In this document: positions 1-63,309 of the stretch, one piece after another
Layout of the letters: every line of letters begins with the position of its first letter
Numbering within the stretch: the stretch's first letter is position 1
Virus record (IMG/VR): IMGVR_UViG_3300006030_000029
Span: 1-63,309 of that record
Source: a virus
Lineage: Duplodnaviria > Caudoviricetes
Reading direction: 5' to 3' (one strand)
DNA length: 63,309 nt
Position numbers and translations under genes: made by a program
Notes under the pieces: generated by a model
The model's database searches: none
Told to the model about the DNA's origin: nothing
Seen by the model: the letters and a program-made list of their open reading frames with translations, nothing else

Positions 1-57
1 TCCGGCAGAGGCGGAGATGGCGCAGGAGGCTACGCACTCATCATCACTTATACCTAA
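1..57 (+). CDS. C-terminal end of glycine-rich tail fibre (partial; probably the same gene as 60560-63309)
   Basis: Frame 1 reads SGRGGDGAGGYALIITYT*, a typical ending of phage Gly-rich tail-fibre domains. The gene at the right end is truncated inside a Gly-rich domain. Confidence 0.75.
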   Translation, partial: SGRGGDGAGGYALIITYT

Positions 58-59
58 TC

Positions 60-431
60 ATGCAACGTATCGCCACTATTGAGAATGGTTTCATAACCAA
101 CGTATCTCTTGCAAAAGAGGACTATGTCCTTCGCGAAAACGAAATGTTGGAGGCGGACGCCATTTTGGCCGGAATCTCATTTTACCAAGAACCTCAACCT
201 GCAAAAAAATGGGAGAACGTCCAAGATTTCATGGCGGAGTTCACGATGCCGGAAAAGGCTCAAATCGCCCTCTCAATGGAGCCAACCATTGCAGCCTTGC
301 GCTTAGAACTCACGACTTGGTTTTCTGAGGTTCATGTCGATGATCCCCGCGTCGTCATGGGACTAAGCAAACTTGTCGAGCTTGGCATTATTTCAGATCA
401 ACGAAAAATCGAAATCACATCTACCCCATGA
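60..431 (+). CDS. Putative tail fibre assembly/accessory protein
   Basis: 123-aa acidic ORF directly after the fibre stop. Its C-terminal 'VHVDDPRVVMGLSKLVELGIISDQRKIEI' resembles fibre-adjacent phage proteins. Confidence 0.5.
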   Translation: MQRIATIENGFITNVSLAKEDYVLRENEMLEADAILAGISFYQEPQPAKKWENVQDFMAEFTMPEKAQIALSMEPTIAALRLELTTWFSEVHVDDPRVVMGLSKLVELGIISDQRKIEITSTP

Positions 432-483
432 AAATCCCCTTTTTTCACACGAAAATGTTAACCCAACAATAGTCAAAAATACC

Positions 484-942
484 ATGAGGATACCCATTGA
501 CCCCAATCATTTTGACCTACCTGTGGCCTTGGCATACCAGATCACCGGAGCTTTCATCTCTGGGTTAGGAATAATCGCCACGACAGCCTACGGATGTTAT
601 GCTAAAATTGCCGTGATTTCGCCGGAAGAACTAGCCCTTCAACCTCTGCATGTCGTGTTAATCCTCTTCATTGTTGCCCTTGCTACGTTCATCGCCCTCA
701 TTCTCCGGGCGGTGTGGGGAAAGGGGCTGTCAACAATGAACAGGTTTGCTGATTGTTTGGATGAGCTTACGAAGCTGCTCAAGGATATTGAAAAGGGGAT
801 TAAAGACCTTCAGGAGGATCAAAAGAACTCTCTCAGGGATTTCCAAAACCTGTCTCTTGATGCCCTCAAAGGAGCTTCCAAGGCTTCCAAAAACGACGAC
901 TTGACACATCAAAATCATAAACGTAAGGTTACCTCACCATGA
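484..942 (+). CDS. Membrane protein (2 TM plus coiled coil), holin/antiholin-like
   Basis: Two hydrophobic segments followed by a heptad coiled coil, at the start of the lysis cluster. Start taken at ATG 484. Confidence 0.5.
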   Translation: MRIPIDPNHFDLPVALAYQITGAFISGLGIIATTAYGCYAKIAVISPEELALQPLHVVLILFIVALATFIALILRAVWGKGLSTMNRFADCLDELTKLLKDIEKGIKDLQEDQKNSLRDFQNLSLDALKGASKASKNDDLTHQNHKRKVTSP

Positions 943-1124
943 GTATTATCACCTACATCTCCTCTCACTGGGTTGAAATCGGCGCTGCAATCGGCCTCAT
1001 CATGGGCGGTGCTCGCATCATTGTGAAGCTCACGCCGACTCCAAAGGACGACACGATCCTTGAAAAGATCATCGGTTTGCTTCGCCATGTTGGCCTCAAC
1101 GTCACCGACAAGAAGCCGGAATGA
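939..1124 (+). CDS. Putative holin
   Basis: 61 aa with one TM segment followed by 'KLTPTPKDD', a motif common in small phage holins. ATGA-coupled, with TAAGGT upstream. Confidence 0.6.
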   Translation: MSIITYISSHWVEIGAAIGLIMGGARIIVKLTPTPKDDTILEKIIGLLRHVGLNVTDKKPE

Positions 1125-1360
1125 CCATCGTCGCCGCCATTACTGCCGCTTTTGAAGCCTTTGCGTCTCTCGCGAAGGCTTTTCCTTTGTGGCTCCAATG
1201 GCAGGTGACGAAGGAATGCGAAAACCTCACTGAAAAGATCATCGACCATGAAAACAAAGGCACTCCTGCTGACCGTAGCATTGCTGACCGGCTGCGCTCA
1301 AACCTCGCCTACCGTCGCCAACTCAATGCAACTCTTCAGTCCAGACACACTGGAGATTGA
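1121..1360 (+). CDS. Putative inner-membrane spanin subunit (Rz-like)
   Basis: N-terminal hydrophobic helix and charged helical tail; overlaps the lipoprotein gene in another frame. Confidence 0.45.
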   Translation: MTIVAAITAAFEAFASLAKAFPLWLQWQVTKECENLTEKIIDHENKGTPADRSIADRLRSNLAYRRQLNATLQSRHTGD

Positions 1361-1475
1361 GGCTGGAACGACCATTCGGACCAAGGATGGCGTTTACAAG
1401 GCTCAGGTGAACGAGCGTTGGTATTCGGCTGACCTTTACATGAAGCGCGTTCAAGAAGCCCTTAACCAAAAATAA
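1248..1475 (+). CDS. Lipoprotein, putative outer-membrane spanin (Rz1-like)
   Basis: Signal peptide MKTKALLLTVALLTG-C with a lipobox; overlapping i-/o-spanin arrangement, implying a diderm host. Confidence 0.6.
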   Translation: MKTKALLLTVALLTGCAQTSPTVANSMQLFSPDTLEIEAGTTIRTKDGVYKAQVNERWYSADLYMKRVQEALNQK

Positions 1476-1476
1476 T

Positions 1477-2475
1477 ATGAAAAACTGGTCAACCGCCGTT
1501 CACGAAACACAGGAAATTCGCCACAAAAAGACCGTGGCTGACTTTGAAACCGAGCGTAAAAACCTCTTAGCCATCATCTCGGAAAAAGACCAGCAGCTTA
1601 ATACAGCTCTTGGTATTTGTTCGGAAAAGCCAAGGCCATCTAAGATCAAGGTTTCTCCATTAGCAGACGGCGAGGCCACTTTTGTAGCCGTGGCGTCCGA
1701 CTGGCACGTTGAAGAGACAGTTGAGGGCAAGACAATCAACAATCTAAACGAGTTCAATCTGGACATCGCCGAGCAGCGCATCAATCGTTTCTGGCAATCC
1801 ATTGTTCGCATGGCCGAGATTCAGCGTCACGGAGCCAAAATTGACCGCCTTGTGCTCGTTTTGGGCGGTGATTTGATGACAGGTTACATCCACGAGGAAC
1901 TGATGGAGAACAACGCCCTGTCGCCCACACAGACGGTTCTGTGGCTTCAAGATCAAATTGCTAGTGGGGTTGAGCTTTTGTCAAAGCACTTCGGAGAGAT
2001 GGTAATTCCCTGTGTCTATGGAAATCATGGTCGCAACACTCGCAAACCACGACACGCCACAGGTGCCGCCAACTCCTACGAGTGGATGCTCTACAAAACG
2101 ATGGCGAAGCACATGGGCAGCAAAGCCGAATGGCACGTTTCCGATGGCTACCATCTGCTTCTTGACCTCTACGGAAAGACTCTTCGCATTCATCACGGGG
2201 ACGGGCTTCAATACCAAGGTGGCGTCGGTGGTCTGACAATTCCCGTCGAAAAGGCCATCGCGTCTTGGAACAAGGGTGTTCCGGCAGACCTCGACATCTT
2301 TGGTCACTGGCACCAGAGCCAGCAGAATCCGAAGTGGATTTGCAACGGGAGTTTGATTGGATACAACGCCTACTCGGTTGTCATCAAAGCCCCATACGAG
2401 CCACCATCCCAAACGGGATTCATTTTCGACAAACGCTACGGAAGAACAGTCACCTTCCCGATCTTTGTCGGATAA
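1477..2475 (+). CDS. Calcineurin-like metallophosphoesterase
   Basis: Complete motif set: SDWH, GGD, GNH, HHGD, GHWH. Confidence 0.85.
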   Translation: MKNWSTAVHETQEIRHKKTVADFETERKNLLAIISEKDQQLNTALGICSEKPRPSKIKVSPLADGEATFVAVASDWHVEETVEGKTINNLNEFNLDIAEQRINRFWQSIVRMAEIQRHGAKIDRLVLVLGGDLMTGYIHEELMENNALSPTQTVLWLQDQIASGVELLSKHFGEMVIPCVYGNHGRNTRKPRHATGAANSYEWMLYKTMAKHMGSKAEWHVSDGYHLLLDLYGKTLRIHHGDGLQYQGGVGGLTIPVEKAIASWNKGVPADLDIFGHWHQSQQNPKWICNGSLIGYNAYSVVIKAPYEPPSQTGFIFDKRYGRTVTFPIFVG

Positions 2476-2515
2476 ACAACGCAGAAACAAGAACATAAAC
2501 CACGCAAACCACACT

Positions 2516-2917
2516 ATGAATTGGCAAAAAGCAGTCGATAAAATCAACGTCCAAAAGTTCAGCATTCCGGCAGGTTGGGACACCAAAGACAAGATCGCAG
2601 CCGAGCTTCAATGCTCTCCAGAACGGGTTCACGACCTGCTCAAGGGTGGTCTGGCATCAGGGGCTTTTGAGACGCAAGAGTTTCCGGTTTGGGACATGAA
2701 GCGTCGGATGACGGTTCGGGTGCGCTGCTACCGGCAGAAGCCAGAGGATGGCAAAGAACCACCCAAGCAAGGCGAAGCGGCCCGATTCCAAGGCATGTCG
2801 CTTGAGGATCGAATTTTGTCCGCTATTGAACGTCACAAGGGTCAGAACAACAGCTACATCGCCAAACGTGTCAACGGAGCAACCGCCTCAATGGTTGCCA
2901 AGCTGAGAAGTAAGTGA
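2516..2917 (+). CDS. Putative HTH DNA-binding protein
   Basis: 'KIAAELQCSPERVHDLLK' and 'SYIAKRVNGATASMVAKLR' are HTH-like. Confidence 0.5.
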   Translation: MNWQKAVDKINVQKFSIPAGWDTKDKIAAELQCSPERVHDLLKGGLASGAFETQEFPVWDMKRRMTVRVRCYRQKPEDGKEPPKQGEAARFQGMSLEDRILSAIERHKGQNNSYIAKRVNGATASMVAKLRSK

Positions 2918-3171
2918 AACCAAGCTCCATTACCGTTCTACGTCGCAAGCTCGGGAGACATCGTGCTCTCGGGCTTGCTCATGGCAATGGACGCATCGAG
3001 ATAGACGACCGCCTTCGTGGGAAGCCCCACCTCCGCATTCTCATCCATGAGTTCCTCCACGAATGGGAATGGGCACTACCCGAGGAAGTGGTGGACAAAC
3101 TGAGCACCGATATGGCGGAGTTCCTTCACAAGCACAAAGCACGAATGATTGAGGAGGATATGGAGCCATGA
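2914..3171 (+). CDS. Small zincin-like metallopeptidase
   Basis: HExxH (HEFLH) with a downstream EE, preceded by 'GRIEIDDRL'. Confidence 0.65.
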   Translation: MKPSSITVLRRKLGRHRALGLAHGNGRIEIDDRLRGKPHLRILIHEFLHEWEWALPEEVVDKLSTDMAEFLHKHKARMIEEDMEP

Positions 3172-3272
3172 TGATTGCAGAATTTCCACCAGCTATGTTT
3201 TGCGGCCTACTCTTCACGGCGGTTGCGCTTACCATTTGGGGTCTTATCATCATTTTTAATCAAGACGTATGA
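3168..3272 (+). CDS. 34-aa single-TM peptide (not in ORF track)
   Basis: MMIAEFPPAMFCGLLFTAVALTIWGLIIIFNQDV*, ATGA-coupled to both neighbours. Confidence 0.55.
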   Translation: MMIAEFPPAMFCGLLFTAVALTIWGLIIIFNQDV

Positions 3273-3835
3273 ACCAGAACGACATCAAGAAAATCCAGAG
3301 CAAAATCGGCGTCGAACCAGATGGTTTTTGGGGTCCGAAAAGCATCGCCGCCTGCCAAGCCTACTTGCGTAAGCTGATGCCAAAAACGAATCCTTGGCCC
3401 AAGGCAGACCAAGCAAGCCTTACCAAGTTCTATGGAGAACCGGGTGATGAGTCGCAACTGACGCCGCTAGCTGTTGCTGATTTGGGCATCCTTTACGATG
3501 GCAAGCCCGTCAAGATCATCCGATGCCACAAGAAGGTGGCGGCGAGTTTAAGGCGCATTCTGGAGGCCATCGCTGCCTCGCCACACAAACGCATCTTGGA
3601 AAAGTATGCTGGATGCTTCAACAACCGCAAAATGCGTGGAGGAAGCCTGCCTAGCTTGCATGCCCGTGGAGCCGCTGTTGACCTTGATCCTGATGACAAC
3701 GGCAATCTGGTTCCTTGGCCTACGCGAGCCACCATGCCGCTTGAGGTGATGGAAATCTTTGCCAAAGAGGGGTGGATTCCGGCAGGTGCTTTTTGGATTA
3801 GGGATGCAATGCATGCAGAAGCCACCAGATTCTAA
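3269..3835 (+). CDS. Endolysin: peptidoglycan-binding N-terminus plus M15 (L-Ala-D-Glu) peptidase
   Basis: 'IQSKIGVEPDGFWGPKS' PG-binding motif; SLHARGAAVD (SxHxxGxAxD) and DAMH zinc ligands. Confidence 0.85.
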   Translation: MNQNDIKKIQSKIGVEPDGFWGPKSIAACQAYLRKLMPKTNPWPKADQASLTKFYGEPGDESQLTPLAVADLGILYDGKPVKIIRCHKKVAASLRRILEAIAASPHKRILEKYAGCFNNRKMRGGSLPSLHARGAAVDLDPDDNGNLVPWPTRATMPLEVMEIFAKEGWIPAGAFWIRDAMHAEATRF

Positions 3836-4290
3836 CCCAAATGCTTGTGGCATTTAATACAAACTGGTTGAACATCATAGCGATTCTCAAATGAGTATCC
3901 CTTGTAATGATGATAGTGAGCTGCTTGCTCACCGCATTCAACACATGCCAAGCTAGTTGCTTTTGGCATTCTTCCAAATCTAACCCTTTGATTCACAAGT
4001 GCCCTTGCTTTAATTTTTTCGGGGTTATTTTGTCTGGCTTTTTGATTCCTAGCTTTAGCTACCTTTGCTCTCTTCTCGGGATTTTCAGAAACCCATTTAA
4101 TAGCCTGTTTGATTCTGTTGATGCGGTATCCAGCATCTTGAGAGTACCTCTTTTGGTGATAGATAGCATTGTATTTTTTAACGCATTCAAAGCACCTTGC
4201 TCTTTTTCCATACAAGCCACGCTTTTGTGATCCAAACATATTTAGGGATTTTTCAATCCCACAGCATGTGCATTTTTTTGATATTTCCAT
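3832..4290 (-). mobile_element. Free-standing HNH homing-endonuclease-like gene
   Basis: Zn-finger CxxC motifs and 'CVECG..AHYHH..YDVQPVCIKCH'; AT-rich and antisense to its neighbours. Confidence 0.75.
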
Positions 4291-4342
4291 TTTTGATTAT
4301 GGCGCACGCTGAATTTAAATGCAAGCACTTTCAAGCTACACA

Positions 4343-4513
4343 ATGACCAATCCCCCTCCAAAATGGATCATCGAAGGCAAAGAATTTGGCGTTTGGGAAA
4401 CCTTGGATGAAGCCGATTCCTACGAGGATGCTGTGATTCTAGCCAGCGTCCAATGTTCCAACCTGCCAGAGGATCGCATACGCATCAGCACGCCCGAGAA
4501 TGAGATTCTATGA
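4343..4513 (+). CDS. Hypothetical protein
   Basis: MTNPPPKW...; its ATG overlaps the TGA of the relic endolysin end. Confidence 0.55.
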   Translation: MTNPPPKWIIEGKEFGVWETLDEADSYEDAVILASVQCSNLPEDRIRISTPENEIL

Positions 4514-4701
4514 CCCCAATCGAACACCTCATGCAGGACTTCAACAAAACCGCTCCCGTTTGCCGCCAGCACAAGGAGCGGCCTCAGATCGGTTTTGACG
4601 GCGTGTGGTTTATCGAGTGCCCCAAAGGATGTTCAATGCACGATGGCGACAATCCGGGCGTCACGCCGATCATGGTTCGGTGGGTTGAGGAGATGAGGTA
4701 G
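4510..4701 (+). CDS. Small Cys-containing hypothetical protein
   Basis: ATGA-coupled; CxxH and CxxxC motifs. Confidence 0.55.
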   Translation: MTPIEHLMQDFNKTAPVCRQHKERPQIGFDGVWFIECPKGCSMHDGDNPGVTPIMVRWVEEMR

Positions 4702-5008
4702 GTGGAACATCTGCGACATCCTTCGTGTGTGCCGAGTAAATCAATACCGCCACGGGGGCGATTCCGAAATGCCACTCGCTGACATTCCCACAGAGGCGGC
4801 ATTTATAAGTGCCAAGTCCTTCGCCATTGCTCGCCAGCCAGTAGGCTTGGTCGTTGAGCATGTCGTGGCATTTTGGGCAGTAGGTTACGCATCCGCAGTT
4901 CTGGATGATGTCGCGCTCTCTCCGTGTCCACCGCCAACGGCGAACAAGGCGCTGGACCCAACTGCATGGGCCTTCCTGTTCCTCTCTGAGTCTTCTATGA
5001 CTGTTCAC
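4670..5008 (-). CDS. Zn-ribbon protein on a decayed attC-type cassette
   Basis: CPKC and CRLC motifs. The N-terminus 'SWVQRLVRR' is encoded across an attC arm (4938-4965). Confidence 0.6.
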   Translation of the reverse strand: MNSHRRLREEQEGPCSWVQRLVRRWRWTRRERDIIQNCGCVTYCPKCHDMLNDQAYWLASNGEGLGTYKCRLCGNVSEWHFGIAPVAVLIYSAHTKDVADVPPTSSPQPTEP

Positions 5009-6080
5009 ACCACCACCCTCCTTCCCAGCTTCTTAGGCTCAACCTTGGTGTGTAGATTCGTTTCCATGACAATCATTCCGGCCTCGGTCTTGTAAAAGTC
5101 CACGACGTATTTGCAGGCGATGCCTTGGTCAAGATTGCGCCGGATCAAACGTGCGGCCCTCTCAGGCTCAAACACGGATTCGTGGAGTCCTTCAATGATG
5201 GCGTCCTCTAGGGTTTGGTCTTCGTAGGTCATATCTTCTTCGGTATCCCCTGACCAAACACCAGCTTCGGCTTGCTTACAACCACTTTTGGAGCCTCAAT
5301 TTTAGGCTGCGGAATGCTGTAAGGCACGCGGTTATTTGCGGACCAAGCATGGAACGCCGTTGGAAACATGGCATCACCTGTGCAGAGGCAGCAGGTGTTC
5401 CACAAGGAACGCCCTGCGTTGTGGCAGGTGGGGCAGAGGTCAGGCATCACTTCCATTCATGGTTACAAAAAGGGCAATGCCAACTCCAATGGCGGTCGTT
5501 GCGAATTTCGCCAATAACCTTCGAGAAGTGTGTTTTATTCCCAAATAGATGCCGTGACTTTTCCGGTATCTCTTTGCCGGTCAGGTCGGCTTTGCACTTG
5601 GGGCAGGAGTAGGGTGTCATGTGTTTTTCTTCTTTTCGCAAAACATCTCACAAAGCCCATCAACCTCAGTCTCGTAAACGAATGGAAACTCAGCCCGAGT
5701 CTCTCCGTCCTTTGGAGGATTAGTCGTGATGGGCGCTAGGCAGACGTGACCCTTGCAGACTCCGGCGCGGCCTTTCAAGAGTCCTAGATGGATGCAGGAG
5801 TGGCAGGTATTCATATCCTTAACCTTACGCTTATTCGGATGGGCGGTCAAGGTTTGGTTGGGGTGCATGGTTTGCGCCATTGCTTTTTGGGGATTCCTCG
5901 CGGTCTTCTGCCTTTGCAGTCCATCAGTTCAGCGTAAAGCGCATCGCTGATTTCTTGGCCGATGAGTTGGTGCATCCAACCTTTGTGGAGGGGATACTGA
6001 AGACCGAGCGTGGCTATCTGCCGAGCGTTAGGCGCGTTACAGTTGAAAAGGGCCTCAAGTTTTTGTCGGGTTAGGGTCAT
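5005..6080 (-). CDS. Run of five small coupled hypothetical genes (5005-5232, 5229-5456, 5447-5620, 5617-5814, 5847-6080), several with CxxC motifs
   Basis: Mostly overlapping stop/start codons on the minus strand; CPTC, CPKC/CPFC and CHSC motifs. Confidence 0.55.
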
Positions 6081-6583
6081 AGGTTCTTCTTGCGCTTAAA
6101 GTAAGATTGAATTTTTTCCAAATCTTCGTCGGAAAGCAAAAACCACTCTCCTCTTTTTCTTTGTTTCGAGAACATTATATGGAGGTATTTCTCATCTTCG
6201 ATAGTTCCCTCGAAATAAAACATCAGCTCAATCTCTGGTTCTTGGGCCTGTAATGTATTCTCTCTGAATTTTGGACTAGTTCTAGTGTGCCCTATTTTAT
6301 AATAACCAGAGCCGTTCCTCATTACATATATGTTGGTTGCGGAGGTTTTGCGGTCTGGTTTGATGGATGTTTTGGTGCTGTCTCTAAGCATCAGGAGCTT
6401 ATCGTTCATCTCGTCAATGGATTCATCGGAGTCAAAATCGACCAAATAATCATCAAGCATTCCCCTCAAAAAAAGGACTTCACTAATAGAGGGCAAAATT
6501 CCGTTTAGAAATGGTCTGGTCTTACCGCCAAGCGTTCTAAACAAGATGATGTCTCCGACAAGAAATGAACTGGTTGTTTCCAT
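6077..6583 (-). CDS. GIY-YIG superfamily (T5orf172/MUG113-like) nuclease
   Basis: 'IYVMRNGSGYYKIGHT...E..LH..FSKQRKRGEWF'; AT-rich. Start taken at ATG 6583. Confidence 0.8.
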   Translation of the reverse strand: METTSSFLVGDIILFRTLGGKTRPFLNGILPSISEVLFLRGMLDDYLVDFDSDESIDEMNDKLLMLRDSTKTSIKPDRKTSATNIYVMRNGSGYYKIGHTRTSPKFRENTLQAQEPEIELMFYFEGTIEDEKYLHIMFSKQRKRGEWFLLSDEDLEKIQSYFKRKKNL

Positions 6584-6599
6584 AAGCGTAAATACTCCC

Positions 6600-6945
6600 A
6601 CCCCTTCTCTGGCAAGACCCCTCCTCTCCCCGTAACCAAATACGGTGAGCAAGAGAGGCGACCTCCGTAACTTGTTTATCCTCGCAAACGGACTTGCGCC
6701 CCACAACGAGTCTCCCGTGTTAGGCTGCTACGGGAAGCACTGAAATCTCACTGTCTGCATGTCGAGCATTCCTGCCTTACGGCGGGGCCACTTACTGTTT
6801 CACAACGGGAGCAGCCTTTGCGGGTAGCCTCTTTTGCTGAGTAGGCTAAGGATCACGGCATGAAAAAGCCCCGCATCCGGGTGGCATGGAGGCGGGGCTT
6901 TCTACTTCGGGATTGCCGGATTGCTCCGGTGCCACCCAAAGCAAG
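6600..6945 (-). ncRNA. Candidate structured RNA / attenuator leader
   Basis: Minus-strand GNRA hairpins CCGGA-GCAA-TCCGG, GCC-GTAA-GGC and GGGC-GCAA-GTCC, long-range pairings, and an internal terminator at about 6862-6901. Confidence 0.5.
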
Positions 6946-6974
6946 CTCTTTCAAGCTGCCCCAACATTAACAAC

Positions 6975-7002
6975 TTGCCCTCACCCGCGCAAGTGATATT
7001 CT
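6975..7002 (+). promoter_or_regulatory. Sigma70-like promoter candidate
   Basis: TTGCCC-N16-TATTCT with TG extension, just before ATG 7011. Confidence 0.4.
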
Positions 7003-7010
7003 CCGAAATT

Positions 7011-7733
7011 ATGGCTAGCAGCACAATTTACCTTTGCAGGAAGAATGGCAGATTCTTCAAATACGACGCCGTTGAAGCTGTGTCCCTCACAGGGGCCATC
7101 CAGACCTTCTCTGGCGTCACCGGGGATGACACGACGAACGTAATCACCATTTCGGGCGCAACGCTGTCAGACGGCCTCCAAATCACGTTTACGCAGAAAA
7201 CAGGCTCCAATATCGTCGCCAACCGGACCTACTTCGCCCGAGACTGCTCAGGGGCTACCTGCAAACTGGAAGAATACGTTGGTGCTGGCGTCTTCACCCT
7301 CGGAACCGCCCTCACGGACGGTAACGTGACCGTCCAGAGCGACGAGTTGAAGGTCTGGTCTAGCGAATACCGGGACATCTTCACAGCCAGCACGCCAATC
7401 CAGACCGATCTTGCGGAGGCGGACGCATCTGGAAATTGGTATGGAGGTCAGGAAGTCACATCCCCCGTCGCCGCCCTGCCAACCGGGCTTAAGAACTACG
7501 ATAGCGTGGTCAACACCCCCGGAGTTCAGGCAGAGGCGACGATATGGCGTCTCACAGCAGACGCCTTTACCGCCAACGTGTCGGACGAAATCAATCATTA
7601 CCCCCTCCGTCAGACCTTCCTTGCCCGCACCCATTGGAAGTTCGACATGGGAGCCAGCGTGGAACCTCGTTACCTCTATGCCGAGTGGCAGACTGGGGAC
7701 GCTGTGGCACCTAATCCGCCCAACACGATCTAA
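7011..7733 (+). CDS. Putative virion structural protein
   Basis: Thr/Ala/Gly-rich, beta-type composition; first gene of a coupled operon. Confidence 0.5.
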   Translation: MASSTIYLCRKNGRFFKYDAVEAVSLTGAIQTFSGVTGDDTTNVITISGATLSDGLQITFTQKTGSNIVANRTYFARDCSGATCKLEEYVGAGVFTLGTALTDGNVTVQSDELKVWSSEYRDIFTASTPIQTDLAEADASGNWYGGQEVTSPVAALPTGLKNYDSVVNTPGVQAEATIWRLTADAFTANVSDEINHYPLRQTFLARTHWKFDMGASVEPRYLYAEWQTGDAVAPNPPNTI

Positions 7734-8569
7734 TGGCCTCCAATTTTCAGCTTCTTCCGACACCAAACCCGGACGAGTTCATGTTCTCGGTCACGGTGCC
7801 TGACCAGAAGATCAACCCGGAACTGTTTCTTTCGCCCGAGAAGCCCCTGTTAAAGGCTGGGGAGACACGCTACCGGGAGTTCCTTTGGGCTGTTAATGCC
7901 GAGAGGGCTAACGAAAAATGGGGCGACTACATCTACGTTTCGTGCTCCAAAGCCGGTGCTGGCGGTATGGCCTTCCTGTTCGGCAAGCCTAAGACTGAGA
8001 ACTCCAAAGACGGCCTCGGAACCAAAAACAAGCCATTCAAGGTGTTTTCCGACACGCAGAACTACACTTGGCCTGCGGTTCTCTACGACCTCTACGCCAT
8101 CAAGACGAACGCCTTCCCGCTGGCAATCAATAATGGTTCCTCGATTGTCACCACACCTCGAATCCTGCCCCGCTATAAGTTCGTCCCGGAGGTAAACTAC
8201 AACTCGCCCATCATTGTCCGGCAGTTCCTTTCGCCTACGCCGTGGAGTGAGGCTGATTTGACCCATGAGCAGCCGGTGCCTACTGATGTCAACGGCTCCT
8301 ACATCGGTGTCAGCATGGACTTCATCCGCTGTTTGCATCCCACGGTTGTCTTTCCAGAGCAGCAATACACGGCGGAGATTATCGTTGGAGTTGGCGTCCA
8401 AAACCCTCCTCCGGGGCGCAATCCGAACAAAACCGTCATCCCGGCTACCAATTTCCTCGACTGGGAGAACTTCATCCTCCGCGACACGCAGCAGTATGTG
8501 AACGGCATGTGGCTTCGTGAACAGGTCGAGATTTTCCCGCCTCCGCAGCCAGAAGAAACCATCCAATGA
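7733..8569 (+). CDS. Putative virion structural protein
   Basis: 278-aa Pro-rich ORF coupled on both sides (TAATG and ATGA). Confidence 0.5.
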   Translation: MASNFQLLPTPNPDEFMFSVTVPDQKINPELFLSPEKPLLKAGETRYREFLWAVNAERANEKWGDYIYVSCSKAGAGGMAFLFGKPKTENSKDGLGTKNKPFKVFSDTQNYTWPAVLYDLYAIKTNAFPLAINNGSSIVTTPRILPRYKFVPEVNYNSPIIVRQFLSPTPWSEADLTHEQPVPTDVNGSYIGVSMDFIRCLHPTVVFPEQQYTAEIIVGVGVQNPPPGRNPNKTVIPATNFLDWENFILRDTQQYVNGMWLREQVEIFPPPQPEETIQ

Positions 8570-9006
8570 TTACGACGGCCAATGGCACCTATGGAACTGA
8601 GGCCAGCCCGTATCAGTCCTCTCCGAAGGAATACGGGGTAGGAGGCATTCTGGCGAACCGGCAGCGAGGATCAGATCAAGTCACCATCCGGCAGACCGCC
8701 AAGCCTGCTGTGAGGTTCGACAACTCGTTTGATGCCACCCCGAGCTTGCAGATCACGCCGATTGGAGTTGGCACTTACATGACATTTACATTTGGAGGAG
8801 CTAGCTACACGGCGCAGGTGAGCGGGATCAGCCAGACGAATCCGGTGACACCAACAACCGTTCCTGCGAGCACGACGGCACCTACGACTGTTGCTCCGAC
8901 CACGGTTCCACCGACCACCTCGCCGCCTACGACACCGCCGCCAACGACAAGCCCTCCCACCACGGTGCCTCCTACTACGGTTCCGCCAACCACGCCGCCT
9001 CCGTAA
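8566..9006 (+). CDS. Protein with C-terminal mucin-like Thr/Pro repeat tail
   Basis: About 10 pentamer units of the type (V/S/P)PPTT at the C-terminus. Confidence 0.75.
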   Translation: MITTANGTYGTEASPYQSSPKEYGVGGILANRQRGSDQVTIRQTAKPAVRFDNSFDATPSLQITPIGVGTYMTFTFGGASYTAQVSGISQTNPVTPTTVPASTTAPTTVAPTTVPPTTSPPTTPPPTTSPPTTVPPTTVPPTTPPP

Positions 9007-10470
9007 ATGGAATTGAGCATCGTTTTAGCTTCGAGGAACGAGACATCCATGCTGTGCGTCACGGTTCTTTCAGCCGTCGAGGCAATCAAGGAAGCAGGCG
9101 TCCAAGGAGAGATTGTAGTGGTGGAAAACTCAGACGACGACGTGCATCTGGCGGCAATGGATTGTTTGGCAGGCCAGATCAAGGAAGGCATGGTTCGAGT
9201 TGTTCGCCTGCAAAATCCCTCGATTGCCAAGGCTATTCATCTGGCCCACGAAGAGGCGAGGGGTAAGTTCATTTTCTACACCGATGCCCACACCTTGATT
9301 GGACACGGGACCATTCCAGCCCTGATGGCATTTCACCAAGAGCATCAAGGCGAGCCAATCGGATTCGTTCACGCCCCTATTCAATGGGCGCACCGCTCAT
9401 CAGCCACAAAGAGAACGCACCTCAATGTATCCAGAACACCTCTCGGTGAATGGGCCGGATCAACTCCAATCGAAAAGCCATCCCTGATTCCGTGGAAGGG
9501 TATGCCATACATGATTCGCAAATCAGTTTGGAGCGACATTCGAGGCTTGGGATGCTGTGCAGAACACAATCTTGGATGGGGCGTGCTGCCATACCTCGGC
9601 ATGAAAACATGGATGCTCGGCTATGAAAACTGGGCGATTCCAGACGGTGTGGTTTACCACTTTGGTGAGTGGCCTGAGAGGGTTAAGCCCCATGCTCAAT
9701 ACCGAACTTACACATCATCGGGAGAAAAGCCGGGGCTGGCAAGAGCGGTGGCCCTTTACGTTTTTGGAGGAGAGGAGGCTTTACGGAAACATTTCAGCAC
9801 AGACCGGTTGGAACGATTCTTCAAAACGCCAGATGAAGCCTTGGAAAAAGCGCGTAAAGTTGGCGAAGGCGAGCGCCGATGGCTGGCCTCAAAGCAAGTC
9901 AGGACGTTTAACAGCCTGTATGAATCACCCCCTTGGAATATGACACCAGAACTCATCTCGCCCCGATACCGAGAACTCAATCAAGAGCTTCATCGCAATC
10001 CAACCATTCCATTTGGCTACAAGGGCTGGGAGCAAGCCGACTTGGCCGAAAAGCTGTATCGGCAATACGATTGCGCCTCTGCCTTGGATTATGGGGCTGG
10101 CAAGCAGACCCTCTCGAAGGAGATGCGTAATCGCGGAATTGCCGTAGCCGACTACGATCCATCCATCCCCGAGATTTCCATCATGCCTCAACCGGCAGAC
10201 CTTGTGGTTTGCTCCGATGTTCTTGAGCATGTGGAACCCGAATACTTCATCCGCGTGATGAATCATTTAAGGGCGCTGACTGGGAAATGCCTGCTGGTCC
10301 GCGTCTGCTTGGTTCCATGCGCCTCTAAAACGCTACCTGATGGAAGCGACCCGCACCGCATCGTGAAGGACCAAGAGTGGTGGCTAACTTCGCTGGAGAA
10401 GGGCTTTGATGTGAAGCAAATCCATGAGTCATCGGATAAATACCTCACGGTCAGTTTGGTTCCCAACTAA
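9007..10470 (+). CDS. GT2 glycosyltransferase fused to a class I SAM methyltransferase
   Basis: 'LSIVLASRNE...VVVENSDD...IFYTDAH' (GT-A) and 'ALDYGAGK...DLVVCSDVLEHV' (MTase). Confidence 0.85.
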   Translation: MELSIVLASRNETSMLCVTVLSAVEAIKEAGVQGEIVVVENSDDDVHLAAMDCLAGQIKEGMVRVVRLQNPSIAKAIHLAHEEARGKFIFYTDAHTLIGHGTIPALMAFHQEHQGEPIGFVHAPIQWAHRSSATKRTHLNVSRTPLGEWAGSTPIEKPSLIPWKGMPYMIRKSVWSDIRGLGCCAEHNLGWGVLPYLGMKTWMLGYENWAIPDGVVYHFGEWPERVKPHAQYRTYTSSGEKPGLARAVALYVFGGEEALRKHFSTDRLERFFKTPDEALEKARKVGEGERRWLASKQVRTFNSLYESPPWNMTPELISPRYRELNQELHRNPTIPFGYKGWEQADLAEKLYRQYDCASALDYGAGKQTLSKEMRNRGIAVADYDPSIPEISIMPQPADLVVCSDVLEHVEPEYFIRVMNHLRALTGKCLLVRVCLVPCASKTLPDGSDPHRIVKDQEWWLTSLEKGFDVKQIHESSDKYLTVSLVPN

Positions 10471-12275
10471 GCCGCAAACAACTCCGCTAGTCCCATGAAC
10501 CGTTTCTTCAATGGATTTGTCCTTGTCTGGCTGTAATTCCCCGGCTTGTCAATGCTGCTTAGGCCGTGGCGTTCGCGGCAAAGATCAACGAGGATAAATG
10601 CTGAGTCGGCAACGTCGGGCGAGCGGCCAATGCGCTTCTTCATGTCTACCTTGGACTCCACCTTGATGCGAGAGCCTCCGTCTTGCGCCTTACTATCCTT
10701 GTAGCGCCGGGAAGTCATGTCCTCAGCCATTTCCTTTGTGATATTGCGGAGCTGATCGCAGCGAATGAGTTCTTTGCCGACACTCCAAATCTCGCTAACT
10801 TTTGAAGCAAAGCGAACGCTGGATTTCTCACGGTCAGCGGCAGACACGGGCCTGTCGGAAGCCTTGCCACCAAAATCCACGCGAAGGAAGCGATTGCTCC
10901 ACTTCGACCAGATGGCATCTGAGAAGGTCTTGCCACCACCAGCAGTTGCATCAACAGACAAATTCTCAATCGTCACACCCTCCCTCTGGCAAATCTCCTT
11001 TAGCTTCTCAACCATCTGAGTCGTGCGGTCCACGTCCTTGCGCGTCACGTCCTCATCAAGCTCGATGTGCTTGTCGAAACGAAGGCGTTTCTTGCCGTCA
11101 ACGCAGATGCCGATAGTTCCGATGGTAAGAACCGACTTGTCACCTCCAACTGTATGCGAGATGTCAAACCCGGCCACCTTGGTAGGCACTCCTTGCCAGA
11201 CGCAATCAGCGGGCACTTTCAGGATTTCTCCCGGCGAGTAGATCGTCTCGTCATCGCCGTCGAGAAGGAATGCTCCTAGCACACCGCGCCAGTAAGCACG
11301 ACTTGTCATACCGAGACGTTCGCGCTTCTCCTTTAGCATCTCCCGAGTCATCAGGAACGGATAGATCGTTCGCCCATAGATGATGTTTGGAGACGTTTCG
11401 ATATTCACGCGGCGGACGAATGCACCCTCCCCCTCCCATTCTTCCCATTCGGGATCGTATTTCTCCCATCCGCCCTCCTTCGGTTTGCACATCTCCCCAA
11501 AGTTGTCGAATGGCGAGTTCGCATTGGCGAGCGCGATAAGCTGGTGATTCGGGTTTTGGGTAAGGTTTTCCTCGAAGGCATTCTTGATAGCAGGTCCAAG
11601 CTCCGCCGCCTCATCCATGATGACGATGATTTTCCCGTTCGGACCGTGTTTTTGGCCTCGAATGGCGCGACTGGATTCAGCTTCCTTGGATTTCTCGCAG
11701 GCGAACAGACGGATGCCAAACTTGTCGAGCGTTTGACCCGTCTTGGGATCAACGGTCTTGATGGCATGGGCGGAGGAAACCAGTTTACCGGGAGGTGCCG
11801 CGATCATCCCGCTGTAAAACTTGGTAATGCTACCCCAAATACGGCCATCGGCGTCCTTCAGGGTGGTCGTGTTCACCAGAACCACGTTGGCGAACGGGTT
11901 AGCCAGCCACCAAATGAGGGCGTAAACCGCGAAGAACTCGGTTTTTCCACCCGAACCGCCCGACGTGACGGCGTATCGCTTATGCTTGAAGGCGTCCTTG
12001 GCGTATTGGATGGCCCACGGATGCCAGATGAACGGGGTGGGCGAATCCTTGTAATTCCACACCAAATCCACAGCGTTCATAAAGTGACGCCATGCTGGAA
12101 GCCCCTTCTCGTTTCGAGAGCCGTCCCGGTGCCTAAGCGAGCCAGAGCGAATCTGCATCAAGGCCATCTCCACTTGAAGCTGGTTCTTGGCGTTGATCTT
12201 TTCTCGGAAGCCCCAAGTGTTCAGCGGTCCTTTGGAGAACTGAATCACATTGGATTTGGGAGGCGCTTTGGTCAT
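10467..12275 (-). CDS. terL: Terminase large subunit
   Basis: Walker A GGSGGKT, Walker B IVIMDEA, coupling motif ALAN, nuclease 'GFDIS' and the C-terminal 'GRSPDVADS'. Confidence 0.9.
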   Translation of the reverse strand: MTKAPPKSNVIQFSKGPLNTWGFREKINAKNQLQVEMALMQIRSGSLRHRDGSRNEKGLPAWRHFMNAVDLVWNYKDSPTPFIWHPWAIQYAKDAFKHKRYAVTSGGSGGKTEFFAVYALIWWLANPFANVVLVNTTTLKDADGRIWGSITKFYSGMIAAPPGKLVSSAHAIKTVDPKTGQTLDKFGIRLFACEKSKEAESSRAIRGQKHGPNGKIIVIMDEAAELGPAIKNAFEENLTQNPNHQLIALANANSPFDNFGEMCKPKEGGWEKYDPEWEEWEGEGAFVRRVNIETSPNIIYGRTIYPFLMTREMLKEKRERLGMTSRAYWRGVLGAFLLDGDDETIYSPGEILKVPADCVWQGVPTKVAGFDISHTVGGDKSVLTIGTIGICVDGKKRLRFDKHIELDEDVTRKDVDRTTQMVEKLKEICQREGVTIENLSVDATAGGGKTFSDAIWSKWSNRFLRVDFGGKASDRPVSAADREKSSVRFASKVSEIWSVGKELIRCDQLRNITKEMAEDMTSRRYKDSKAQDGGSRIKVESKVDMKKRIGRSPDVADSAFILVDLCRERHGLSSIDKPGNYSQTRTNPLKKRFMGLAELFAA

Positions 12276-12373
12276 TTAGGGATGGTATGTGCGAATTACC
12301 GTAAGGCAACATCTGTATTGAATGCCAAAATTCCCGATTGCCCTCTCATTTCTAGGCGTTATCATCACGCCAA

Positions 12374-13333
12374 ATGAGCACAGGACTCACCGTAGCGGAC
12401 GCCCGTGCCGCGCTCTACATGCAAGTTGACCCGTCTGACCCGACGACGGGGCTGTTTTTGCCGTATTTGAACCAAGCGTGTGAGCGCATTATCAATTCCG
12501 GGAACTGGAAAAACTCTTATGGAAGAGTCGATTTTCAAGCTCCGACAGGATACATCACGCTGCCTCGTCGTTGGGAGTCTATTATCGGCGTCACCCGCGT
12601 CAATTACCCGACAGGTGTTTACCCCCGGATGATTGAGTTTATGACCTCGGGTCCGGGATATTTTGATGATACTGACATTGACCTCAAGACGATCATCGAC
12701 CAGTCGGACGTATGCACTCAAGAGGTTCAAGAAAACGCTGGCCTGATTCGCCTGACCATCTCAAATGCAGAGGATGCTGGCCTGATTTGCCGCATTTACG
12801 GCTATGACGAAGATGGTGAAGAGCTTTTTGACAGCGATGGACTGGCTGGGAAGGGCATCACCCTCGCCAATCCGACCGTGACCGGAACGGACGAAATCTT
12901 CATCACGCAGATCGTCAAGCCCCGCACCAAAGGCACCGTCACGATTTCCTCGGTGACTAACGGCACCCCGACTGTCCTTTCGGTTTACGAGCCGAGCGAA
13001 ACGAATCCCATTTACCGCCGCTACAAGACGGGCACGATGGTTGCCCGTGAGGATGGCAAACCGTGGCTCCGTTGCATCTGCAAGCGTCGTTTCGTTCCCG
13101 CTGTGGCCGAAACCGACCTCATCTGGCCTGACAACATCGGCGCTTTAAAGCACGCCTTGATTGCCGTCCGTTTGGAGGACCAAGGGGCCTACGAGGAAGC
13201 TCAGGCTGACCAACGCTGGGCTAAGTGCTACGAAATCCTCAATCAAGGGCTGAAGCAGAACCGTGGAGCCATCCGCCCGACGATGCCATTTCACTTCCCA
13301 CAATCAGCCGGTTCAACCCTTCAGACTCATTAA
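12374..13333 (+). CDS. Putative head-tail adaptor / tail tubular protein
   Basis: 'YLNQACERI' N-terminal helix and 'GYITLP' resemble podoviral adaptors; precedes the ejection-protein genes. Confidence 0.5.
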   Translation: MSTGLTVADARAALYMQVDPSDPTTGLFLPYLNQACERIINSGNWKNSYGRVDFQAPTGYITLPRRWESIIGVTRVNYPTGVYPRMIEFMTSGPGYFDDTDIDLKTIIDQSDVCTQEVQENAGLIRLTISNAEDAGLICRIYGYDEDGEELFDSDGLAGKGITLANPTVTGTDEIFITQIVKPRTKGTVTISSVTNGTPTVLSVYEPSETNPIYRRYKTGTMVAREDGKPWLRCICKRRFVPAVAETDLIWPDNIGALKHALIAVRLEDQGAYEEAQADQRWAKCYEILNQGLKQNRGAIRPTMPFHFPQSAGSTLQTH

Positions 13334-13335
13334 CT

Positions 13336-13905
13336 ATGGCTAACTATTCCAGCGCACCCCAACTTGGGCAGTATAGCGGTTTGCAGCGCAAGGAGGCTGC
13401 CGCATCACAGCCTTCGCAGTTTGACATGATTCAGCGTGGCTCTACTTCGGGTCCGGGAAGTGCCGCCTTCAAGACTCGTCAAGCCGCACAGCCTTGGTCG
13501 CTACCACCTTCACAGCAGAAGGCCCGCAAAGTGGGACGATCCTCGTATGATCCTACTCGCTTGGCAGAGCAAGCCTTACGTCGCACTCGCGACCCCTATC
13601 AGCGCCTTCAAATCGGCATGATTCGAGACAGGTATGCGCCAAATGAGGTGGACGAACTCGACACGCTGGCGGCACAGGCTGAAGAGGCTGGACCGGCACC
13701 GATTCCGGCTACCGGAGTTCCAATGTCCAACTCCCAGACAGCAGGCCGTGATATTGCAAACGGCTCCTTCACTGGCGTAAAGAATCCAGCCATCATTGCA
13801 TTCAACAGGGCTATGGGAAGAAAATCCCTAGCCCCCGGCCAAGGCGTCATGGCCCCAAGGCCAATGACTCAAGCAGATCGTATTTCTCAAACAAACAGGC
13901 TCTAA
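13336..13905 (+). CDS. Putative internal virion (ejection) protein
   Basis: Low-complexity Ala/Gln/Pro/Arg protein in the operon leading to the giant protein. Confidence 0.45.
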   Translation: MANYSSAPQLGQYSGLQRKEAAASQPSQFDMIQRGSTSGPGSAAFKTRQAAQPWSLPPSQQKARKVGRSSYDPTRLAEQALRRTRDPYQRLQIGMIRDRYAPNEVDELDTLAAQAEEAGPAPIPATGVPMSNSQTAGRDIANGSFTGVKNPAIIAFNRAMGRKSLAPGQGVMAPRPMTQADRISQTNRL

Positions 13906-13909
13906 TTTT

Positions 13910-14563
13910 ATGGCTGAAAAACTCAACAAACCAGAACTTCGCGATGTTCAAAAGCCTCTATTTGGAGTCGATTTGACGGCACTTCAGCCCAAACTCACAG
14001 ATGTCTATCTTGGTGGAGGCGAATCGCAATCTAAGGGTTCCCAACTCCTAGATCAACTCCTCAACATGAGCACTCGTAAGCGTATGGCCACCGAAGCCGT
14101 CGCCGGTCGTCGTCGTGAGCAGGAGCAGATGGGCATGGTTCCTTATGCTCCAGCCAACCGTGGTGCCGCTAATGCAGCCGCTCGCAATCGAGTGTCTGAA
14201 ACCAATCTTCCACAGCCTGAGATGGCGGCTGTTGAAACCGTCCAACAGCGTCCAACCGGAGGCCAAATCATCAACTACCCATCGGGCGAGAAGATCGTGA
14301 TGGGATCGTTCGGATCGGGCACTCGAAAAGAGGGTCCCAAAAAACCAACGATGATCGAAGGTATTCCAGCTTCAGCTTGGTATGCTAAAGCGGCAGGCCG
14401 CCAAGGTGAAAGTAACAAATTCGCAGTAGCTCTTCCAACTGGAAAGAAAGACGAATTGGGCCGCGAAAAGTATCGTGGCATGTCATTCGCCAAGGCTGAA
14501 ACTATGAGCCCCGAGAAGCAGAAAGCTCTGGTTTATGACGCCATGAACAGCAAACGCGCCTGA
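13910..14563 (+). CDS. Putative internal virion protein
   Basis: Position and composition. Confidence 0.45.
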   Translation: MAEKLNKPELRDVQKPLFGVDLTALQPKLTDVYLGGGESQSKGSQLLDQLLNMSTRKRMATEAVAGRRREQEQMGMVPYAPANRGAANAAARNRVSETNLPQPEMAAVETVQQRPTGGQIINYPSGEKIVMGSFGSGTRKEGPKKPTMIEGIPASAWYAKAAGRQGESNKFAVALPTGKKDELGREKYRGMSFAKAETMSPEKQKALVYDAMNSKRA

Positions 14564-14568
14564 TTTTT

Positions 14569-16011
14569 ATGCCCGTCACCTTCCTCCGCACACCCGCCGA
14601 CTACTTCGGCATCCAAGAAGCGCCCGCCCAGCCGCTCTTTCAGCAGACTCGCGCCTTGGCTGAACCGGCTGTCCAAAACCAGCTCAACTTCATGGACAAG
14701 GTGACGCAGCTACGGCAGCAGAGGCCTTTGGCTCGTGCTCAGGCGATGCAGAACGAGTATGATACCATCTTTGCGAACGCTGACCGTCTGAGAATGCAGC
14801 AAGAGGCGGCAAAGCAGGCGGAACAGGCTGTTTCGGCATTGGCTGGATTGACACCGGAAGCGGATGATTACATCACCCAACGCCAGCAAATCCAGCAGCA
14901 ATTCCCGTCTGCCATGCTTGATCCACGGGTTCAGCGCATCGTGGATGATAATGACCGCGTGTTTGGCGCTCGTCAGAGTTCTTTGGCAAGACAGCAACAA
15001 GAGCTTCAGCAACGTCGGGCAAAGCTATTTGGCGCTGGTGCAACGCCTCAACAGGTGGAAGCAGCGTATCAAAATCCTGATGCGGCTGCTCAGTTGGAGT
15101 ATCAGCTTGGTCGCAAGCCTGAGCAGGATCAGTCAATCGCAATGCGAAAAGAGGAGATTGATATGCTTAGCCGTCGCCTGAACCAGCTCACCAAGGACGA
15201 CATGGCTGAAATTCCAACCGGCAAGGACGCCAATGGAAATCCCATCTATGGACCAAATCCTGAGTATGTGAACTTGGCGAAGGAGCTAAAGGATCGCGAG
15301 GATGAGCTTCGTAGTATTTACCGTGGTGTTTATGCTCCTGAGACGGTTAAGAGGCAAACCACCACTGCGAATGTCGGCGCTGCTGCCGCTGATACTCCTC
15401 CTCCTCCGCCGCCACCCATTTCCCCTCCACCCAAGGCAGATGTTGAAGCGGCAATCCGCGCTCGTTTGGCAAATGTTCCGGTTGATGAGCTGCCCAAAGC
15501 CATCGAAAACGAGCGAGCTAAACTTGGAGAAGCTGAACAAATCAGCAAAGCGTGGCAAGGAGCCAAGGACGACCTTGAATCAAAACTGAAGAAGCTCCTC
15601 CCTGACAAAGATGTTGGATTCGGCGTCAACCCCTTGGAACAATTCGCCATGCAGGTGATTGGTAATAAGGAGAAGGTTATTGGTGGACCGACCCCATCCA
15701 TGCTTGTTGGTGGAGTTGGCTCGGCTCCAATGCCTCAAAAGCAACTCGTTCAAGATTCTGTCTTGAAGCAACTTGGACTCAATAAAAACCAGAAAGTTTT
15801 CCGCGAACCCGGAGAAAAGCGCACATCCCTGTTTGGAATGTGGGATAACCAAGATGTCACCTACGACGAATTGATCCGAGATTGGGCTGACAAATTCCTC
15901 AAACAAAGGAAAATTATTCCCTCCAATGTCAGTGAAGGCATCGGGATTCCACAAGAAGAGGTCGAATCTGCCGCAAACTTCTTGAAGAAGAAGACCCTCA
16001 TGCCACAGTAG
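14569..16011 (+). CDS. Putative internal virion protein (Gln-rich coiled coil, poly-Pro linker)
   Basis: 480 aa, helical and Q/A-rich, immediately upstream of the giant gene. Confidence 0.55.
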   Translation: MPVTFLRTPADYFGIQEAPAQPLFQQTRALAEPAVQNQLNFMDKVTQLRQQRPLARAQAMQNEYDTIFANADRLRMQQEAAKQAEQAVSALAGLTPEADDYITQRQQIQQQFPSAMLDPRVQRIVDDNDRVFGARQSSLARQQQELQQRRAKLFGAGATPQQVEAAYQNPDAAAQLEYQLGRKPEQDQSIAMRKEEIDMLSRRLNQLTKDDMAEIPTGKDANGNPIYGPNPEYVNLAKELKDREDELRSIYRGVYAPETVKRQTTTANVGAAAADTPPPPPPPISPPPKADVEAAIRARLANVPVDELPKAIENERAKLGEAEQISKAWQGAKDDLESKLKKLLPDKDVGFGVNPLEQFAMQVIGNKEKVIGGPTPSMLVGGVGSAPMPQKQLVQDSVLKQLGLNKNQKVFREPGEKRTSLFGMWDNQDVTYDELIRDWADKFLKQRKIIPSNVSEGIGIPQEEVESAANFLKKKTLMPQ

Positions 16012-16014
16012 CGT

Positions 16015-19000
16015 ATGGCAACTTGGCATGAACTTACCCGCGATCCTGAATATCAGGCGCTGTCACAAAAAGCGAAAGCTCTTGTAAAACAGGGCTTTTT
16101 TCAGCAGCAAATTGCCAACGATCCCGAGTATCAATCCTTCTCTCCCGAGACGCAAAAGGCTATTGCCGATGATTTCTGGAATACCCCAGACGACACCGGC
16201 CAAGGCTACGTCTCGTCGATGCTTGGTTCTGCTGGACGTGGATTTGGCGAGATTGTGCCGGGAACCGTAACTGGCGTTGGCGCATTGCTTGGAAGTGAAG
16301 GTATTCAAGGCGCTGGCGAGTCTTTGCGAGAAGGCCTCGAATACATTGCTCCAGTGAACCCCATCTACCAAGATGACCTTGCCATGAAGGGAATGAATGT
16401 CCTTGGCACCGTTGGTAGCATTATGGCTACTGGTGGCATTGGTGGAGCAGCGGGTCGTGGATTGGCCGCCGAGGGTATTGCGGCAGCAGGAACGCAAGCT
16501 GCCAAGCAGGCTTTGGCACGCCAAGCTATCCAGCGTGGTGCTAGTAGTGCTCTTTACGGAACTGGATTTGCTCAAGGAGCCGCTCAAAAGGCAGAGGAAA
16601 ACAAACGTCTGGGAATGGAGGGGCCTGAAGCCTACCTCAACCTTATTGGCGGCGGTCTTTCCGAAGTATTGCCAGAAATGCTTCCGTTTGGCACTGCTCT
16701 TGAAACGGCTTCCGCTCGACGCATGCTTGGCGGAGTAGATGAGGCTGGCAAAGTGATTCCGGGTATTCGCATGAGCGCCGCCCAAGAAGCTCTTGAAGGT
16801 GGAACGACTCAATCTCTCAGCAACCTTTCGACTCAATTGACCGCTCCAGAAGGAGTGGAAACGCCGGGGCTTTTTGAAGGTTTTGGTGAGGCTGCTTTGT
16901 GGGAAGGTGTGGGAGGTTCCATGTTTGGTGCAATAAACAAACTTGGTCGCACTCCCTTAGATAAACAGACTGAAGCACAAAATCGTATCGCAACTGAAGC
17001 TGGGGCTATCCCAACGAATGCCGTTCCAGAACAGACCAACGAGCAAAAGCTGGCAGCAATGCAAGCTGGAGGAACCACGGTAGTTGACCCTGATGGTAAA
17101 ACGGCGGTTTTGGTTGAGCCGCCAAAGGTAGCGCCAACCGATCCCGGCATCCAAGCAGCGAAGGATTTGGTCACGCCCACCGCCGCTGTTCCCGGTGCTG
17201 AACAGACCGCCGTTCTCGCAGATGAGCAAATCCAGCAAAACGAAGACCTTGCCAAGAACATCGCCGCCTCGATGCCTGCACCGCCAACCGAGCCAACAGT
17301 TCAACCTGTCAAAACGGCTGAAGCGGTTGAGTCGGAAGTAACCGGCATTGAGCCAACATCATCCATTTCCGACTATGATGTGGACGAGGTGGCGGATACT
17401 TGGTTGTCAACTCAACCGAAAGGGATGGCTGAATCTATTGCGAAAAACGCACAACAAGCAGTCAATGAAAATAGACCGTTCTTTGGCGGTTTTGTTGATG
17501 AGAATGGCGATCTTGTGCTGGGGAGGTTTGCAGCTTACAGGCAAGCTCTAAGAAGGATTGGAAAGGATGTAGATATTAACAATCCCATTGGCGATCTTCA
17601 ACGATGGAAGAAATCTGGAGTCAAAAACTATCCAATCATTGATTATGTTCCGGCCCCCTTATCACAAATCTCCTCAGTAACACCTTCTCTGGAAACAGAG
17701 ATGCCTGAAAAGCCCTCGCAAACGATCACTGGCTCCAATGGCGAAATCGCGCCTGAAATGCCGGTGCAGCCCCAAGCTGGCGAGGCAATGGCTTTCCCTC
17801 CCGCTCCCTCCTTGCAAGAAGGTGGAAGCATTCTTGAGCGCGCGATCATCAACAATCCGCCAAGTGTTAGTCCGTTAATTCAACCCGCAACCCCACAAGA
17901 AAATGCCCCTGACCAAATCCCCGACACGGAAAGCCTTCGTCAAGAACCTGAAGACCGAGTTGAAAGCCGGGAAACCAAAAAAACAGGCGTTAGCGATCAG
18001 CTACTCAGTCCAGCGGCAGGCGAAGAAAAAGTAGCTGGCTCAAAAACACCAAAGGGTCAAATAGTTCACGTTCCCGGATGGGGTGATCGAATCCAAGGCG
18101 TTGAAAAAGGTTCTAAATTGAAATTGATTGACGGATCAATCGCTGATGGAACCGTTCTTGGAAGGTCTGTAAATGGCATGTTTGACATGTCAGACGGCAG
18201 TGTGATTGACACTTCTTTTGTAAGCGCCTTCAAACCAGCTGGCGAAAAAAGTTTTGTAAACGTGCTTAAAAAGCAACCAGCAACTTCAGGATTGGTTGAA
18301 GTGTCTGATTCAGAAAGAGGAGGAACTTGGTATGTTCCAAGGAATCAATGGGAATCTGAATCTAGCCTATTGGATCAAGTTGACCCAAATAACCCAACCA
18401 TTAGCAAGGCTATTAGGCCTCGCGATAAATTGCGTGAAGTTGTTGCCTCCAAGCCGCAACAACCAATCACCCCGCAAGGGACGCCGACGCCCGCTACCGA
18501 AGGCATGCCAACGTCGCGAGACGTGGGCACTTCATTTCAACCGGGGGCAACTGGCGAACCAGTTCAGGCAGCACCTCCTGCTGCACAGGCCGTGAAAGCG
18601 ACCGCCCCCGGACCTGTTTCGGGGAAAAAGCCAACTACTCTCGACCTTGCAAGGCAAGAGCTTGAGCAGGCACGCGGCGTTAAGCCCAACTGGGCACCCA
18701 AGGCCGAAAGGTTTGCCCAAATTTACGAGGGTGAGGATATTCGCCCCGAGATAGCCGCAAAAAATGGCGAGGCTCTGATGTCTGCCATTCAGAATAAGCA
18801 GTGGACCGATCTTCTTCATCCCGACAACAAGGTTTCTCGCAAAGTCTGGAAAGAGTGGACCGGCAAAGCTCTTCCGGCTGGACTCAAGGCATCTCAAAAA
18901 GCCTTCAAAGACTTCCTCGACGCGGCATATCCATCTTCCCAACAAACCACAGCAGCCGTAAAACAAACCCCAGCCCCCTCGCGAAAAGGGGCTGGGGCAG

Positions 19001-22000
19001 CCGGTGTTACTGAACGTCAGCCCTCGGGAGGGTCGATTCCCGAGGTTGCGTCAAGTGAAACACAAGAAACGCAGCCGTCAACTAAGGAAAATGACGCTGT
19101 TGCCAAGATTGATCGCCTAGTTTCCAGCGGTGCAAAGCCCGAGGAAATGGACAAGTTTGTGAAATCCTTGTCCGATGACGAGTTCAACGCTTTGGTCGAG
19201 AGCGAGGCATTCGATGTGGACACGAAGCTGGCAATCAAGCCAAAGGACACCTACGACGCCAAGCGTATCAAGCGCCGGAAGTTCGTTGACCAGATCAACG
19301 CCACGGCTGTCCAGTCCAAAAAGACAGCCGAGGAAATCTTCAAGGAGGAAGAAGCCGCTCTCGAACGCCAACGCAAGCTGGATGAGCGCATTCGTCAGTC
19401 CCTCAACTCCATCATCGACCCCGAAAAGACGAATATCGTCCAAGGCACCGTATCTGCCGCCGATGCCGAAGCTGCACGTCGCGTTCTTAACAACTCTGGC
19501 GAGATTCCAAACGCCTTCCTGACGCGCATCTACGCCTCACCCGAAGCCTTCTTGGCCGAGAAATCCAACCAGCGTTACTTCCCGTCCTCCTACGCACGCC
19601 TTCAAGCCGAGTCCAACATTGAAGGTCTTTTCGAGCGCGGTCAGACACTCATCTTCGCGAACAAGATCGGCGTTTCCGACTTGGACCGGCGCATTGGAGA
19701 AAACCTTGGCATCTCTCCCGAGCAAGCCGCAGCCCGTCGTGTGATTGCCCACGAAAACGGGCATCGCAGCGTGGCGCTGTTTACTGCCAGCGAGAAGCGC
19801 GAGTTTCTTGGCTACCTACGCCGCAAATACAATGACGCCCAAATCGACAACCTCGTTCGTGTTTACAGCGAGTATGCGGATTGGCGGACGAATCTTGAGA
19901 GCCGGAATGAGGCCTTGGAGGAGCTTTTCCTGAAGGACTTCGAGCGCCTTGAAAAGATTCCAACCGGAGGCATTTGGGACGACATCGTTCAATTCCTGAA
20001 GCGCGTCTGGCGTCGTCTGACCGGACGCAAAGGTGATCCTACGCTTCAAGACATGAAGGACGTGGTTCGTCTTTTGCGGAATGCCATGCGCCGGACTGCT
20101 GTTCCTAGCTTTACGACAAAGGATGGTGGCGACGTGAAGTTGAGCTACGCTGGCGAGAAGGCCATCGAGAACCTTCCCGAAGAACGTCGCCAGTTCATGC
20201 GCGATTCGCTGGATACCGCAAAGGCGATGGCTGCTGCTGGCAAAGATAGTGAAGAGATTCGCGCTGTGACTGGATGGTTCCCCGGCCCGTATGACGGGAA
20301 GATGCGGTGGGAAGTGCCGGACAACAAAGCCACAGAGTCTTTGGAGGGAACCTTTGCTGCTCGGTCAAACGCGAAAGAATCTAGCGAAGAGCAAAGACGA
20401 CGCTTGTATTTCAGCCATCCCAAAAATGTGCGTGAGTATGAGATTGAACCTTTCAAGGCTAGTTTCTTCGGTAAGAAAACGTATCGAGCTTACAAAAAAT
20501 ATGCCCCAATGGACAGCTTGCTGCGGTCCAATAGGGTTGATTTCTTAGAATCCGAACCTCTTGGAGTTTTTGCCACTGAGGCCGAGGCGCAGGCAGCGAT
20601 TGACCTTGACAAAGCTCAGTTTGAGTCGCGGAGAATGGAGGCAATTCGCAACACCTCATCTTTTGATATTCGCTTTAAGGATGTCCTTCAGCATCCCGAA
20701 CTGTTTGCAGCCTATCCAAAGTTTCAGAATGTTAAAGTCAGCATGGCTCCGGCCTTCTTTGACATCTTTCAAGGTGTTCAAGGATGGTATAACGATAAGA
20801 CGAACACCATCAATGTCACTCCGTATGCCAGCAACAAGCTATCCACGTTGCTGCATGAGATTCAGCACCTTATCCAAAACGAGGAAAACTTTGCTAGAGG
20901 CTCTAATCTAGATGAGGCATTTTCTGGTGTTTCTCAACAAGCAATCTTGGAAAAAGCAAAAGAGATAGCAGATTCGATTCGAGCACAGCAAGAGGTTCTG
21001 AAGGGATACATGCGGAACCGTCTGGCTGACCTTGATAGGGCTACCACTGCTGAAGAAAAAGAGATCGCAGATCGCGGCATTCAAACGATTGGAAAATGGT
21101 TCAATAGCGAACAAAAGACTTTAGAGGCTCTTGAGTCCGGTGATTTAGAAAAGATTTCCAATGTCGTCCAAAACCGTTATTCCGGCGAGTTCTATGAACG
21201 CGTAGCAGGCGAAATCGAAGCCCGAGATGTCCAAGCCCGTCAAAAGCTGACGCCCGAGCAGCGCAAGGCCATCGCGCCATACTCCAGCGAGAACATCGCC
21301 AAGGAAGATGCGATTGTGATGTTTGGTGGTGGCGGTGCTCAGATGAGCATGGCATCAATGTCATCTCAAGATGCCGAATACCTAGCTGCCTTGGAATCCG
21401 GCGACATGGAGAAGGCGCAGCGGATGGTCGATGAGGCGGCGAAGGCTGCTGGGTATGATACTGAGGTTTGGCATGGAACCGACGAAGATTTCACGGTATT
21501 CGGAGAGCAGAGGACTGCTTACGGGTTCTTTTTTGCACCAGATAAGCGAACCGCTGAGTATTATGGCCCTGCTCGTAAGTACAGCCTTCGCATTAACAAG
21601 CTAGCAGACTTAACTGACCCCGCTGTTTTTGATGAAGTGGCGGGCGAGGCTATTTGGTCAGACACTAAAGAGAGAAAAAAGGAAGACGTGGATGCTTGGA
21701 TCGAGTCGGTGGTTAAAGACACCCCGAACGGAAGGGCGTTTGCGGCTAACGCATTGGGCCTATCTGAGTCTGAGATGGCTGAATTCGAGTCGTTCGAGGA
21801 TATAATTTCTGAGCTTCAAAAGGAATGGGAGGGGGTCGTGGAAACCGTTGAGGCTGACTATCCCAAAGCACTCGAATCTCTCGACAAAGCAGCCCCACAG
21901 TTCAATCAAGAAGTCGAGGACGCTAGGCAAGCCCACGACAATCTTGAGCAGTCTTGGTATATGGAGTATCAAGATGACTTCATAAGGGCTGCACAAACTC

Positions 22001-25000
22001 TTGGTTATGACGGAGTGTTCATGTATGATCCAGCCGGAAGCACGGGTGGATCACCAGAGTCTTACGTCGTCTTCTCTCCCGAACAGATCAAATCCGCCGA
22101 CCCCGTTACCTACGGCGAAGCTGGAAACGTGATCCCGCTCTCACAGCGTTTCCAAGCCGCATCGCCAGACATCCGTTTCTCCCGCGTAGAATACGCCTCC
22201 GACTACTCCGCTGCATCCAGCGCAGGCGCACAGCTTGCCCGCGACACCATTTACGATGACCGAATCATCGAGATGCGCGATGCCATCCGTCGTGCCTACG
22301 AGGCCATGCCGAAGCCGAACAGTGTGGCGGTGCCGATTGGCGAGTTGTTCGCAAAGACCGAGGAACTGATGCCCGGCGTCACGCAGGACGAGTTCAGCAA
22401 CGTGCTTCAAGACCTGTTCGAGGACAACGGGGCGGTTTTGCAGGAGGGTGAGTCTGCTTTCGATGTATTCACCCCCGAAGGCCGTCGCGCAGGATTCGCT
22501 GTAATCATGCCGAAGCGTGCTGTGGCCTCGCGGGTTGAGACGGAAGGTGAGGCTGTAAAGAACTTCCAAGAAGAGATTGAGGCGATTGAGGGCAACTCTC
22601 TCAATGCTTTCTCGAAGGCTAGGCCAATGGAGGGCGCTGACGCTGAAATCTACACCGTTAAGCCTAGTAAATTCTACAAACAGGTCGCTAATGATTTCGT
22701 CAATAAGCTCATAGACGAAGGCAACTCGATTGAAAGCATCGGTGAATCCTTGTTCTCCGAAGATTTCCTTCAGGAAGTTGGCATCAAAAACAACATGCCA
22801 GCTTTGGTCATGCTTGTTGCCGTGGTCAAGGATCGCGTTTCTAAACAGTCCCGTGATACAAGCGATGGCGACACGGGCAATCTTCGCCGTGTGATCCTTC
22901 AAAAGCTGGATCGTAGACTGGCCGGTTACTGGCAGAACTTGGGGACCAACTCAGGCCGTGCTCAAGGTATTCGCAGCTACATTACCAAAAGCCCCGAGTT
23001 TAGCTGGATGTTCATCTTCGACAGGGCGAACGAAAACCTAGAGAAAGAAGGCAAGCTCGCCGCTGCCCGCGTTGCATCCGACCTGCCTCAGACCGCTGAC
23101 AACCTGCAAAAAACTGATGCCAAAGCTGGCGAAGATGCTGGTGAGCAGGTGGCGGATGATTTGGAAGATAATCAGGACGCGATTGATCTTGCCGAAGGTG
23201 AGGCAACTCTGGATCAAAAGGGCAAAACCCTTTGGGAGAAATTCAAAGACCTGATTCGTAAGCGTGGCATTGCCATGAGGGCTTTGAATGCCTTGCGTGC
23301 TGGCAATAAGGCAAAAGCCTCCATTTCCAGCGAGGAGCGGAATACCATCTCGCAAATGTCGGAGGAAGAGCTGGTTAAGTTCATCGCTGGCATCGACAAG
23401 GAAATGGCTGGTGTTTTTGACGAGTTCACCAAGACTCCAGCCACCCGCAAGAAGCGCGAAAAGATGGTCGCCACGGCCAAGAAGCGTGTGGAGCAGGGTA
23501 AGCCGATTGATGTTACATCGGTCAATACTGCGGATGTTATTGACGGAATATTCGTTGGCTTCAACGACCGCGAAAGCATAATCAATGAAGTTGGCGACAC
23601 TCTTCTCAAGGCTGCTGAACAACGCAAAGTTAAGCCGAAGCAGAAAACCGCCATTCAGGATTTGATCGCGGCAATCCGCCAAACTTTGACCGCCAACCTC
23701 AAAGGTGAGCAAATCAAAGCAGACCAACCTTCTCTTGGAAAGCTGCTTGGAAAAACCTTTGCTCAACAAGGAAGTGAGGCGGCATTGTTTGCTAAATCAT
23801 GGGAAGATGGCCGTAAAAAGGTTCGCGCCATGCTCGCTGAAATGGGTGTGGATGAGGCTAGTTTGGATGAAGAGCTTGATGCCATCATGCCGCCAACTCC
23901 AACCTTGGCTTATGCTCCTGCTGCCGCCAAGAAGGCAATCAACGTAGCCATCAAAGAGGCCGGACTCACACCTCAAGACGCCCTTTCTAATCCAGCTTTC
24001 TTCCGTGAATCCATCATGGCTAAGTTCAATGAGGCGGCTGAAAAGGATAACCTCACCGAAGAAGGATGGAATCAAAGCGGCAAGGCCTTGGCAGAAAAAG
24101 CCATCAACGAGTTCATTGACAACGCCAGAATCAAAGCTGAGAAACGCTCGGCAGAATCCAAGGCTAAGATGGAGAAAAGAAAGGTGGAGATTGCCGACAA
24201 AAGGGCGTCTCAACTCATCTACTCTGTCGAAGAGCGATTCCGCCAAGGCGAAAAAGACCTTCAGACTTCAAAGAGTGGAGACTCGATTAACAAAGCCTTC
24301 CGCGATCAGGTTAAAGACCCGGTTTCAAAATTCGAGTTCTTCCAGCGCCTAGCCAAGTTGAATGTGTCTCAGAATGTGTCTGAGCACCTTTTTAGAACAG
24401 CCGCACGCGAGAAGGCAGACCTAAAAGCAATGGAGGCATTCCGCCGCCTTGAAGGGCCAAATGCGCTGCAAACCATGCAGCGTGAAATCTCCGCGCTTCG
24501 TCCCGGCGAGCAGGCTCCATTCTCCAAGCAAATCCCGTGGCGCAAGCTGCTCTCCCAAAAGGCAGCTACGGTCAAGATTTACCGCCAGCGCATCTTCGAC
24601 ACCATATCGTCTGAGGAATCCTTTGCCGACCTTGACGATGCTCAAAAGGCCAAACTGGCAGACCTGTTGACGAAAGCATGGGAATCCAAGCGTGAAGCGA
24701 TCTTGGACCGCATGGTTAAGAATGTCATCAATCAAGAGCAAGCCGCTGGACGCCTCACCAAAGAAGGCGCTGACGCCCTCCGTTCACAGCGTCAAAAGCT
24801 GGTCGAGGACATTAACCTTGGCATCCTTGACGAGGACCGCCTGATGAAGCATCTCGCAGACAAGTTCGGCATCAAGTCGGAGTTCACCGAGGCCGAGCGA
24901 GCCAATATCGACCGCCTTCTCGACATCCTCCAAGACGACAAACTCAACGAGGTGAAGCGCAACAAGGCTGGCTATGAGCTTCTTGAGGCTCTGAGTTCGG

Positions 25001-27003
25001 CCGCGAAGATTCCAATCGCCAAATTGCTCGCTGATTACTGGGTGTCCTCCGTGCTTTCCGGCGTCAATACAGCGGCATCTATTGCAATGGCTGTGATGAG
25101 CGGTGGTTACGAGCTTACGACCGGCGCATTCCGCATACTCCGTGCCGGATTCACCAATCCGAAGGAACTCCCGGCTGAAATTGCAGCTTCGTTCAAGGCG
25201 ATGGCAGAGTTCCTCAAGGCATTCGGTCGTGAAGGCCGTCTGGCATGGCAGTATCTCGTCACTGGCGACCGGGCGTTCCTTGATCCTTCGATGAACACGG
25301 TCCTGAACGACCTGAATTACGACAGCATCGGCAAGACGGTTTCGCTGGCCGAAAAGATGGCGAAGTCCGACAAGATCATGCAGCGCGTGATGGGTATCTG
25401 GATGCGCTCTGTGAGTCGCCTTCTGACCGCTCTGGACTCGTTCAACAGCGGAGTGACGAAAGCTGGGGCGTTGCCTATTGTTTTCCGCCAACTCAATCTG
25501 GACGCGGAAAGCCTGAAGCAGGCCACCGAGAAATATAATCTCCAGCTTTACCGAGACAGGGTAATCCAGCGTGACTTTAACGGAAACAAACCAACCACAG
25601 CGCACGACAAGGCATTAGTGGACTCCTACGCCAAGGCTGAAATGATGGCAGACCTTCAAGAGTTCGGCAAATTCAGCGAGAACGCCGACTTCTTTGGTCA
25701 GCAAGGCGCGATGACTCTTGATCCGACTGGCGTTGGCGGATTCATCTACTCATCCATCAAGTCATTCACAGGTGGAGCAACCAACCGTGCTGACAAGTTC
25801 CTCGCCGAAGCTGAACTCGAATGGAAGCAAGCTGATGGCGCAGACAAGACGGCCAAAGGTCTTCAGCTTGCATTCGCCTACTTCCTTCAGTTTGGAGCCT
25901 ACAACATCGCAAACTTGGCTGGCCTTCGCTTCGCACGTTTCGCTGGAAACAAGTTCAACCAAGGATTGAGCTTCATTCCGGGGATTGGGATGCTTCGCAT
26001 GTATGAGGCGACGGTCAAAGATTCCAAGATCGAAGCCAAAGAAGCCTTCACCGACATGATTCTGCGTAATCAGACGGCTGGCCTTCTCTTTGCTATAATC
26101 GGTGGAATGGCAATTAAAGCCATCATGGACGAGCCTGACGACGAGAAGCGTGGATTTTTCTGGAACGGCGGATGGGCAAACCTCACACCGGATCGCAAGC
26201 AACAGAAGCTCGCAGCCGGTCAGAAGGAATACACCATCGGTATTCCCGGAGGTATTTCATTCAACTACCAAAACTGGCCTATCTCGCCCATCATGGCCGC
26301 GATTGGAAGCCTCTCCGACCTTGTTCGCTTCTCTCCCGAACAATGGAACGAGAAGTCCATCGCCGACCGATTGGTTTCGGCTGCCGCATCTGGCGTGTTT
26401 TCTGCCGGTGAAATTCCCGCTCTCTCCGGCTTCCAGACCCTTTTCGGCAACAACCTGTCCTCCAAAGACCCGAACGAGAAGCGCCTTGACCGATTCGCTA
26501 AGGTGATGGCTGGATGGGGTGGAGGCTTCGTGCCTCGCATCCTCAAGGACATCGACTTTATGGCCGATCCGGGGCTGCGTAAATACGAATCACTTTGGGA
26601 GCAAACAGCGTCTCATATCCCAGTTTACCGCCGCTACTCAGGCGAGGAATACTACGACATCCTCGGCAAGCAGATTGAGCGCAAGGTCTGGCCGGGATCG
26701 CGTGAGTTTATGGAGCTTGAAAGCGCCCCTGAATACCGCACTCTCGGCAAGCTAAACAGCCGTGGAATCTGGCTTACTCCCGCCAACGCCGAGCACCGCA
26801 TGGTGGGTAAGGGCCGATTCAAGCGCAAATTAACACAGGAAGAGGCTGATGCCTACTCGCTGGAAACCGGCAAGGGCTACCGCCAGATGCTACTTCGCTA
26901 CGGCAGTCGTCTTGAACAGATGCCGACAGAGCGTGCCCGCGCCTTCCTGATGGACAAAGCTGACGAGGTGCGTGACCGTGCGTTGCAGAAGATCACACGA
27001 TGA
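16015..27003 (+). CDS. Giant (3662 aa) polyvalent DNA-ejection protein with zincin peptidase(s), LPD23-like and ART-PolyVal-like domains
   Basis: Gly/Ala-rich N-terminus; HENGH; 'TGWFPGPYDGKMRWEVPD'; 'LLHEIQHLIQ...GEIEARDV'; 'VWHGT..F..F...GFFF...GYDGV...YVVFSPEQIKSADPVTY...IPLSQRF'. Confidence 0.8.
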   Translation: MATWHELTRDPEYQALSQKAKALVKQGFFQQQIANDPEYQSFSPETQKAIADDFWNTPDDTGQGYVSSMLGSAGRGFGEIVPGTVTGVGALLGSEGIQGAGESLREGLEYIAPVNPIYQDDLAMKGMNVLGTVGSIMATGGIGGAAGRGLAAEGIAAAGTQAAKQALARQAIQRGASSALYGTGFAQGAAQKAEENKRLGMEGPEAYLNLIGGGLSEVLPEMLPFGTALETASARRMLGGVDEAGKVIPGIRMSAAQEALEGGTTQSLSNLSTQLTAPEGVETPGLFEGFGEAALWEGVGGSMFGAINKLGRTPLDKQTEAQNRIATEAGAIPTNAVPEQTNEQKLAAMQAGGTTVVDPDGKTAVLVEPPKVAPTDPGIQAAKDLVTPTAAVPGAEQTAVLADEQIQQNEDLAKNIAASMPAPPTEPTVQPVKTAEAVESEVTGIEPTSSISDYDVDEVADTWLSTQPKGMAESIAKNAQQAVNENRPFFGGFVDENGDLVLGRFAAYRQALRRIGKDVDINNPIGDLQRWKKSGVKNYPIIDYVPAPLSQISSVTPSLETEMPEKPSQTITGSNGEIAPEMPVQPQAGEAMAFPPAPSLQEGGSILERAIINNPPSVSPLIQPATPQENAPDQIPDTESLRQEPEDRVESRETKKTGVSDQLLSPAAGEEKVAGSKTPKGQIVHVPGWGDRIQGVEKGSKLKLIDGSIADGTVLGRSVNGMFDMSDGSVIDTSFVSAFKPAGEKSFVNVLKKQPATSGLVEVSDSERGGTWYVPRNQWESESSLLDQVDPNNPTISKAIRPRDKLREVVASKPQQPITPQGTPTPATEGMPTSRDVGTSFQPGATGEPVQAAPPAAQAVKATAPGPVSGKKPTTLDLARQELEQARGVKPNWAPKAERFAQIYEGEDIRPEIAAKNGEALMSAIQNKQWTDLLHPDNKVSRKVWKEWTGKALPAGLKASQKAFKDFLDAAYPSSQQTTAAVKQTPAPSRKGAGAAGVTERQPSGGSIPEVASSETQETQPSTKENDAVAKIDRLVSSGAKPEEMDKFVKSLSDDEFNALVESEAFDVDTKLAIKPKDTYDAKRIKRRKFVDQINATAVQSKKTAEEIFKEEEAALERQRKLDERIRQSLNSIIDPEKTNIVQGTVSAADAEAARRVLNNSGEIPNAFLTRIYASPEAFLAEKSNQRYFPSSYARLQAESNIEGLFERGQTLIFANKIGVSDLDRRIGENLGISPEQAAARRVIAHENGHRSVALFTASEKREFLGYLRRKYNDAQIDNLVRVYSEYADWRTNLESRNEALEELFLKDFERLEKIPTGGIWDDIVQFLKRVWRRLTGRKGDPTLQDMKDVVRLLRNAMRRTAVPSFTTKDGGDVKLSYAGEKAIENLPEERRQFMRDSLDTAKAMAAAGKDSEEIRAVTGWFPGPYDGKMRWEVPDNKATESLEGTFAARSNAKESSEEQRRRLYFSHPKNVREYEIEPFKASFFGKKTYRAYKKYAPMDSLLRSNRVDFLESEPLGVFATEAEAQAAIDLDKAQFESRRMEAIRNTSSFDIRFKDVLQHPELFAAYPKFQNVKVSMAPAFFDIFQGVQGWYNDKTNTINVTPYASNKLSTLLHEIQHLIQNEENFARGSNLDEAFSGVSQQAILEKAKEIADSIRAQQEVLKGYMRNRLADLDRATTAEEKEIADRGIQTIGKWFNSEQKTLEALESGDLEKISNVVQNRYSGEFYERVAGEIEARDVQARQKLTPEQRKAIAPYSSENIAKEDAIVMFGGGGAQMSMASMSSQDAEYLAALESGDMEKAQRMVDEAAKAAGYDTEVWHGTDEDFTVFGEQRTAYGFFFAPDKRTAEYYGPARKYSLRINKLADLTDPAVFDEVAGEAIWSDTKERKKEDVDAWIESVVKDTPNGRAFAANALGLSESEMAEFESFEDIISELQKEWEGVVETVEADYPKALESLDKAAPQFNQEVEDARQAHDNLEQSWYMEYQDDFIRAAQTLGYDGVFMYDPAGSTGGSPESYVVFSPEQIKSADPVTYGEAGNVIPLSQRFQAASPDIRFSRVEYASDYSAASSAGAQLARDTIYDDRIIEMRDAIRRAYEAMPKPNSVAVPIGELFAKTEELMPGVTQDEFSNVLQDLFEDNGAVLQEGESAFDVFTPEGRRAGFAVIMPKRAVASRVETEGEAVKNFQEEIEAIEGNSLNAFSKARPMEGADAEIYTVKPSKFYKQVANDFVNKLIDEGNSIESIGESLFSEDFLQEVGIKNNMPALVMLVAVVKDRVSKQSRDTSDGDTGNLRRVILQKLDRRLAGYWQNLGTNSGRAQGIRSYITKSPEFSWMFIFDRANENLEKEGKLAAARVASDLPQTADNLQKTDAKAGEDAGEQVADDLEDNQDAIDLAEGEATLDQKGKTLWEKFKDLIRKRGIAMRALNALRAGNKAKASISSEERNTISQMSEEELVKFIAGIDKEMAGVFDEFTKTPATRKKREKMVATAKKRVEQGKPIDVTSVNTADVIDGIFVGFNDRESIINEVGDTLLKAAEQRKVKPKQKTAIQDLIAAIRQTLTANLKGEQIKADQPSLGKLLGKTFAQQGSEAALFAKSWEDGRKKVRAMLAEMGVDEASLDEELDAIMPPTPTLAYAPAAAKKAINVAIKEAGLTPQDALSNPAFFRESIMAKFNEAAEKDNLTEEGWNQSGKALAEKAINEFIDNARIKAEKRSAESKAKMEKRKVEIADKRASQLIYSVEERFRQGEKDLQTSKSGDSINKAFRDQVKDPVSKFEFFQRLAKLNVSQNVSEHLFRTAAREKADLKAMEAFRRLEGPNALQTMQREISALRPGEQAPFSKQIPWRKLLSQKAATVKIYRQRIFDTISSEESFADLDDAQKAKLADLLTKAWESKREAILDRMVKNVINQEQAAGRLTKEGADALRSQRQKLVEDINLGILDEDRLMKHLADKFGIKSEFTEAERANIDRLLDILQDDKLNEVKRNKAGYELLEALSSAAKIPIAKLLADYWVSSVLSGVNTAASIAMAVMSGGYELTTGAFRILRAGFTNPKELPAEIAASFKAMAEFLKAFGREGRLAWQYLVTGDRAFLDPSMNTVLNDLNYDSIGKTVSLAEKMAKSDKIMQRVMGIWMRSVSRLLTALDSFNSGVTKAGALPIVFRQLNLDAESLKQATEKYNLQLYRDRVIQRDFNGNKPTTAHDKALVDSYAKAEMMADLQEFGKFSENADFFGQQGAMTLDPTGVGGFIYSSIKSFTGGATNRADKFLAEAELEWKQADGADKTAKGLQLAFAYFLQFGAYNIANLAGLRFARFAGNKFNQGLSFIPGIGMLRMYEATVKDSKIEAKEAFTDMILRNQTAGLLFAIIGGMAIKAIMDEPDDEKRGFFWNGGWANLTPDRKQQKLAAGQKEYTIGIPGGISFNYQNWPISPIMAAIGSLSDLVRFSPEQWNEKSIADRLVSAAASGVFSAGEIPALSGFQTLFGNNLSSKDPNEKRLDRFAKVMAGWGGGFVPRILKDIDFMADPGLRKYESLWEQTASHIPVYRRYSGEEYYDILGKQIERKVWPGSREFMELESAPEYRTLGKLNSRGIWLTPANAEHRMVGKGRFKRKLTQEEADAYSLETGKGYRQMLLRYGSRLEQMPTERARAFLMDKADEVRDRALQKITR
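17903..18034 (+). CDS. 43-aa basic protein nested in the +1 frame of the giant gene
   Basis: MPLTKSPTRKAFVKNLKTELKAGKPKKQALAISYSVQRQAKKK*, matching the pattern of a widespread small phage protein family ('MPL..S....F..N...E..AGKP.KQA.AI.YS'). Confidence 0.7.
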   Translation: MPLTKSPTRKAFVKNLKTELKAGKPKKQALAISYSVQRQAKKK

Positions 27004-27632
27004 AGACAATCATCCGCACCATCGAAATCCCGAAGTTCACCAAGGGGCGCATCCAAGCCTTGTTTCCGGGCTACTCGCTGATCGGCGATCCGTATGGCTG
27101 GTTTTACCCTGTGGAACAAACCAAGGTGGTCGTGGTCAGCTATGGATGGTCCAGCCTGATTGAGGCCGTGAAGGCGCACATGAAGGGCAACGGCATCGAA
27201 GAACCGCTAACCTTGGAGCTGCAAATGGCCGATTTCATGTGCCAGCATGTGCCGGAATGGTGCGAGGCCATCAGCGCCGAAAAGGAGGCCAAGGTATCTG
27301 CATGGAAGATGATGAAGAGCTTTTACCGCGCCGTAGAGGCAACGTGGCATGAGGGCCAAGTCAACCAAGAAGAGGCGGACAGACGCGCTGCCATTTGTGC
27401 CAAGTGCCCGAAGAACTCGGATAAAGTCACCGAGTTTTGCATAGGTTGTTTTGCTCGAAGCCTTGTGTCGAAGGTGAATGATCTGCTTGGCAGCAAGCGA
27501 ACGGCGTATGACGAGAAGTTGAAGACGTGCGGAGCGTGCCACTGCCAACTTTCCTTGAAGGTATGGATGGCTAAGTCAGGCATGACCGACCCTGCGGTTC
27601 AGTGGGATGAGAACTGCTGGATGCGGGAGTGA
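27000..27632 (+). CDS. Cys-rich hypothetical protein
   Basis: CAKC, CIGC, CGAC and a terminal CW; ATGA-coupled to the giant gene. Confidence 0.7.
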   Translation: MKTIIRTIEIPKFTKGRIQALFPGYSLIGDPYGWFYPVEQTKVVVVSYGWSSLIEAVKAHMKGNGIEEPLTLELQMADFMCQHVPEWCEAISAEKEAKVSAWKMMKSFYRAVEATWHEGQVNQEEADRRAAICAKCPKNSDKVTEFCIGCFARSLVSKVNDLLGSKRTAYDEKLKTCGACHCQLSLKVWMAKSGMTDPAVQWDENCWMRE

Positions 27633-27635
27633 GAA

Positions 27636-28907
27636 TTACTTCTCACATGACTCCCAAGCGTCAGAATTGCGACGACGAATGGTGACACCATTCTTTTGCA
27701 GCCATTCAAAAGTAACCTGAACTGGGCCGGAAGCAGCCAAATATTCAACGCTGCTATCTGTGACGGTTAAAATGCCGTAACGCTTGCCCGCCATCAAAAG
27801 CTCGTCTCCGCAGCGAACATCCTCCGGCCCAAGCGGCACCTTCGGCTTCTTCTCGCGCCATTTGAGGACGCGGTAGGCGGTGATGCCATCGCGTTCATTG
27901 TGTGTCCACGCATCTTCATAGTTGGAGGGCCTGCTGCCTGCTCGTTCGCAATGAAACCCATTGGCTAGTTTATACTCCCACTCCTCCACCTCCTCGTCAT
28001 TCAACGGGCAAGGTCCGCCGTGCCACTCGATCCACGGGATTTCGTCGGGTTTGATTCGGTAGGTGTCCAACGGGTATTTCCAAGTAGGATGCGTGCAGTC
28101 AATCCAATGTCCGCGAATGCACCCCTGAATCACCTTCCCCTCCGCGTGCGCTTTTTTCAACTCGGCGTAGGGGTCAGAATTCGACGCCAGCAGCTTTCGC
28201 TGAAATTCAGCACCGAAAGCGCCGGGGATAGCTTCGGAGAAGACGTTATGCACGGCGACCGCTGGCTCTTTCTCGGCTGGCTGGAATGCTGCTAGGCTCG
28301 TTTCTTCTGGTGTGTCAGCGTAGCGCCAACCGATGACATCCCCTGGGGCCTTCGATCCGTCACATAGTTTCAGCTCAGACCAGCGAACAGTTTTGGGGTT
28401 GCAGTCCAACATCGAGTAAAAACTGAACATCAACACGTCAACTCTGCGCTCCTCGTCACAAGGACAAGGATCACCTGCGCGGTGCCAAGTCCATTCGTGG
28501 CCGGAGTGAGTGAAGAGAAGCGAGCGGGTGGTGCGCGTAGGTAAATGGCAAGAGGTCATCCGCGCCCCGAAGTCGAGGCCGATGCTGGACCACTTAGCTT
28601 GGGAAGGCAGAATAACTTCGTCGCCCTGTTCGCAGGCTTCCCCGTCGCAAAGCGGCCTTGTTCCGGGTGGCAGCATCTCGGCAGTCCATCCGTCCTCCCG
28701 ATGCCACTTCATTACGGGCGGTGGCGTGGGAATGGTGAACGGTTTGGGTTTCTCAACAACCGTGATGCCGGGACCAAAGCCGTATTGCTCGTAGCCTTTG
28801 GCGGCGAGTTCAGGCGTCAATTCTGCGGATTTTGGCTGCTCGGTCATGTTTCTCTCAATCCAATCAGCAGCGAGGCGGAGTTGTGCGGCGGTTTCGGAGG
28901 GTGTCAT
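27636..28907 (-). CDS. Modular Trp/Pro-rich repeat protein
   Basis: Modules 'WHRAGDPCP...VIGWRY', 'WIEWHGGPCP...ITAYRV' and 'LKKAHAEGKVIQ...YRIKP'. Confidence 0.7.
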   Translation of the reverse strand: MTPSETAAQLRLAADWIERNMTEQPKSAELTPELAAKGYEQYGFGPGITVVEKPKPFTIPTPPPVMKWHREDGWTAEMLPPGTRPLCDGEACEQGDEVILPSQAKWSSIGLDFGARMTSCHLPTRTTRSLLFTHSGHEWTWHRAGDPCPCDEERRVDVLMFSFYSMLDCNPKTVRWSELKLCDGSKAPGDVIGWRYADTPEETSLAAFQPAEKEPAVAVHNVFSEAIPGAFGAEFQRKLLASNSDPYAELKKAHAEGKVIQGCIRGHWIDCTHPTWKYPLDTYRIKPDEIPWIEWHGGPCPLNDEEVEEWEYKLANGFHCERAGSRPSNYEDAWTHNERDGITAYRVLKWREKKPKVPLGPEDVRCGDELLMAGKRYGILTVTDSSVEYLAASGPVQVTFEWLQKNGVTIRRRNSDAWESCEK

Positions 28908-28942
28908 ATCGAATCCAACCTTACGTTAATTGGTGGAGTGTG

Positions 28943-30703
28943 TCAAACGAGTTTGGAGTAGGTTCGGCGGATGGGGTCGTATTTCAGCTTGAACACATCA
29001 AGCCACCCCGTCTCGCGCTGCTTCTCGATAATCACCTCCGCATCGTGCATGGCCTTCTTTTGCTCGTAAGTCAGCCCCTCCTTCATCTTTTCGAGGTTGC
29101 GCTGAATCAGAACAATGTTGTCCACATTGTTTGTGAGCAGGCTACTCCCCTTGATGGAATACATGGACGGGCGATGCCCCTTCGGCGGGTTGATCGGCGG
29201 CTTGCCAAGGTGAGCCACCAGATGCACATGCGTCATGGTCTGCTTGGCGAAGTCTTGGAGCTTTTGCGTGAACTCACCCTGCGCCGGGAAATTCTCCTCC
29301 AGACCCGTGATACGCATCAGGGAATCAATGATGAAATGCTCGCAGCCGTAGCGGCGATAGGCAAACTGCATCATCTCAAAAAGCTCATCTTGGGCAATAG
29401 AGCCAACGTGGTCAACGTAGGCCACGAAGTCCCCGGCATACTTGTAGAATCCCTCAACAGCCTCCGGTGTGGCTTTGCCGTGGAACGTCTCGATCAAACG
29501 CAACATCAGTTTGTGGCATGGCATCTCCAACGAGGCGACCATCATTCTGCGCTCATCGGCTAGGAGGTTGGACATCATAAAGTTTAGGAACGTGGTCTTT
29601 CCGGCGTGGCTATATCCTCCGGTGATCGTCACCTCGCCCGGACGCCACCAGAATCCTTCTTGTGTTGTATGCCACTCGGTCTTTTTGAGGAATGGCAGCG
29701 TGAATGGCTCATCCTTCAAAAGCATTTCGTTCTCCACCCGCTCCTTCAAATCCTTAGCCAAAACCAGCTTCTTGATCTGCGGAATCTTGGCGTTTTCCAC
29801 CCAATCCTTCGCGTCGTCGGCAGTGTATCCGGCCTTCAGGCAGTCATTGGCGTCTTTCTTCGGTGTCGAAATAATCAGGCAGCGGTGCTTTCCAAGGCGG
29901 TTGACGACCGTTTCCATGAACTTCTTCCCCGGTCCGTCAGAATCAAAGGCGATGTAAATGGTCGAAAAGGCCTCCAAGTTCTCCCATTCGTATTCGATCC
30001 AACTCATTCCGGCCCCGTTAGGAATCGAAAGGGCGGCATATCCCCATTGGTGCCAAGTCATCGCGTCAATCTGCCCCTCCGCCAAGATGATCTTCCGGTT
30101 CCGGTAGTCCTGCTCAGTGAGCGATTGCCAGCCAAAAAGCGACGGGGCGCACTCGGCATCCTGCCAGACCCGTTTATTTGCCCCTAGAGTGCGGTAAGAA
30201 CGGTTCAGGAGGGTTCCCGAGGGTGAATAGCTTGGAAACACTATCGCCTTCTTCTGAGGGCATCCTAGCACGGAATACGCGGCAATGGTCTTTTCGGTCA
30301 GCTTTCTCTCATTTTTGAGAAACAGCATCATCTGGCCGTTGGGATTCGGGGCGACGGCATTGATTTCCGGTGGAGTCTTGTAGGTCTTGGTTTTTTCCAT
30401 CTTCACCGCGTCCACAATGCCGAGGTATTCCTTGACCTGTTTGACCGCCTCCGCTGCCGTGACATTCTTGCAGAGACGCCAGAGGTCGATGAGGTCGCCG
30501 TGGTCGGAATCCGTTGACCAGTCCCGCCACTGGCCCGCATAGGTGCCGGTGATGGTGACTTTGAGGCTGTCGCCGGGTTTGCCGGTAACGTCGCCACAGA
30601 CCCATTCGCGCCCGTTCTCCAGCTTTCCAGCCGGAAGGAGCATTTGAGCCACCTTGAGCGGGTTGCTGGCGAGGCGAGCCGAGATTTCCGTGAGAGTGAC
30701 CAT
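28943..30703 (-). CDS. Primase-helicase (Toprim plus SF4 DnaB/Twinkle-like)
   Basis: Toprim 'LAEGQIDAMT...IAFDSDGPG...KDAND'; Walker A GYSHAGKT; 'FIIDSL', 'HLVAH', 'IIEKQR'. Confidence 0.9.
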   Translation of the reverse strand: MVTLTEISARLASNPLKVAQMLLPAGKLENGREWVCGDVTGKPGDSLKVTITGTYAGQWRDWSTDSDHGDLIDLWRLCKNVTAAEAVKQVKEYLGIVDAVKMEKTKTYKTPPEINAVAPNPNGQMMLFLKNERKLTEKTIAAYSVLGCPQKKAIVFPSYSPSGTLLNRSYRTLGANKRVWQDAECAPSLFGWQSLTEQDYRNRKIILAEGQIDAMTWHQWGYAALSIPNGAGMSWIEYEWENLEAFSTIYIAFDSDGPGKKFMETVVNRLGKHRCLIISTPKKDANDCLKAGYTADDAKDWVENAKIPQIKKLVLAKDLKERVENEMLLKDEPFTLPFLKKTEWHTTQEGFWWRPGEVTITGGYSHAGKTTFLNFMMSNLLADERRMMVASLEMPCHKLMLRLIETFHGKATPEAVEGFYKYAGDFVAYVDHVGSIAQDELFEMMQFAYRRYGCEHFIIDSLMRITGLEENFPAQGEFTQKLQDFAKQTMTHVHLVAHLGKPPINPPKGHRPSMYSIKGSSLLTNNVDNIVLIQRNLEKMKEGLTYEQKKAMHDAEVIIEKQRETGWLDVFKLKYDPIRRTYSKLV

Positions 30704-31791
30704 TAGAACAGTTCTCCTTCCGCCAAAGGTTCGATGTCCGTTGGTTCTTCGGAGGGGGCTGGCTGCGCATTTTCAGCAGCCTTGATCTTGGCCTGAATTC
30801 TCTCCCAAGGGGTAGGCTCGTAAACCTGTTCGCCCTCCGGCTCATCCAAGGGCCACAGGTCGCCGGGTTGGGGGTTCTTTTGCGATGGCATGTAGCCCTG
30901 AGCTTTCCATGAGCGGATTGTCATCTGCCAGTTTTTGATTTTCTGCTTGCCGTTCATCCAGCCGTTGCCCTCCCATTTCGACCACAGAGCTTCGGCATCT
31001 CGCGGGGTGAGTCCGTTGTCGCGACAGAACTGGTCGATTTCCTCGCGAGTGGCACGGCTAAGGTTTTTGGAAGGTTTTGCTATTTCCTTGTCTTGTTCTT
31101 TGTCTTTGTCTTTATCCTTTTCTTTGTCTTGTTCTTGGAGACTACCAAGGTAGTCTTCGATAGGATTCCCGGTAGCCTTTGAAAGCCTTTGAATTACCTC
31201 CAAAAAATTCAATCCCTCCTCTTCGCAGAACTTCTTGAGTGGTTTGTCTGACTTTTTAGAGTTTGCAGTAGATGAGCAAACAACCAAATTTGATGGTATC
31301 GCCTTACCATTTAAGGCCTTTGGAATGATATGATCGACAACTGGTGTCTCGCCTTCAAGAAGTTTTCTGTTATAGTAAATACAGAAGTCAACACCATCGC
31401 GGACCAAGATTTCCTTCCTCTTTTCTGGAGTTAAGGTGTTCTTAAATTTTTGGTTTTGCTCAACATAATCTACATCTATGCCATGCTTGGCAAGAGCTGT
31501 GAATACGGGCATGTGAGGCTTGCATTGAGATGATAGCTTGCCGTATTGGAATTGAATGAAGCCGCAAATGAGCAGTTTGTCGCCCATTTGCTCAACCCTT
31601 CCATCCAGAAAAGACAAGTCTTTCAAGGACACCTCATCGCCGATTTGGAAACTGGCAAGCTCCCAATCTGGCTCTATCACACCTGCATGATCGCATTGAT
31701 CCAAGAGCCATTGCCACAACAGTTTGTGCTTCGGCTTCAGTTTTCTAAACCAAGGATTGCTCCATTTTGATGTTTCGGTAAAACGCTTCAT
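30703..31791 (-). CDS. Replication initiator (O-like) with internal HNH domain
   Basis: N-terminal wHTH-like 'W...WFRKL....KLLW.W'; 'DHIIP...G....NLV..S..N..K' HNH; KDKDK repeat; C-terminal 'GWMNGKQKIKNWQMTIRSW'; coupled to the helicase. Confidence 0.75.
   Translation of the reverse strand: MKRFTETSKWSNPWFRKLKPKHKLLWQWLLDQCDHAGVIEPDWELASFQIGDEVSLKDLSFLDGRVEQMGDKLLICGFIQFQYGKLSSQCKPHMPVFTALAKHGIDVDYVEQNQKFKNTLTPEKRKEILVRDGVDFCIYYNRKLLEGETPVVDHIIPKALNGKAIPSNLVVCSSTANSKKSDKPLKKFCEEEGLNFLEVIQRLSKATGNPIEDYLGSLQEQDKEKDKDKDKEQDKEIAKPSKNLSRATREEIDQFCRDNGLTPRDAEALWSKWEGNGWMNGKQKIKNWQMTIRSWKAQGYMPSQKNPQPGDLWPLDEPEGEQVYEPTPWERIQAKIKAAENAQPAPSEEPTDIEPLAEGELF
31085..31200. other. Putative replication origin within the initiator gene
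   Basis: Purine-skewed (TCTTTG)n tract next to short repeats AGACTACC, GGTAGTCTT, GGTAGCCTT and AAGCCTT, as in lambdoid O genes. Confidence 0.45.
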
Positions 31792-31799
31792 GTCTCTAA

Positions 31800-31950
31800 A
31801 AAGGCCCTGCCCACGCAGCCAAGGGTGGAAAACCGACGAGCGCGGCGTCCTTGACAGGTGGGCAGGATTTAATCTTTAGGGTTTTCATTGCTCGTTGAGC
31901 CGTTTCCACGCGGCTTTACTTGCCTATACCACAGCGCAAAACGCTGTCAA
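31800..31950 (-). promoter_or_regulatory. Promoter plus structured leader of the replication operon
   Basis: TTGACA(31950-45)-N16-TATAGG; hairpin CCTGCCCAC/GTGGGCAGG; bipartite complementarity GTGGAAA/TTTCCAC and ACGAGC/GCTCGT. Confidence 0.55.
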
Positions 31951-32117
31951 ACCGGAGGCTTCATCGCCTGCTAAAGCCTCCCGTCGCGACCATTGTAATC
32001 AAAAAGAAGTAGATGGCCCACAAGATAACCGTGGCATCAACCTCCATGGGCTTATCAGGTTCCGGCTGGCTACCCGGATATTCATGCCAGAATGCTAGTG
32101 TTTTCATATAGGTTAAT

Positions 32118-32147
32118 CTCCAGCCACAAACTTAATCAACGCCACAA
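32118..32147 (-). repeat. 30-bp regulatory repeat, copy 1 (copy 2 at 33022-33051)
   Basis: CTCCAGCCACAAACTTAATCAACGCCACAA versus CTCCCGCCACAAACTTAATCAGTGCCACAA, 27/30 identical. Confidence 0.75.
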
Positions 32148-32154
32148 AACGCTG

Positions 32155-32373
32155 TCAATTTCTCAAGCTAATCATGGCATTGTCGATTGCTTGCTTTAGA
32201 ATAGGCCATTCATCAGGATCAATCAAAATCGTTCCATCTTCATTGACATGAGGTTGATGAATTTTCAAAAACTCACCTGCGGCTTCGTCTTCAACGGTAA
32301 TGACTGTTGCTCTTTCGTGAAAAATGGCCTCTCCATCTGGAATAATGGTCCATTGTGTAGGTCTTGTAATCAT
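32155..32373 (-). CDS. Hypothetical protein
   Basis: 72-aa acidic ORF with 'TVEDEAAGEFL...IDPDEW'. Confidence 0.65.
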   Translation of the reverse strand: MITRPTQWTIIPDGEAIFHERATVITVEDEAAGEFLKIHQPHVNEDGTILIDPDEWPILKQAIDNAMISLRN

Positions 32374-32394
32374 GGTATTCGGTGGGTTGTTAGA

Positions 32395-32991
32395 TCATTC
32401 GGGTTCTCCAATCTGGCATTCAGCCGTGTAAAGGTGCTCAAGGGACTCGAAACGGGGCAGTTCTTCGCAGGGTTTCTGGAAAGCTGCATCCACGCTCAAC
32501 ACTCGGTTGTTAGGCACGGCGGCAAACCATCCCTGCTCAACCTGAAGGACATGGAGCTGTTTATGTTGTTCAAAATCGTTGGCCAACGCATTACCTTCGA
32601 AATCAATCGTGAACAGGTAGCGAGATGCGAGCCTTGCCGGGTATCCTTTGACGCCACGCACGTTTAGCAGTTGGGCATTACCGCGTTTCCAGAGGCCAAA
32701 CTCATGCACGGTGAAGTGCGATGAGAAGGTATCCCACGGCTGAATAAGCTCCACGTCCGGCATTTTGCACTCCTTCCAGCACAGGGCTTGGATTGGCAGG
32801 CAGAACATGGCTCCGGCGCAATCAGGCTCGTCAAACCTTACCTGAAACTGGAGGCTCGCTGCTTCCTGACACCGAACGCCGAGGATGTGGGCTTTCAGGT
32901 ATCGCCCTTTGCCGGTCAGGTGGTTCTGCGTGAACTCTTTGCGGACGAGGCAGCGGACGATGGATGGCGTGTCGGAGAGAATGTATGGCAT
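32395..32991 (-). CDS. Conserved phage hypothetical protein
   Basis: 198 aa, 'MPY....P...CLVRKE...PWD.FS...HKQLH...PNNR', a pattern seen in aquatic phages. Confidence 0.7.
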   Translation of the reverse strand: MPYILSDTPSIVRCLVRKEFTQNHLTGKGRYLKAHILGVRCQEAASLQFQVRFDEPDCAGAMFCLPIQALCWKECKMPDVELIQPWDTFSSHFTVHEFGLWKRGNAQLLNVRGVKGYPARLASRYLFTIDFEGNALANDFEQHKQLHVLQVEQGWFAAVPNNRVLSVDAAFQKPCEELPRFESLEHLYTAECQIGEPE

Positions 32992-33021
32992 GGTATTGAG
33001 CCTCGTTGGTCATGGATCACG

Positions 33022-33051
33022 CTCCCGCCACAAACTTAATCAGTGCCACAA
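33022..33051 (-). repeat. 30-bp regulatory repeat, copy 2
   Basis: See 32118-32147. Confidence 0.75.
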
Positions 33052-33167
33052 CGACTAGCAGGCCAAGAGCCAGCCATCCAAGGGCCATCGCGCCTACGAC
33101 GAGGCAGCTTCCGGCCATGATGGCCTTTTCGGTTTTATCGACGGGTGGTTGTTTGGGGTAGTTGGAT

Positions 33168-33702
33168 TCAGTTTCGTTCATATTGCTTGTCTCCTATTGT
33201 CGAGAAAATCTCCACCATCTCATCCAGTTCGTCAACGGCGGCGTCCCAAATGCAGTCCCGGTGGATGGGGTGGTAGCTTGAAATTTGATGGGCCAGCAGG
33301 TCGATGAGGATTTTCGTCACCTCCTCCTTGTCGGCTTTTGTGACTGACAGCGTGGATGCCAGACGGTGCGCTAGGCGGTGGGCTGGCGAGGCTTTGGTGT
33401 TGGGCATGTTATTAAGATGGAATTTCAATAAATGCTAAACCATCACAAACTTCGCATGTATGCCTTGTGGCTTCTTTATGATCTGGAAAGCAAGGATTTC
33501 CATCCGCGTCATAGCACTGAATTTCTTTGCCATCACCGTCGCAGTGGGGGCATTTGCGAAATGCGATAACGCCTTTGATGACATCTCGAAGCCAATCTGT
33601 TTCACAAACAATAGAATTCATTTGATAGTCCTCCGGCAGTATTAAGCAAGGAGCAACGCATCTGAGATGGCATGCGTGCATTTGATGTTTAACATGATTC
33701 AA
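33168..33702 (-). CDS. Two hypothetical genes (33168-33407; 33412-33702 with DnaJ-type CxxCxGxG zinc finger)
   Basis: CPHCDGDG and CEVCDGL motifs in the second. Confidence 0.55.
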
Positions 33703-34039
33703 CGATTATGATTATTTTTTCTTCTTCCCCTTTTTGAGCCTTGCGCTGGCTTGTCTCAATTTTTGTTTTGTCCGCTTCGTCGCCAGATATGACTCCAGCG
33801 TATCGCAGTAGGTCAACATGATACTTCTCGCACAGATTATCTTCATCGAGGAGTCGTTTGCGGACGCTTTCAACGCGGACAAGAACTCTGCCGCCAGTTG
33901 GTCTTTGAACTTCTTTCTGCGCCAATGGTTCATCGACAGGACTTCGTTCCACGACGGCAGGCGTCCCGGTATTTCGAGCGAGAAGATCAGGACTGGCGTT
34001 TGGGAAGAGTCTGAGAATGCCATGATAGCCGGGTTTCAT
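33689..34039 (-). CDS. RusA-like Holliday junction resolvase (catalytic half)
   Basis: 'RLLDEDNL..KYHVDLLRYAGVISGD' matches the RusA D-x-D-N...K...D...G...D pattern. Confidence 0.6.
   Translation of the reverse strand: MKPGYHGILRLFPNASPDLLARNTGTPAVVERSPVDEPLAQKEVQRPTGGRVLVRVESVRKRLLDEDNLCEKYHVDLLRYAGVISGDEADKTKIETSQRKAQKGEEEKIIIIVESC
33712..34023 (-). CDS. Overlapping ORF carrying a RusA-like N-terminal motif
   Basis: 'LEIPGRLPSWNEVLSMNHWRRKKFK' in another frame of the same DNA. Confidence 0.45.
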   Translation of the reverse strand: MAFSDSSQTPVLIFSLEIPGRLPSWNEVLSMNHWRRKKFKDQLAAEFLSALKASANDSSMKIICARSIMLTYCDTLESYLATKRTKQKLRQASARLKKGKKKK

Positions 34040-34142
34040 TTTAAAACTTTGAGTAAAAAGATTGTTCCGCAAATAATAGTCACGATGATAACCAAAGCGG
34101 CAGGCCAGTTTCCAGAAGATTCGCAGGCTAAAATAAAAGTAT

Positions 34143-34982
34143 TCATGCTTTTTCTTGCGCGATGATTTGAACAAAAGGTTTGCCAATGCCAGTCGAGCGA
34201 TAGCGGAGGTCGATCACCAGACCACAGGCGTGCGAGCCGAGGAACTGGAGCTTGACCTCGGCGGGAACGTCGCCGTGCGTGGCTTGGATGGATTGAAGCT
34301 GGGATATTAGTTCGGAGATTGGCATAGCTGAGTAGGTTTCGCGTTCATGTCGATTTCCAGACCAAACTCGGGCGATGTCTCGCCGCGTCGTTCAACCGGA
34401 AGGTCGGACACCATGACAGGCTTGGTGGTGGCTGTAAGCTGCTGGCGGGTGATGATGGTTCGCCCGTTAATCTTGTTGAGATGCAGGCCAAGGGCTTCGC
34501 AGACCTTACGCAGGCGGCCAATAGGCGATGTGACACCGTTGATGGGTGGAGCAGGTGGAACAAGCGAAAGCGTGTCATAAACGCCAATCCGCTCAATATC
34601 CCGCATCGCAGTCATGGCCCAGTTGCGAGAAGACCAAGGCAGCTTTTGGAGCTTGTTGAGAGACTCAATGTTGGCAAGAATCCATGCGATCATGGAGGCT
34701 TTGCGACCTTTGCGGACCTTGCCGTTCATCTGCGCGGTCCATTCGACCATCTCGGCGATGGTGCATTTCTTTTGGTTTGGCGTTTTCATATTATTCTTCG
34801 CAAACGTCTATTGTCCCATCCTTGTTTGTCTGGCATGAGAACCATGCGTCACATTCAGGACATTGCTCGGAAGCGCATGATTCTGGTCCGAATTTACCCG
34901 GAATTACAAAATCTTTTGCGGGTCCGTCTAATTCCTCTCCGCAAGCTGGGCATGAAAGTGTTTGATCTGGTTTAAGCGTCAT
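34143..34982 (-). CDS. Three hypothetical genes (34143-34325; 34307-34789; 34791-34982, Zn ribbon)
   Basis: Contiguous minus-strand ORFs; CPAC and CPEC in the last. Confidence 0.55.
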
Positions 34983-34986
34983 AAGG

Positions 34987-35343
34987 TTAGGCAAGTTTAC
35001 CGTGCATGTGCGGACGGCTGGCGTTGTATTGCATCTTGATGTGAATGGCGCGGCCAAGGTCGATGCCGAATGCCGTGGCTGAGTCAAAGCAGCGGATGGC
35101 AATGTCGGCGAACTCTTCTTCGGCGCATGTGAGGGGAACTTCTTTGTCGCAGGGCTGGTTAAGATGGCCTTTGCGAGCTGCTTCCCAAAGCTCGGAGATT
35201 TCGCCGTGGAGGTTGGCCGTCCATGCAGCCATGAGTTCCACGTTGTCTTTGTCTCCATCGCTGTCGTGAAAGCCTTTACGTTTGGCGTTCTGGTAACAAT
35301 CGGAGGCAATTTTGTTGATGAGGTCGATTTCGTCGGAGGTCAT
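34987..35343 (-). CDS. MazG-like NTP pyrophosphohydrolase
   Basis: 'LHGEISELWEAARK...EEEFADIAIR.FD...KMQYNASRP'. Confidence 0.8.
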   Translation of the reverse strand: MTSDEIDLINKIASDCYQNAKRKGFHDSDGDKDNVELMAAWTANLHGEISELWEAARKGHLNQPCDKEVPLTCAEEEFADIAIRCFDSATAFGIDLGRAIHIKMQYNASRPHMHGKLA

Positions 35344-35405
35344 ATAGGTAACTGTAAGCTGAGTTTTGCGCGTTGTCGAGTCGCGCCCCTCGGTTGTTGT
35401 GTGGT

Positions 35406-35852
35406 CTAGAACGGAATTCTTCCGTCCTTATCAGATTCTTCTTCAGCCTGCCTGATAAAAGCAGATTTTGCGGCATCTTTCTTCGCAGCCTTCGAGCCGT
35501 AGTCTTTCACAGTGTTCTTGGCGGCATATTCACCAGATGCAGGCTCGATGTCGATGCGGACCTTGCCGCATGCCCCAACGAGGTCTGCGGATTGCACAGA
35601 GCCAGCATTGTAGGCGTCGATCATGCCGACAGTCTCGAAGAAATGGCGCAGTTTGTAGGCCATTGCCTCCATCAGGTAGTCGGTGACGAACTGGAAGCCT
35701 TCGCCGTGGAAGACCTTCAGGTTGACCTTAATCATCTCGTTGCCTTTTTTGGATACGGCATCTTCGGCTTTAACGACCTCGAAGTCGTATTCTCCTTTGG
35801 GAAGGAGGTTTTCAAAGTCGAGTTCTTCTTGTGTTTTGGGTGTGAAGCGCAT
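35406..35852 (-). CDS. DUF669-type ssDNA-binding protein
   Basis: 'LLPKGEY.FEV..AE...SKKGNEMI...N.VKDY' with an acidic tail ending in PF. Confidence 0.75.
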   Translation of the reverse strand: MRFTPKTQEELDFENLLPKGEYDFEVVKAEDAVSKKGNEMIKVNLKVFHGEGFQFVTDYLMEAMAYKLRHFFETVGMIDAYNAGSVQSADLVGACGKVRIDIEPASGEYAAKNTVKDYGSKAAKKDAAKSAFIRQAEEESDKDGRIPF

Positions 35853-35866
35853 GGCTTGTGTTTGGT

Positions 35867-36751
35867 TTATTTGTTGGGGGTGATCTTGGCGAGGAGGGCT
35901 TTGATGGCCTTGCTAGCTTGGTCGGTGTCAAGCTCGCTCCAGTCAGAAGCAGAAGCCCTTGTAAGCCATTTCTGTTTTTCTTCCTCGCTCATCTTGAGGA
36001 GGTCGGAAAGGCGGACGATTTCGGCCACCTGTTCGGGCGTGGCGAGGGTGATGACTTTGCTTTCAGCGTCGATCACATCTTTGCCGTAGCGAAGAGCGAA
36101 CTCGCTGTAATCAAGTTGGAAGCGTTCGCGGTCAGGAAAGCCTTGAAGGCGGGATTTGCGGATCAAACCAACGCGGGACTGGCCTTGCTTGAGCACCTGA
36201 ATGGAGAGGTCCAATTCGTATTGAACTTTGTCCCAGCAGTCGAAGGTGGTTCCAACCTGAGTGCGGTTGCCTTGCCCATCCACGCCCCATTCTTCCTTTT
36301 CATGGCAGATCAGGACGACGTTCATCGGCAGGCGATGAATCCAGTTCATCAGACGGCGCATGAAGGCCACAGCGGGTTTCTTCGAGGCACCAAAAGCGTC
36401 TTTATCTCCAAGGCGTTCCTGTTCGTTGGCGACAAGCGTGTTGAACAGCTTGGTGATGGAATCCACGACAACGGTTTTGAATCCATGCTTTTCCGTGGCG
36501 AGTGCTTGGAACTGCGAGATGACAGTCTCGCCATCAAGGGAACCATCTTCCGGCCCCATAATCATGCCGCCAGACTTGGTCAGCTTGTCCATGTAATGAG
36601 AACGAGCAGCACCGCCCTCCGTGTCGATGTAGTAGCAACTTGGGAAGTCCAAGCTGAACCATGTTTTGCCGACGCCTGATGCGCCGAAGATGAGAATTTT
36701 GGGTTTGGATGGCTCGACTTTATCGGGCGTTTTTGCTTTGAGTTTGCTCAT
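35867..36751 (-). CDS. Sak4-like AAA_24 ssDNA-annealing ATPase
   Basis: GASGVGKT, YIDTEGG, VVVDSIT, LICH; adjacent to the SSB-like gene. Confidence 0.8.
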   Translation of the reverse strand: MSKLKAKTPDKVEPSKPKILIFGASGVGKTWFSLDFPSCYYIDTEGGAARSHYMDKLTKSGGMIMGPEDGSLDGETVISQFQALATEKHGFKTVVVDSITKLFNTLVANEQERLGDKDAFGASKKPAVAFMRRLMNWIHRLPMNVVLICHEKEEWGVDGQGNRTQVGTTFDCWDKVQYELDLSIQVLKQGQSRVGLIRKSRLQGFPDRERFQLDYSEFALRYGKDVIDAESKVITLATPEQVAEIVRLSDLLKMSEEEKQKWLTRASASDWSELDTDQASKAIKALLAKITPNK

Positions 36752-36807
36752 AGGAGTAGATTTCAACATTAACATGCGGCTGTGTGATTTACAACCTCAA
36801 CCTTACG

Positions 36808-36847
36808 GAAAAAGAACAACCCGCCTGCGTGAACAAGCGGGTTGTCT
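36808..36847 (-). terminator. Rho-independent terminator after the RNA genes
   Basis: ACAACCCGC/GCGGGTTGT stem followed on the minus strand by TCTTTTT. Confidence 0.65.
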
Positions 36848-36918
36848 TGCCATAGCTCTATTCGAGCAGAATTCGTGATGGCATCACTATCTGGTTTAGC
36901 ACTGCTACCAGCAAGCGT

Positions 36919-37041
36919 TGAGCGCGGCAGGATTTGAACCTGCATTTTAGAGCATCTTCATCCATCATCTCCGGGAAGCATTTCACCAGATGAAGGCTTG
37001 GGATTACCCGGCCCAGCGTCTTTACATTCCGCCACGCGCTC
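36919..37041 (-). ncRNA. tRNA-like RNA with an expanded anticodon arm (no assignable anticodon)
   Basis: Acceptor GAGCGCG/CGCGCTC-A, D-arm GCGGAATGTAAAGACGC, T-arm GCAGG-TTCAAAT-CCTGC; about 60 nt enclosed by the anticodon stem. Confidence 0.7.
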
Positions 37042-37045
37042 AAAT

Positions 37046-37203
37046 TGGTTGCCTGCCGCCGCGAGATTCCAAGGCTGTGCATCCGCTTGGACCGGCTGAT
37101 ATTCTCACTCGTTGCTTCTCGCGCTTTTCTGCCACTACTTGTTCGTCGGAAATTTCCAATCCACTTTGGCGACATACTTCGGCCAGCACAGGCACGGCAG
37201 GCA
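37046..37203 (-). ncRNA. Candidate 158-nt RNA with terminal stem and 3' ACCA
   Basis: TGCCTGCCG/CGGCAGGCA closing stem followed by ACCA, ending 4 nt upstream of the tRNA-like RNA. Confidence 0.45.
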
Positions 37204-37208
37204 AATCA

Positions 37209-38700
37209 TCACTGACACGACTCACACTCACCGCCAAGCTGACAAGAAGGCTCGCCAAGAGGCTCGTTTAGATCATCGTCCACACACGGGCATGGACTGG
37301 ATGAGTCGCAGGTTTTGGTTGTTGGTTCATCTTTGTAAGCAACCAAGTAAATAACCTGCGGAGCCGGTGGTGAGTTTTCATTTTGAATCATTGGTTCAGA
37401 GCAAATGACAAAGCTGAACGGGAATCCATAAACCAAGCAAGCTGCGTTTATGGCATCTTTTACCTCGTTTAAGACATTTGTAGGGCTGTTATCAAGATTG
37501 ATAGGTCGTGTGCGGTATGTTGTCATGGGTGTGTTATCGTAACAAGTTGAAAACTTGGCAAGTCTTTCTAAAGCATCGTCACGTTGCTTGGCGAGCAATG
37601 CTGCCACTTCGGTTTGTTCGTTGTATCTTTGTTCCCAGTTCATAGTTTTGAAATTTACCCTCTCCGACATTCCAGACTGGAGGGCCAGTCCCACTAGGTA
37701 ACGCTAATACCTTGGCGTGTGTCGGTCACGGAGTAACCTTACGGTAATTGGTTGAGCTTTGCAAGCGTGGAATACGGCTTTAATTCGCCTTGTTTCCGCG
37801 CCAGATCGTAGCCGCGATCAAATGCCTCGGCGGTGTTCTTGATACGCTCGATGTTGATGTTTCGGTCATATCGAATCCAGATAGGAAACAGAATCAGCAG
37901 CATGGTGGCGGCTCCTGAGACGAAGGCGATGATGAATAGTTCGAGTTCGGGGTTCATTGGACTTGGTTCTTGAGGGTTTCGAGGCAGTTTGGGAATCGAG
38001 ATGGCTGCGCGGCCCATGCGGTGATGATTGCCCGCATGATGCCGTTTTCTGCGGCCAGCCTGTCACGGCCCGGATTGCGGCTCATGTAGTCTTGAAAGAT
38101 GGCATCAAGGGCTGCGGCAGCTTCGTCATAGAGGGAGGTGGTTTTCAGGGGTGTCGGCATTCAGTTATTGCGAGGCGTTTTACTTTGCGTTTGCGAGGCT
38201 TAAAAAAGCCGGGGAGTCGTAGCCTGCGGAGAAGCGAGGCGTCGAGCAGGCACACGGGCTTGTCGAAGGTGATCTGACGGTCTAGGCAATAGCGAGTGGC
38301 CGCGTCGATCTGGATGGATGGGCGGAGTGTCATATTTTGCGAACTGAGTTTTCCGGCAGAACGCCCCAAGTTTCGCCGAACGAGACGCGGATCAGGGATT
38401 TTTCCACTGCGATGACTTCGCCTTCACCGCGAAGAGGATGACGAACGCGGTCGCCTGCTTGGATGTTCTGAGGTTTTTGCGGCTCTTGGGCTTTGAGTAG
38501 AGGTTTCATATTTAGTCATCAGGGTATTTGAGGTCGTCTTGAAGAATATCGGCGCGGCGTTCAGCCTCGTTTTGATCTTCGCAATCTTCGCATAGGTCGC
38601 CGTATTCTTGAACAGATTCGCCGCATTGCTCGCAGGCCGGAGGCTGTTTCAAAGCGTCAATTTCCTTGTCTGAGGGTTCGCCATAGGGTGTGTATCGCAT
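37209..38700 (-). CDS. Cluster of small hypothetical genes (37209-37643, 37739-37957 TM, 37954-38160, 38145-38333, 38512-38700 Zn-finger)
   Basis: Contiguous leftward ORFs, several translationally coupled. Confidence 0.5.
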
Positions 38701-38942
38701 AAGTAACCTTACGTTAATTCAGCGAGGAGTTCAAGAGGTTTGCGGCTCTTTGTTTCGCGGCTCTTAAACCGGCAGGCCGTTGGCGTCACATTCGACAACC
38801 GAGAGCAGGCGCGAGCCGGGGCGATTCCAGCTCTGGCGAACGGCGGCGGCAGACTGGCCGGGAATTGTGATCGTGTAGGAGCGGTAGCCGATGGCGTAGG
38901 AGACGAGGAAACGGGCAGGGGAGCGGGAACGGTTAAACATAG

Positions 38943-38978
38943 AGAGAAAGAAGCCGCCCCCGGTTAAGGGAGCGGCTC
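38943..38978 (-). terminator. Possible intrinsic terminator
   Basis: AGCCGCCCC/GGAGCGGCT stem followed by TCTTTCTCT on the minus strand. Confidence 0.5.
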
Positions 38979-38991
38979 ATGGGTTGATGGT

Positions 38992-39859
38992 TTAGGCTAT
39001 GCCAATGCGGTTAAAATTCGCTTTTGTCCAAGCTACTTTTCTTTTGGCGAGGTGATCGGCGAATTCCGTTTTTGCAATCAGGCCGTTTTTATAAACGCGA
39101 ATCAATCGCGGCCAATTTTCGGCAACGATTCCGAATCGTGTCTTGAGGTCGTGCGTGGTTAAATACCCGGCGCGTATGCCGTAAATTTTACAAGCCACTT
39201 CAATTTCATTCATGTGATTTAATTGTGAAGGTTTACTGCCAGCAAGCCACGAAAGCGGCGAGGGCGGCGATGATGAGCAGGGAGACGAAGCAGAGGCAAA
39301 CAAGGCCCATGCCTTCAAGCGGGTCAAAGTCGGGATTATTCATGGCGGTGGCGTTTGAGGGATTGCCCGCCGCTGGCTTTAAGGCGGGATTGTTGAGAGT
39401 ATGGCGAGCCTTTCGAGATGGACTCAAGGACGCCTTGGAAAAACAAGGCGCCTTGATGATCTTTTGCCCGCTGAGAAGCGGCCAGCATCATTTCAGCCTC
39501 GCCAGCGGTGAAAACGTGAGAAGGCGCCATAATCAAACCTCCCCCTTTCCATCTTTACGGCAGGCGCGAAGCTCCGCAGCCATCGCGGCGCGTTCTTCGT
39601 TGCGTGCGATTTGCTGGCGGTGGGCGGCGCGTTCCTGAGCCGTGGCGAATTGCGAGGGGAGAATTTCAACGCGCAAGCGGGCGGCGAGGGCGTAGAAGTC
39701 TGCCGTTGTCATAGAGCCGAGCGGGACGCGTAGCTGCCCGGCCTCGTCCTCTCGAATCTCGCAGGCTTGCACTTGCCCGGATGGCAGGCGGTCTAGGGAT
39801 AAGCCAACAACGTGGTTAGCGGCGATGTACGCGGCGGGATTTTGTGGAATGTGAATCAT
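38992..39859 (-). CDS. Small early-region hypothetical genes (38992-39213, 39233-39343, 39336-39536, 39533-39859)
   Basis: Leftward ORFs with short pyrimidine-rich spacers. Confidence 0.45.
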
Positions 39860-39981
39860 ATTTCTAGCGGTGTTTTGTGGTTTGGTTTGCCCGTAGTTTT
39901 TCGCGCTGGCAGGGCAGGCCATCGCGAGGCGGTGAAGCCATGACGACGCACGCACGAGGCATGCGCCGTGTATGGGGTCAC

Positions 39982-40950
39982 TTAGTATTTAGGCCGCTCT
40001 TGAAACTTAAATTTCAAACCCTGTGGCAGTTTGGACATTTCAGCCGAGCGCGTGAATTCCTCCCATGCTTCACGGGCCCACAGTTTATCCGTGGTTGTCC
40101 AGTTGGCGCAAATCTCATTAGTGTGAGAATACCAGATGACATTGTGACCGTGGCGAGTTCCGAATGATTCAACAATGAAAACTTCGATTTGCTTCTTGTG
40201 CTCCAATTTAAGGAGCGCCGCCTTATGCTCTTCTTCAATCTCCGCCAGCGCCTTTTGTTTGCGCTCGGCTTTTGCGATAGCGTCACGCTCCGCCACTTGT
40301 TCGGGGGAATAATAACCGGAGGCCCGCTTGTGCTCAATATCGTGCACTTGTTCCGGCTTGAGCGGCTTCCATGTTTCGCGGGTGGCCTTGCTCTCGAATT
40401 CCATCCCCGTCCATTCCTCAAGCTGGCGGATAGCTTCGCGTGCCTCCGCCTTCCATTTTGCGCGAAAGCCGAGCTTTTCGAGGATGTAAGCAAATTCCAT
40501 TTTTGAGCGCGGAGCAAAATCACAGATTGCCGCCAGTTCTGTTTCGTTAGCCCGTAGATGATCGAGCAAAATGCGGCGGCATTCATCCGGCGACTTGCCG
40601 CCTGAGCCGGTGCCACCGTGGCAGGGGCGCAAATCCGTGACGGTTTCGGGAAAGGCTCCCTGAAACCAGTAAAAGCCATTTTCAGCGCCATACATGGGAA
40701 CGCCGTCACAGTTTGAAAGATGCAAGGCCACGAACGGTGCAAGCTCAGGCTTGTGATTCAATATTTCATCATGGCAGCATCCGCAGAAAGTATCGCGCCA
40801 GCGTCCGCTCCCATCTAATTCCTCGCCGTCTGCCGTGATCGAGAAATCCTCGTGACCGTTGCGGCATTCGTCATTTAGGCGAATATTTATCTTCATGCGC
40901 CATCCGGGGTGATAGACGAGAAAGGAGTGTTTAAGCGAATTGGTTTTCAT
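39982..40950 (-). CDS. 322-aa early hypothetical protein
   Basis: Long ORF with 'LNDECRNGHEDFSIT...CGCCHDEI...LHLS..DGVPM', a Cys/His metal-binding pattern. Confidence 0.75.
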   Translation of the reverse strand: MKTNSLKHSFLVYHPGWRMKINIRLNDECRNGHEDFSITADGEELDGSGRWRDTFCGCCHDEILNHKPELAPFVALHLSNCDGVPMYGAENGFYWFQGAFPETVTDLRPCHGGTGSGGKSPDECRRILLDHLRANETELAAICDFAPRSKMEFAYILEKLGFRAKWKAEAREAIRQLEEWTGMEFESKATRETWKPLKPEQVHDIEHKRASGYYSPEQVAERDAIAKAERKQKALAEIEEEHKAALLKLEHKKQIEVFIVESFGTRHGHNVIWYSHTNEICANWTTTDKLWAREAWEEFTRSAEMSKLPQGLKFKFQERPKY

Positions 40951-40975
40951 AGCGTTTAAGTGAGGTTTGAAGGGG

Positions 40976-42351
40976 TTAAGAATGCAGAAGGGCGATTATA
41001 ACGGCGAGTAGAACGGCTCCCGTAGTGAGACAGAAGCCGTTAAAGGTTTGGCGGAGGCGCTTTTCACGGGCGAGGCGTTCAGAGGTGCGGCGGTAATGGG
41101 AGCGGTAGTTGTTTGGATCGTGCATGTTGTGGCGTGGTTTAGTTGTGGGTGGCGAGAAATGAGAGGGCGGACTGGATTTCAGATTGAAGGTGAGCGGCGG
41201 AGACAATCGGCAGGTTTTTGGCGAGTTCCTCCAGAGCTTCCGTCGTCATTTGGCGTTCATAGCCTGAAATCTCCGGGTTGCTTTCGGCGGGGTTGTCGCC
41301 TGCTTTCTCCCAAGTCCCGCCAAGGTAGGCGGAGCCGGTGATTTCCTCGCCGTCATATATGCAGGTTGCGCGGACCTCGCTTTGCCATGCCTGCCAGTCT
41401 TCCGGGTCTTCATCATCGAAACCATCGCAATCCTTGCGAATGTCGTAGTGATCCGGGTCATGCTCCCATAGCGTTAGGATGCAGAGCGAGGGCGCAACTT
41501 TGGCGAGTTGTTTTTGTAGTGCGGTTTTCATTGTTTAGCGTGTTTTTGTGGTTTGTGTTTCTTGTTCATCCTGCCACCAATAGCGGCGGCGAGAAAGTTT
41601 CTGATCCTCGCGGGCTTTAAGCATCGCGGCGCGGTTTGCATCGCATAGCTGGAAGATGCGGGCGAGGGCGGTTTGCGTGTGGGCCTGCTCTTGTGCGGGC
41701 GTCATCATGGAAGCAGGGCCGGAGATTCGCCGGTTTTTGCAAAGTGAATGCGTTGGGCAATCGTGAAATTGCCGTCATGAATGCCGCTTTCGATTTCATC
41801 GGCGAAAGCCATAGCGCGCTCCAGATTTGCGGCTTTTTGGGCCTCTGTTACATGATTGGCGTATTCGTCAGCCTCGCGAATTTTGCGGGCATTTTCGCGC
41901 CATTGTGCGGCTACGATAAGTCGGGCGTTTTTAGTGGTCATATTTTGGCGGGGTTGAGGTTAAAGAATGGCGAACAGGAACGGAAGGGAGGTGACAAGGG
42001 CGAGGATTAGGAGCGTTCCGGCGATGAGGCGGGCGGCCTCTAGGAGGCTGGCGCGGAGGCGGTGGCGTTGGGAAGTGGTCATTTTGGGCGAGGGGTGAGG
42101 GGGGGTTAAGCGATAAGCTCGGGACGATTCGCGTAATAAAGAAGATCGTTCCAGCGACGCTTCAGCGTGGAGCGGTCGCGCTTGCCGCTGGAGATGGCTA
42201 GGCGAGCTTGGCGACGGAAGAAGGCAGGTGAGTTACTGCTGGAGGTTTTAGCGAAGGCTCGATTGATTCGAGCGCACTCCAAAGCGCGAGTAATGGAGGC
42301 TTGGAGGACCTCAACTTCGTGTGCAATGTAGTTTAGTTCGTTGTGCGTCAT
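40976..42351 (-). CDS. Early genes (40976-41125 TM, 41139-41531, 41705-41941, 42106-42351)
   Basis: Leftward ORFs downstream of the promoter at 42380-42408. Confidence 0.55.
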
Positions 42352-42379
42352 ATAGTGAGCCGTTGGTTAACGGTGGCAT

Positions 42380-42408
42380 AGGTTAGCATAACACTACATA
42401 GTAGTCAA
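42380..42408 (-). promoter_or_regulatory. Sigma70-like early promoter
   Basis: TTGACT-N17-TAACCT with TG extension and an AT-rich UP-like tract at about 42420-42440. Confidence 0.65.
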
Positions 42409-42468
42409 TAGCGGGCGCGCATTATTTTCATTTTATTTTTCGGGATGGTGGGCGTAAGGGTCGAGGAT

Positions 42469-42972
42469 ATGGCAAATACTCCAGTTTTGAGCCCTGAATC
42501 ATGGGAGGCTTTAAAAGCCGCCAGCATTCGGGGGGTAAGTGATAAGCAGCTTAGCGAGGCGTTCGGCGTAGCTGAGGAGACGATCCGCACAAAGCGGTTC
42601 AGGGATGAGGTATGGAAAAAGGCGAGTGAGCAGGTGGTTATTTGCCAAGATAAGCAAATTGAAACGGAGATTGAAACGAAAGAGCCGGAAAGGGCCGAAT
42701 TGGCGCAGAAAACCGCTGCAACGATACAGGAGGCCATTGCGGGCGGGAAGCTGCAAAACGAGCTGCTCTTGCTCAAACTGGCAGGAAACGGCCTCAAATC
42801 GGCGGAGGGGAATCTACCCCAAGTTAAAGCATGGGCGGACATCAAAGCCATTGCCGACATTGTCTCGAAGATCGGCCCGCAAGCCTCAACAGCTGTTCAG
42901 GTGAACGTCCTCACAGACGCGCCAGCGAGCGTGGAACATTTCGAATTCCCTACTTTCGAGGCTGATGACTAG
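42469..42972 (+). CDS. Putative terminase small subunit
   Basis: N-terminal HTH 'GVSDKQLSEAFGVAEETIR', helical core, C-terminal 'VQVNV' strand; GAGG upstream. Confidence 0.55.
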   Translation: MANTPVLSPESWEALKAASIRGVSDKQLSEAFGVAEETIRTKRFRDEVWKKASEQVVICQDKQIETEIETKEPERAELAQKTAATIQEAIAGGKLQNELLLLKLAGNGLKSAEGNLPQVKAWADIKAIADIVSKIGPQASTAVQVNVLTDAPASVEHFEFPTFEADD

Positions 42973-43228
42973 GTTTTCGTTGAGTATCAAGGAAAACTAA
43001 GTCCCGCTTAGTGCCGTTGTCTGGATATGCCGGACTAGTCATATTTCATTTTGCACTTGTTAGCGGGACTTGGCGCTCGATCTGTAGCTGGACAAGGCAA
43101 GGCGGGGCCGCTGTAGGGCGTGGCGTGGCAGGGGGGGTAGCCCACGGGGCGGGAGGCGTGCCGGGTCGCGGGCCGACGCCCCTTCAATCGCGTATAGATG
43201 AACCTCACTCAAATTTCCCCTCCAAGAT

Positions 43229-43272
43229 AACTTATCTAATTCCTTGCCAACTCCCCTCTCCCGCACTAGACT
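43229..43272 (+). promoter_or_regulatory. Sigma70-like promoter with AACTTATC box
   Basis: AACTTATCTAATT, then TTGCCA-N17-TAGACT. Confidence 0.6.
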
Positions 43273-43287
43273 TGTTTAGTTACTGAT

Positions 43288-43983
43288 ATGACAGAAGAAA
43301 CTGACTCTCCTCCAACGCGCTACCACGACCTGACAGGCCAAGTCTTCTCCCGCCTGACAGTCCTGTCCTACGCAGGCCGAGCTTCCCACGACTCCCTGTG
43401 GCTGTGCCGGTGCTCCTGCGGGAAGGAGCGGAAGGTTCGCTACTCTGGCCTCACAAGGGGCAAATCCACGTCCTGTGGCTGCTACCGGCGTGAAGTCCAT
43501 GCCAAGCGTCGTGAGCGTCCAGAAGGCCATCAGCGCACGAACAAGAACCCTCTTTGCCGCATCTACTACTCGATGCTCACCCGCTGCTACAACCATCGCA
43601 ATCCGAGCTACCGCAACTACGGGATGAAGGGCGTTGAGATATGCCAGCGTTGGCTGGACAGCTTTGATGCGTTTGTGGATGACATGGGGCCGCGTCCTGA
43701 TGATGGCGCTTCAATCGACCGCATTGACGTGAATGGCGACTACACTCCCGAGAACTGCCGCTGGGCCAGCCGATTTGTTCAAGCTGCCAATACCAAGCGT
43801 GTTCTCAAGTTTGATTGGAAGGGCGAACAGCTTTGCCTGACGGAAATCTGCCGCCGTGAGAACGTGAGCTACCACTCAGTTTACTTCACATGGCGGAAAT
43901 ACGACTCGCTGGAAAGCTGCATCGAAACCCTCCGGTCCAAAGGCAAAACCTTCAAGGAGCGGGCCAATCTACCTCAGAAATAA
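43288..43983 (+). CDS. HNH homing endonuclease with N-terminal 'F.RLTV..WLCRC.CG..SCGC' module
   Basis: 'RCYN.....Y.NYG..G...C.RW..F..F..DMG.RP...SIDRID.NG.Y.PENCRWA....QA.N'. Confidence 0.85.
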   Translation: MTEETDSPPTRYHDLTGQVFSRLTVLSYAGRASHDSLWLCRCSCGKERKVRYSGLTRGKSTSCGCYRREVHAKRRERPEGHQRTNKNPLCRIYYSMLTRCYNHRNPSYRNYGMKGVEICQRWLDSFDAFVDDMGPRPDDGASIDRIDVNGDYTPENCRWASRFVQAANTKRVLKFDWKGEQLCLTEICRRENVSYHSVYFTWRKYDSLESCIETLRSKGKTFKERANLPQK

Positions 43984-44027
43984 CTTATCCATTTCCTCTT
44001 GCCATCCATCCACCGGCAGAGTAGAGT
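43982..44027 (+). promoter_or_regulatory. Sigma70-like promoter with AACTTATC box
   Basis: AACTTATCCATTT, then TTGCCA(43999)-N17-TAGAGT. Confidence 0.6.
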
Positions 44028-44037
44028 TACTTTCGAT

Positions 44038-44517
44038 ATGAACACCGCAAACCCCGAAAACGTCCCTCTCGATAAAATCCCCGCTGGCTGGAGGCTGCTT
44101 TATGCCAATGAATACGAAAATGATAAAGTCCTGTGCCGCGTGTGGGATTGTGGCCGATTTACAGAAGTCCAGCTTCGGGCAAACTACCGCAAATACACCT
44201 ACATCACCCCCGACCTACCCGACAACGGCCAGCCTTGGCATGCTCACAAGCCGGGTGATCCTGCGCCTGTGGGAAAAGGGGTGAAGACAGATGTGGTCTG
44301 GCGGAATGGAAACGTTGTGTATGGCGCTTTGGACACAGACTGGAGCAACAATCCACCAAACGAAGCCGACATCCTATTCTACCGCCTCCACGACCCCGCT
44401 CCCATGAAGACCGAGTATCAGCAATCCACCTCCGACCGCATCCTTTCCATCCTCATTGCAGCAGGCCACATCACCGAGGAGCAGGTGGAGCAGGCGCGTA
44501 AACTTGTGAAGCCATGA
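44038..44517 (+). CDS. Modular Trp/Pro-rich protein
   Basis: 'IPAGWRLL' and 'WHAHKPGDPAP...DILFYR' modules shared with 27636-28907. Confidence 0.65.
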   Translation: MNTANPENVPLDKIPAGWRLLYANEYENDKVLCRVWDCGRFTEVQLRANYRKYTYITPDLPDNGQPWHAHKPGDPAPVGKGVKTDVVWRNGNVVYGALDTDWSNNPPNEADILFYRLHDPAPMKTEYQQSTSDRILSILIAAGHITEEQVEQARKLVKP

Positions 44518-44696
44518 ACTCAACCGCCTTCTACATCTCATCCATCTACCTTTGTTCTGTCGTCGCCTTCTGCACAGCCCAGCTTTGCCAGCGATGGCCC
44601 GACAAGATGCCCAAGTGGATCATGTATGCCACGGCACCTGCTGCCCTAATCAGCATGGGCGTCATCATTGGATGCGCCATCTCACAATCCAAGTAA
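44514..44696 (+). CDS. Small two-TM protein
   Basis: Two hydrophobic segments; ATGA-coupled. Confidence 0.5.
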   Translation: MNSTAFYISSIYLCSVVAFCTAQLCQRWPDKMPKWIMYATAPAALISMGVIIGCAISQSK

Positions 44697-44701
44697 CCCC
44701 A

Positions 44702-44914
44702 ATGGGCCGCACCTCCAAATCCCTCATCGGCAACCGCTACGGCAAGCTGCTCGTCACCGAGTTCATCGGCCGCAACGACCATCAAAACTCCCGCTGGTTC
44801 TGTGTCTGCGACTGCGGAGGCACCACCGAGGTCATGTATCAGAACCTCATCCAAGGGAAGGTGAAGTCCTGCGGGTGTATGAAGAGGGGTAGAAAACCTC
44901 CAGCTTCCACTTGA
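44702..44914 (+). CDS. Stand-alone HNH-associated Zn-ribbon module
   Basis: 'LIGNRYGKLLV...WFCVCDCG...SCGC', with no nuclease domain. Confidence 0.7.
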   Translation: MGRTSKSLIGNRYGKLLVTEFIGRNDHQNSRWFCVCDCGGTTEVMYQNLIQGKVKSCGCMKRGRKPPAST

Positions 44915-44939
44915 AACTTATCCAATTAGCGAGTAGCGT
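44911..44939 (+). promoter_or_regulatory. Sigma70-like promoter containing an AACTTATC box
   Basis: TTGAAA-N17-TAGCGT with AACTTATCCAATT at 44915-44927. Confidence 0.5.
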
Positions 44940-44951
44940 TACCACCTCAAT

Positions 44952-45610
44952 ATGACACACCACGATATGAACACCCCAACACCCGACTACGGCGAGCCGT
45001 GGTCTATTCAAGAAGGCCATCTTTCCACAAGCCTGTTTGATGGCAAAGGAGCCTACTTTGCCGACATCCATGAGCTTGTTGGTGAGGATAGCTCTGTTGC
45101 ATGGGCTAAAGCGGAGCGCATCATCGCCTGCGTCAACGCCTGCTCCAAAATGGCTGACCCGGCGAAGGAGATTGCCAGCCTCCGGGGCGAACGTGACTGC
45201 CTCAACCGCGAGCTTTCCGACATCTGCCGCGTTGCCGATGCTCACACCGCTGACGAGGCATGCGAGGTGATTCGAGCCATGCGCGAGGCGATCCGGGAGG
45301 CGCATACAGCTCTTGATGGCTGTCTAAAATACATGCTCGGCGTGTCAGTTTGCAATCTAGACTTGGAATGCGAAACAATGGACGCCGCCCATCATGCCCT
45401 CGCCAAACTCAAACCCTTCATCAAATGAACTCAGCCCACGCATCCCTTCTTCAATGGCTTCAGGAGAATCCTAAGCACAACATCATTACAATGGCACCGA
45501 TCAAGAATTATCCATACTGGACCCTTCAAGCCCCATTAGCTGGCTTGATTTGCAGCGCAACCTCCTACGAAGCCGCCTGCTACGACCTTCTCCAGCAACT
45601 CAAGAAATGA
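44952..45610 (+). CDS. Two hypothetical genes (44952-45428; 45425-45610)
   Basis: 'PW...AERIIACVNAC' phage motif in the first; ATGA coupling. Confidence 0.6.
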
Positions 45611-45724
45611 AACCCCTCCTAGCCGCCTGCCTCCTTCTGGCCTCATGCCAGAGTAAGGAACAACCCACCTTCCGCGACTACCTCGACCTGTGGTTTGTCG
45701 TGCCTGAGAATCCTTTTGAGCCCC

Positions 45725-45991
45725 ATGACACACATCCAGACCAAGACGATTATTGACCTATTCTTCGCAATGGAGAACAACATCCGCTCCGCCTCAACAG
45801 TCGCTGCCTTGGCAGTGATTGCCGAAATGGGCCAAGCCACCATCTACGACGTGGCAGACAGGCTGAAGCTCTCACGGGAGACGGCAAACAACACCCTCAA
45901 AGCCCTTGTTGGGGCTGGATTTCTCACAGTTGAGAAAGGATCGGAGGGATTCCACGGAGCCAAGCGCAACATTTACCGGATTAAGGCATGA
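45725..45991 (+). CDS. Winged-HTH regulator
   Basis: 'ATIYDVADRLKLSRETANNTLKALVGAGFL'. Confidence 0.75.
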   Translation: MTHIQTKTIIDLFFAMENNIRSASTVAALAVIAEMGQATIYDVADRLKLSRETANNTLKALVGAGFLTVEKGSEGFHGAKRNIYRIKA

Positions 45992-46641
45992 GTAACACAC
46001 CCACACCACCCGCAGGATACAAGCTCGTCAAAGGAGAGGACATCAAGGACTGCGTGCCGGAAGGGGCGCTAATCTGGTCGTCTTCGCAATGTCTTGAGGA
46101 TAGTCCAGAATGGGTTCCTTCCGGTCGCATTGGCGGTCAGCTTTATGGCTTTGAGGTAAAATCCCTCTACGCCATCCCGGAAACCAAGCCTGAGCCTGTC
46201 ATTCCCGAAGTAGGTCCGCAGCCTCCCGAAGGCTACGTTTTGAGGCATCGAAGCGAGATGCCGGAGGATTTGCCAGATTACTATATGTCTTGGCCTGCTA
46301 CTTGTTCCGAGTGGTATGTATCCACTGCTAAAAAATTGAGTGCATTTACACCCGAAGATGTCTGGTTCGCCGTCAAAGCCAATGACGCCAAGGTTCATCA
46401 AGACCTGCACGTCGAGGCCATCGAGTCCTGCAACCCTCTCTCCCAGCAAGAAGGCGGCGACCACTACAAGGGGCTTGCCATTCAGCCGGTCGAGTTCATT
46501 CAGGCCAACAAGCTGTCGTTTCTGGAGGGGTGTGTAGTAAAGCGCGTCTGCCGCCACCGGGCGAAGAACAAGGCCGAGGACATCCGCAAGGCCATCCATG
46601 AGCTTAGGCTGATTCTGAAGCTGGAGTATGGGGAGGACTAG
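45988..46641 (+). CDS. DUF3310 (T7 gp1.7-like nucleotide kinase) with two N-terminal PPxGY modules
   Basis: 'QEGGDHY...IQPVEFI..N.L.F.EG.VVK.V.R...K...EDI.KA'. Confidence 0.75.
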   Translation: MSNTPTPPAGYKLVKGEDIKDCVPEGALIWSSSQCLEDSPEWVPSGRIGGQLYGFEVKSLYAIPETKPEPVIPEVGPQPPEGYVLRHRSEMPEDLPDYYMSWPATCSEWYVSTAKKLSAFTPEDVWFAVKANDAKVHQDLHVEAIESCNPLSQQEGGDHYKGLAIQPVEFIQANKLSFLEGCVVKRVCRHRAKNKAEDIRKAIHELRLILKLEYGED

Positions 46642-46756
46642 AAAGAAAAAATGTTATAGGCTTTAAAAGGGCTTAATAAGAGAACACAGAATAGGGCTTC
46701 TTAAGCCTATAAACAAATCTCTTGACAGAAACAACTTTGTATGCAACTGATGTCAG

Positions 46757-47482
46757 ATGTCTAAGAAATACTACATGCCGAATCACCTTCTGGAACTCGG
46801 TGACATGCCGATGCACCAAAAGATGCTTCACATGATTCTGTGGGAAAGGGCTGACTGCATCGGTTTTGCCAAGATCAACTGGGAGATTTTCTCCGGCATG
46901 GCTGGACGCTACTCGTTCTGCCACAAGGACATTGCTGAACTCCACCCTTGGGTATGGCCTCATGGCGTTGGGGAGGTGTTTCTACCCAACTACCTCAAGA
47001 TTCAGACGCCAACCCTGTCCAAGACCTCTCGAAGCTGTGGCAAAATTTGGGATGAGTTAAAGAATCGGTTTGGAGCCACCCGAGAAAACACCGCTCCATA
47101 CCTTCTCTTTTTGAAGGATAAGGGATTTCGTCATCTGGCCCCTGACATCCCCGACGAGTATTCTGGCGAAGGACCGAAGCCCACTTGGTATGTCAAGCAT
47201 GAGGAAAGGCTCAAAAAGGCGCAGGAATACCCAGAACCGTCTTGGCAGGATGAGTTGCTGACAGGCTACCGCAGACTACTTGATAACTACATAAGTCGGG
47301 CTAAGAATATCACCTCGAAGTCAGATGCCGAGCATGAGTTCTACTTGGACGCCAAAAGAATTGAGAATGTCCAGTCTCAAATCCAGCAAATGATAAACGA
47401 CGGAATTGGGGAAAGAATCATCATTCAGCAGATCAACCAAGCTATCGACAAAAACCGCCTGTTTGTTTACACACCACGATGA
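46757..47482 (+). CDS. Paralogue of the replication-initiator N-terminal domain
   Basis: Aligns by eye with the N-terminus of 30703-31791. Confidence 0.55.
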   Translation: MSKKYYMPNHLLELGDMPMHQKMLHMILWERADCIGFAKINWEIFSGMAGRYSFCHKDIAELHPWVWPHGVGEVFLPNYLKIQTPTLSKTSRSCGKIWDELKNRFGATRENTAPYLLFLKDKGFRHLAPDIPDEYSGEGPKPTWYVKHEERLKKAQEYPEPSWQDELLTGYRRLLDNYISRAKNITSKSDAEHEFYLDAKRIENVQSQIQQMINDGIGERIIIQQINQAIDKNRLFVYTPR

Positions 47483-47802
47483 AACTAGAATTTATTGAAA
47501 AAACCAACATACCAACGGCTCTTAACATTAAGGATGCGTGGTCTTTGCGAGATGAAGCTGATGAACTTAATTATCAAAGCCAACAAACTTTGCGCCAAGC
47601 TATGAAGGAAATGCGTGGTCGCATGGGGCTGAGTGCCAACAGCTTCGGCAAGCTCTGCGGCGTCACCCCTCAATACATCTTTGCCTTGGAGGCTGGACGA
47701 GCTAAATGGAACGACCGCATGATCCTCAAGCTGGAAAATAGCCTGAGCCAAAAAGAAGCCGCCTTGGCGTCCGAAGACCTCCAAAGCGGCTCAGAGGCGT
47801 AA
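47479..47802 (+). CDS. XRE-family HTH protein
   Basis: 'MRGRMGLSANSFGKLCGVTPQYIFALEAGR'. Confidence 0.75.
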   Translation: MKLEFIEKTNIPTALNIKDAWSLRDEADELNYQSQQTLRQAMKEMRGRMGLSANSFGKLCGVTPQYIFALEAGRAKWNDRMILKLENSLSQKEAALASEDLQSGSEA

Positions 47803-47868
47803 ATTGCCTGTGTTAGTGCGTAAATGTTTACATCTGTTTACGCTGGAGTCAATTTATAGCCTATGCGC

Positions 47869-47897
47869 TTGACCCAACCCTCCCTCCACCATATAGT
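47869..47897 (+). promoter_or_regulatory. Sigma70-like promoter driving the XRE gene and cassette array
   Basis: TTGACC-N17-TATAGT. Confidence 0.65.
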
Positions 47898-47912
47898 TAA
47901 TCGCAACACAAT

Positions 47913-48215
47913 ATGAACCTCCCCAACATCCAGTCCCAACACCCGTTCATTCACACTGAGTTTGTTTGCGCCTCCAATCTTGAGAGCCAAGCTGCCGAAC
48001 TGCTAAAAAAAGCCAATCAAACGCGCATCAACGCCCTTGAACAACTCCGCATGCAGCAAGGCTGGTCAAAAAGCCACCTTGCCAAGGTGATTGGTTTCCA
48101 GCCTCAGTTCATCTTCCGCATTTTGCAGGGTAAGTATCCCATGAAGGAGTGTTACTTGGAAAAAGTGGATGCGGGGTTGAACAACCAAGGCCAGCCACCG
48201 GAGGGCACCCGATGA
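47913..48215 (+). CDS. XRE-family HTH protein; C-terminal residues encoded by attC site 1
   Basis: 'LRMQQGWSKSHLAKVIGFQPQFIFRILQG'; ends NNQGQPPEGTR* inside the hairpin. Confidence 0.75.
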   Translation: MNLPNIQSQHPFIHTEFVCASNLESQAAELLKKANQTRINALEQLRMQQGWSKSHLAKVIGFQPQFIFRILQGKYPMKECYLEKVDAGLNNQGQPPEGTR

Positions 48216-48273
48216 CTCCCGATCTACCAGAAGCGTCCGCGCCCGGAGGTTGCGCTGCGCCGACTGGTTCTGC
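48176..48273 (-). mobile_element. attC-type recombination site 1
   Basis: + strand: GTTGAAC-N6-GGC CAGC CA CC ... GG(T)TG(C)GCTG(C)GCC-N5-GTTCTGC, with three extrahelical bases. Confidence 0.75.
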
Positions 48274-48640
48274 GCTGGACCTTGCGCTCGCGCTGCTGGC
48301 CGTCTCTCCGGCCCGAGGCCGGGAATCGCTGCCGTGGGTGCAGGCTGGCATGGCGCTGTCTCCGCACTGCCGGGAGAATGAAAACGTCACCGAGGCCGCG
48401 CTGCGGATCGTCGCTGAGTCGCGGGAATGGTATCGCCGCCGCGTCGCATTGCTGGGCCGCGCGCAAAAGCACATGCGCGATCCCGAGCGGACGCTGGTGT
48501 GCGACATCCTGGCCAACGGTCAACTGCTGCCCGATCCGAACGGCGAGCGATACGGCTTTCCGACCACGGGCAACGAGCATGCGCAGAACGCAATAGCTGT
48601 GGCACCGCCGACACAAGACTCCAACGAAGAAGCAAAATGA
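48212..48640 (+). CDS. Cassette gene 1, hypothetical (142 aa)
   Basis: Starts in the attC1 loop (GGAGGG...ATGA) and stops in the attC2 loop; visibly GC-richer than the flanks. Confidence 0.7.
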   Translation: MTPDLPEASAPGGCAAPTGSALDLALALLAVSPARGRESLPWVQAGMALSPHCRENENVTEAALRIVAESREWYRRRVALLGRAQKHMRDPERTLVCDILANGQLLPDPNGERYGFPTTGNEHAQNAIAVAPPTQDSNEEAK

Positions 48641-48701
48641 GTGATACCCTAAAACTCGAAGAATCCGCAGGTGGCGGTTGTCCACCAGCGACTTGTTCTG
48701 C
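48583..48701 (-). mobile_element. attC-type recombination site 2
   Basis: + strand: GCAGAAC-N6-GCT GTGG CA CCGCC ... GGCGG(T)TG(T)CCAC(C)AGC-N5-GTTCTGC; same bulge geometry as site 1. Confidence 0.85.
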
Positions 48702-48966
48702 GTATTCCGAAAATCTCGAACCGTGCCGTATGCGCGAGGGAGGAGTTCCTGAGTTCGATGGCACCCGGTGGGAAAGTGGAATGCACCTCATGGGTGATCT
48801 GGTAGCGGAACGTCTCCCGGAGCCGTGCTGGATTCGGAACGGACGATCAGCAATGAAGATCGACATTGGGGAAAGCCGCATCATGGGGCGTGGGATCATG
48901 CTCGGCTACGATGTGACTGAATTTTCGCAGAACACCAAGCTCTCCGACGCGCAGCGTTCGGAGTAG
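48637..48966 (+). CDS. Cassette gene 2, hypothetical (109 aa)
   Basis: Starts in the attC2 loop (ATGA overlap) and stops inside attC3. Confidence 0.7.
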   Translation: MSDTLKLEESAGGGCPPATCSAYSENLEPCRMREGGVPEFDGTRWESGMHLMGDLVAERLPEPCWIRNGRSAMKIDIGESRIMGRGIMLGYDVTEFSQNTKLSDAQRSE

Positions 48967-48980
48967 CGCCACGGTTCTCC
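48927..48980 (-). mobile_element. attC-type recombination site 3 (short)
   Basis: + strand: GCAGAAC-N5-GCT CTCCGA CGC-GCA-GCG(T)TCGGAG(T)AGC-N6-GTTCTCC; 3 bp/bulge/6 bp/bulge, like attC aadA7. Confidence 0.75.
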
Positions 48981-49018
48981 TCTTGCCATCCCCTCAAATT
49001 ACCGTAAGTATCGCCTAA

Positions 49019-49237
49019 ATGGCATACCCTCCCAAGAACCTCAAAGGCCGTCGCTTTGGCCGTCTGAAAGTCGTCAGCTTCCTTGAACGCAATGAGCACT
49101 CCAACTCCAAATGGCTTTGTCGCTGCGACTGTGGCAAGGAAACCGAGGCTTTCTACCAACACCTCACCCGTGGCGAAAAGAAGTCGTGCGGGAAATGCGG
49201 GTTGGTGAAGCGAGGGGTTAAACCGAAGAAGAAATGA
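49019..49237 (+). CDS. Second stand-alone HNH-associated Zn-ribbon module
   Basis: 'LKGRRFGRLKV...WLCRCDCG...SCGKC'; paralogue of 44702-44914. Confidence 0.75.
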   Translation: MAYPPKNLKGRRFGRLKVVSFLERNEHSNSKWLCRCDCGKETEAFYQHLTRGEKKSCGKCGLVKRGVKPKKK

Positions 49238-49416
49238 ACCACCAACTCGCCACCCCTAAATCCGAGTCCGAACGCCGCGAGGAGCGTCGTAGCTTCCAGC
49301 AGCTTCACCCCGGCAATCGTTTTCGGCTGATGGCCGGACTGTCGATGTTACCTGAAAAGGAACCACGACCTGTGAATGAACGTGTTGCGATCCGGTAAAT
49401 TCGAGTATTCTCCCTC

Positions 49417-49824
49417 ATGGACTCTCTCATCACCCAGCTTCGCGCCCTTCAATTCCTAGCTCATCGGGCGCACAACGTCATCAAAGGACCGACTTTCTTC
49501 GAGGACCATGAGTTCCTTGGCGAGCTTTACCCGGCCTACGAAGCAGCTTACGACAGCGCCGTGGAGCGTGTGATTGGTCTCGGAACTGAGAAGTTGAGCC
49601 TCGCCAAGATTAACATCGCAGCGTCCAAGATGTCCGACATCCTGCCTGACGAGACGAAGCCCGAGCCTTTCTTCCGCGCCATTCTTAAAGGCGAGAAAGA
49701 CCTGTGCGTGATGATTGATGAGGCGGTGAAAAAGGCCTCGCAAGGCACTCAGAACTTGCTTCAAGGAATCTGCGATCAAAGTGAGATGCGCCAATACCAG
49801 TTGAAACAGCGTCTTTCCGCTTGA
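49417..49824 (+). CDS. Dps/ferritin-like protein
   Basis: 'HRAHNVIKG..FFEDHEFLGELY.....YDSAVER', a Dps-like ferroxidase pattern. Confidence 0.75.
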   Translation: MDSLITQLRALQFLAHRAHNVIKGPTFFEDHEFLGELYPAYEAAYDSAVERVIGLGTEKLSLAKINIAASKMSDILPDETKPEPFFRAILKGEKDLCVMIDEAVKKASQGTQNLLQGICDQSEMRQYQLKQRLSA

Positions 49825-49854
49825 AGTTTACGGGAATAGAAAGCACATTTACTC

Positions 49855-50085
49855 ATGGCAAAGAAATCCCCATCACTATCAGTCGGTCGAGGCGAGAAAC
49901 TTCCTGTGTCGAAGGGCGCGGGTTTGACCGCCAAGGGTCGCGCCCGTTTAAACCGTGAAACCGGCAGCAATCTCAAAGCTCCAACCAAGGACAAAGACAA
50001 TCCTCGACACAAAAGTTTCTGCGCCCGCTCTGCTTCATGGGATGGAGAACGCGGCAAAGCGGCCCGCAAGCGTTGGGGTTGTTGA
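49855..50085 (+). CDS. Small basic phage protein (DUF6321-like)
   Basis: 'GLTAKGRA..NRETGSNLKAP......R.KSFCAR...A..RWGC'. Confidence 0.7.
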   Translation: MAKKSPSLSVGRGEKLPVSKGAGLTAKGRARLNRETGSNLKAPTKDKDNPRHKSFCARSASWDGERGKAARKRWGC

Positions 50086-50196
50086 TGAATTTGAGCCAAG
50101 AAGGAACGCTTGGCAATTAAAGCGAAGGGCATCGCGCACGAGTGCCTCTTGATGTTCGCCGTATAGCCGGAATTGGTGCACGCATTCCCCACCTAT

Positions 50197-50505
50197 ATGA
50201 ACCGAGAACTCAAAATACACCTCCGCGAACTTAAGGCCAAAATAAAAACCCGTGACCGAGAGGTGGCGGAGCTTGAGGCCAAGGCAAAGAGGGCCTTCCG
50301 CGATCACAACAAGGCGATGAAGGCCACTTTGATTCAATTTGGCAAACTCATCCGGCAGTCAGGAAAAGATCGACGCATCAAAAACTACCAGCTTGCGGCA
50401 GAGATTGGTATTTCCGAAGCGGTCCTCTCACTGCTTGCCAACGGCCTTTACAACATCGGCGACAAATACCTTGCTAAGATTGAGGATTGGGTCGAAAAAC
50501 AGTAA
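50197..50505 (+). CDS. Coiled-coil plus XRE HTH protein
   Basis: 'IKNYQLAAEIGISEAVLSLLANG'. Confidence 0.7.
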   Translation: MNRELKIHLRELKAKIKTRDREVAELEAKAKRAFRDHNKAMKATLIQFGKLIRQSGKDRRIKNYQLAAEIGISEAVLSLLANGLYNIGDKYLAKIEDWVEKQ

Positions 50506-50510
50506 GGTTT

Positions 50511-51104
50511 ATGAACGAAATGTCCAAATCTCACCCGCTGCGAGTTCGTCACGGCGATTACTACTTCATCAAGGGCAATGTGCTAGACATCGGGTGTGGT
50601 CCTGACCCTATCAAGCTCGACCCGCCATCAACAGTTCGAGGGTGGGACTTGCCTGATGGTGACGCTCAATACCTCGCCAGCATTGAGGACAAGACGTTCG
50701 ATTGCATTGTCAGCGCCCACTGTCTTGAGCACGTCATGGACCCTGCAATCGCTCTCCAAAACTGGAGCCGAGTTTTAAAGGAAGGTGGTTGCATTTACGC
50801 TCTTGTCCCGCTCTACTCGGCCTACGAGAAGTTCCGTGACTTTAAGTTTGGCAGTCCACATGCCGCTCGATTCAACCCGGACCACAAAACCTCTTGGGAC
50901 ATTGTGAGCTGCCAGAAGCCAATAAATCACGAACACTTTGACTACAAGCGTATCGTGGAAATTGGCAAACAAGCTGGATTGCACCTTGTTGACCTTCGGC
51001 TTGAACTTGATGGATTTCACTGGGAGCACTGGAAGAATCCAGACTTCGACTCCACTATGCACGGCGGTTTGGCGCAACTCTGCATCATCTATCAAAAAAT
51101 CTAG
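50511..51104 (+). CDS. Class I SAM-dependent methyltransferase
   Basis: 'VLDIGCG...GDAQYL...FDCIVSAHCLEH...RVLKEGG'. Confidence 0.85.
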   Translation: MNEMSKSHPLRVRHGDYYFIKGNVLDIGCGPDPIKLDPPSTVRGWDLPDGDAQYLASIEDKTFDCIVSAHCLEHVMDPAIALQNWSRVLKEGGCIYALVPLYSAYEKFRDFKFGSPHAARFNPDHKTSWDIVSCQKPINHEHFDYKRIVEIGKQAGLHLVDLRLELDGFHWEHWKNPDFDSTMHGGLAQLCIIYQKI

Positions 51105-51106
51105 CC

Positions 51107-52750
51107 ATGACCCTTCCTGTCGTTCTCAACATTGCACCACACGAAAAGCGTCAGGCTGAAAAGCTGATTCGTTACATCAAGGAACTGGACGGAACGGAGG
51201 TGATTACGATGAAGTTTGATGATCCTCCGGGCATGCGTTACCCCGAGGTGGCAAACTGGGCATTTCGCCAATGCGCTAAAGCAATGCGCGGCAAACCCTT
51301 CATTTGGATCGAGGCTGACTCCATTCCACTCAAGGCTGGATGGGTCAAGGTTTTGACTGAAGAATACGAGGAGGTTGGAAAGCCGTATCTCTACGTCAAG
51401 ACCCTCAATCCACCGTTCGACAACTACACTGGAATCGGCGTTCAGGGTCCAGATGCCTACGATCAAGCGCCAGAAGGATTCACAACTGGCGGATTTGACG
51501 AATGGATTGTCCGCAACTATGGCAACCTGATTGGCCGAACAGACCTCATTCAGCACAGTTACGGCTTCTACGACAGTAAAGGTGACGCTACGCTACATGA
51601 GTTCCCGCGTGATTTGAGTTTGATCCGAAGCGATGCGGTTCTTTTCCACAAAGACCAGAAACAAGGCTTGATTGACCACTTGATGCCAAGTTTGAAGGGG
51701 GACGACGTGGTAAATGTCTCGACGGTCGGCGATTTGGGTGATGCGGTTCTGTCTCTAGCAACACTCAATCACCGTGGCGGGATGTATGACTACTATCTTC
51801 GAGACAATGGTGCCACGAAGGGAATTGTTAGTCGCATTCACATCTTAAAGCCATTGCTGGAAGCGCAGCCCTATATTGGTTCTGTTCGCATCTGGAAACG
51901 CGAAGAAATTCAATGGGCTTCTGAAGGATTCCGCCCCGGTTGGCACAGCAGGGATTCATCTCTTGCTGGCGCTCACGCATCACATGCCAAAAGCGTTGGC
52001 TTCATCAAGGAGATGCCAGACTTCTCAAAGCCTTGGCTGACTGTCGAGCCTGACAAGAAGTTCTCTGAAAGAGTGATTATCAACCGCAGCCCTCGCTACA
52101 ACAACGATTCTTTTCAATGGGGGAAAATCGTGAAGTTCTATGGCGACAGGCTTTTGTTCATGGGGCTTCCCGAAGAGTATGCGGCGTTTTGCCGAGCATT
52201 TGGCAACGTCCAGTATCTTGTCACCGAAAACATGCTTGAGGCCGCAAAGGCCATCGCCGCGTCCAAGCTGTTTATCGGGAATCAAAGCGCCTGCATGACG
52301 ATTGCGGAGGGGTTGAAACATCCACGAATCCAAGAAGGCAGCTTGTGGTGTTGTGACTGCGTTTATCCGAATGCCAGCAACGCACAGTATGTGTTTGATG
52401 GCTCGATGACGCTTCCGTCCTTTGATGGTGGAGAAGCCCTCGTTGTCGAATCTCAGTTGATGGGATGGAAAAACTACATCCTCAACGAAGTCCCGAACTG
52501 CGGACGCGGGCGCTACGGCTGGTATTACCAGCACAACGACGTGATGATCTGTGAAGGAGACTTCGAGTTTGCATGGCGCAAGGTGAAACGCCTGACCAAA
52601 TGGGCCGATGAGGTTTGCCAGAAGGCAGTTGTGGATTTCACCGTGGCCTTGAATCCTCAGTGGTTTGAGCGCAAGGTTCGACTACCGCAGCTTGATATTG
52701 CTCGACGGGCGTTGAGGAATGCGGGATACGCAGAGCATCCGATTCTGTGA
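51107..52750 (+). CDS. Two-domain glycosyltransferase (GT-A-like plus GT9-like GT-B)
   Basis: 'FIWIEADSIPL..GW...LFHKDQ', then 'GDLGDAV' and 'AIAASKLFIGNQS...IAEGL'. Confidence 0.7.
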   Translation: MTLPVVLNIAPHEKRQAEKLIRYIKELDGTEVITMKFDDPPGMRYPEVANWAFRQCAKAMRGKPFIWIEADSIPLKAGWVKVLTEEYEEVGKPYLYVKTLNPPFDNYTGIGVQGPDAYDQAPEGFTTGGFDEWIVRNYGNLIGRTDLIQHSYGFYDSKGDATLHEFPRDLSLIRSDAVLFHKDQKQGLIDHLMPSLKGDDVVNVSTVGDLGDAVLSLATLNHRGGMYDYYLRDNGATKGIVSRIHILKPLLEAQPYIGSVRIWKREEIQWASEGFRPGWHSRDSSLAGAHASHAKSVGFIKEMPDFSKPWLTVEPDKKFSERVIINRSPRYNNDSFQWGKIVKFYGDRLLFMGLPEEYAAFCRAFGNVQYLVTENMLEAAKAIAASKLFIGNQSACMTIAEGLKHPRIQEGSLWCCDCVYPNASNAQYVFDGSMTLPSFDGGEALVVESQLMGWKNYILNEVPNCGRGRYGWYYQHNDVMICEGDFEFAWRKVKRLTKWADEVCQKAVVDFTVALNPQWFERKVRLPQLDIARRALRNAGYAEHPIL

Positions 52751-52805
52751 AAAACCGTAAGTTTCGCTTGCCAACCTTACAGCCGTGACTACTTAGTCCG
52801 GCATA

Positions 52806-53879
52806 ATGATCCTAGCCATCCCCGTATCGAAGTCGGACGTTCATCTGCTCGCCAAAAAGGCGGAACTCATCAAAAAACTTGGCCCGTATCCGCGCCATAT
52901 TCTTGTGATGGTGCCAGATGAAACGGTGAAGCAGCCAACAGCGGAAGTTTTCGCTGATTTGAAGCCGCTTTTCCAAGATGCCCACCTGCTGCCGGTCAGC
53001 CTGAATCTCACCGGCTGGCCTGTTGCCGCGAATCGTCACTTCAAGATGACGGCTGCACAGATTCACGCCACGGGAATCAAGGAGGCGTTCTACTTCTTCG
53101 AGTTGGACAACGATCCGATGGTTTCGGGCTGGCTCGACAAGTTCCACGACGAGTATGTGGAAGCCAACAAGCCCTACATGGGGCACGTCACGCCTACTCG
53201 CGGCTTTGAGATGACGCCAGAAGGTCCACAGCCCGCGTTTGGCGAGGATCACATGGTTGGAACGGGCATTTACCCGCCCAATCTGGCAGCGTATTCGACC
53301 AAACTCACCTCGGTGGACAAGTATGCCCCGTGGAGCCGCCTGCCAATGGAGCCTTTTGACGTGGCAATGCGCCATGAAATCGCCCCTCACGCCCATAATA
53401 CACCGCTGATTCAGCACAACTGGCGCACGCAGAACTATCGCTACGAAGGTGATTCTCTTGTTTGCGACGACGTGGAAGGCATTGGCCCGAATGAATCCCA
53501 CAAGAAGCCTTGGAATGGCGCGGCCATCGTCATCCACGGGTGCAAAGATGGCTCACTGACCGAGCTTCTTCTCAAGAAATCTCCCAAGACTCACCCCATT
53601 GATTCCGCCAAGGTTGAGGTGGCTGCGACAGGGGCAAATGCCGCAGGTTCATTGACGCCGCCCGCTGCCGACGATCAGCCTAGCAGCGAACCTCCTAAGC
53701 GCCAGCATCCGACTTTCCTCGGGACGCAGATTGGCAAGCTGGTAGCCGCCAAATCGCAGAAGATCGCTGACTTGGCGAAGGCGCTAAACATCACCAATGA
53801 GCAGATCGAAGCCGAGATTGCCAATACCTCGAATGGCTTGGCGATTTCTGGCAAGGCAAAATGGGTGAAGAAAGTCTAA
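52806..53879 (+). CDS. GT-A-like glycosyltransferase
   Basis: 'FYFFELDNDP...GWL....EY....KPYMG...GTGIYP...HGCKD'; paralogous to the N-half of 51107-52750. Confidence 0.6.
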   Translation: MILAIPVSKSDVHLLAKKAELIKKLGPYPRHILVMVPDETVKQPTAEVFADLKPLFQDAHLLPVSLNLTGWPVAANRHFKMTAAQIHATGIKEAFYFFELDNDPMVSGWLDKFHDEYVEANKPYMGHVTPTRGFEMTPEGPQPAFGEDHMVGTGIYPPNLAAYSTKLTSVDKYAPWSRLPMEPFDVAMRHEIAPHAHNTPLIQHNWRTQNYRYEGDSLVCDDVEGIGPNESHKKPWNGAAIVIHGCKDGSLTELLLKKSPKTHPIDSAKVEVAATGANAAGSLTPPAADDQPSSEPPKRQHPTFLGTQIGKLVAAKSQKIADLAKALNITNEQIEAEIANTSNGLAISGKAKWVKKV

Positions 53880-53882
53880 TCT

Positions 53883-54299
53883 ATGACCATCCCCGAACCA
53901 ACATCAGGCCGTCACGTCATCCGTCCATCTGAAATCGGATGGGTAATGGAGCCTCGAACCGGCAATCCTAGCGAGGGCGTCCTTTCTCTCATTGTTGATA
54001 AAGAGGGCAAGGTGACTGGCGACATCGCCCGGACAAACGAGGGTATGCGCGTCAACAAGGCAGCAATCCAGTTCAATGAAGGCTTTGTTTCCATGCCAGC
54101 CCTGTCAGCCGTGGCGGATGTCATCAACGACGCCATCACGAAGCTGACCATGAAGGGGTGCTCGCTTTTTTCGCTGGAAGTTGAGCTTACGCCACTGCTT
54201 CAACCTAAGCTGATTTTGACGGGAGTGGACTCGAATGGGTTTACGGAGGGGACGGAAAACACCCTTGATTCCCAAGGAAAGGGTGGGAATATCGGCTGA
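53883..54299 (+). CDS. Hypothetical protein
   Basis: 138-aa ORF between the glycosyltransferase and the portal. Confidence 0.55.
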   Translation: MTIPEPTSGRHVIRPSEIGWVMEPRTGNPSEGVLSLIVDKEGKVTGDIARTNEGMRVNKAAIQFNEGFVSMPALSAVADVINDAITKLTMKGCSLFSLEVELTPLLQPKLILTGVDSNGFTEGTENTLDSQGKGGNIG

Positions 54300-54301
54300 T
54301 T

Positions 54302-56569
54302 ATGGAACTTACCACCGCCCTCAACAATTACGCCCCTCCAGTCGTTGACACGCAGGGTGAACCGCTAAAACGCCGCATCCAGTCCGTTGATGGCGCTCGT
54401 TCCCTTTGGTTTCGCATGCAGCAGGCGGACCTAGCCAGTAATCAGCAGATGGCAAAGGTGCAGGCAATGGTTGACGGTAGGGAGCCTTACGACCCTGCGA
54501 TGCTCCAAAAACAGGGCTTGGGCTACATGTCCAACTTCAATCCGGGCGACGCGAAGAGCTTCCTCGACCAGTCCGTTGCCGCCTTCATGGACCTCATCAC
54601 CGGCTCCGAGGGGCTGATTGATGTCCAGACCAAGTATGGCGACATTTCCGAGCGCCAGAACCTTTCCCAGCGTATCTCCCTGCATCTAAGCCGGACGATT
54701 CGCTCTTGGCCTGAGTTTTTCTACCGCTACGCCTTCATTCCGCACTATCGGACCCTGCATGGCACCGGAATTGCCTACTTTCCCGATCCGAATAACTGGC
54801 AATGGGACGTAACCAGCCTGAGTTATCTCAAAATCCCTCGCCAGACTCGCACTTGTGAGGATGCGATCCAGTATGCGGCGATGAAGAAGCTGGAGCAGCC
54901 AGACCAGTTGATGAAATACATCACGCTTGGTCAGTATGCCGAGGATGAGGGTTGGAATATCGACGCCTTGAAGCGGGCGATGCAGAACGCCTATCCGCAG
55001 ATTATCGACCCCTACAACTGGATGGACTGGGAGCAGCGTTGGAAGAACAACGACCTCGTTTTGGGTGAGACTGGCCCGACCATCCCTCTGATTTACATGT
55101 GGATTCGTGAAAATGACGGCACCATCAGCCTGATGATCTTCGCGGAAACGGGTCTGGCGTCCAACGATGGCACCAAGGAGGACTTTTTGTTCTACAAGCA
55201 GGGCGTTTACCGCTCGGCACAGGAGGCTTTCATCTTCTTCACCAAGGGCATCGGCACCAACGCGACATTCCACGGAGTTCGTGGCCTTGGCGCTGACATG
55301 TTCAATGCCATGCAGCAGCTTATGCGCCTGCGAAACAAGGCTGTTGACGTAGCGTTTGCCAGCGGTCCTACTTGGCAGGTGGAAAGCGAAGAGGCGGTTG
55401 AGAATTTCCGCATTGTTCCCTACGGTTTTGGCTTCCTCGCCACACCGGGGGCGACGTTTGTTCAGCAGCAGCCGCCAGACATTAGCCGCTCACTGGTTCC
55501 TGCGCTGGAAATGCTCCAACAGACGGTTGGGACGAACATCGGGCAATACACCTCGACCAAGACGCTCGACACCGGACGCGAGATTTCCAAGTTTGAGGCG
55601 ATGGCCCGTCTGGACCTGAATGCCCAACTTTCGGTCACGGAAATCAACCTATTCATGCAGCCACTTGACCGCCTGTTTAATCAAGTGGTGCGTCGGATGC
55701 TTCGGAAAGGCTACGAACGTGGCGATCCGGGCGGACAATACGTTTGGGAGTGGTTTGAACGCTGTCTCGAAGATGGCATTCCGATGGAAGCATTGGAGAA
55801 AATTGACCTGCGCTACACGAAAGCTGCCCGAACGATTGGCTCAGGCTCCCCTGCCGCTCGTCGCCTTAGCTACGAGTCTCTGATGGGCTTGTATCCTTAC
55901 TACGACGATTACGGCAAGCAGCAGTTGGTGCGCCTTCAGACCGCTTCTGTGGCTGGTTGGGACATCGCCAACCAGCTTACGCAGCCTCCGGGATCCGAAC
56001 AACGTCCTCCGATTGACGCTGCTATTGCGGATTCTCAGAACGTGGCGCTGGCTCAGGGCTTCGACCAGATGATCCTGCCGAATGAGAACAAGCGGGTCCA
56101 CCTCGAAATCCATATCGGCAAGCTGTCGGAATACTACCAGCAGTTTGACGAAGCCGGGCAGAATCCGGCGCTTTACGCGGAAATCGTGCCTCCGATGTCG
56201 AAGATTTTCGACCATGCCGCTCAGACTCTCGAAGGCTACACCGGAAACGACGCGCCGCTGTTTCGCCAGCAGTTGCAGCAGTTCAACGAAATCATCACAA
56301 ACGGCACTCGCCACCTGCAAAAGGAGGAGGCGCGTCAGGCTGAAATGCAGGGCCAGCCTCAACAGGACCAAGGGCCGTCTGAAATCGAGAAGATGATGGC
56401 GGAATGGCGCATCAAGATGGATCAACGCGAGGAAGAGTTCCGCGCCAAGATGCAGCAGCGCCAGCAAGAAACGGCTCAGAAAATGGCCCTCAAACAGCAA
56501 GAGTTCGCCGCTGACCTGTCACGCAAATCCGCAATGGCACAACTCCAACGAGTTAATACAACCGCATGA
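54302..56569 (+). CDS. Portal protein
   Basis: 755 aa with a Gln-rich C-terminal barrel-like coil; first gene of the portal-scaffold-capsid order. Confidence 0.75.
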   Translation: MELTTALNNYAPPVVDTQGEPLKRRIQSVDGARSLWFRMQQADLASNQQMAKVQAMVDGREPYDPAMLQKQGLGYMSNFNPGDAKSFLDQSVAAFMDLITGSEGLIDVQTKYGDISERQNLSQRISLHLSRTIRSWPEFFYRYAFIPHYRTLHGTGIAYFPDPNNWQWDVTSLSYLKIPRQTRTCEDAIQYAAMKKLEQPDQLMKYITLGQYAEDEGWNIDALKRAMQNAYPQIIDPYNWMDWEQRWKNNDLVLGETGPTIPLIYMWIRENDGTISLMIFAETGLASNDGTKEDFLFYKQGVYRSAQEAFIFFTKGIGTNATFHGVRGLGADMFNAMQQLMRLRNKAVDVAFASGPTWQVESEEAVENFRIVPYGFGFLATPGATFVQQQPPDISRSLVPALEMLQQTVGTNIGQYTSTKTLDTGREISKFEAMARLDLNAQLSVTEINLFMQPLDRLFNQVVRRMLRKGYERGDPGGQYVWEWFERCLEDGIPMEALEKIDLRYTKAARTIGSGSPAARRLSYESLMGLYPYYDDYGKQQLVRLQTASVAGWDIANQLTQPPGSEQRPPIDAAIADSQNVALAQGFDQMILPNENKRVHLEIHIGKLSEYYQQFDEAGQNPALYAEIVPPMSKIFDHAAQTLEGYTGNDAPLFRQQLQQFNEIITNGTRHLQKEEARQAEMQGQPQQDQGPSEIEKMMAEWRIKMDQREEEFRAKMQQRQQETAQKMALKQQEFAADLSRKSAMAQLQRVNTTA

Positions 56570-56883
56570 CCCTAAAACAACAATGGCTTGAGGACGGCCT
56601 CGCGCCACAACTGAAGCAACTCATCGAAAGCGACGTTTTTAAACGCGCCGTCGAGGTAATCAAAGAGCACACCGAACCGAACGACGAGTTCATCAAACTG
56701 GTCTATCGCTCACAGCCTGAGCACGCCGAGAAGGTAATTGCTGCCACGCATCAGGTGATGGCAGGCGAGCGCCGGGTTCTTCGTATGCTCGCGTCCCTAG
56801 CCAACGCCAAGCGAATCGAGAATGGCGAACTGCCGCCTCCATTCGACCACTACAACGAACAGTATTTTGAACCCCGCCAATAA
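56566..56883 (+). CDS. Small head-module protein
   Basis: ATGA-coupled to the portal; typical portal-downstream position. Confidence 0.6.
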   Translation: MTLKQQWLEDGLAPQLKQLIESDVFKRAVEVIKEHTEPNDEFIKLVYRSQPEHAEKVIAATHQVMAGERRVLRMLASLANAKRIENGELPPPFDHYNEQYFEPRQ

Positions 56884-56889
56884 CACCCT

Positions 56890-58083
56890 ATGACACCATC
56901 ACAAGCAGTAGCCGTCCCTGATCCCAATATCGCCGTTGATACCGTTCCCGGAGAGGGAAACTTCGACGCCACGGTGATGATGGAGCGTTTCAACGAGTTC
57001 ACCAAGGCCAAGGAGCCGGAAGCGAAAGTTGAGGAGCCTGTCAAAGAAGAGGTGAAGACGGATGAACCGACCAAGACCGAGGAAGTCGCCAAGGTCGATG
57101 ACGGCGAGATTCCAGAGGACTTTCCCACCAAGAAGCACGCCACACCGGAGGCTATCAAGACTTGGAAATCCATGAAGGATGAGCTTTCCACGCTTCGCTC
57201 GGAGTTGTCTGAGCTGAAGGAAAAACAGCTTCCAATCAAAGACAAGGAGCTTCAAGAGCGCCTGATTGAAATCGAGGAGGCCAAAAAGAAGCTGGCTGAG
57301 TTTGAGGGCAAAGACCTGTCTCAATACGAAAAGCGAATCAAGGAGCTTGAGGAGCGGGATGCGGAGAATGAGAAGTTCCGCAGCATCCACGACGTTGTGA
57401 ACTCCCGAGCCTTCCAAGAGGAGGTGATTCGCCCGTCTGAGCAGATTGGAGCCGCTGTTGAGGAACTCGCACAATCCTATGACATCTCCCCGGATGTCTT
57501 GAAGGAGGCTATGAAGCTAGAAGACCCCATTGAACTTCGCAAAAAGCTGCGTGAGCTGACCTTTGAGTGGAACCCGGTGGATGCCGCTGAGTTGGCAAAA
57601 CACGCCAAAGACCTCCGCGACATCGTGAGCAAATCACAGTCCATGCTCGACAATGCCGAGAATGCCAAAAAGGAACTCAAGTTTATCGAGGAAACCGAGG
57701 CAAAGAAGAAGGCGGAAGCGGAAGAAATCGCCATCAGGGCGGCAAACGAGGCTGTCGAGAAGCAGATCAACGAGAAGTTCGCCTTCTTGAAGGAGCATCC
57801 CGATGTGCTAGAGGCCATGAAGTCGTCCAAGTTTGAGGACACGCCAGCCAATCGTGCCCTTGCGGCCAAGCTGGCACCGCTCGTAACCAAGCTGAACGAC
57901 CTCTACACGGCTGAAAAGCAGCGTGTCATGCAGCTTCAAGAGGAGATGAACAAGCGAAACGCCGCCAAGCCGAACGTCAGCACGAACGTCAATCAGCCGG
58001 TTAAAGAGGCCGCGCCTGAGCCGGGAGGACTTGATTGGGAGAGTTCTTGGAGCCGATTCCAGAATGCTCAGAGGGCGTCGTAA
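56890..58083 (+). CDS. Capsid scaffolding protein
   Basis: Acidic E/K-rich coiled coil upstream of the capsid gene. Confidence 0.7.
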   Translation: MTPSQAVAVPDPNIAVDTVPGEGNFDATVMMERFNEFTKAKEPEAKVEEPVKEEVKTDEPTKTEEVAKVDDGEIPEDFPTKKHATPEAIKTWKSMKDELSTLRSELSELKEKQLPIKDKELQERLIEIEEAKKKLAEFEGKDLSQYEKRIKELEERDAENEKFRSIHDVVNSRAFQEEVIRPSEQIGAAVEELAQSYDISPDVLKEAMKLEDPIELRKKLRELTFEWNPVDAAELAKHAKDLRDIVSKSQSMLDNAENAKKELKFIEETEAKKKAEAEEIAIRAANEAVEKQINEKFAFLKEHPDVLEAMKSSKFEDTPANRALAAKLAPLVTKLNDLYTAEKQRVMQLQEEMNKRNAAKPNVSTNVNQPVKEAAPEPGGLDWESSWSRFQNAQRAS

Positions 58084-58102
58084 CCCAAATAGCTACATCA
58101 TT

Positions 58103-58138
58103 GACCCGCATGGAGTAAAATCTATGCGGGTTTTTTTG
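58103..58138 (+). terminator. Rho-independent terminator
   Basis: GACCCGCATGGA...TCTATGCGGGT followed by a T run. Confidence 0.8.
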
Positions 58139-58372
58139 TTGACATATCAACCATAATAGCCAAAGAGTCCGCCTAGAGCCTTAAAATCCATCTGCAACAT
58201 GGTTTCGGACCGCTCGCCGGATGAAAGTGCGATGAGCTAAAATTACCTAATTCTTCGCTCGGAGTTAGAACAGAACTGCCAGCAGTGTTCCGCGTGGAAC
58301 AATTGCACATTGGCGGTTCAAGCAAGTTCTTACCTAAACCAAACTTCATCCGCCCTCAGGGCACCTACTACT

Positions 58373-59548
58373 ATGGCCTGCACCGACCTCAATAATTACT
58401 TCGTTTCCGAAGCAAACCGCCTTTCTAGTGATACTATGTATCGCAATTGGGCGACCTCGCCTTGGGATACTGAAGAAATCGTCCCGAAAACACGTTGGCC
58501 TGACGGAATGTCAGCATCACCGAACTTCTTGGTCTTTGAAAGAAGTATGCCGCTTTCCTCGGCGATCACCTTCCAAACCTACGGCTTCAATGACGGTGGC
58601 GAAGGCGACGCTGGCGGCTCCTGCGCCCCTCCTACTGTTACGGTTTATCAAGCCTCCACCCGTCGCACGATGAGCCTGAAGAAGGCCGCTGTCGAATCTG
58701 AGAAGATTTGTATCGAAGACGGTCGCATGGCTTGGGAAATCGTCCAGCAGGGTTCGCACATCCTCCGCAACCTTCAGAACAACTCCCGTTATGCTTGGTC
58801 CGTCCAGCGCAAAACGGAGTTCACCTCGGTTTGCTCCAACAAGGCTGTGGCTGACTCATCCATGACGACCTCTAGCTCGTCCTTCGGCACCGGCACCATC
58901 GGAACTATTAACCGTGAGATGCTCGACTACTGGTATGACCGCCTCGTCGCTGATGGCGCTCACCAGAACAACGGTCTTGGCACCAACGAATACGGTCAGC
59001 CGGTCCTTCCGCTGATTCTCAGCCGTGAAGCTCAGGCCACCCTCGTCAACAACGAGACGAGCCTGAACAACATCCGCTGGTCGAACAGCGCCGACAAGCT
59101 CCTTGGTCCTCGCGGTTCCTTCGTGAACCTTGAAGGCTTCAAGCACAAGATCGACATTCAGGCTCCTCGCTGGAATCTGGTTGGCGGCGCTTGGGTGTCC
59201 GTTCCGTTCTACCTCCCTGCCACCTCGGCTGGTGAAGATGCGGAAGTCAATCCTGACTACTACACCGCTCAGTATGAAGACCTCTTCATCGCGAGCAATC
59301 AGGTGGTCAAGTTCGCCATCCCCGGTGCCTCCCTTCAGGCTGGCCCGATGAAGTTCAAGCCGCAGGATTACCTCGGCAACTTCGAGTGGCGCAACATTCA
59401 GGACAACGACTGCAACAAGGACGGCAACATTGGCTACTTCCGTGGCATCCTTGGCTACGGCGCACAGCCCGGCATCCCTGAATACGGTTGCGTCCTTCGC
59501 TTCCGCCGCTGCCCGATCAACTGGACGGTGAACACCGCCTGCTCGTAA
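58373..59548 (+). CDS. Major capsid protein
   Basis: 391 aa, strongly biased codon use, follows the scaffold, hairpin downstream. Confidence 0.75.
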   Translation: MACTDLNNYFVSEANRLSSDTMYRNWATSPWDTEEIVPKTRWPDGMSASPNFLVFERSMPLSSAITFQTYGFNDGGEGDAGGSCAPPTVTVYQASTRRTMSLKKAAVESEKICIEDGRMAWEIVQQGSHILRNLQNNSRYAWSVQRKTEFTSVCSNKAVADSSMTTSSSSFGTGTIGTINREMLDYWYDRLVADGAHQNNGLGTNEYGQPVLPLILSREAQATLVNNETSLNNIRWSNSADKLLGPRGSFVNLEGFKHKIDIQAPRWNLVGGAWVSVPFYLPATSAGEDAEVNPDYYTAQYEDLFIASNQVVKFAIPGASLQAGPMKFKPQDYLGNFEWRNIQDNDCNKDGNIGYFRGILGYGAQPGIPEYGCVLRFRRCPINWTVNTACS

Positions 59549-59572
59549 TCCCGCAACGGACCTAACCTCAAC

Positions 59573-59620
59573 CGGGCGGGGTCGGCTTTGACAAGAAGCT
59601 GGCCCCGCCCATTCTCTTAC
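59573..59620 (+). terminator. Strong hairpin after the capsid gene
   Basis: GGGCGGGGTCGGCTT/AAGCTGGCCCCGCCC, then ATTCTCTT. Confidence 0.6.
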
Positions 59621-59624
59621 TACC

Positions 59625-59894
59625 ATGCTCACCTTTAAAGCCCCCTCTGGATGGGAAATCCCCCAAGACGCACAGCCCGGCAAACCCTTCTCTGCTGTTG
59701 GCACCTTCACTGTCGATGAAGACGGTAATGTTACCCTGACCGAAATCGACGGTTCTGCCATCGAAGCTCCCGAAATGGAGATGGAGATGGAAGTCGAGGA
59801 GGAAGGTGAGGAAACCGAAGCCCCCGAAGCTGGCATGACGGACATTGAATCCGCCATGAAGCGAGCCGAAGAAATGGGACTCTTTGCCAAGTAA
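59625..59894 (+). CDS. Acidic hypothetical protein
   Basis: 89 aa with an EMEMEM/E-rich tract. Confidence 0.65.
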   Translation: MLTFKAPSGWEIPQDAQPGKPFSAVGTFTVDEDGNVTLTEIDGSAIEAPEMEMEMEVEEEGEETEAPEAGMTDIESAMKRAEEMGLFAK

Positions 59895-59898
59895 CCTT

Positions 59899-60102
59899 AT
59901 GCCCGGCGAATCCCAAACCCTTTTAACACCGCCCCCGGTTGACACTCAGCATTTGCTGAACGCCATCCGTGTTGCGCTGGTGAACCTCAATCATCCCGGC
60001 ACGATCACTTATGATCCGCTGACCAAACCACCGCCCCCTGTCAGTCCGCAGACGCTTTACTATGCGATCTACCGTGCTGCTCTTGGCGACATCCAATCTT
60101 GA
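59899..60102 (+). CDS. Small protein with two PPPV-helix repeats
   Basis: MPGESQTL..PPPVD...; PPPVS... Confidence 0.65.
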   Translation: MPGESQTLLTPPPVDTQHLLNAIRVALVNLNHPGTITYDPLTKPPPPVSPQTLYYAIYRAALGDIQS

Positions 60103-60105
60103 GTT

Positions 60106-60204
60106 ATGCCCGGCGAAAACCAGACTTTGCCAGTTCCGCCCCCAGTGGATGTGAACACTTTCCTGTATAACATCTACCTCGCCATCCTTGCTCAGACGCC
60201 ATGA
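60106..60204 (+). CDS. 32-aa paralogue of 59899-60102 (not in ORF track)
   Basis: MPGENQTLPVPPPVDVNTFLYNIYLAILAQTP*; ATGA-coupled to the next gene. Confidence 0.7.
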   Translation: MPGENQTLPVPPPVDVNTFLYNIYLAILAQTP

Positions 60205-60560
60205 TCCCCGGAACATCCGCTCAACTTGATGCCAATCTGGCTTACGTCCAAGGTGACACTTGGGGCGGGATTCCAACGATCACTGTCACGCCAGCACCGT
60301 CATACACGGCTGACAGCGCCATCTTTGCCATCAAAAGGCAGGCATCCGACATTCAGGTGGTCAAGCAACTCAGTTCTGCCGATGGCGAGATTGTCATCAG
60401 CGACGATGTGAACTGGATTTTCACCATTCCAGCGCAAACATTAGCCCTCAATGCAGGAACCTACGTCTGGCAATTCCGAGTCACTGACAGCAATGGAGGC
60501 ATTCAAACCTACCTCCAAGGCTCCATTCAAGTTCTCCCACAATACTCCCTTCCAGCCTGA
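60201..60560 (+). CDS. BppU-N-like fibre-attachment protein
   Basis: 'QGDT...L.AGTY.WQ..V.D..G...T...G.I.V' Ig-like pattern. Confidence 0.65.
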   Translation: MIPGTSAQLDANLAYVQGDTWGGIPTITVTPAPSYTADSAIFAIKRQASDIQVVKQLSSADGEIVISDDVNWIFTIPAQTLALNAGTYVWQFRVTDSNGGIQTYLQGSIQVLPQYSLPA

Positions 60561-63309
60561 TGAGCACAACCGTCAACGTCTCGACGCCAGCCAGCAAGCC
60601 AACCGTTTACGTCACTCAAGATGGGGATGTGACGGTGGACATCAGCTACAATCCCGTTGGAACCACTTCTGGTGACGTTTATGGGCCTGCGTCATCCACG
60701 GACAATGCCATTGCACGCTTCGATGGAACGACTGGTAAAGTCATCCAAAATAGCGGCATCACGATTGCAGATGGCGCGTCTGGCACGCTTTCTGGCACGA
60801 ATAGCGGGGATGTGACGCTGGACTCAACGGTTACAGACATTCTCACCATCACTGGTCAGGCTATCTCGGCAGACGATCAAGGTTCAGACAAACTGGTGTT
60901 TTGGGACGAATCTCAAAGCAAACTTACCTCGCTTACAGTTGGTAGTGGCCTGTCGATTACTGGCACCACCATTACTGCGACCGGAAGTGGCGATGTCGTT
61001 GGTCCGGCATCCTCGACAGACAATGCTCTGGTCCGCTTCGACGGAACGACTGGGAAACTGGTTCAGAACGGCCAGATCACCGAATCCGACACGGGCGACT
61101 TCGCCAATGTGAACAGCATCGCGATGGACACGACGCCATCTGGATCGCTGTCAACGCAAGGCCAGATGATGTGGAACAACGGCGAGGAAACGCTGGACAT
61201 TCAGCTTAATGGATTCGCCCTCCATGTTGGCGAGCATGTCGTTTACCACGTCAAGAACAGCACTGGATCAACGATTGCCAAAGGTGTCCCCGTCATGTTC
61301 AGTGGAACCGATGGCAACAGCGGCAAGCTGCTTGTGCAACCGTGGAATGGCACGGGTCCATCCACCTACTTCATGGGCCTGACCGCTGAAGAACTCAGCA
61401 ACGGCGAGGAAGGCTTTGTCATCGCCTTTGGCAAGCTCCGTGGCATTCAAACCAACGGAGGCAACTACGGCGAGTCTTGGGCTGACGGACAGATCATCTA
61501 TGCCTCCACAACGACTGGATACCTGACCAAGACTCAGCCAGCGGCACCCAATCCGCACATTCAAGTTCTGGCTGTTGTCAGTGCCCACGCGAGCAACGGG
61601 ACTTTTTTCATCCGACCCACTCTTGGCAGCAACATCAAGGACGATGAAGGGGTGACGATCACCAGCCTTTCTTCAGGCCAAATCCTTGTCGCAAACGCGG
61701 CTGGAACGGTCTTCGAGAACAAGTCTGTCTCTGGCGATGCCACCTTGGCAAACACCGGGGCTTTGACGCTGGCAAACACTGCCGTCACTCCCGGCTCTTA
61801 CACATCCGCAAACATCACGGTTGACGCAAAAGGCCGAATCACCGCCGCTGCAAACGGTTCTGGCGGCGGAGGAGGATCAGGCACAGTCACTAGCGTTGCC
61901 ATCTCAGGCACAGACGGCATTCAGGTCGATTCTGGCTCACCCATCACAACATCTGGCACCATTCAGCTAGGTGTGGATGCAGCAACGATGAAAACGACGC
62001 TCGACCTTGCTGGCACGAATACCGGCGACCAGAATGTTTTCTCCACCTTCGCTGTGGCAGGGCAGAGCAACGTGGTCGCTGATTCCACCTCTGACACGCT
62101 CACCCTTGTTGCTGGAACGAACGTCACGATCACGACGAATGCCAGCACCGACAGCATAACGATCAATTCAACTGCCAGCGGGACAGGGGACGTTGTTGGT
62201 CCGGCTTCAGCCACCGATGGCAATGTGGCACTCTTTGACGGCACCACGGGGAAGCTAATCAAGGACGGTGTTCCAATCTCCGGTGGAGGTAATGGTGCCA
62301 GCGATGTGAATAAGCTGGTTTCTTTTGACGGTGCTGGCGGCATCACCCTGACGCGAGGCTTGCAAATTGTGAGTGATGGCGGCTCAGGTGTTTTTGGAAT
62401 GCTCGCGCCCGACGCCGTCGGATTGAGCTACGATGTGACTCTGCCGCAGGCGAATGCAACACTGGCAACGAGTCCAAACACGGACGGCTCCCTGGCGCTT
62501 TTTGATCTCTCAGACATTCCCGTGGATGCGGCTGGCGCACTCACCAGTGATGGTGATGGCAACCTTTCATGGACATCACCCGGAAATGTGGTCGGACCTG
62601 CATCCGCGACCGACAATGCCATCCCACGTTTTGACGGCACGACTGGCAAGCTCATCCAGAACAGTGGCATCACCATCGCAGATGGAGCAAGCGGCTCTCT
62701 TTCGGGAACAAACTCGGGCGACGTAGGCCTAGCGGGCACTCCAGATTACATCACCATCAGCGGGCAAACGATTACTCGCGGCCTGATTGACCTGACAACC
62801 GATGTGACTGGCGATTTGCCGCTGTCGAATCTGGCGCAGGCATCCGCAGCCTCCAAACTCCTTGGGCGCGGCTCGGCATCCGGCGCTGGCGACTTTCAGG
62901 AGATCACGCTTGGTTCTGGCCTCACCATGAGCGGAACAACGCTTTCGGCCAGCGGTGGTAGCTCAAATGTCGATGTTAAGCTCTACACTGCCAATGATAC
63001 TTGGACAAATCCAAGTCCAAGCACGGCAAAGCGCGTTTTTGTAAAGCTCGTTGGTGGCGGTGCTGGCGGTGGATCGGGACGTAAAGGCGCGGCTGGAACT
63101 AATCGTTATGGCGGTTCTGGTGGCGCTCCGGGGGCAACCGTTGAGACATGGTTCCTGACAACTGATTTAGCCTCGACTATTAGCGTAACCGTGGCCGCTG
63201 GCGGAACAGGTGGCGCTGCGGTGACGGCGGACTCCACCAACGGGAACAATGGAACCGCTGGTGGAAGCACCACATTTAGCACCGTTACCGCTGTTGGTGG
63301 ACTGGCTGG
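60560..63309 (+). CDS. Tail fibre, at least 916 aa, truncated at the window end (not in ORF track)
   Basis: Open frame from ATG 60560 to the end; G/T/S-rich; four GDVVGPAS.TDN...FDGTTGK repeats; start of a Gly-rich domain. Confidence 0.85.
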   Translation, partial: MSTTVNVSTPASKPTVYVTQDGDVTVDISYNPVGTTSGDVYGPASSTDNAIARFDGTTGKVIQNSGITIADGASGTLSGTNSGDVTLDSTVTDILTITGQAISADDQGSDKLVFWDESQSKLTSLTVGSGLSITGTTITATGSGDVVGPASSTDNALVRFDGTTGKLVQNGQITESDTGDFANVNSIAMDTTPSGSLSTQGQMMWNNGEETLDIQLNGFALHVGEHVVYHVKNSTGSTIAKGVPVMFSGTDGNSGKLLVQPWNGTGPSTYFMGLTAEELSNGEEGFVIAFGKLRGIQTNGGNYGESWADGQIIYASTTTGYLTKTQPAAPNPHIQVLAVVSAHASNGTFFIRPTLGSNIKDDEGVTITSLSSGQILVANAAGTVFENKSVSGDATLANTGALTLANTAVTPGSYTSANITVDAKGRITAAANGSGGGGGSGTVTSVAISGTDGIQVDSGSPITTSGTIQLGVDAATMKTTLDLAGTNTGDQNVFSTFAVAGQSNVVADSTSDTLTLVAGTNVTITTNASTDSITINSTASGTGDVVGPASATDGNVALFDGTTGKLIKDGVPISGGGNGASDVNKLVSFDGAGGITLTRGLQIVSDGGSGVFGMLAPDAVGLSYDVTLPQANATLATSPNTDGSLALFDLSDIPVDAAGALTSDGDGNLSWTSPGNVVGPASATDNAIPRFDGTTGKLIQNSGITIADGASGSLSGTNSGDVGLAGTPDYITISGQTITRGLIDLTTDVTGDLPLSNLAQASAASKLLGRGSASGAGDFQEITLGSGLTMSGTTLSASGGSSNVDVKLYTANDTWTNPSPSTAKRVFVKLVGGGAGGGSGRKGAAGTNRYGGSGGAPGATVETWFLTTDLASTISVTVAAGGTGGAAVTADSTNGNNGTAGGSTTFSTVTAVGGLA
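60671..62725 (+). repeat. Four 28-aa fibre repeats at 60671, 60989, 62186 and 62582
   Basis: G[DN]VxGPAS[SA]TD....FDGTTGK; copies 1 and 4 match over 48 aa. Confidence 0.85.

Follow-up and report, generated by a model that had tools for sequence, protein, structure and literature searches.

Two inverted integron-type cassettes probably inserted into the 3' end of a freshwater phage's HTH gene

The window that we analyzed, a 63,309-base record from a freshwater phage that CheckV rated as complete, very probably contains a CALIN: the 3' end of a phage HTH gene has a resident hairpin, and at its conserved AAC, two integron-type cassettes were inserted one after the other. As the term is used in PMC9892861, a CALIN has at least two attC sites close together and no integron integrase nearby. 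Here, two strong attC sites and one weak site lie within 805 bp, and the record has no integron integrase. The cassettes (48183-48589 and 48590-48933) are bounded by hairpins at 48176-48273, 48583-48701, and 48927-48980. Clusters of attC sites without an integrase have been known from lytic phages since 2023, but the inverted, in-frame layout that we describe appears to be undescribed. The features of the locus are listed here; R1 is a covariance model of attC sites that is explained below.

47869 to 47897, + strand: sigma-70-like promoter (by consensus match), TTGACC-17-TATAGT, 10 of 12 consensus matches; upstream of the HTH gene and the cassettes
47913 to 48215, + strand: gene for an HTH-type regulator (100 aa), whose native 3' end is interrupted after the Asn codon AAC (48180-48182)
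48176 to 48273, + strand: attC site 1, read as bottom strand; a hybrid whose 5' box, GTTGAAC, is phage-derived, with the remainder from cassette A; R1 31.5 bits, E = 1.2e-6
48183 to 48589, + strand: cassette A (407 bp, G+C of about 70%); its leader is followed by the GTTCTGCGC box (48267-48275), the gene body, and GCGCAGAAC (48581-48589)
48212 to 48640, + strand: gene A (142 aa), with a helical core and no assigned function
48583 to 48701, + strand: attC site 2, read as bottom strand; it has an AAC box, a spacer of 5 nt, a stem with bulges, a 63-nt terminal loop with the start of gene B, and then a GTT box; R1 43.4 bits, E = 3.6e-10
48590 to 48933, + strand: cassette B (344 bp); its leader is followed by the GTTCTGCG box (48695-48702), the gene body, and CGCAGAAC (48926-48933)
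48637 to 48966, + strand: gene B (109 aa); the displaced native tail of the HTH gene supplies its final 11 codons (48934-48966)
48927 to 48980, + strand: site 3; AAC box from cassette B, joined to a resident phage hairpin (CTCCGA...TCGGAG, then GTTCTCC); R1 11.8 bits, E = 0.65

All three hairpins are where a sequence-only reading of this DNA had placed them, and on the + strand, each has AAC as its 5' box and GTT as its 3' box. That reading also described bulges on just one arm, boxes that are complementary across sites, and a mismatch between the ends of site 1, and we found the same. In the model's alignment, sites 1 and 2 have bulges on one arm only, the 3' arm of the + strand. Between sites, site 1's GTT box is complementary over 9 nt to site 2's AAC box, and site 2's GTT box is complementary over 8 nt to site 3's AAC box, while site 1's own boxes pair over only 4 nt. 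The core 8-mer GTTCTGCG occurs 8 times in the window, as compared to 2.75 expected (0 of 100 shuffles reach 8), and four of these copies are at 48267(+), 48582(-), 48695(+), and 48926(-).

The AAC triplet is the only element that is conserved among all attC sites, as described by Nivina et al. 2016 (PMC5027507). The boxes in the window (GTTGAAC, GCAGAAC, and GCAGAAC, paired with GTTCTGC, GTTCTGC, and GTTCTCC) depart from the consensus RYYYAAC/GTTRRRY. Among 35 aligned sites, AAC and GTT are invariant (35/35), and the terminal loops are as short as a few nt and as long as about 60 nt. In alignment A5 of these sites, 92.8% of stem cells are paired, versus 64.8% in shuffles (0 of 500 shuffles reach this value), and 19 of 20 stem pairs have compensatory changes; A5 was fitted to the covariance model, which favors these pairing counts. 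Folding energy alone is not significant: relative to shuffles, the z scores for the + and - strands of site 1 are +0.68 and +0.80; for site 2, -0.91 and -0.29; and for site 3, -1.92 and -1.50.

Related cassettes are found next to integron integrases. A homologue of gene A lies in a 9-cassette array on the viral contig L037, and 35 nt beyond the end of this array is a 336-aa protein that passes the TIGR02249 model for integron integrases (280.7 bits, cut-off 265) and is 42% identical to IntI1. Another contig with related cassettes (L057) also encodes an integron integrase (269 bits, above the cut-off of 265), and in another viral contig (L058), cassettes lie beside an internally deleted, 98-aa remnant of intI. 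We compared the L037 integrase to 185,579 species genomes, with a search that required exact 8-residue words, and found only distant tyrosine recombinases: the longer matches are 23-32% identical, and the higher identities cover short segments only. The viral nature of L037 is based on its label from IMG/VR and CheckV, along with a giant ORF that is weakly similar to the window's; PHROGs did not recognize a structural protein among 10 large ORFs of L037. (The window's own giant ORF, of 3662 aa, had suggested the label “N4-like,” which we dropped: the ORF has polyvalent-protein domains, LPD23 and ART-PolyVal, and no polymerase family.)

We built R1 from just six L037 sites, because the MAFFT alignment of all eight was poor. 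The top two matches of R1 in the 63 kb are site 2 (E = 3.6e-10) and site 1 (E = 1.2e-6), so site 2 is the best match in the window. R1 also detects class 1 attC sites, namely those of aadA2 and aac(6')-Ib, with 5 control matches at E < 1e-3, so that canonical class 1 attC sites and the phage sites are both detected by one model. R1 missed both cassette sites of another contig, L003, so we identified those by eye. A detector of cassette arrays that was based on chains of 7-mers was too noisy, and we discarded it and used the covariance model instead. There is an extra R1 match at 4939-4984(-), and a search downstream of it for a matching AAC box found none. Along with the breakpoints and the pairing of cassette boxes that are described below, the matches to R1 support the proposal, from the sequence-only reading, that these sites behave like the attC sites of integrons.

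The attC sites are oriented opposite to the usual layout of gene and attC. In the usual “correct orientation,” the ORF is on the top strand and attC follows at its 3' end; here, the start codons are inside attC. All 5 of the class 1 control matches with E < 1e-3 are antisense to their genes, whereas the phage matches are on the sense strand, so the phage ORFs are inverted. On the minus strand, R1 has no match at E ≤ 10 at the three site positions. For the bottom strand, Nivina et al. 2016 (PMC5027507) described a geometry with crossover at the 5' AAC box and with bulges along the 3' arm. Similarly, in the phage, the crossover is at the 5' box on the + strand and the bulges are on the 3' arm. 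Together with the sense-strand matches, this bears out the inverted polarity that had been claimed from the sequence. Since the ORFs are on attC's bottom strand, attC forms the 5' leader of each gene and AAC is an in-frame Asn codon. At 31 of 39 sites, the AAC triplet is read in frame as a codon of the upstream ORF.

The sequence-only reading saw no tyrosine recombinase in this genome, and profile searches agree: there are 0 matches to PF00589 and 0 matches to TIGR02249 in the 63,309-base record. The complete record of L001 has no integrase either. Nor does the window have an intI with attI beside the array, as in a complete integron. The integrase need not come from the host, as other viral contigs with the same type of cassette encode integron integrases.

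Comparing the window to 7 related contigs located the ends of the insertion. If cassettes are gained and lost at these sites, then homology among relatives should break at AAC, and we found breaks at 48182|48183 and 48933|48934: by blastn, homology of the left flank stops at 48182 and homology of the right flank resumes at 48934-48935. The flanks are 79-95% identical among the relatives, and the two sides of the breakpoints are unrelated in sequence except for GAAC(A). From the HTH gene to the ferritin gene, the distance varies from 609 to 2007 bp among these eight genomes. Two of them (L005 and L006) have an empty site, and the other relatives hold one or two unrelated cassettes at the same AAC. 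None of the 8 genomes has a trace of intI or attI beside the site. The relatives' left homology begins at about 47866-47868, and a second junction lies at 47866-47869, beside the promoter.

The empty alleles show what the cassettes displaced. The HTH proteins of L005 and L006 end with ...GLN(T/A)QLSDAQ(S/R)SE and a stop, while in the window, the final 11 codons and the stop codon of the HTH gene are supplied by cassette A. The resident hairpin of site 3 is the target that received the cassettes, although it is only weakly attC-like by the model (E = 0.65). This hairpin is present without cassettes in L005 and L006; R1 gives it 10.5 bits in L006, and in L005, R1 did not find it at E ≤ 1.

Contigs from other freshwater or plankton metagenomes contain further alleles. 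A joint of 48182 to 48930 corresponds to the empty form, and a joint of 48590 to 48927, which skips cassette B, corresponds to a form with cassette A only. (These joints are taken from contigs, not reads, and are offset by 1-7 nt from the predicted boundaries.) Such metagenome contigs also have different cassette-like sequence that begins after 48183 and after 48933. One contig matches 48587-48933 without a mismatch and then runs into unrelated sequence.

The pairing of the boxes belongs to the cassette. In all 8 of the distinct cassettes from the window and its relatives, a GTTxxxxx box in the 5' part is complementary to the cassette's own terminal xxxxxAAC over 7-11 nt, and the sequences of these boxes differ. 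Across 8 loci, the box pairing across a cassette averages 7.8 nt and is at least 8 nt in 16 of 21 intervals, while the two boxes of a single site pair over an average of 4.4 nt. The boundary of cassette A is uncertain by a few bases within GAACA.

The cassettes are also joined to the reading frames around them. Site 1 contains an overlapping stop and start codon (ATGA, 48212-48215). The frame of gene A runs through the AAC codon into cassette B and ends in an ATGA overlap with gene B. Among gene B's homologues, the Asn at the AAC codon is kept in 12 of 15, and the tails diverge beyond that codon. A homologue of gene B in L035 lacks a recognizable attC leader and seems to be a degenerate copy.

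Could this be a relic? An ancestral complete integron might have lost its intI, leaving cassettes that are now immobile, and the relatives might differ because homologous recombination in the conserved flanks swaps whole arrays. Loss of intI does occur (L058 keeps its cassettes beside a deleted remnant), flanks that are 79-95% identical would support homologous exchange, and neither the window nor the complete record of L001 has an integrase. However, a conserved gene contains the site, and intI and attI have left no trace nearby in any of the 8 genomes. Also, the forms with both cassettes, with A only, or with neither are found in natural samples, with breakpoints at the ends of cassettes, so site-specific gain or loss must have occurred at some point. 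We consider a relic to be improbable, and it would bear only on whether the cassettes move today, not on what they are.

Explanations that do not involve an integrase at all are less probable yet. A CGACTTGTT-like motif near the GTT box, together with the hairpins, might provide short homologies for phage recombination or template switching; such shuffling has reportedly been proposed for the promoter/stem-loop cassettes of T4-type phages. The 3' arms do have a short conserved stretch in common, phage genomes are mosaic, and there is the second junction at 47866-47869 beside the promoter. But it is at the AAC box that crossover occurs, while the conserved motif is on the GTT side; the sides of the breakpoints are unrelated apart from GAAC(A); and one would expect cassette-specific box pairing, across 8 different sequences, only from ends that circularize and are cut at a fixed point. 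The same type of site also adjoins integron integrases. We therefore view shuffling by short homologies as very unlikely. We give slightly less weight still to ordinary hairpins (terminators or RNA structures) between paralogous genes, with cores that are repeated because of duplication or chance. This would fit with the unremarkable folding energies and with the resemblance of site 3 to a terminal hairpin for the HTH gene. Yet BLASTP detected no relationship between genes A and B (E = 5.0, so we rejected paralogy), a scan for terminators was negative at all three sites, and the model matches, breakpoints, and covariation speak against chance.

If these are integron-type cassettes, then how might they move? 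On the + strand, each cassette comprises an attC-derived leader, the gene body, and xxxxxAAC. The leader comprises a spacer, an arm, a terminal loop (where the upstream frame meets a stop codon and the cassette has its own start codon), a bulged arm, and the GTTxxxxx box. A circular cassette would have a complete attC hairpin again, rebuilt by pairing of its last box with the GTT box. An integron integrase acting in trans would cut the folded + strand (attC's bottom strand) between A and C within AAC, and strand exchange with the resident site would follow. The enzyme might be supplied by the host or by a co-infecting phage that bears an integron. The sites may well be active today. Once inserted, the genes would be expressed by read-through from the promoter at 47869 and by translational coupling via the ATGA overlaps, not from the Pc promoter of an integron. 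A promoter-like site at 47869 had been noted in the sequence-only reading and is present at 47869-47897; judging from its sequence, it is likely the driver of the whole unit of HTH gene and cassettes.

More broadly, freshwater phages might share their own kind of integron with “backwards” cassettes, an idea in which our confidence and our doubts are about equal. In these cassettes, the gene would be on the bottom strand, its start codon and a disordered leader would come from the loop and arm of attC, and AAC would be an in-frame Asn codon. Because of this design, any cassette could be spliced into the end of a translated phage gene and expressed at once without an integron promoter. Some of the phages would encode the integrase (as in L037 and L057), and others, including this one, would provide just a hairpin for landing and depend on a borrowed enzyme. 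Counter-defense genes may be the cargo; the basis for this is thin.

In the accepted view of integrons, cassettes must enter in the “correct” orientation so that they are expressed from the platform's promoter, and the integrase's choice of strand enforces this orientation. Here, the recombination geometry is as usual but the genes are reversed, in an arrangement that suits expression through the transcription and translation of the recipient gene itself. If this arrangement is general, then phages have adapted the integron as a plug-in system for accessory genes, possibly for anti-defense, and lytic phages without an integrase participate in the pool of cassettes. Searches that assume that attC follows the gene would miss or mis-annotate such cassettes. 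Because empty, single, and double alleles are present in natural freshwater samples, the system is directly testable.

The sequence-only reading suggested that this layout had not been described for phages. That holds only in part: integrase-less attC clusters of virulent phages are already in print (PMC9892861), but we did not find the inverted, in-frame, translationally coupled layout in our searches of the literature. (The supplementary list of 17 phage CALINs from Qi et al. 2023 might bear on this point.) Also, blastn of 47000-50000 against deposited phage genomes gave no match. Qi, Rajabal, Ghaly, Tetu & Gillings 2023 (PMC9892861) reported CALINs in temperate and virulent phages, and 5 of the 6 phage attC sites recombined with IntI1. 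As in our phage, these are integrase-less, attC-bounded arrays in phage genomes, with an integrase proposed to act in trans. DNA methyltransferases are part of their cargo, and among our contigs, L037 encodes Dam and L001 has a weak match to a C5-methylase. In contrast to our inverted ORFs, the direction of their cassettes is described as “most typical of bacterial arrays.” The text of PMC9892861, apart from its supplementary tables, makes no mention of bottom-strand ORFs, insertion inside a gene, or metagenomic phages. Unlike those CALINs, here the insertion is in frame in a gene's 3' end, and both empty and filled alleles are seen.

Canonical class 1 cassettes, as described in PMC5027507, share with the phage cassettes the AAC/GTT triplets, the unpaired spacer, the bulges on one arm, and the variable terminal loop. 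In both, the pairing of the R boxes belongs to the cassette, not to the site as arrayed, and the crossover is at the AAC of the strand that bears the 3'-arm bulges. The phage cassettes differ in that the ORF is on the bottom strand, attC is 5' of the gene and holds its start codon, and AAC is an in-frame codon. Also, their boxes depart from RYYYAAC, and the window has no attI, Pc, or intI. In the “reverse integrons” of Treponema (PMC7691350), the cassette genes and intI have the same direction, as in L037. However, in Treponema it is intI that is flipped: the cassettes are downstream of it and share its transcript, the usual order of ORF and then attC is kept, and the stop codon is in R''. In L037, the array is upstream of intI with the usual geometry of attC and intI, and it is the cassettes' ORFs that are flipped, while the window has no intI at all. 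Insertion by an integrase outside att sites, at “attG” (preprint 10.1101/2022.09.11.507474), resembles our locus in that a cassette is inserted at a genomic site outside the integron platform, but our target is a resident hairpin with its own AAC...GTT ends, which is reused by different cassettes in related phages.

What the genes might do is hinted at by weak similarities. The HTH gene has matches to HTH_31 and HTH_3 that are below Pfam's cut-offs and a match to PHROG 1373 (E = 1.3e-5). Neither gene A nor gene B belongs to a family in Pfam or PHROGs, and Foldseek of their AlphaFold models against PDB gave no match at E ≤ 0.001. For the cargo in general, the hints are the Dam methylase in L037, the weak C5-methylase match in L001, and an Acb2/Tad1-like match of an L001 cassette gene, just under the cut-off. 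In the AlphaFold models, the leader of gene B (residues 1-21) has pLDDT < 50, as do the leader and tail of gene A. The core of gene A has pLDDT > 90, and among its 98 homologues, the core MRDPERTLVCDILANGQLLPD is conserved.

In the window, the genes for an HTH protein and for proteins A and B are joined through two ATGA stop/start overlaps:

Features of the locus
47869-47897: promoter-like site, followed by the HTH gene
47913-48215: HTH gene
48212-48640: gene A
48637-48966: gene B

Genes A and B do not belong to any family in Pfam or PHROG, and they are not related to each other. Over gene A, the G+C content climbs from about 0.50 to 0.70. The sequence-only reading had described three hairpins with AAC...GTT ends at this locus, and these are present as described. 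Their folding energies are unremarkable by themselves, so the case for the sites rests on other evidence. The window contains 8 copies of GTTCTGCG or its complement (2.75 expected), and four of them, on alternating strands, span less than 700 bases.

To examine breakpoints, we retrieved related viral contigs by using the HTH protein and the downstream ferritin-like protein as queries. Across 8 loci, the distance between the two genes was 609, 759, 1003, 1405, 1504 (the window), 1915, 1915, or 2007 bases. In two relatives with an empty site (L005 and L006), the HTH protein's C-terminus is ...GLN(T/A)QLSDAQ(S/R)SE. In the window and in L001, L002, L003/L008, and L004, the HTH gene is broken directly after the Asn codon AAC, and the tail (T/A)QLSDAQRSE now ends the last inserted gene. 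When compared by blastn to all of these contigs, the window's homology stops at 48182 and restarts at 48934-48935, so the insert is 48183-48933, give or take a shared GAAC(A). Breakpoints among relatives had been expected at AAC, and this is where homology ends, with the site empty or filled by other cassettes. An internal boundary after 48589 divides the insert into cassettes A (48183-48589) and B (48590-48933).

The closest relative, L001, carries two cassettes here that differ from those of the window, with ORFs at 4312-4707 (+) and 4814-5554 (+). In L003 (3689-4426, +; L008 has the same array), two cassettes are translated as a single fused 246-aa ORF because there is no stop after the first AAC. 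The leaders of these cassettes are nearly identical to each other (MAEE.DTQ.P..EAVDPASTGS).

All 8 of the distinct cassettes at this site terminate in xxxxxAAC, which is complementary to the cassette's own GTTxxxxx box, about 85-105 nt from its start. The pairing sequence is different in each cassette:

Paired boxes of the cassettes
GCGCAGAAC with GTTCTGCGC
CGCAGAAC with GTTCTGCG
GTGCCCTGAAC with GTTCAGGGCAC
GCATAAC with GTTATGC
ACGGCGAAC with GTTCGCCGT
GCTCAGAAC with GTTCTGAGC
AAGGCGAAC with GTTCGCCTT
GCCCAAC with GTTGGGC

This is a known mark of integron cassettes: opening the circle at the conserved triplet separates the two boxes of one attC. On average, boxes pair over 7.8 nt across a cassette, versus 4.4 nt within a site.

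We built a covariance model (R1) solely from six sites of L037, a viral contig with an integron integrase, and scanned the window with filters off. The matches recovered the previously proposed hairpin coordinates exactly:

Matches to R1 in the window, by rank
48583-48701 (+): 43.4 bits, E = 3.6e-10
48176-48273 (+): 31.5 bits, E = 1.2e-6
4939-4984 (-): 23.8 bits, E = 2e-4; outside the cassette locus
48927-48980 (+): weak, E = 0.65

In four resistance plasmids, R1 also detects class 1 attC sites, namely those of aadA2 (E = 7.9e-7 and 1.1e-6) and aac(6')-Ib (E = 8.7e-4 and 7e-4) and one further site (E = 6.8e-4). Across 34 viral loci, it found 42 sites with E <= 0.1. In an alignment of 35 sites, which was fitted to the model, AAC and GTT are invariant, 92.8% of stem cells are paired (versus 64.8% in shuffles, 0 of 500 reaching this level), and compensatory changes are seen in 19 of 20 stem pairs. 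The sites of L003's two cassettes were not detected in the R1 scan.

The outlying match at 4939-4984 (-) has the same strand as a 112-aa ORF (4670-5008, -) and falls at its 5' end; the start of this ORF overlaps the preceding gene in a GTGA. The site's GTTCGCCGT box resembles that of the cassette in L002, and we found no matching ...GGCGAAC box downstream. The site may mark a cassette that has become fixed or has decayed.

The recombined (bottom) strand of attC is 5'-R'(..AAC)-L'-loop-L''-R''(GTT..)-3', with extrahelical bases in L'' and cleavage between A and C (Nivina et al. 2016; PMC5027507). In the window's + strand, crossover maps to the 5' AAC box and it is the 3' arm that bears the bulges, which makes this strand the bottom one. 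Among the class 1 sites that served as controls, the R1 strand was antisense to the cassette gene for 5 of 5 matches at E < 1e-3, and intI lies to the right, on the R1 strand. L037 has the same intI-to-site geometry, yet its genes are on the R1 strand, including a Dam methylase (Pfam E = 9e-27). Hence, the sites have the usual orientation, and it is the ORFs that are inverted. Bulge arm, crossover box, and class 1 controls all agree with the earlier claim that the genes are antisense to the usual cassette layout. In the "reverse integrons" of Treponema, by contrast, intI is flipped but the order of ORF then attC is kept (PMC7691350).

We then considered 39 sites: 35 of the 42 R1 matches from viral loci (three duplicate rows for L051 and another four rows whose E values were well above 0.001 were set aside) and four from the window. 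At 31 of the 39 (some loci are near-duplicates), a long same-strand ORF from upstream reads through AAC in frame. The stop codon of this ORF is 4-88 nt past AAC and often overlaps the start codon inside the site. Homologues of gene B are alike through ...EFSQN and diverge afterwards, with the Asn kept in 12 of 15. The closest homologue (P0100) has the same leader but a different tail, as would be expected if a cassette comprises leader, body, and AAC; another homologue (P0101) has a tail resembling the window's. Disorder is predicted for the attC-encoded leaders and the read-through tails.

Contigs from four other metagenome runs (assemblies, not reads) were aligned to 47400-49600 of the window. 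One contig has the empty form, with 48182 joined to 48930 (depth 144), and contigs in two runs contain cassette A only, with 48590 joined to 48927. Another matches 48587-48933 with 0 mismatches and continues into a different, cassette-leader-like sequence, and yet another departs from the window after 48183. These joints are 1-7 nt off the predicted points. More broadly, DNA that is near-identical to the window is found in freshwater and plankton metagenome contigs from 14 studies.

The window, an entire IMG/VR record of 63,309 bases (100% complete by CheckV), encodes a large terminase, a primase/helicase, and an exonuclease. A 3662-aa ORF (16015-27003, +) has the polyvalent-protein domains LPD23 and ART-PolyVal (an ADP-ribosyltransferase domain). 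In line with the sequence-only reading, which saw no tyrosine recombinase, neither PF00589 nor the integron integrase model TIGR02249 matched any of the six frames of the whole window.

Metagenomes contain many homologues of gene A (98 proteins). In L037 (56.8 kb), one lies within a run of nine such cassettes, and a 336-aa protein begins 35 nt past the run's end. It scores 280.7 bits with NCBIfam's integron-integrase model, above the cut-off of 265, and is 42% identical to IntI1. A second viral contig (L057) encodes a 77%-identical integrase that is also above the cut-off (269 bits); a third (L050) scores 215 bits, under the cut-off. The fourth (L058), a complete viral record of 62,954 bases, has a 98-aa integrase remnant with its middle deleted (6001-6297, +) next to cassettes, with attC matches at 3660-3760, 3955-4084, and 4267-4360; it is a phage-borne integron in decay. 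The 5176-aa ORF of L037 is weakly similar to the window's 3662-aa ORF (29% identity over 342 aa).

The anatomy of the sites, their breakpoints, kinship, and polarity, and the absence of an integrase are established. We propose that circular cassettes are inserted at a resident hairpin by an integron integrase acting in trans, whose source might be the host or a co-infecting phage of the L037 type. The cassettes would be expressed from the promoter at 47869 with translational coupling. It seems quite improbable that the array is instead a relic that is now altered only through homologous exchange.

Besides the Dam methylase in an L037 cassette, an ORF of L001 has a weak match to C5-methylase (20.5 bits; cut-off 22), and another scores just under the cut-off for the Acb2/Tad1 hairpin domain (26.3 bits against 27). 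These findings hint that cassettes of this type might carry counter-defence genes.

Qi et al. (2023) found integrons in temperate and virulent phages, along with 17 attC clusters lacking an integrase, and IntI1 recombined 5 of 6 phage sites (PMC9892861), so the general idea is not new. The suggestion that this layout was undescribed as a phage system fails for integrase-less clusters but appears to hold for the inverted, in-frame arrangement. In class 1 integrons, translational coupling at attI1 via ORF-11 is known (PMC8876359). Full-text literature searches gave no account of ORFs encoded by the attC bottom strand whose start codon lies within the site, of in-frame insertion into a gene's end, or of empty and filled alleles in phage populations.

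The relatives' homology begins at a further junction, 47866-47869, immediately before the promoter's -35 hexamer, where contigs from two metagenome runs also diverge; the window's genes upstream of it (46757-47802) are not common to the relatives. Another relative, L010, has a strong attC match (4868-4996, +; E = 2.5e-9) downstream of the ferritin-like gene, pointing to a second landing site for this group of phages; the corresponding position in the window has no significant attC match. Finally, L002 and L003 have an additional gene of 93 or 116 aa between the 72-aa HNH-like gene and the 54-aa ORF, at the equivalent of ~49237 in the window.

Follow-up and report, generated by a model that had tools for sequence, protein, structure and literature searches.

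The window analysed here is a complete phage genome of 63,309 nt, and all the features described below are read on its + strand. Three open reading frames follow one another between positions 47913 and 48966. The first one (47913..48215) is a resident helix-turn-helix (XRE-like) gene, which matched PHROG 1373 with an E-value of 1.3e-5 and whose Pfam HTH_31/HTH_3 matches were below the gathering cut-offs. It is followed by ORF1 (48212..48640, 142 aa) and ORF2 (48637..48966, 109 aa), two proteins of no known family. Each frame contains an in-frame asparagine codon AAC (48180-82, 48587-89 and 48931-33, respectively) and they end at TGA 48213-15, TGA 48638-40 and TAG 48964-66. ATGA overlaps are present at 48212-15 and 48637-40, and the N-termini of ORF1 and ORF2 read GGCAAPTGSA and GGCPPATCSA. 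These frames, stops, overlaps and N-termini had all been given in the preliminary description and were found again as described. A promoter-like site (TTGACC, 17 nt, TATAGT; 10/12), obtained by consensus scan only, lies directly 5' of the resident gene at 47869..47897 and is also present in phage L008, where the insertion site is empty; it likely drives the whole array. No terminator-like sites were found on the + strand from the resident gene to position 49500. A DNA search of the deposited phage genomes with this region gave no match, and no relatives were found when the neighbouring 241-aa protein was used as query.

A hand-made scanner for AAC...GTT hairpins was too noisy, and a covariance model (R1) was used instead. 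This model was made from 13 attC sites of other records, none of them from the window, and one of the source arrays adjoins a bona fide integron integrase. The R1 consensus has 20 base pairs, 14 with compensatory changes, and all 13 sequences keep the AAC and GTT triplets. The entire window was searched with the filters off, and only two significant matches were obtained, both on the + strand (the next best had an E-value of 0.59). They correspond to attC site 1 (48176..48273, 98 nt; 39.0 bits, E 2.5e-8) and attC site 2 (48583..48701, 119 nt; 45.6 bits, E 4.5e-10), both in bottom-strand orientation. The two sites align with R1 over their full length, AAC and GTT included, and their sizes are within the attC length range of 57-141 bp. 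Site 1 has the 5' R box GTTGAA|C, which is phage DNA up to 48181, and the 3' box GTTCTGC, and its loop holds GGAGGG plus the ATGA at 48212-15. Site 2 has the boxes GCAGAA|C and GTTCTGC with the ATGA at 48637-40 in the loop, and its long-range hairpin was observed in both the MFE and the centroid structures. Both sites carry inverted R boxes with 5'-AAC-3' and 5'-GTT-3' at their ends. The imperfect hairpin expected of attC sites, with an L box, an unpaired central spacer of about 5-6 nt and a variable terminal loop, and kept as structure more than as sequence, is matched by the R1 consensus and by the fold of site 2. The folding energies of sites 1 and 2 were no better than those of shuffled sequences (z from +0.33 to -0.80), so that these sites were assigned by the model and the comparisons, and not by energy. 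The 8-mer GTTCTGCG or its complement occurs eight times in the window, compared with 2.75 copies expected (0 of 100 shuffles reached eight), and four of these eight copies fall within 48267-48933. This excess, together with the covariance-model matches in the window, indicates that the pattern is more than chance.

The proposed assignment of the sites to an integron-associated attC family is borne out by these matches and by phage G002, where the same R1 family forms an array of 10 matches beside a gene that scores 280.7 bits on TIGR02249 (cut-off 265). Neither an integron integrase nor a tyrosine recombinase of any kind was found in the window, so that the enzyme is assumed to be provided in trans. 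Three attC sites had initially been counted at this locus; sites 1 and 2 stand, whereas the third is resident phage DNA that is also present at empty sites. This resident landing site is a minimal attC-like hairpin of 55 nt (48927..48981; phage DNA from 48933 on), slightly under the published attC range of 57-141 bp. Its R box ends in AA|C and is separated by 5 nt from a 12-bp stem, which is closed by a 3-nt loop and followed by a spacer of 4-6 nt and GTT. The 3' arm carries two bulged T at a distance of six pairs, and the site folds better than shuffled sequences (z -2.27; 3 of 200 shuffles were as good). The same hairpin closes every array on the right, and it also occurs in phages L008 and L010, where the site is empty.

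One important question is whether this hairpin was recognized as such. The preliminary description had placed the first insertion at an AAC near the end of the XRE gene, in the manner of an attG-like GTT site. The position was confirmed, and the target is a conserved attC-like hairpin instead of an attG-like site. A bare secondary site might nevertheless have been used, the hairpin being unrelated to recombination (an RNA stability element, for example, or simply the coding sequence of the tail); the arrays would then all go back to a single rare insertion, later diversified by attC x attC exchange and precise loss. Insertion of cassettes into secondary sites by integron integrases is documented in the part of Loot et al. 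(bioRxiv 10.1101/2022.09.11.507474) used here, exchange and excision between attC sites after a first insertion could yield all the observed states, and the landing site gave only weak R1 matches of 9.4, 11.4 and 13.3 bits (E 1.6, 0.31 and 0.096), the one of 9.4 bits being tenth in the list for the window. Against this stand the attC-like layout of the site (inverted AAC and GTT, spacers of 5 and 4-6 nt, a 3-nt loop) and its two bulged bases, six pairs apart on the arm expected for the bottom strand. According to the same part of Loot et al. (bioRxiv 10.1101/2022.09.11.507474), moreover, both the sequence and the structure of attG sites are very unlike those of att sites. In addition, the 28-nt stem-loop is nearly invariant (0-1 differences) while the body of the XRE gene is 79-83% identical, with no synonymous change in nine codons in five of the six relatives, and a similar 53-nt site (29.8 bits) closes the array of the unrelated complete phage G003. 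We consider the use of a bare secondary site to be distinctly improbable.

The boundaries of the cassettes were established by comparison with empty and differently filled sites. Phages L008 and L010 are contiguous across 48182/48930, and the insertion point is the Asn codon AAC located 11 codons 5' of the stop of the resident gene. Cassette Y (48182..48588, 407 nt) comprises an attC followed by the body of ORF1. Its left junction comes from the empty-site comparison, and at its right junction the homology ends sharply at AA|C, a joint that was also found in metagenome run X7. Cassette X (48589..48932, 344 nt) has the same composition, attC and then the body of ORF2. In a 24.6-kb contig of run X7, position 48581 is joined to 48926 with exactly 344 nt skipped and eight letters that fit both sides, and in a contig of run X5 cassette X is followed by a different attC-like arm. 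Other arrays occupy the same AAC in L009, L039, L040 and L041/L045, so that five distinct arrays and two empty sites were observed among the eight evaluable records; no fewer than five different arrays have thus made use of the landing site. Whole units are thus present or absent with crossovers at AAC/GTT, as evidenced by L008, L010 and the X7 joint, and the cassettes are mobile. An indel at 49234-49412 was checked as a further cassette, with neither an attC match nor an AAC junction found. With two significant sites plus the landing site and no integrase in the 63-kb genome, the locus is a CALIN, a cluster of attC sites without integrase as defined by Cury et al. 2016 in the passage followed here.

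These data also bear on whether the units are integron cassettes at all, or another palindromic mobile element or hot spot, such as a MITE-like repeat or a homing element. Such an element would agree with the lack of an integrase in the window. It would have to account for a repeat family arrayed beside a gene above the integron-integrase cut-off, for units of single-ORF size, for junctions at the AAC triplet with a precise empty site and for covarying base pairs, and we find it barely credible.

The comparison of the resident gene with its relatives led to the same insertion point. The XRE homologues part exactly after Asn 48180-82, and the tail found in the window was kept in none of the seven relatives. 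The gene is phage-derived up to this codon, and its last 11 codons and stop (48183-48215) come from the attC of cassette Y. Phages L008 and L010, in which the site is empty, end the gene with the native tail ...N(A/T)QLSDAQ(R/S)SE. This tail differs from that of the window, which substantiates the early claim that site 1 supplied the C-terminus of the XRE gene. The original tail now terminates ORF2, whose last 11 codons are those of the native tail of the resident gene.

The location of the crossover at the AAC of the coding strand is supported by the empty/filled-site comparisons and by the X7 joint, and it indicates that the coding strand is the recombining (bottom) strand, opposite to that of canonical cassettes. 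Since the phage coding strand is the recombining strand, each cassette is ordered as attC and then ORF body. The constant hairpin is located at the right end of all arrays, with insertion at the 5' AAC; homology breaks sharply after the Asn in both protein families, and not at the GTT box; and the G002 array lies immediately next to the 5' end of intI. In the part of Nivina et al. 2016 considered here, the recombining bottom strand is recognized by extrahelical bases on one of the arms, and such bases were found on the 3' arm of the landing site and of the R1 consensus, where the extra unpaired positions of the + strand number four on the 3' arm versus two. A canonical top-strand reading with crossover at the 3' GTT was ruled out, because empty phages should then have kept hairpin 1, whereas it is hairpin 3 that they keep; the order found here also departs from the canonical one, in which a top-strand ORF precedes its attC and is driven by Pc. 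Minus-strand ORFs (e.g. 48224-48685 and 48387-48899) were likewise rejected as real genes on account of the substitutions by codon position and of their straddling of the cassette boundary.

These substitutions fall mostly in third positions of the + strand, which supports the coding nature of ORF1 and ORF2. For first, second and third codon positions, respectively, 7, 3 and 22 substitutions were counted between ORF1 and its relative in L002, and 3, 3 and 29 differences between ORF2 and its relative in L007, where only residues 21-100 of ORF2 are homologous. The start of ORF1 lies in the loop of attC 1 and its end in the loop of attC 2, from which ORF2 starts. That these starts are inside the attC sites was upheld by the family comparisons: conservation begins at the 3' GTT box, and there is no conserved Met downstream of it. 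Homologues of ORF1 also occur in Planctomycetota and Verrucomicrobiota. Nothing was found for ORF1 or ORF2 in Pfam and PHROGs, and no relationship between the two proteins was detectable (E 5.0). AlphaFold2 predicted a confident helical core for ORF1, with pLDDT below 50 for residues 1-15 and 119-139; in ORF2, residues 1-23, 101-104 and 107-109 were below 50. Foldseek searches of solved structures with both models gave no match at E <= 0.001, the best ones having E-values of 1.5 (YefM-like) and 3.5. The tails after the Asn are unrelated among homologues, as expected from the C-terminal tails that had been called swappable.

The reading phase of the AAC was counted at 47 junctions as that of the longest ORF ending near the site, in DNA that is rich in G+C. 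Translation runs through the site with the AAC in phase 0 at 35 junctions, in phase 1 at two and in phase 2 at none, four others stop inside the R box and four upstream, and one assignment (G003, 7162) differed between two phase counts. Counted by protein family, phases 0, 1 and 2 were found 26, 2 and 0 times, with four stops in the R box and four upstream stops, the families being not fully independent because the attC arms share ancestry. On the opposite strand, used as control, there was no ORF in 23 cases and an upstream stop in 10, and phases 0, 1 and 2 occurred 6, 4 and 4 times. The phase of the AAC is thus non-random, in agreement with the fixed frame suggested from this locus.

The geometry of stops and starts was analysed at the 30 cassette junctions in phase 0. 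A 4-nt stop/start overlap was present at eight of them, spread over five of the records examined, any overlap at 15, and 25 had the next start within -20 to +11 nt; at the remaining five, the nearest candidate start was 18-103 nt away. A stop that overlaps or abuts the next start, as in a coupled operon, is therefore found both in the window (ATGA 48212-15 and 48637-40) and at 25 of these 30 junctions. The view that each cassette brings its own start plus a stop for the upstream gene holds as a frequent arrangement. It does not hold as a universal one, as judged from the 4-nt overlaps (8 of 30), from L009, where the cassette ORF starts about 80 nt past its attC, and from L041, whose last cassette carries its own stop; altogether, eight junctions have their own stop. 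The ATGA overlaps may give functional translational coupling. The RNA run X19 covers 48974-49253 only, outside the cassettes.

It could be argued that cassettes and insertion are real and that the fixed phase has no function, being a by-product of extreme compaction, with ORFs that extend right up to the cassette boundary, and of the shared descent of attC arms. The R box (TAAC, TGAAC) or the conserved spacer (..GGTGA..) would then stop two phases, and the third would read on to the loop. Consistent with this, four junctions terminate on TAA in the R box, phase 1 meets a TGA about four codons past the AAC at many sites, the N-termini and tails encoded by attC are predicted to be disordered and are unconserved, and five of the 30 junctions have no nearby start. 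Random use, on the other hand, predicts about one third of the cases in each of phases 1 and 2, ending in or near the R box, and the family counts amount to 26 in phase 0, six in phase 1 (the four box stops plus two read-through cases) and none in phase 2. Stops are also located on or near the next start far more often than predicted, 4-nt overlaps at eight of 30 junctions included. This explanation is unlikely in our view, albeit less so than the two considered above.

Taken together, the results make it probable that cassettes are inserted in the hairpin landing site by an integrase provided in trans and that the in-frame AAC acts as their shared interface. In such a mechanism, an early helix-turn-helix gene would offer, close to its 3' end, the conserved 55-nt attC-like hairpin as the landing site, and the integron integrase would come from the host or from a co-infecting phage; phage G002, for example, encodes one. 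The crossover would take place at the AA|C of the 5' R box of the hairpin, that is, at the Asn codon 11 codons before the resident stop. The ORF of a cassette would begin in the unpaired loop of its own attC, be translated through the 3' arm and, lacking a stop of its own, pass the crossover with the AAC in frame. Its translation would end within the loop of the following attC, where the ATGA would double as the next start, and the last ORF would end on the native tail. The fixed phase could then work as a shared interface: the arriving ribosome would melt the 5' arm of the hairpin, termination-reinitiation would hand it over to the next start, and the promoter in front of the resident gene might serve cassettes in any order.

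In the usual picture, an integron cassette is a promoterless gene followed by a non-coding recombination site, all of the cassettes being served by one promoter, and the expression of arrays past the first positions is still debated. At the locus described here the recombination site belongs to the coding sequence, and with a fixed phase cassettes would be interchangeable in translation as well as in DNA. The empty, singly filled and doubly filled sisters indicate that phages keep a dedicated in-gene landing site for cassettes, a concrete route by which they might sample accessory genes, methyltransferases included; the system could also help to explain how cassettes arise from the joining of an ORF and an attC. 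A broader reading can be offered tentatively, with somewhat less than even confidence. A group of freshwater phages may run an integron of inverted grammar, the platform of which combines a phage promoter with a resident ORF holding a minimal attC within its last codons. Its cassettes would be stop-less ORFs on the recombining strand, and every attC would be a standard translational interface with the AAC in frame and the stop overlapping the next start. If this is true, any cassette would fit any position, or the coding end of any phage gene with such a site, the integrase would come from some of these phages (G002), and anti-defence cargo, DNA methyltransferases for instance, would be part of the pool.

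Clusters of attC sites in phages have already been published, and what appears to be new is the inverted, in-frame grammar. The section of Qi et al. 2023 (PMC9892861) compared here describes attC sites and cassettes that are carried by phages with no integrase close by, as in the window, and methyltransferase cargo, which was found here in L039 and G002; it also proposes that phages draw on a cassette pool. The cassettes in that section are oriented 'as typical of bacterial arrays', whereas those described here are coded on the bottom strand, and the fixed in-gene landing site, the empty and filled sisters and the in-frame crossover are not in that section of PMC9892861. A second precedent is ORF-11 at attI1 and the short attC ORFs (PMC8876359), which, in the portion of that article cited here, share with our locus an upstream stop in or next to the incoming recombination site, and for which termination-reinitiation relieves the barrier of the attC stem-loop in the mRNA. 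The ORFs of that precedent are short leader or intra-attC frames of the top strand that stop in the GTTRRRY box; in our case the full-length cassette proteins are encoded across the site, in one phase and on the bottom strand, and the tails are exchanged. Insertion in attG, as presented in the part of Loot et al. (bioRxiv 10.1101/2022.09.11.507474) already mentioned, likewise places cassettes outside the integron, expressed near a resident promoter and excisable at the point of insertion, with the difference that the target is here a structured and conserved site on which at least five arrays have drawn. Finally, the canonical integron platform, as depicted in the part of Nivina et al. 2016 referred to above, has the same promoter, the same single fixed site, the same variable array of single-ORF cassettes as an operon, and the same crossover between A and C of the bottom-strand AAC. 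It differs in that no intI is present here in cis, that the fixed site is hairpin-shaped (attC-like) rather than attI-like and lies within coding sequence, and that the ORFs are on the recombining strand, in the order 'attC then ORF' and not 'ORF then attC'; even in G002, which bears the integrase, the ORFs point towards intI.

The virus record, which the window covers whole (63,309 bp), is rated 100% complete, and every coordinate of the preliminary description proved correct in its sequence. A resident XRE-like (helix-turn-helix) ORF (47913-48215, + strand), ORF1 (48212-48640, +) and ORF2 (48637-48966, +) follow in series, joined by ATGA overlaps, with in-frame AAC triplets at 48180-82, 48587-89 and 48931-33, respectively. 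The + strand is coding; differences from homologues fall mostly in third codon positions (3/3/29 per codon position for ORF2 against locus L007 and 7/3/22 for ORF1 against L002). G+C climbs from about 0.5 to 0.6-0.7 at 48200-48500, and the window has 8 copies of GTTCTGCG, counting its complement, versus 2.75 expected, 4 of these copies falling in one 670-bp stretch of the cassette region. Homologues of ORF1 and ORF2 on other viral contigs are similar only in the central parts of the proteins.

A covariance model of attC sites was built from 13 aligned hairpin sites of loci L001, L002, L005, L006 and L009, excluding the window; their consensus fold has 20 pairs, with compensatory changes in 14. 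When the window was scanned on both strands with filters off, the two significant matches were 48583-48701 (site 2, E 4.5e-10) and 48176-48273 (site 1, E 2.5e-8), and the third-ranked match had an E of 0.59. Related records gave 6 matches (G001), 3 (G003, a complete phage), 1 (G004), 2 (G005) and 10 to at least 12 (G002). The last of these carries an attC array (G002:C1:17738-23151, at least 12 matches) beside an integron integrase (L002 5126-6136 = G002:C1:16128-17138), a 336-aa protein that lies ~900 bp from an ORF1 homologue and reached 280.7 bits, above the cut-off of 265 bits, with the curated model for integron integrases. Two results count against attC identity: the folding energy of sites 1 and 2 was not better than that of shuffles, and neither an integron integrase nor any other tyrosine recombinase was found in the window. 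Because of the covariance-model matches and the family array in the integrase-bearing G002, sites 1 and 2 are nevertheless assigned to the integron-associated attC family.

The region was then compared with phages whose terminase is 93-94% identical. In two of them (L008 and L010) window 47867-48182 joins directly to 48930 onward, with no insert, and the resident gene terminates in ...N(A/T)QLSDAQ(R/S)SE; in L009 another single unit, of 392 nt, is present at the same AAC. The predicted divergence of XRE homologues at the Asn codon was thus confirmed, the empty-site phages rejoining the window only at 48930 and having the native tail instead of the window's. A search with the resident protein yielded L039, with 2 attC matches in an array at this gene, L040, with 1 cassette, and L041/L045, with 1 attC match. 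After exclusion of L044 (cut off) and of L042 and L043 (which duplicate L009 and L010), the site was empty in 2 of 8 evaluable records, and the filled ones showed 5 distinct arrays. The product of the final L039 cassette (3814-4557), 247 aa long, has motifs resembling those of cytosine-5 DNA methyltransferases, as judged by eye, and its ORF runs in frame via ...CATAAC into the native tail.

A 24.6-kb contig of the public freshwater metagenome run X7 has 48581 joined to 48926; this joint omits exactly 344 nt, with 8 letters matching either side, and corresponds to the absence of cassette X alone. On a contig of run X5, cassette X leads into another attC-like arm. From the empty sisters and these two contigs, the insert is delimited to 48182-48932 and resolved into cassette Y (48182-48588, 407 nt) and cassette X (48589-48932, 344 nt). 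Both lengths are 2 modulo 3, so that in an excised circle the ORF would circle once and stop at the TGA overlapping its own ATG. Of the three attC sites originally proposed, sites 1 and 2 stand as cassette attC, whereas site 3 (48927-48981) belongs to the phage itself and is kept in the empty phages. By this comparison, the original tail of the resident gene now forms the end of ORF2. Farther downstream, the window and L008 share a segment (49234-49412, ~180 nt, with a 54-aa ORF) that is replaced by about 32 nt in L009 and L010; the ORF upstream of it stops at a TGA inside ..ATGAAC.. When this indel was checked as a cassette, neither an attC match nor an AAC junction was found.

Site 3, the landing site, folds into a 12-bp stem closed by a 3-nt loop. 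Two bulged T are six pairs apart on the 3' arm, and the stem is bordered by spacers of 5 nt and 4-6 nt, outside which lie AAC and GTT (z -2.27 against shuffles). This layout is that given by Nivina et al. (2016) for attC bottom strands, in which the AAC of the 5' box is cleaved between A and C, the opposite arm carries extrahelical bases and spacers measure 5-6 nt; loops there go down to 3 nt and lengths are 57-141 bp. Six relatives share 79-83% identity with the window in the gene body (94% in one); in the 28-nt stem-loop they have 0-1 differences, and five of the six have zero synonymous changes in it. The model scored the landing site weakly (9.4, 11.4 and 13.3 bits); a similar 53-nt site, which is the last of the 3 matches in the G003 array (L038 7162-7870 = G003:C1:25161-25869), reached 29.8 bits. 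The first insertion had been ascribed to an attG-like secondary site; we instead read site 3, from its fold and near-invariance, as a minimal attC-like target and not a bare secondary site. The cassettes and the landing site are the part of the analysis in which we have the greatest confidence, short of certainty.

Four lines of evidence agree in making the coding strand the predicted recombining bottom strand. Every array finishes on its right side with the constant hairpin, whose 5' AAC is the insertion point; extra unpaired bases are on the 3' arm; in G002 the array adjoins the 5' end of intI, with its ORFs oriented toward intI; and in both protein families conservation spans the GTT box into the body and then breaks sharply after Asn. 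The canonical, top-strand reading would leave hairpin 1 in empty phages, which in fact keep the constant right-end hairpin. With the bottom strand coding, each cassette consists of an attC followed by an ORF body, which mirrors the textbook integron unit.

Reading phase was analysed at 47 junctions (42 model matches from 12 records, after removal of duplicate loci, matches truncated at a locus end and three weak matches, plus the landing site's 5 right-hand junctions), taking for each the longest ORF (60 aa or more) that terminates close to the site. AAC was read through as a codon on the model strand in 35, phase 1 was seen in 2 (both ambiguous) and phase 2 in none; the others had TAA inside the R box (4), an upstream stop (4) or no AAC where expected (2). 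The opposite strand, serving as the control, gave no such ORF in 23, an upstream stop in 10 and read-through by phase of 6/4/4. The model-strand counts support the fixed codon phase first proposed. Grouping by blastp family left 26 in phase 0, 2 in phase 1, none in phase 2, 4 with R-box TAA and 4 with an upstream stop; the binomial probability of at least 26/28 in one given phase at one third is ~7e-11, a figure that overstates independence, attC ancestry being common to families. Protein-database relatives follow this pattern too: the core mostly finishes in ...EFSQN in the ORF2 family (19 sequences), and in the ORF1 family (27 aligned of 98 matches) in ...CRPN or ...RYGQN, followed in both by unrelated tails (1-20 residues in the former). 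The fixed phase is very probably a real, family-wide rule.

A candidate for the next start was available at 30 phase-0 cassette junctions; among these, a 4-nt stop/start overlap was present in 8 (7 ATGA, 1 TTGA) and any overlap in 15; 25 fell between -20 and +11 nt, and in 5 stop and start were separated by 18-103 nt. Site 1 has GGAGGG 8 nt ahead of its ATG, the resident gene is directly preceded by a promoter-like site (10 of 12), and no terminator-like site was found on the + strand from that gene to 49500. The attC-encoded N-termini and borrowed tails are predicted to be disordered, and the cores are predicted confidently. According to a review (PMC8876359), attC stem-loops block ribosomes, and short ORFs in attI or attC lift this block via termination-reinitiation. 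Most likely, a ribosome arriving in the standard phase would open the 5' arm of the attC hairpin and hand over to the next ORF at the loop. That the fixed phase serves translational coupling is a reading we favour only slightly; the observation in the preliminary description stands, and its interpretation is borne out in part. The ATGA overlap is also present at both upstream attC junctions of G003 (73.8 kb, with terminal repeats), and an 8-nt overlap, ATGAATAA, is shared by the loops of three attC sites that otherwise differ (L016 1357-1470, L018 2435-2564 and L030 1501-1612), where the new ORF begins MNK and the incoming ORF ends in TAA.

Neither ORF1 nor ORF2 had a family match in Pfam or PHROG or a match in a structural search; their 98 and 19 database relatives, respectively, are nearly all unnamed. 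Metagenome-assembled genomes under the labels Planctomycetota, Verrucomicrobiae, Proteobacteria and Rhodocyclaceae contain homologues of ORF1. One locus, on a 4.2-Mb Verrucomicrobiae contig (L047 7043-8843), has 5 attC model matches, a short ORF1 homologue and, ~13 kb off on the same strand, an integrase-like gene (241.9 bits, below the 265 cut-off); this locus could be either a chromosomal array or a prophage. DNA methyltransferases are carried in the arrays of G002 (several) and, by motifs, of L039. G002 is a phage-like record (56.8 kb, rated 92% complete) with weak collinear similarity to the window, and its 5176-aa ORF is similar in patches to the 3662-aa ORF at 16015-27003 of the window. 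In the ORF2 homologue L007 3890-4243, which ends ...QNA and adjoins the 3' end of an apparent tRNA gene, a Cys-rich N-terminal extension replaces the attC-encoded start; ~2.4 kb away, L007 118-1527 has 4 attC matches on the opposite strand.

Phage integrons and attC clusters have been reported (Qi et al. 2023, PMC9892861), attC clusters without integrase are a defined class (Cury et al. 2016), cassette insertion at secondary sites is documented (Loot et al., bioRxiv 10.1101/2022.09.11.507474) and coupling at attI or attC has been described (PMC8876359). In a literature search of limited coverage, neither bottom-strand cassettes crossing the crossover in fixed frame, nor swapped C-terminal tails, nor a conserved attC-like landing site within a phage gene were found.
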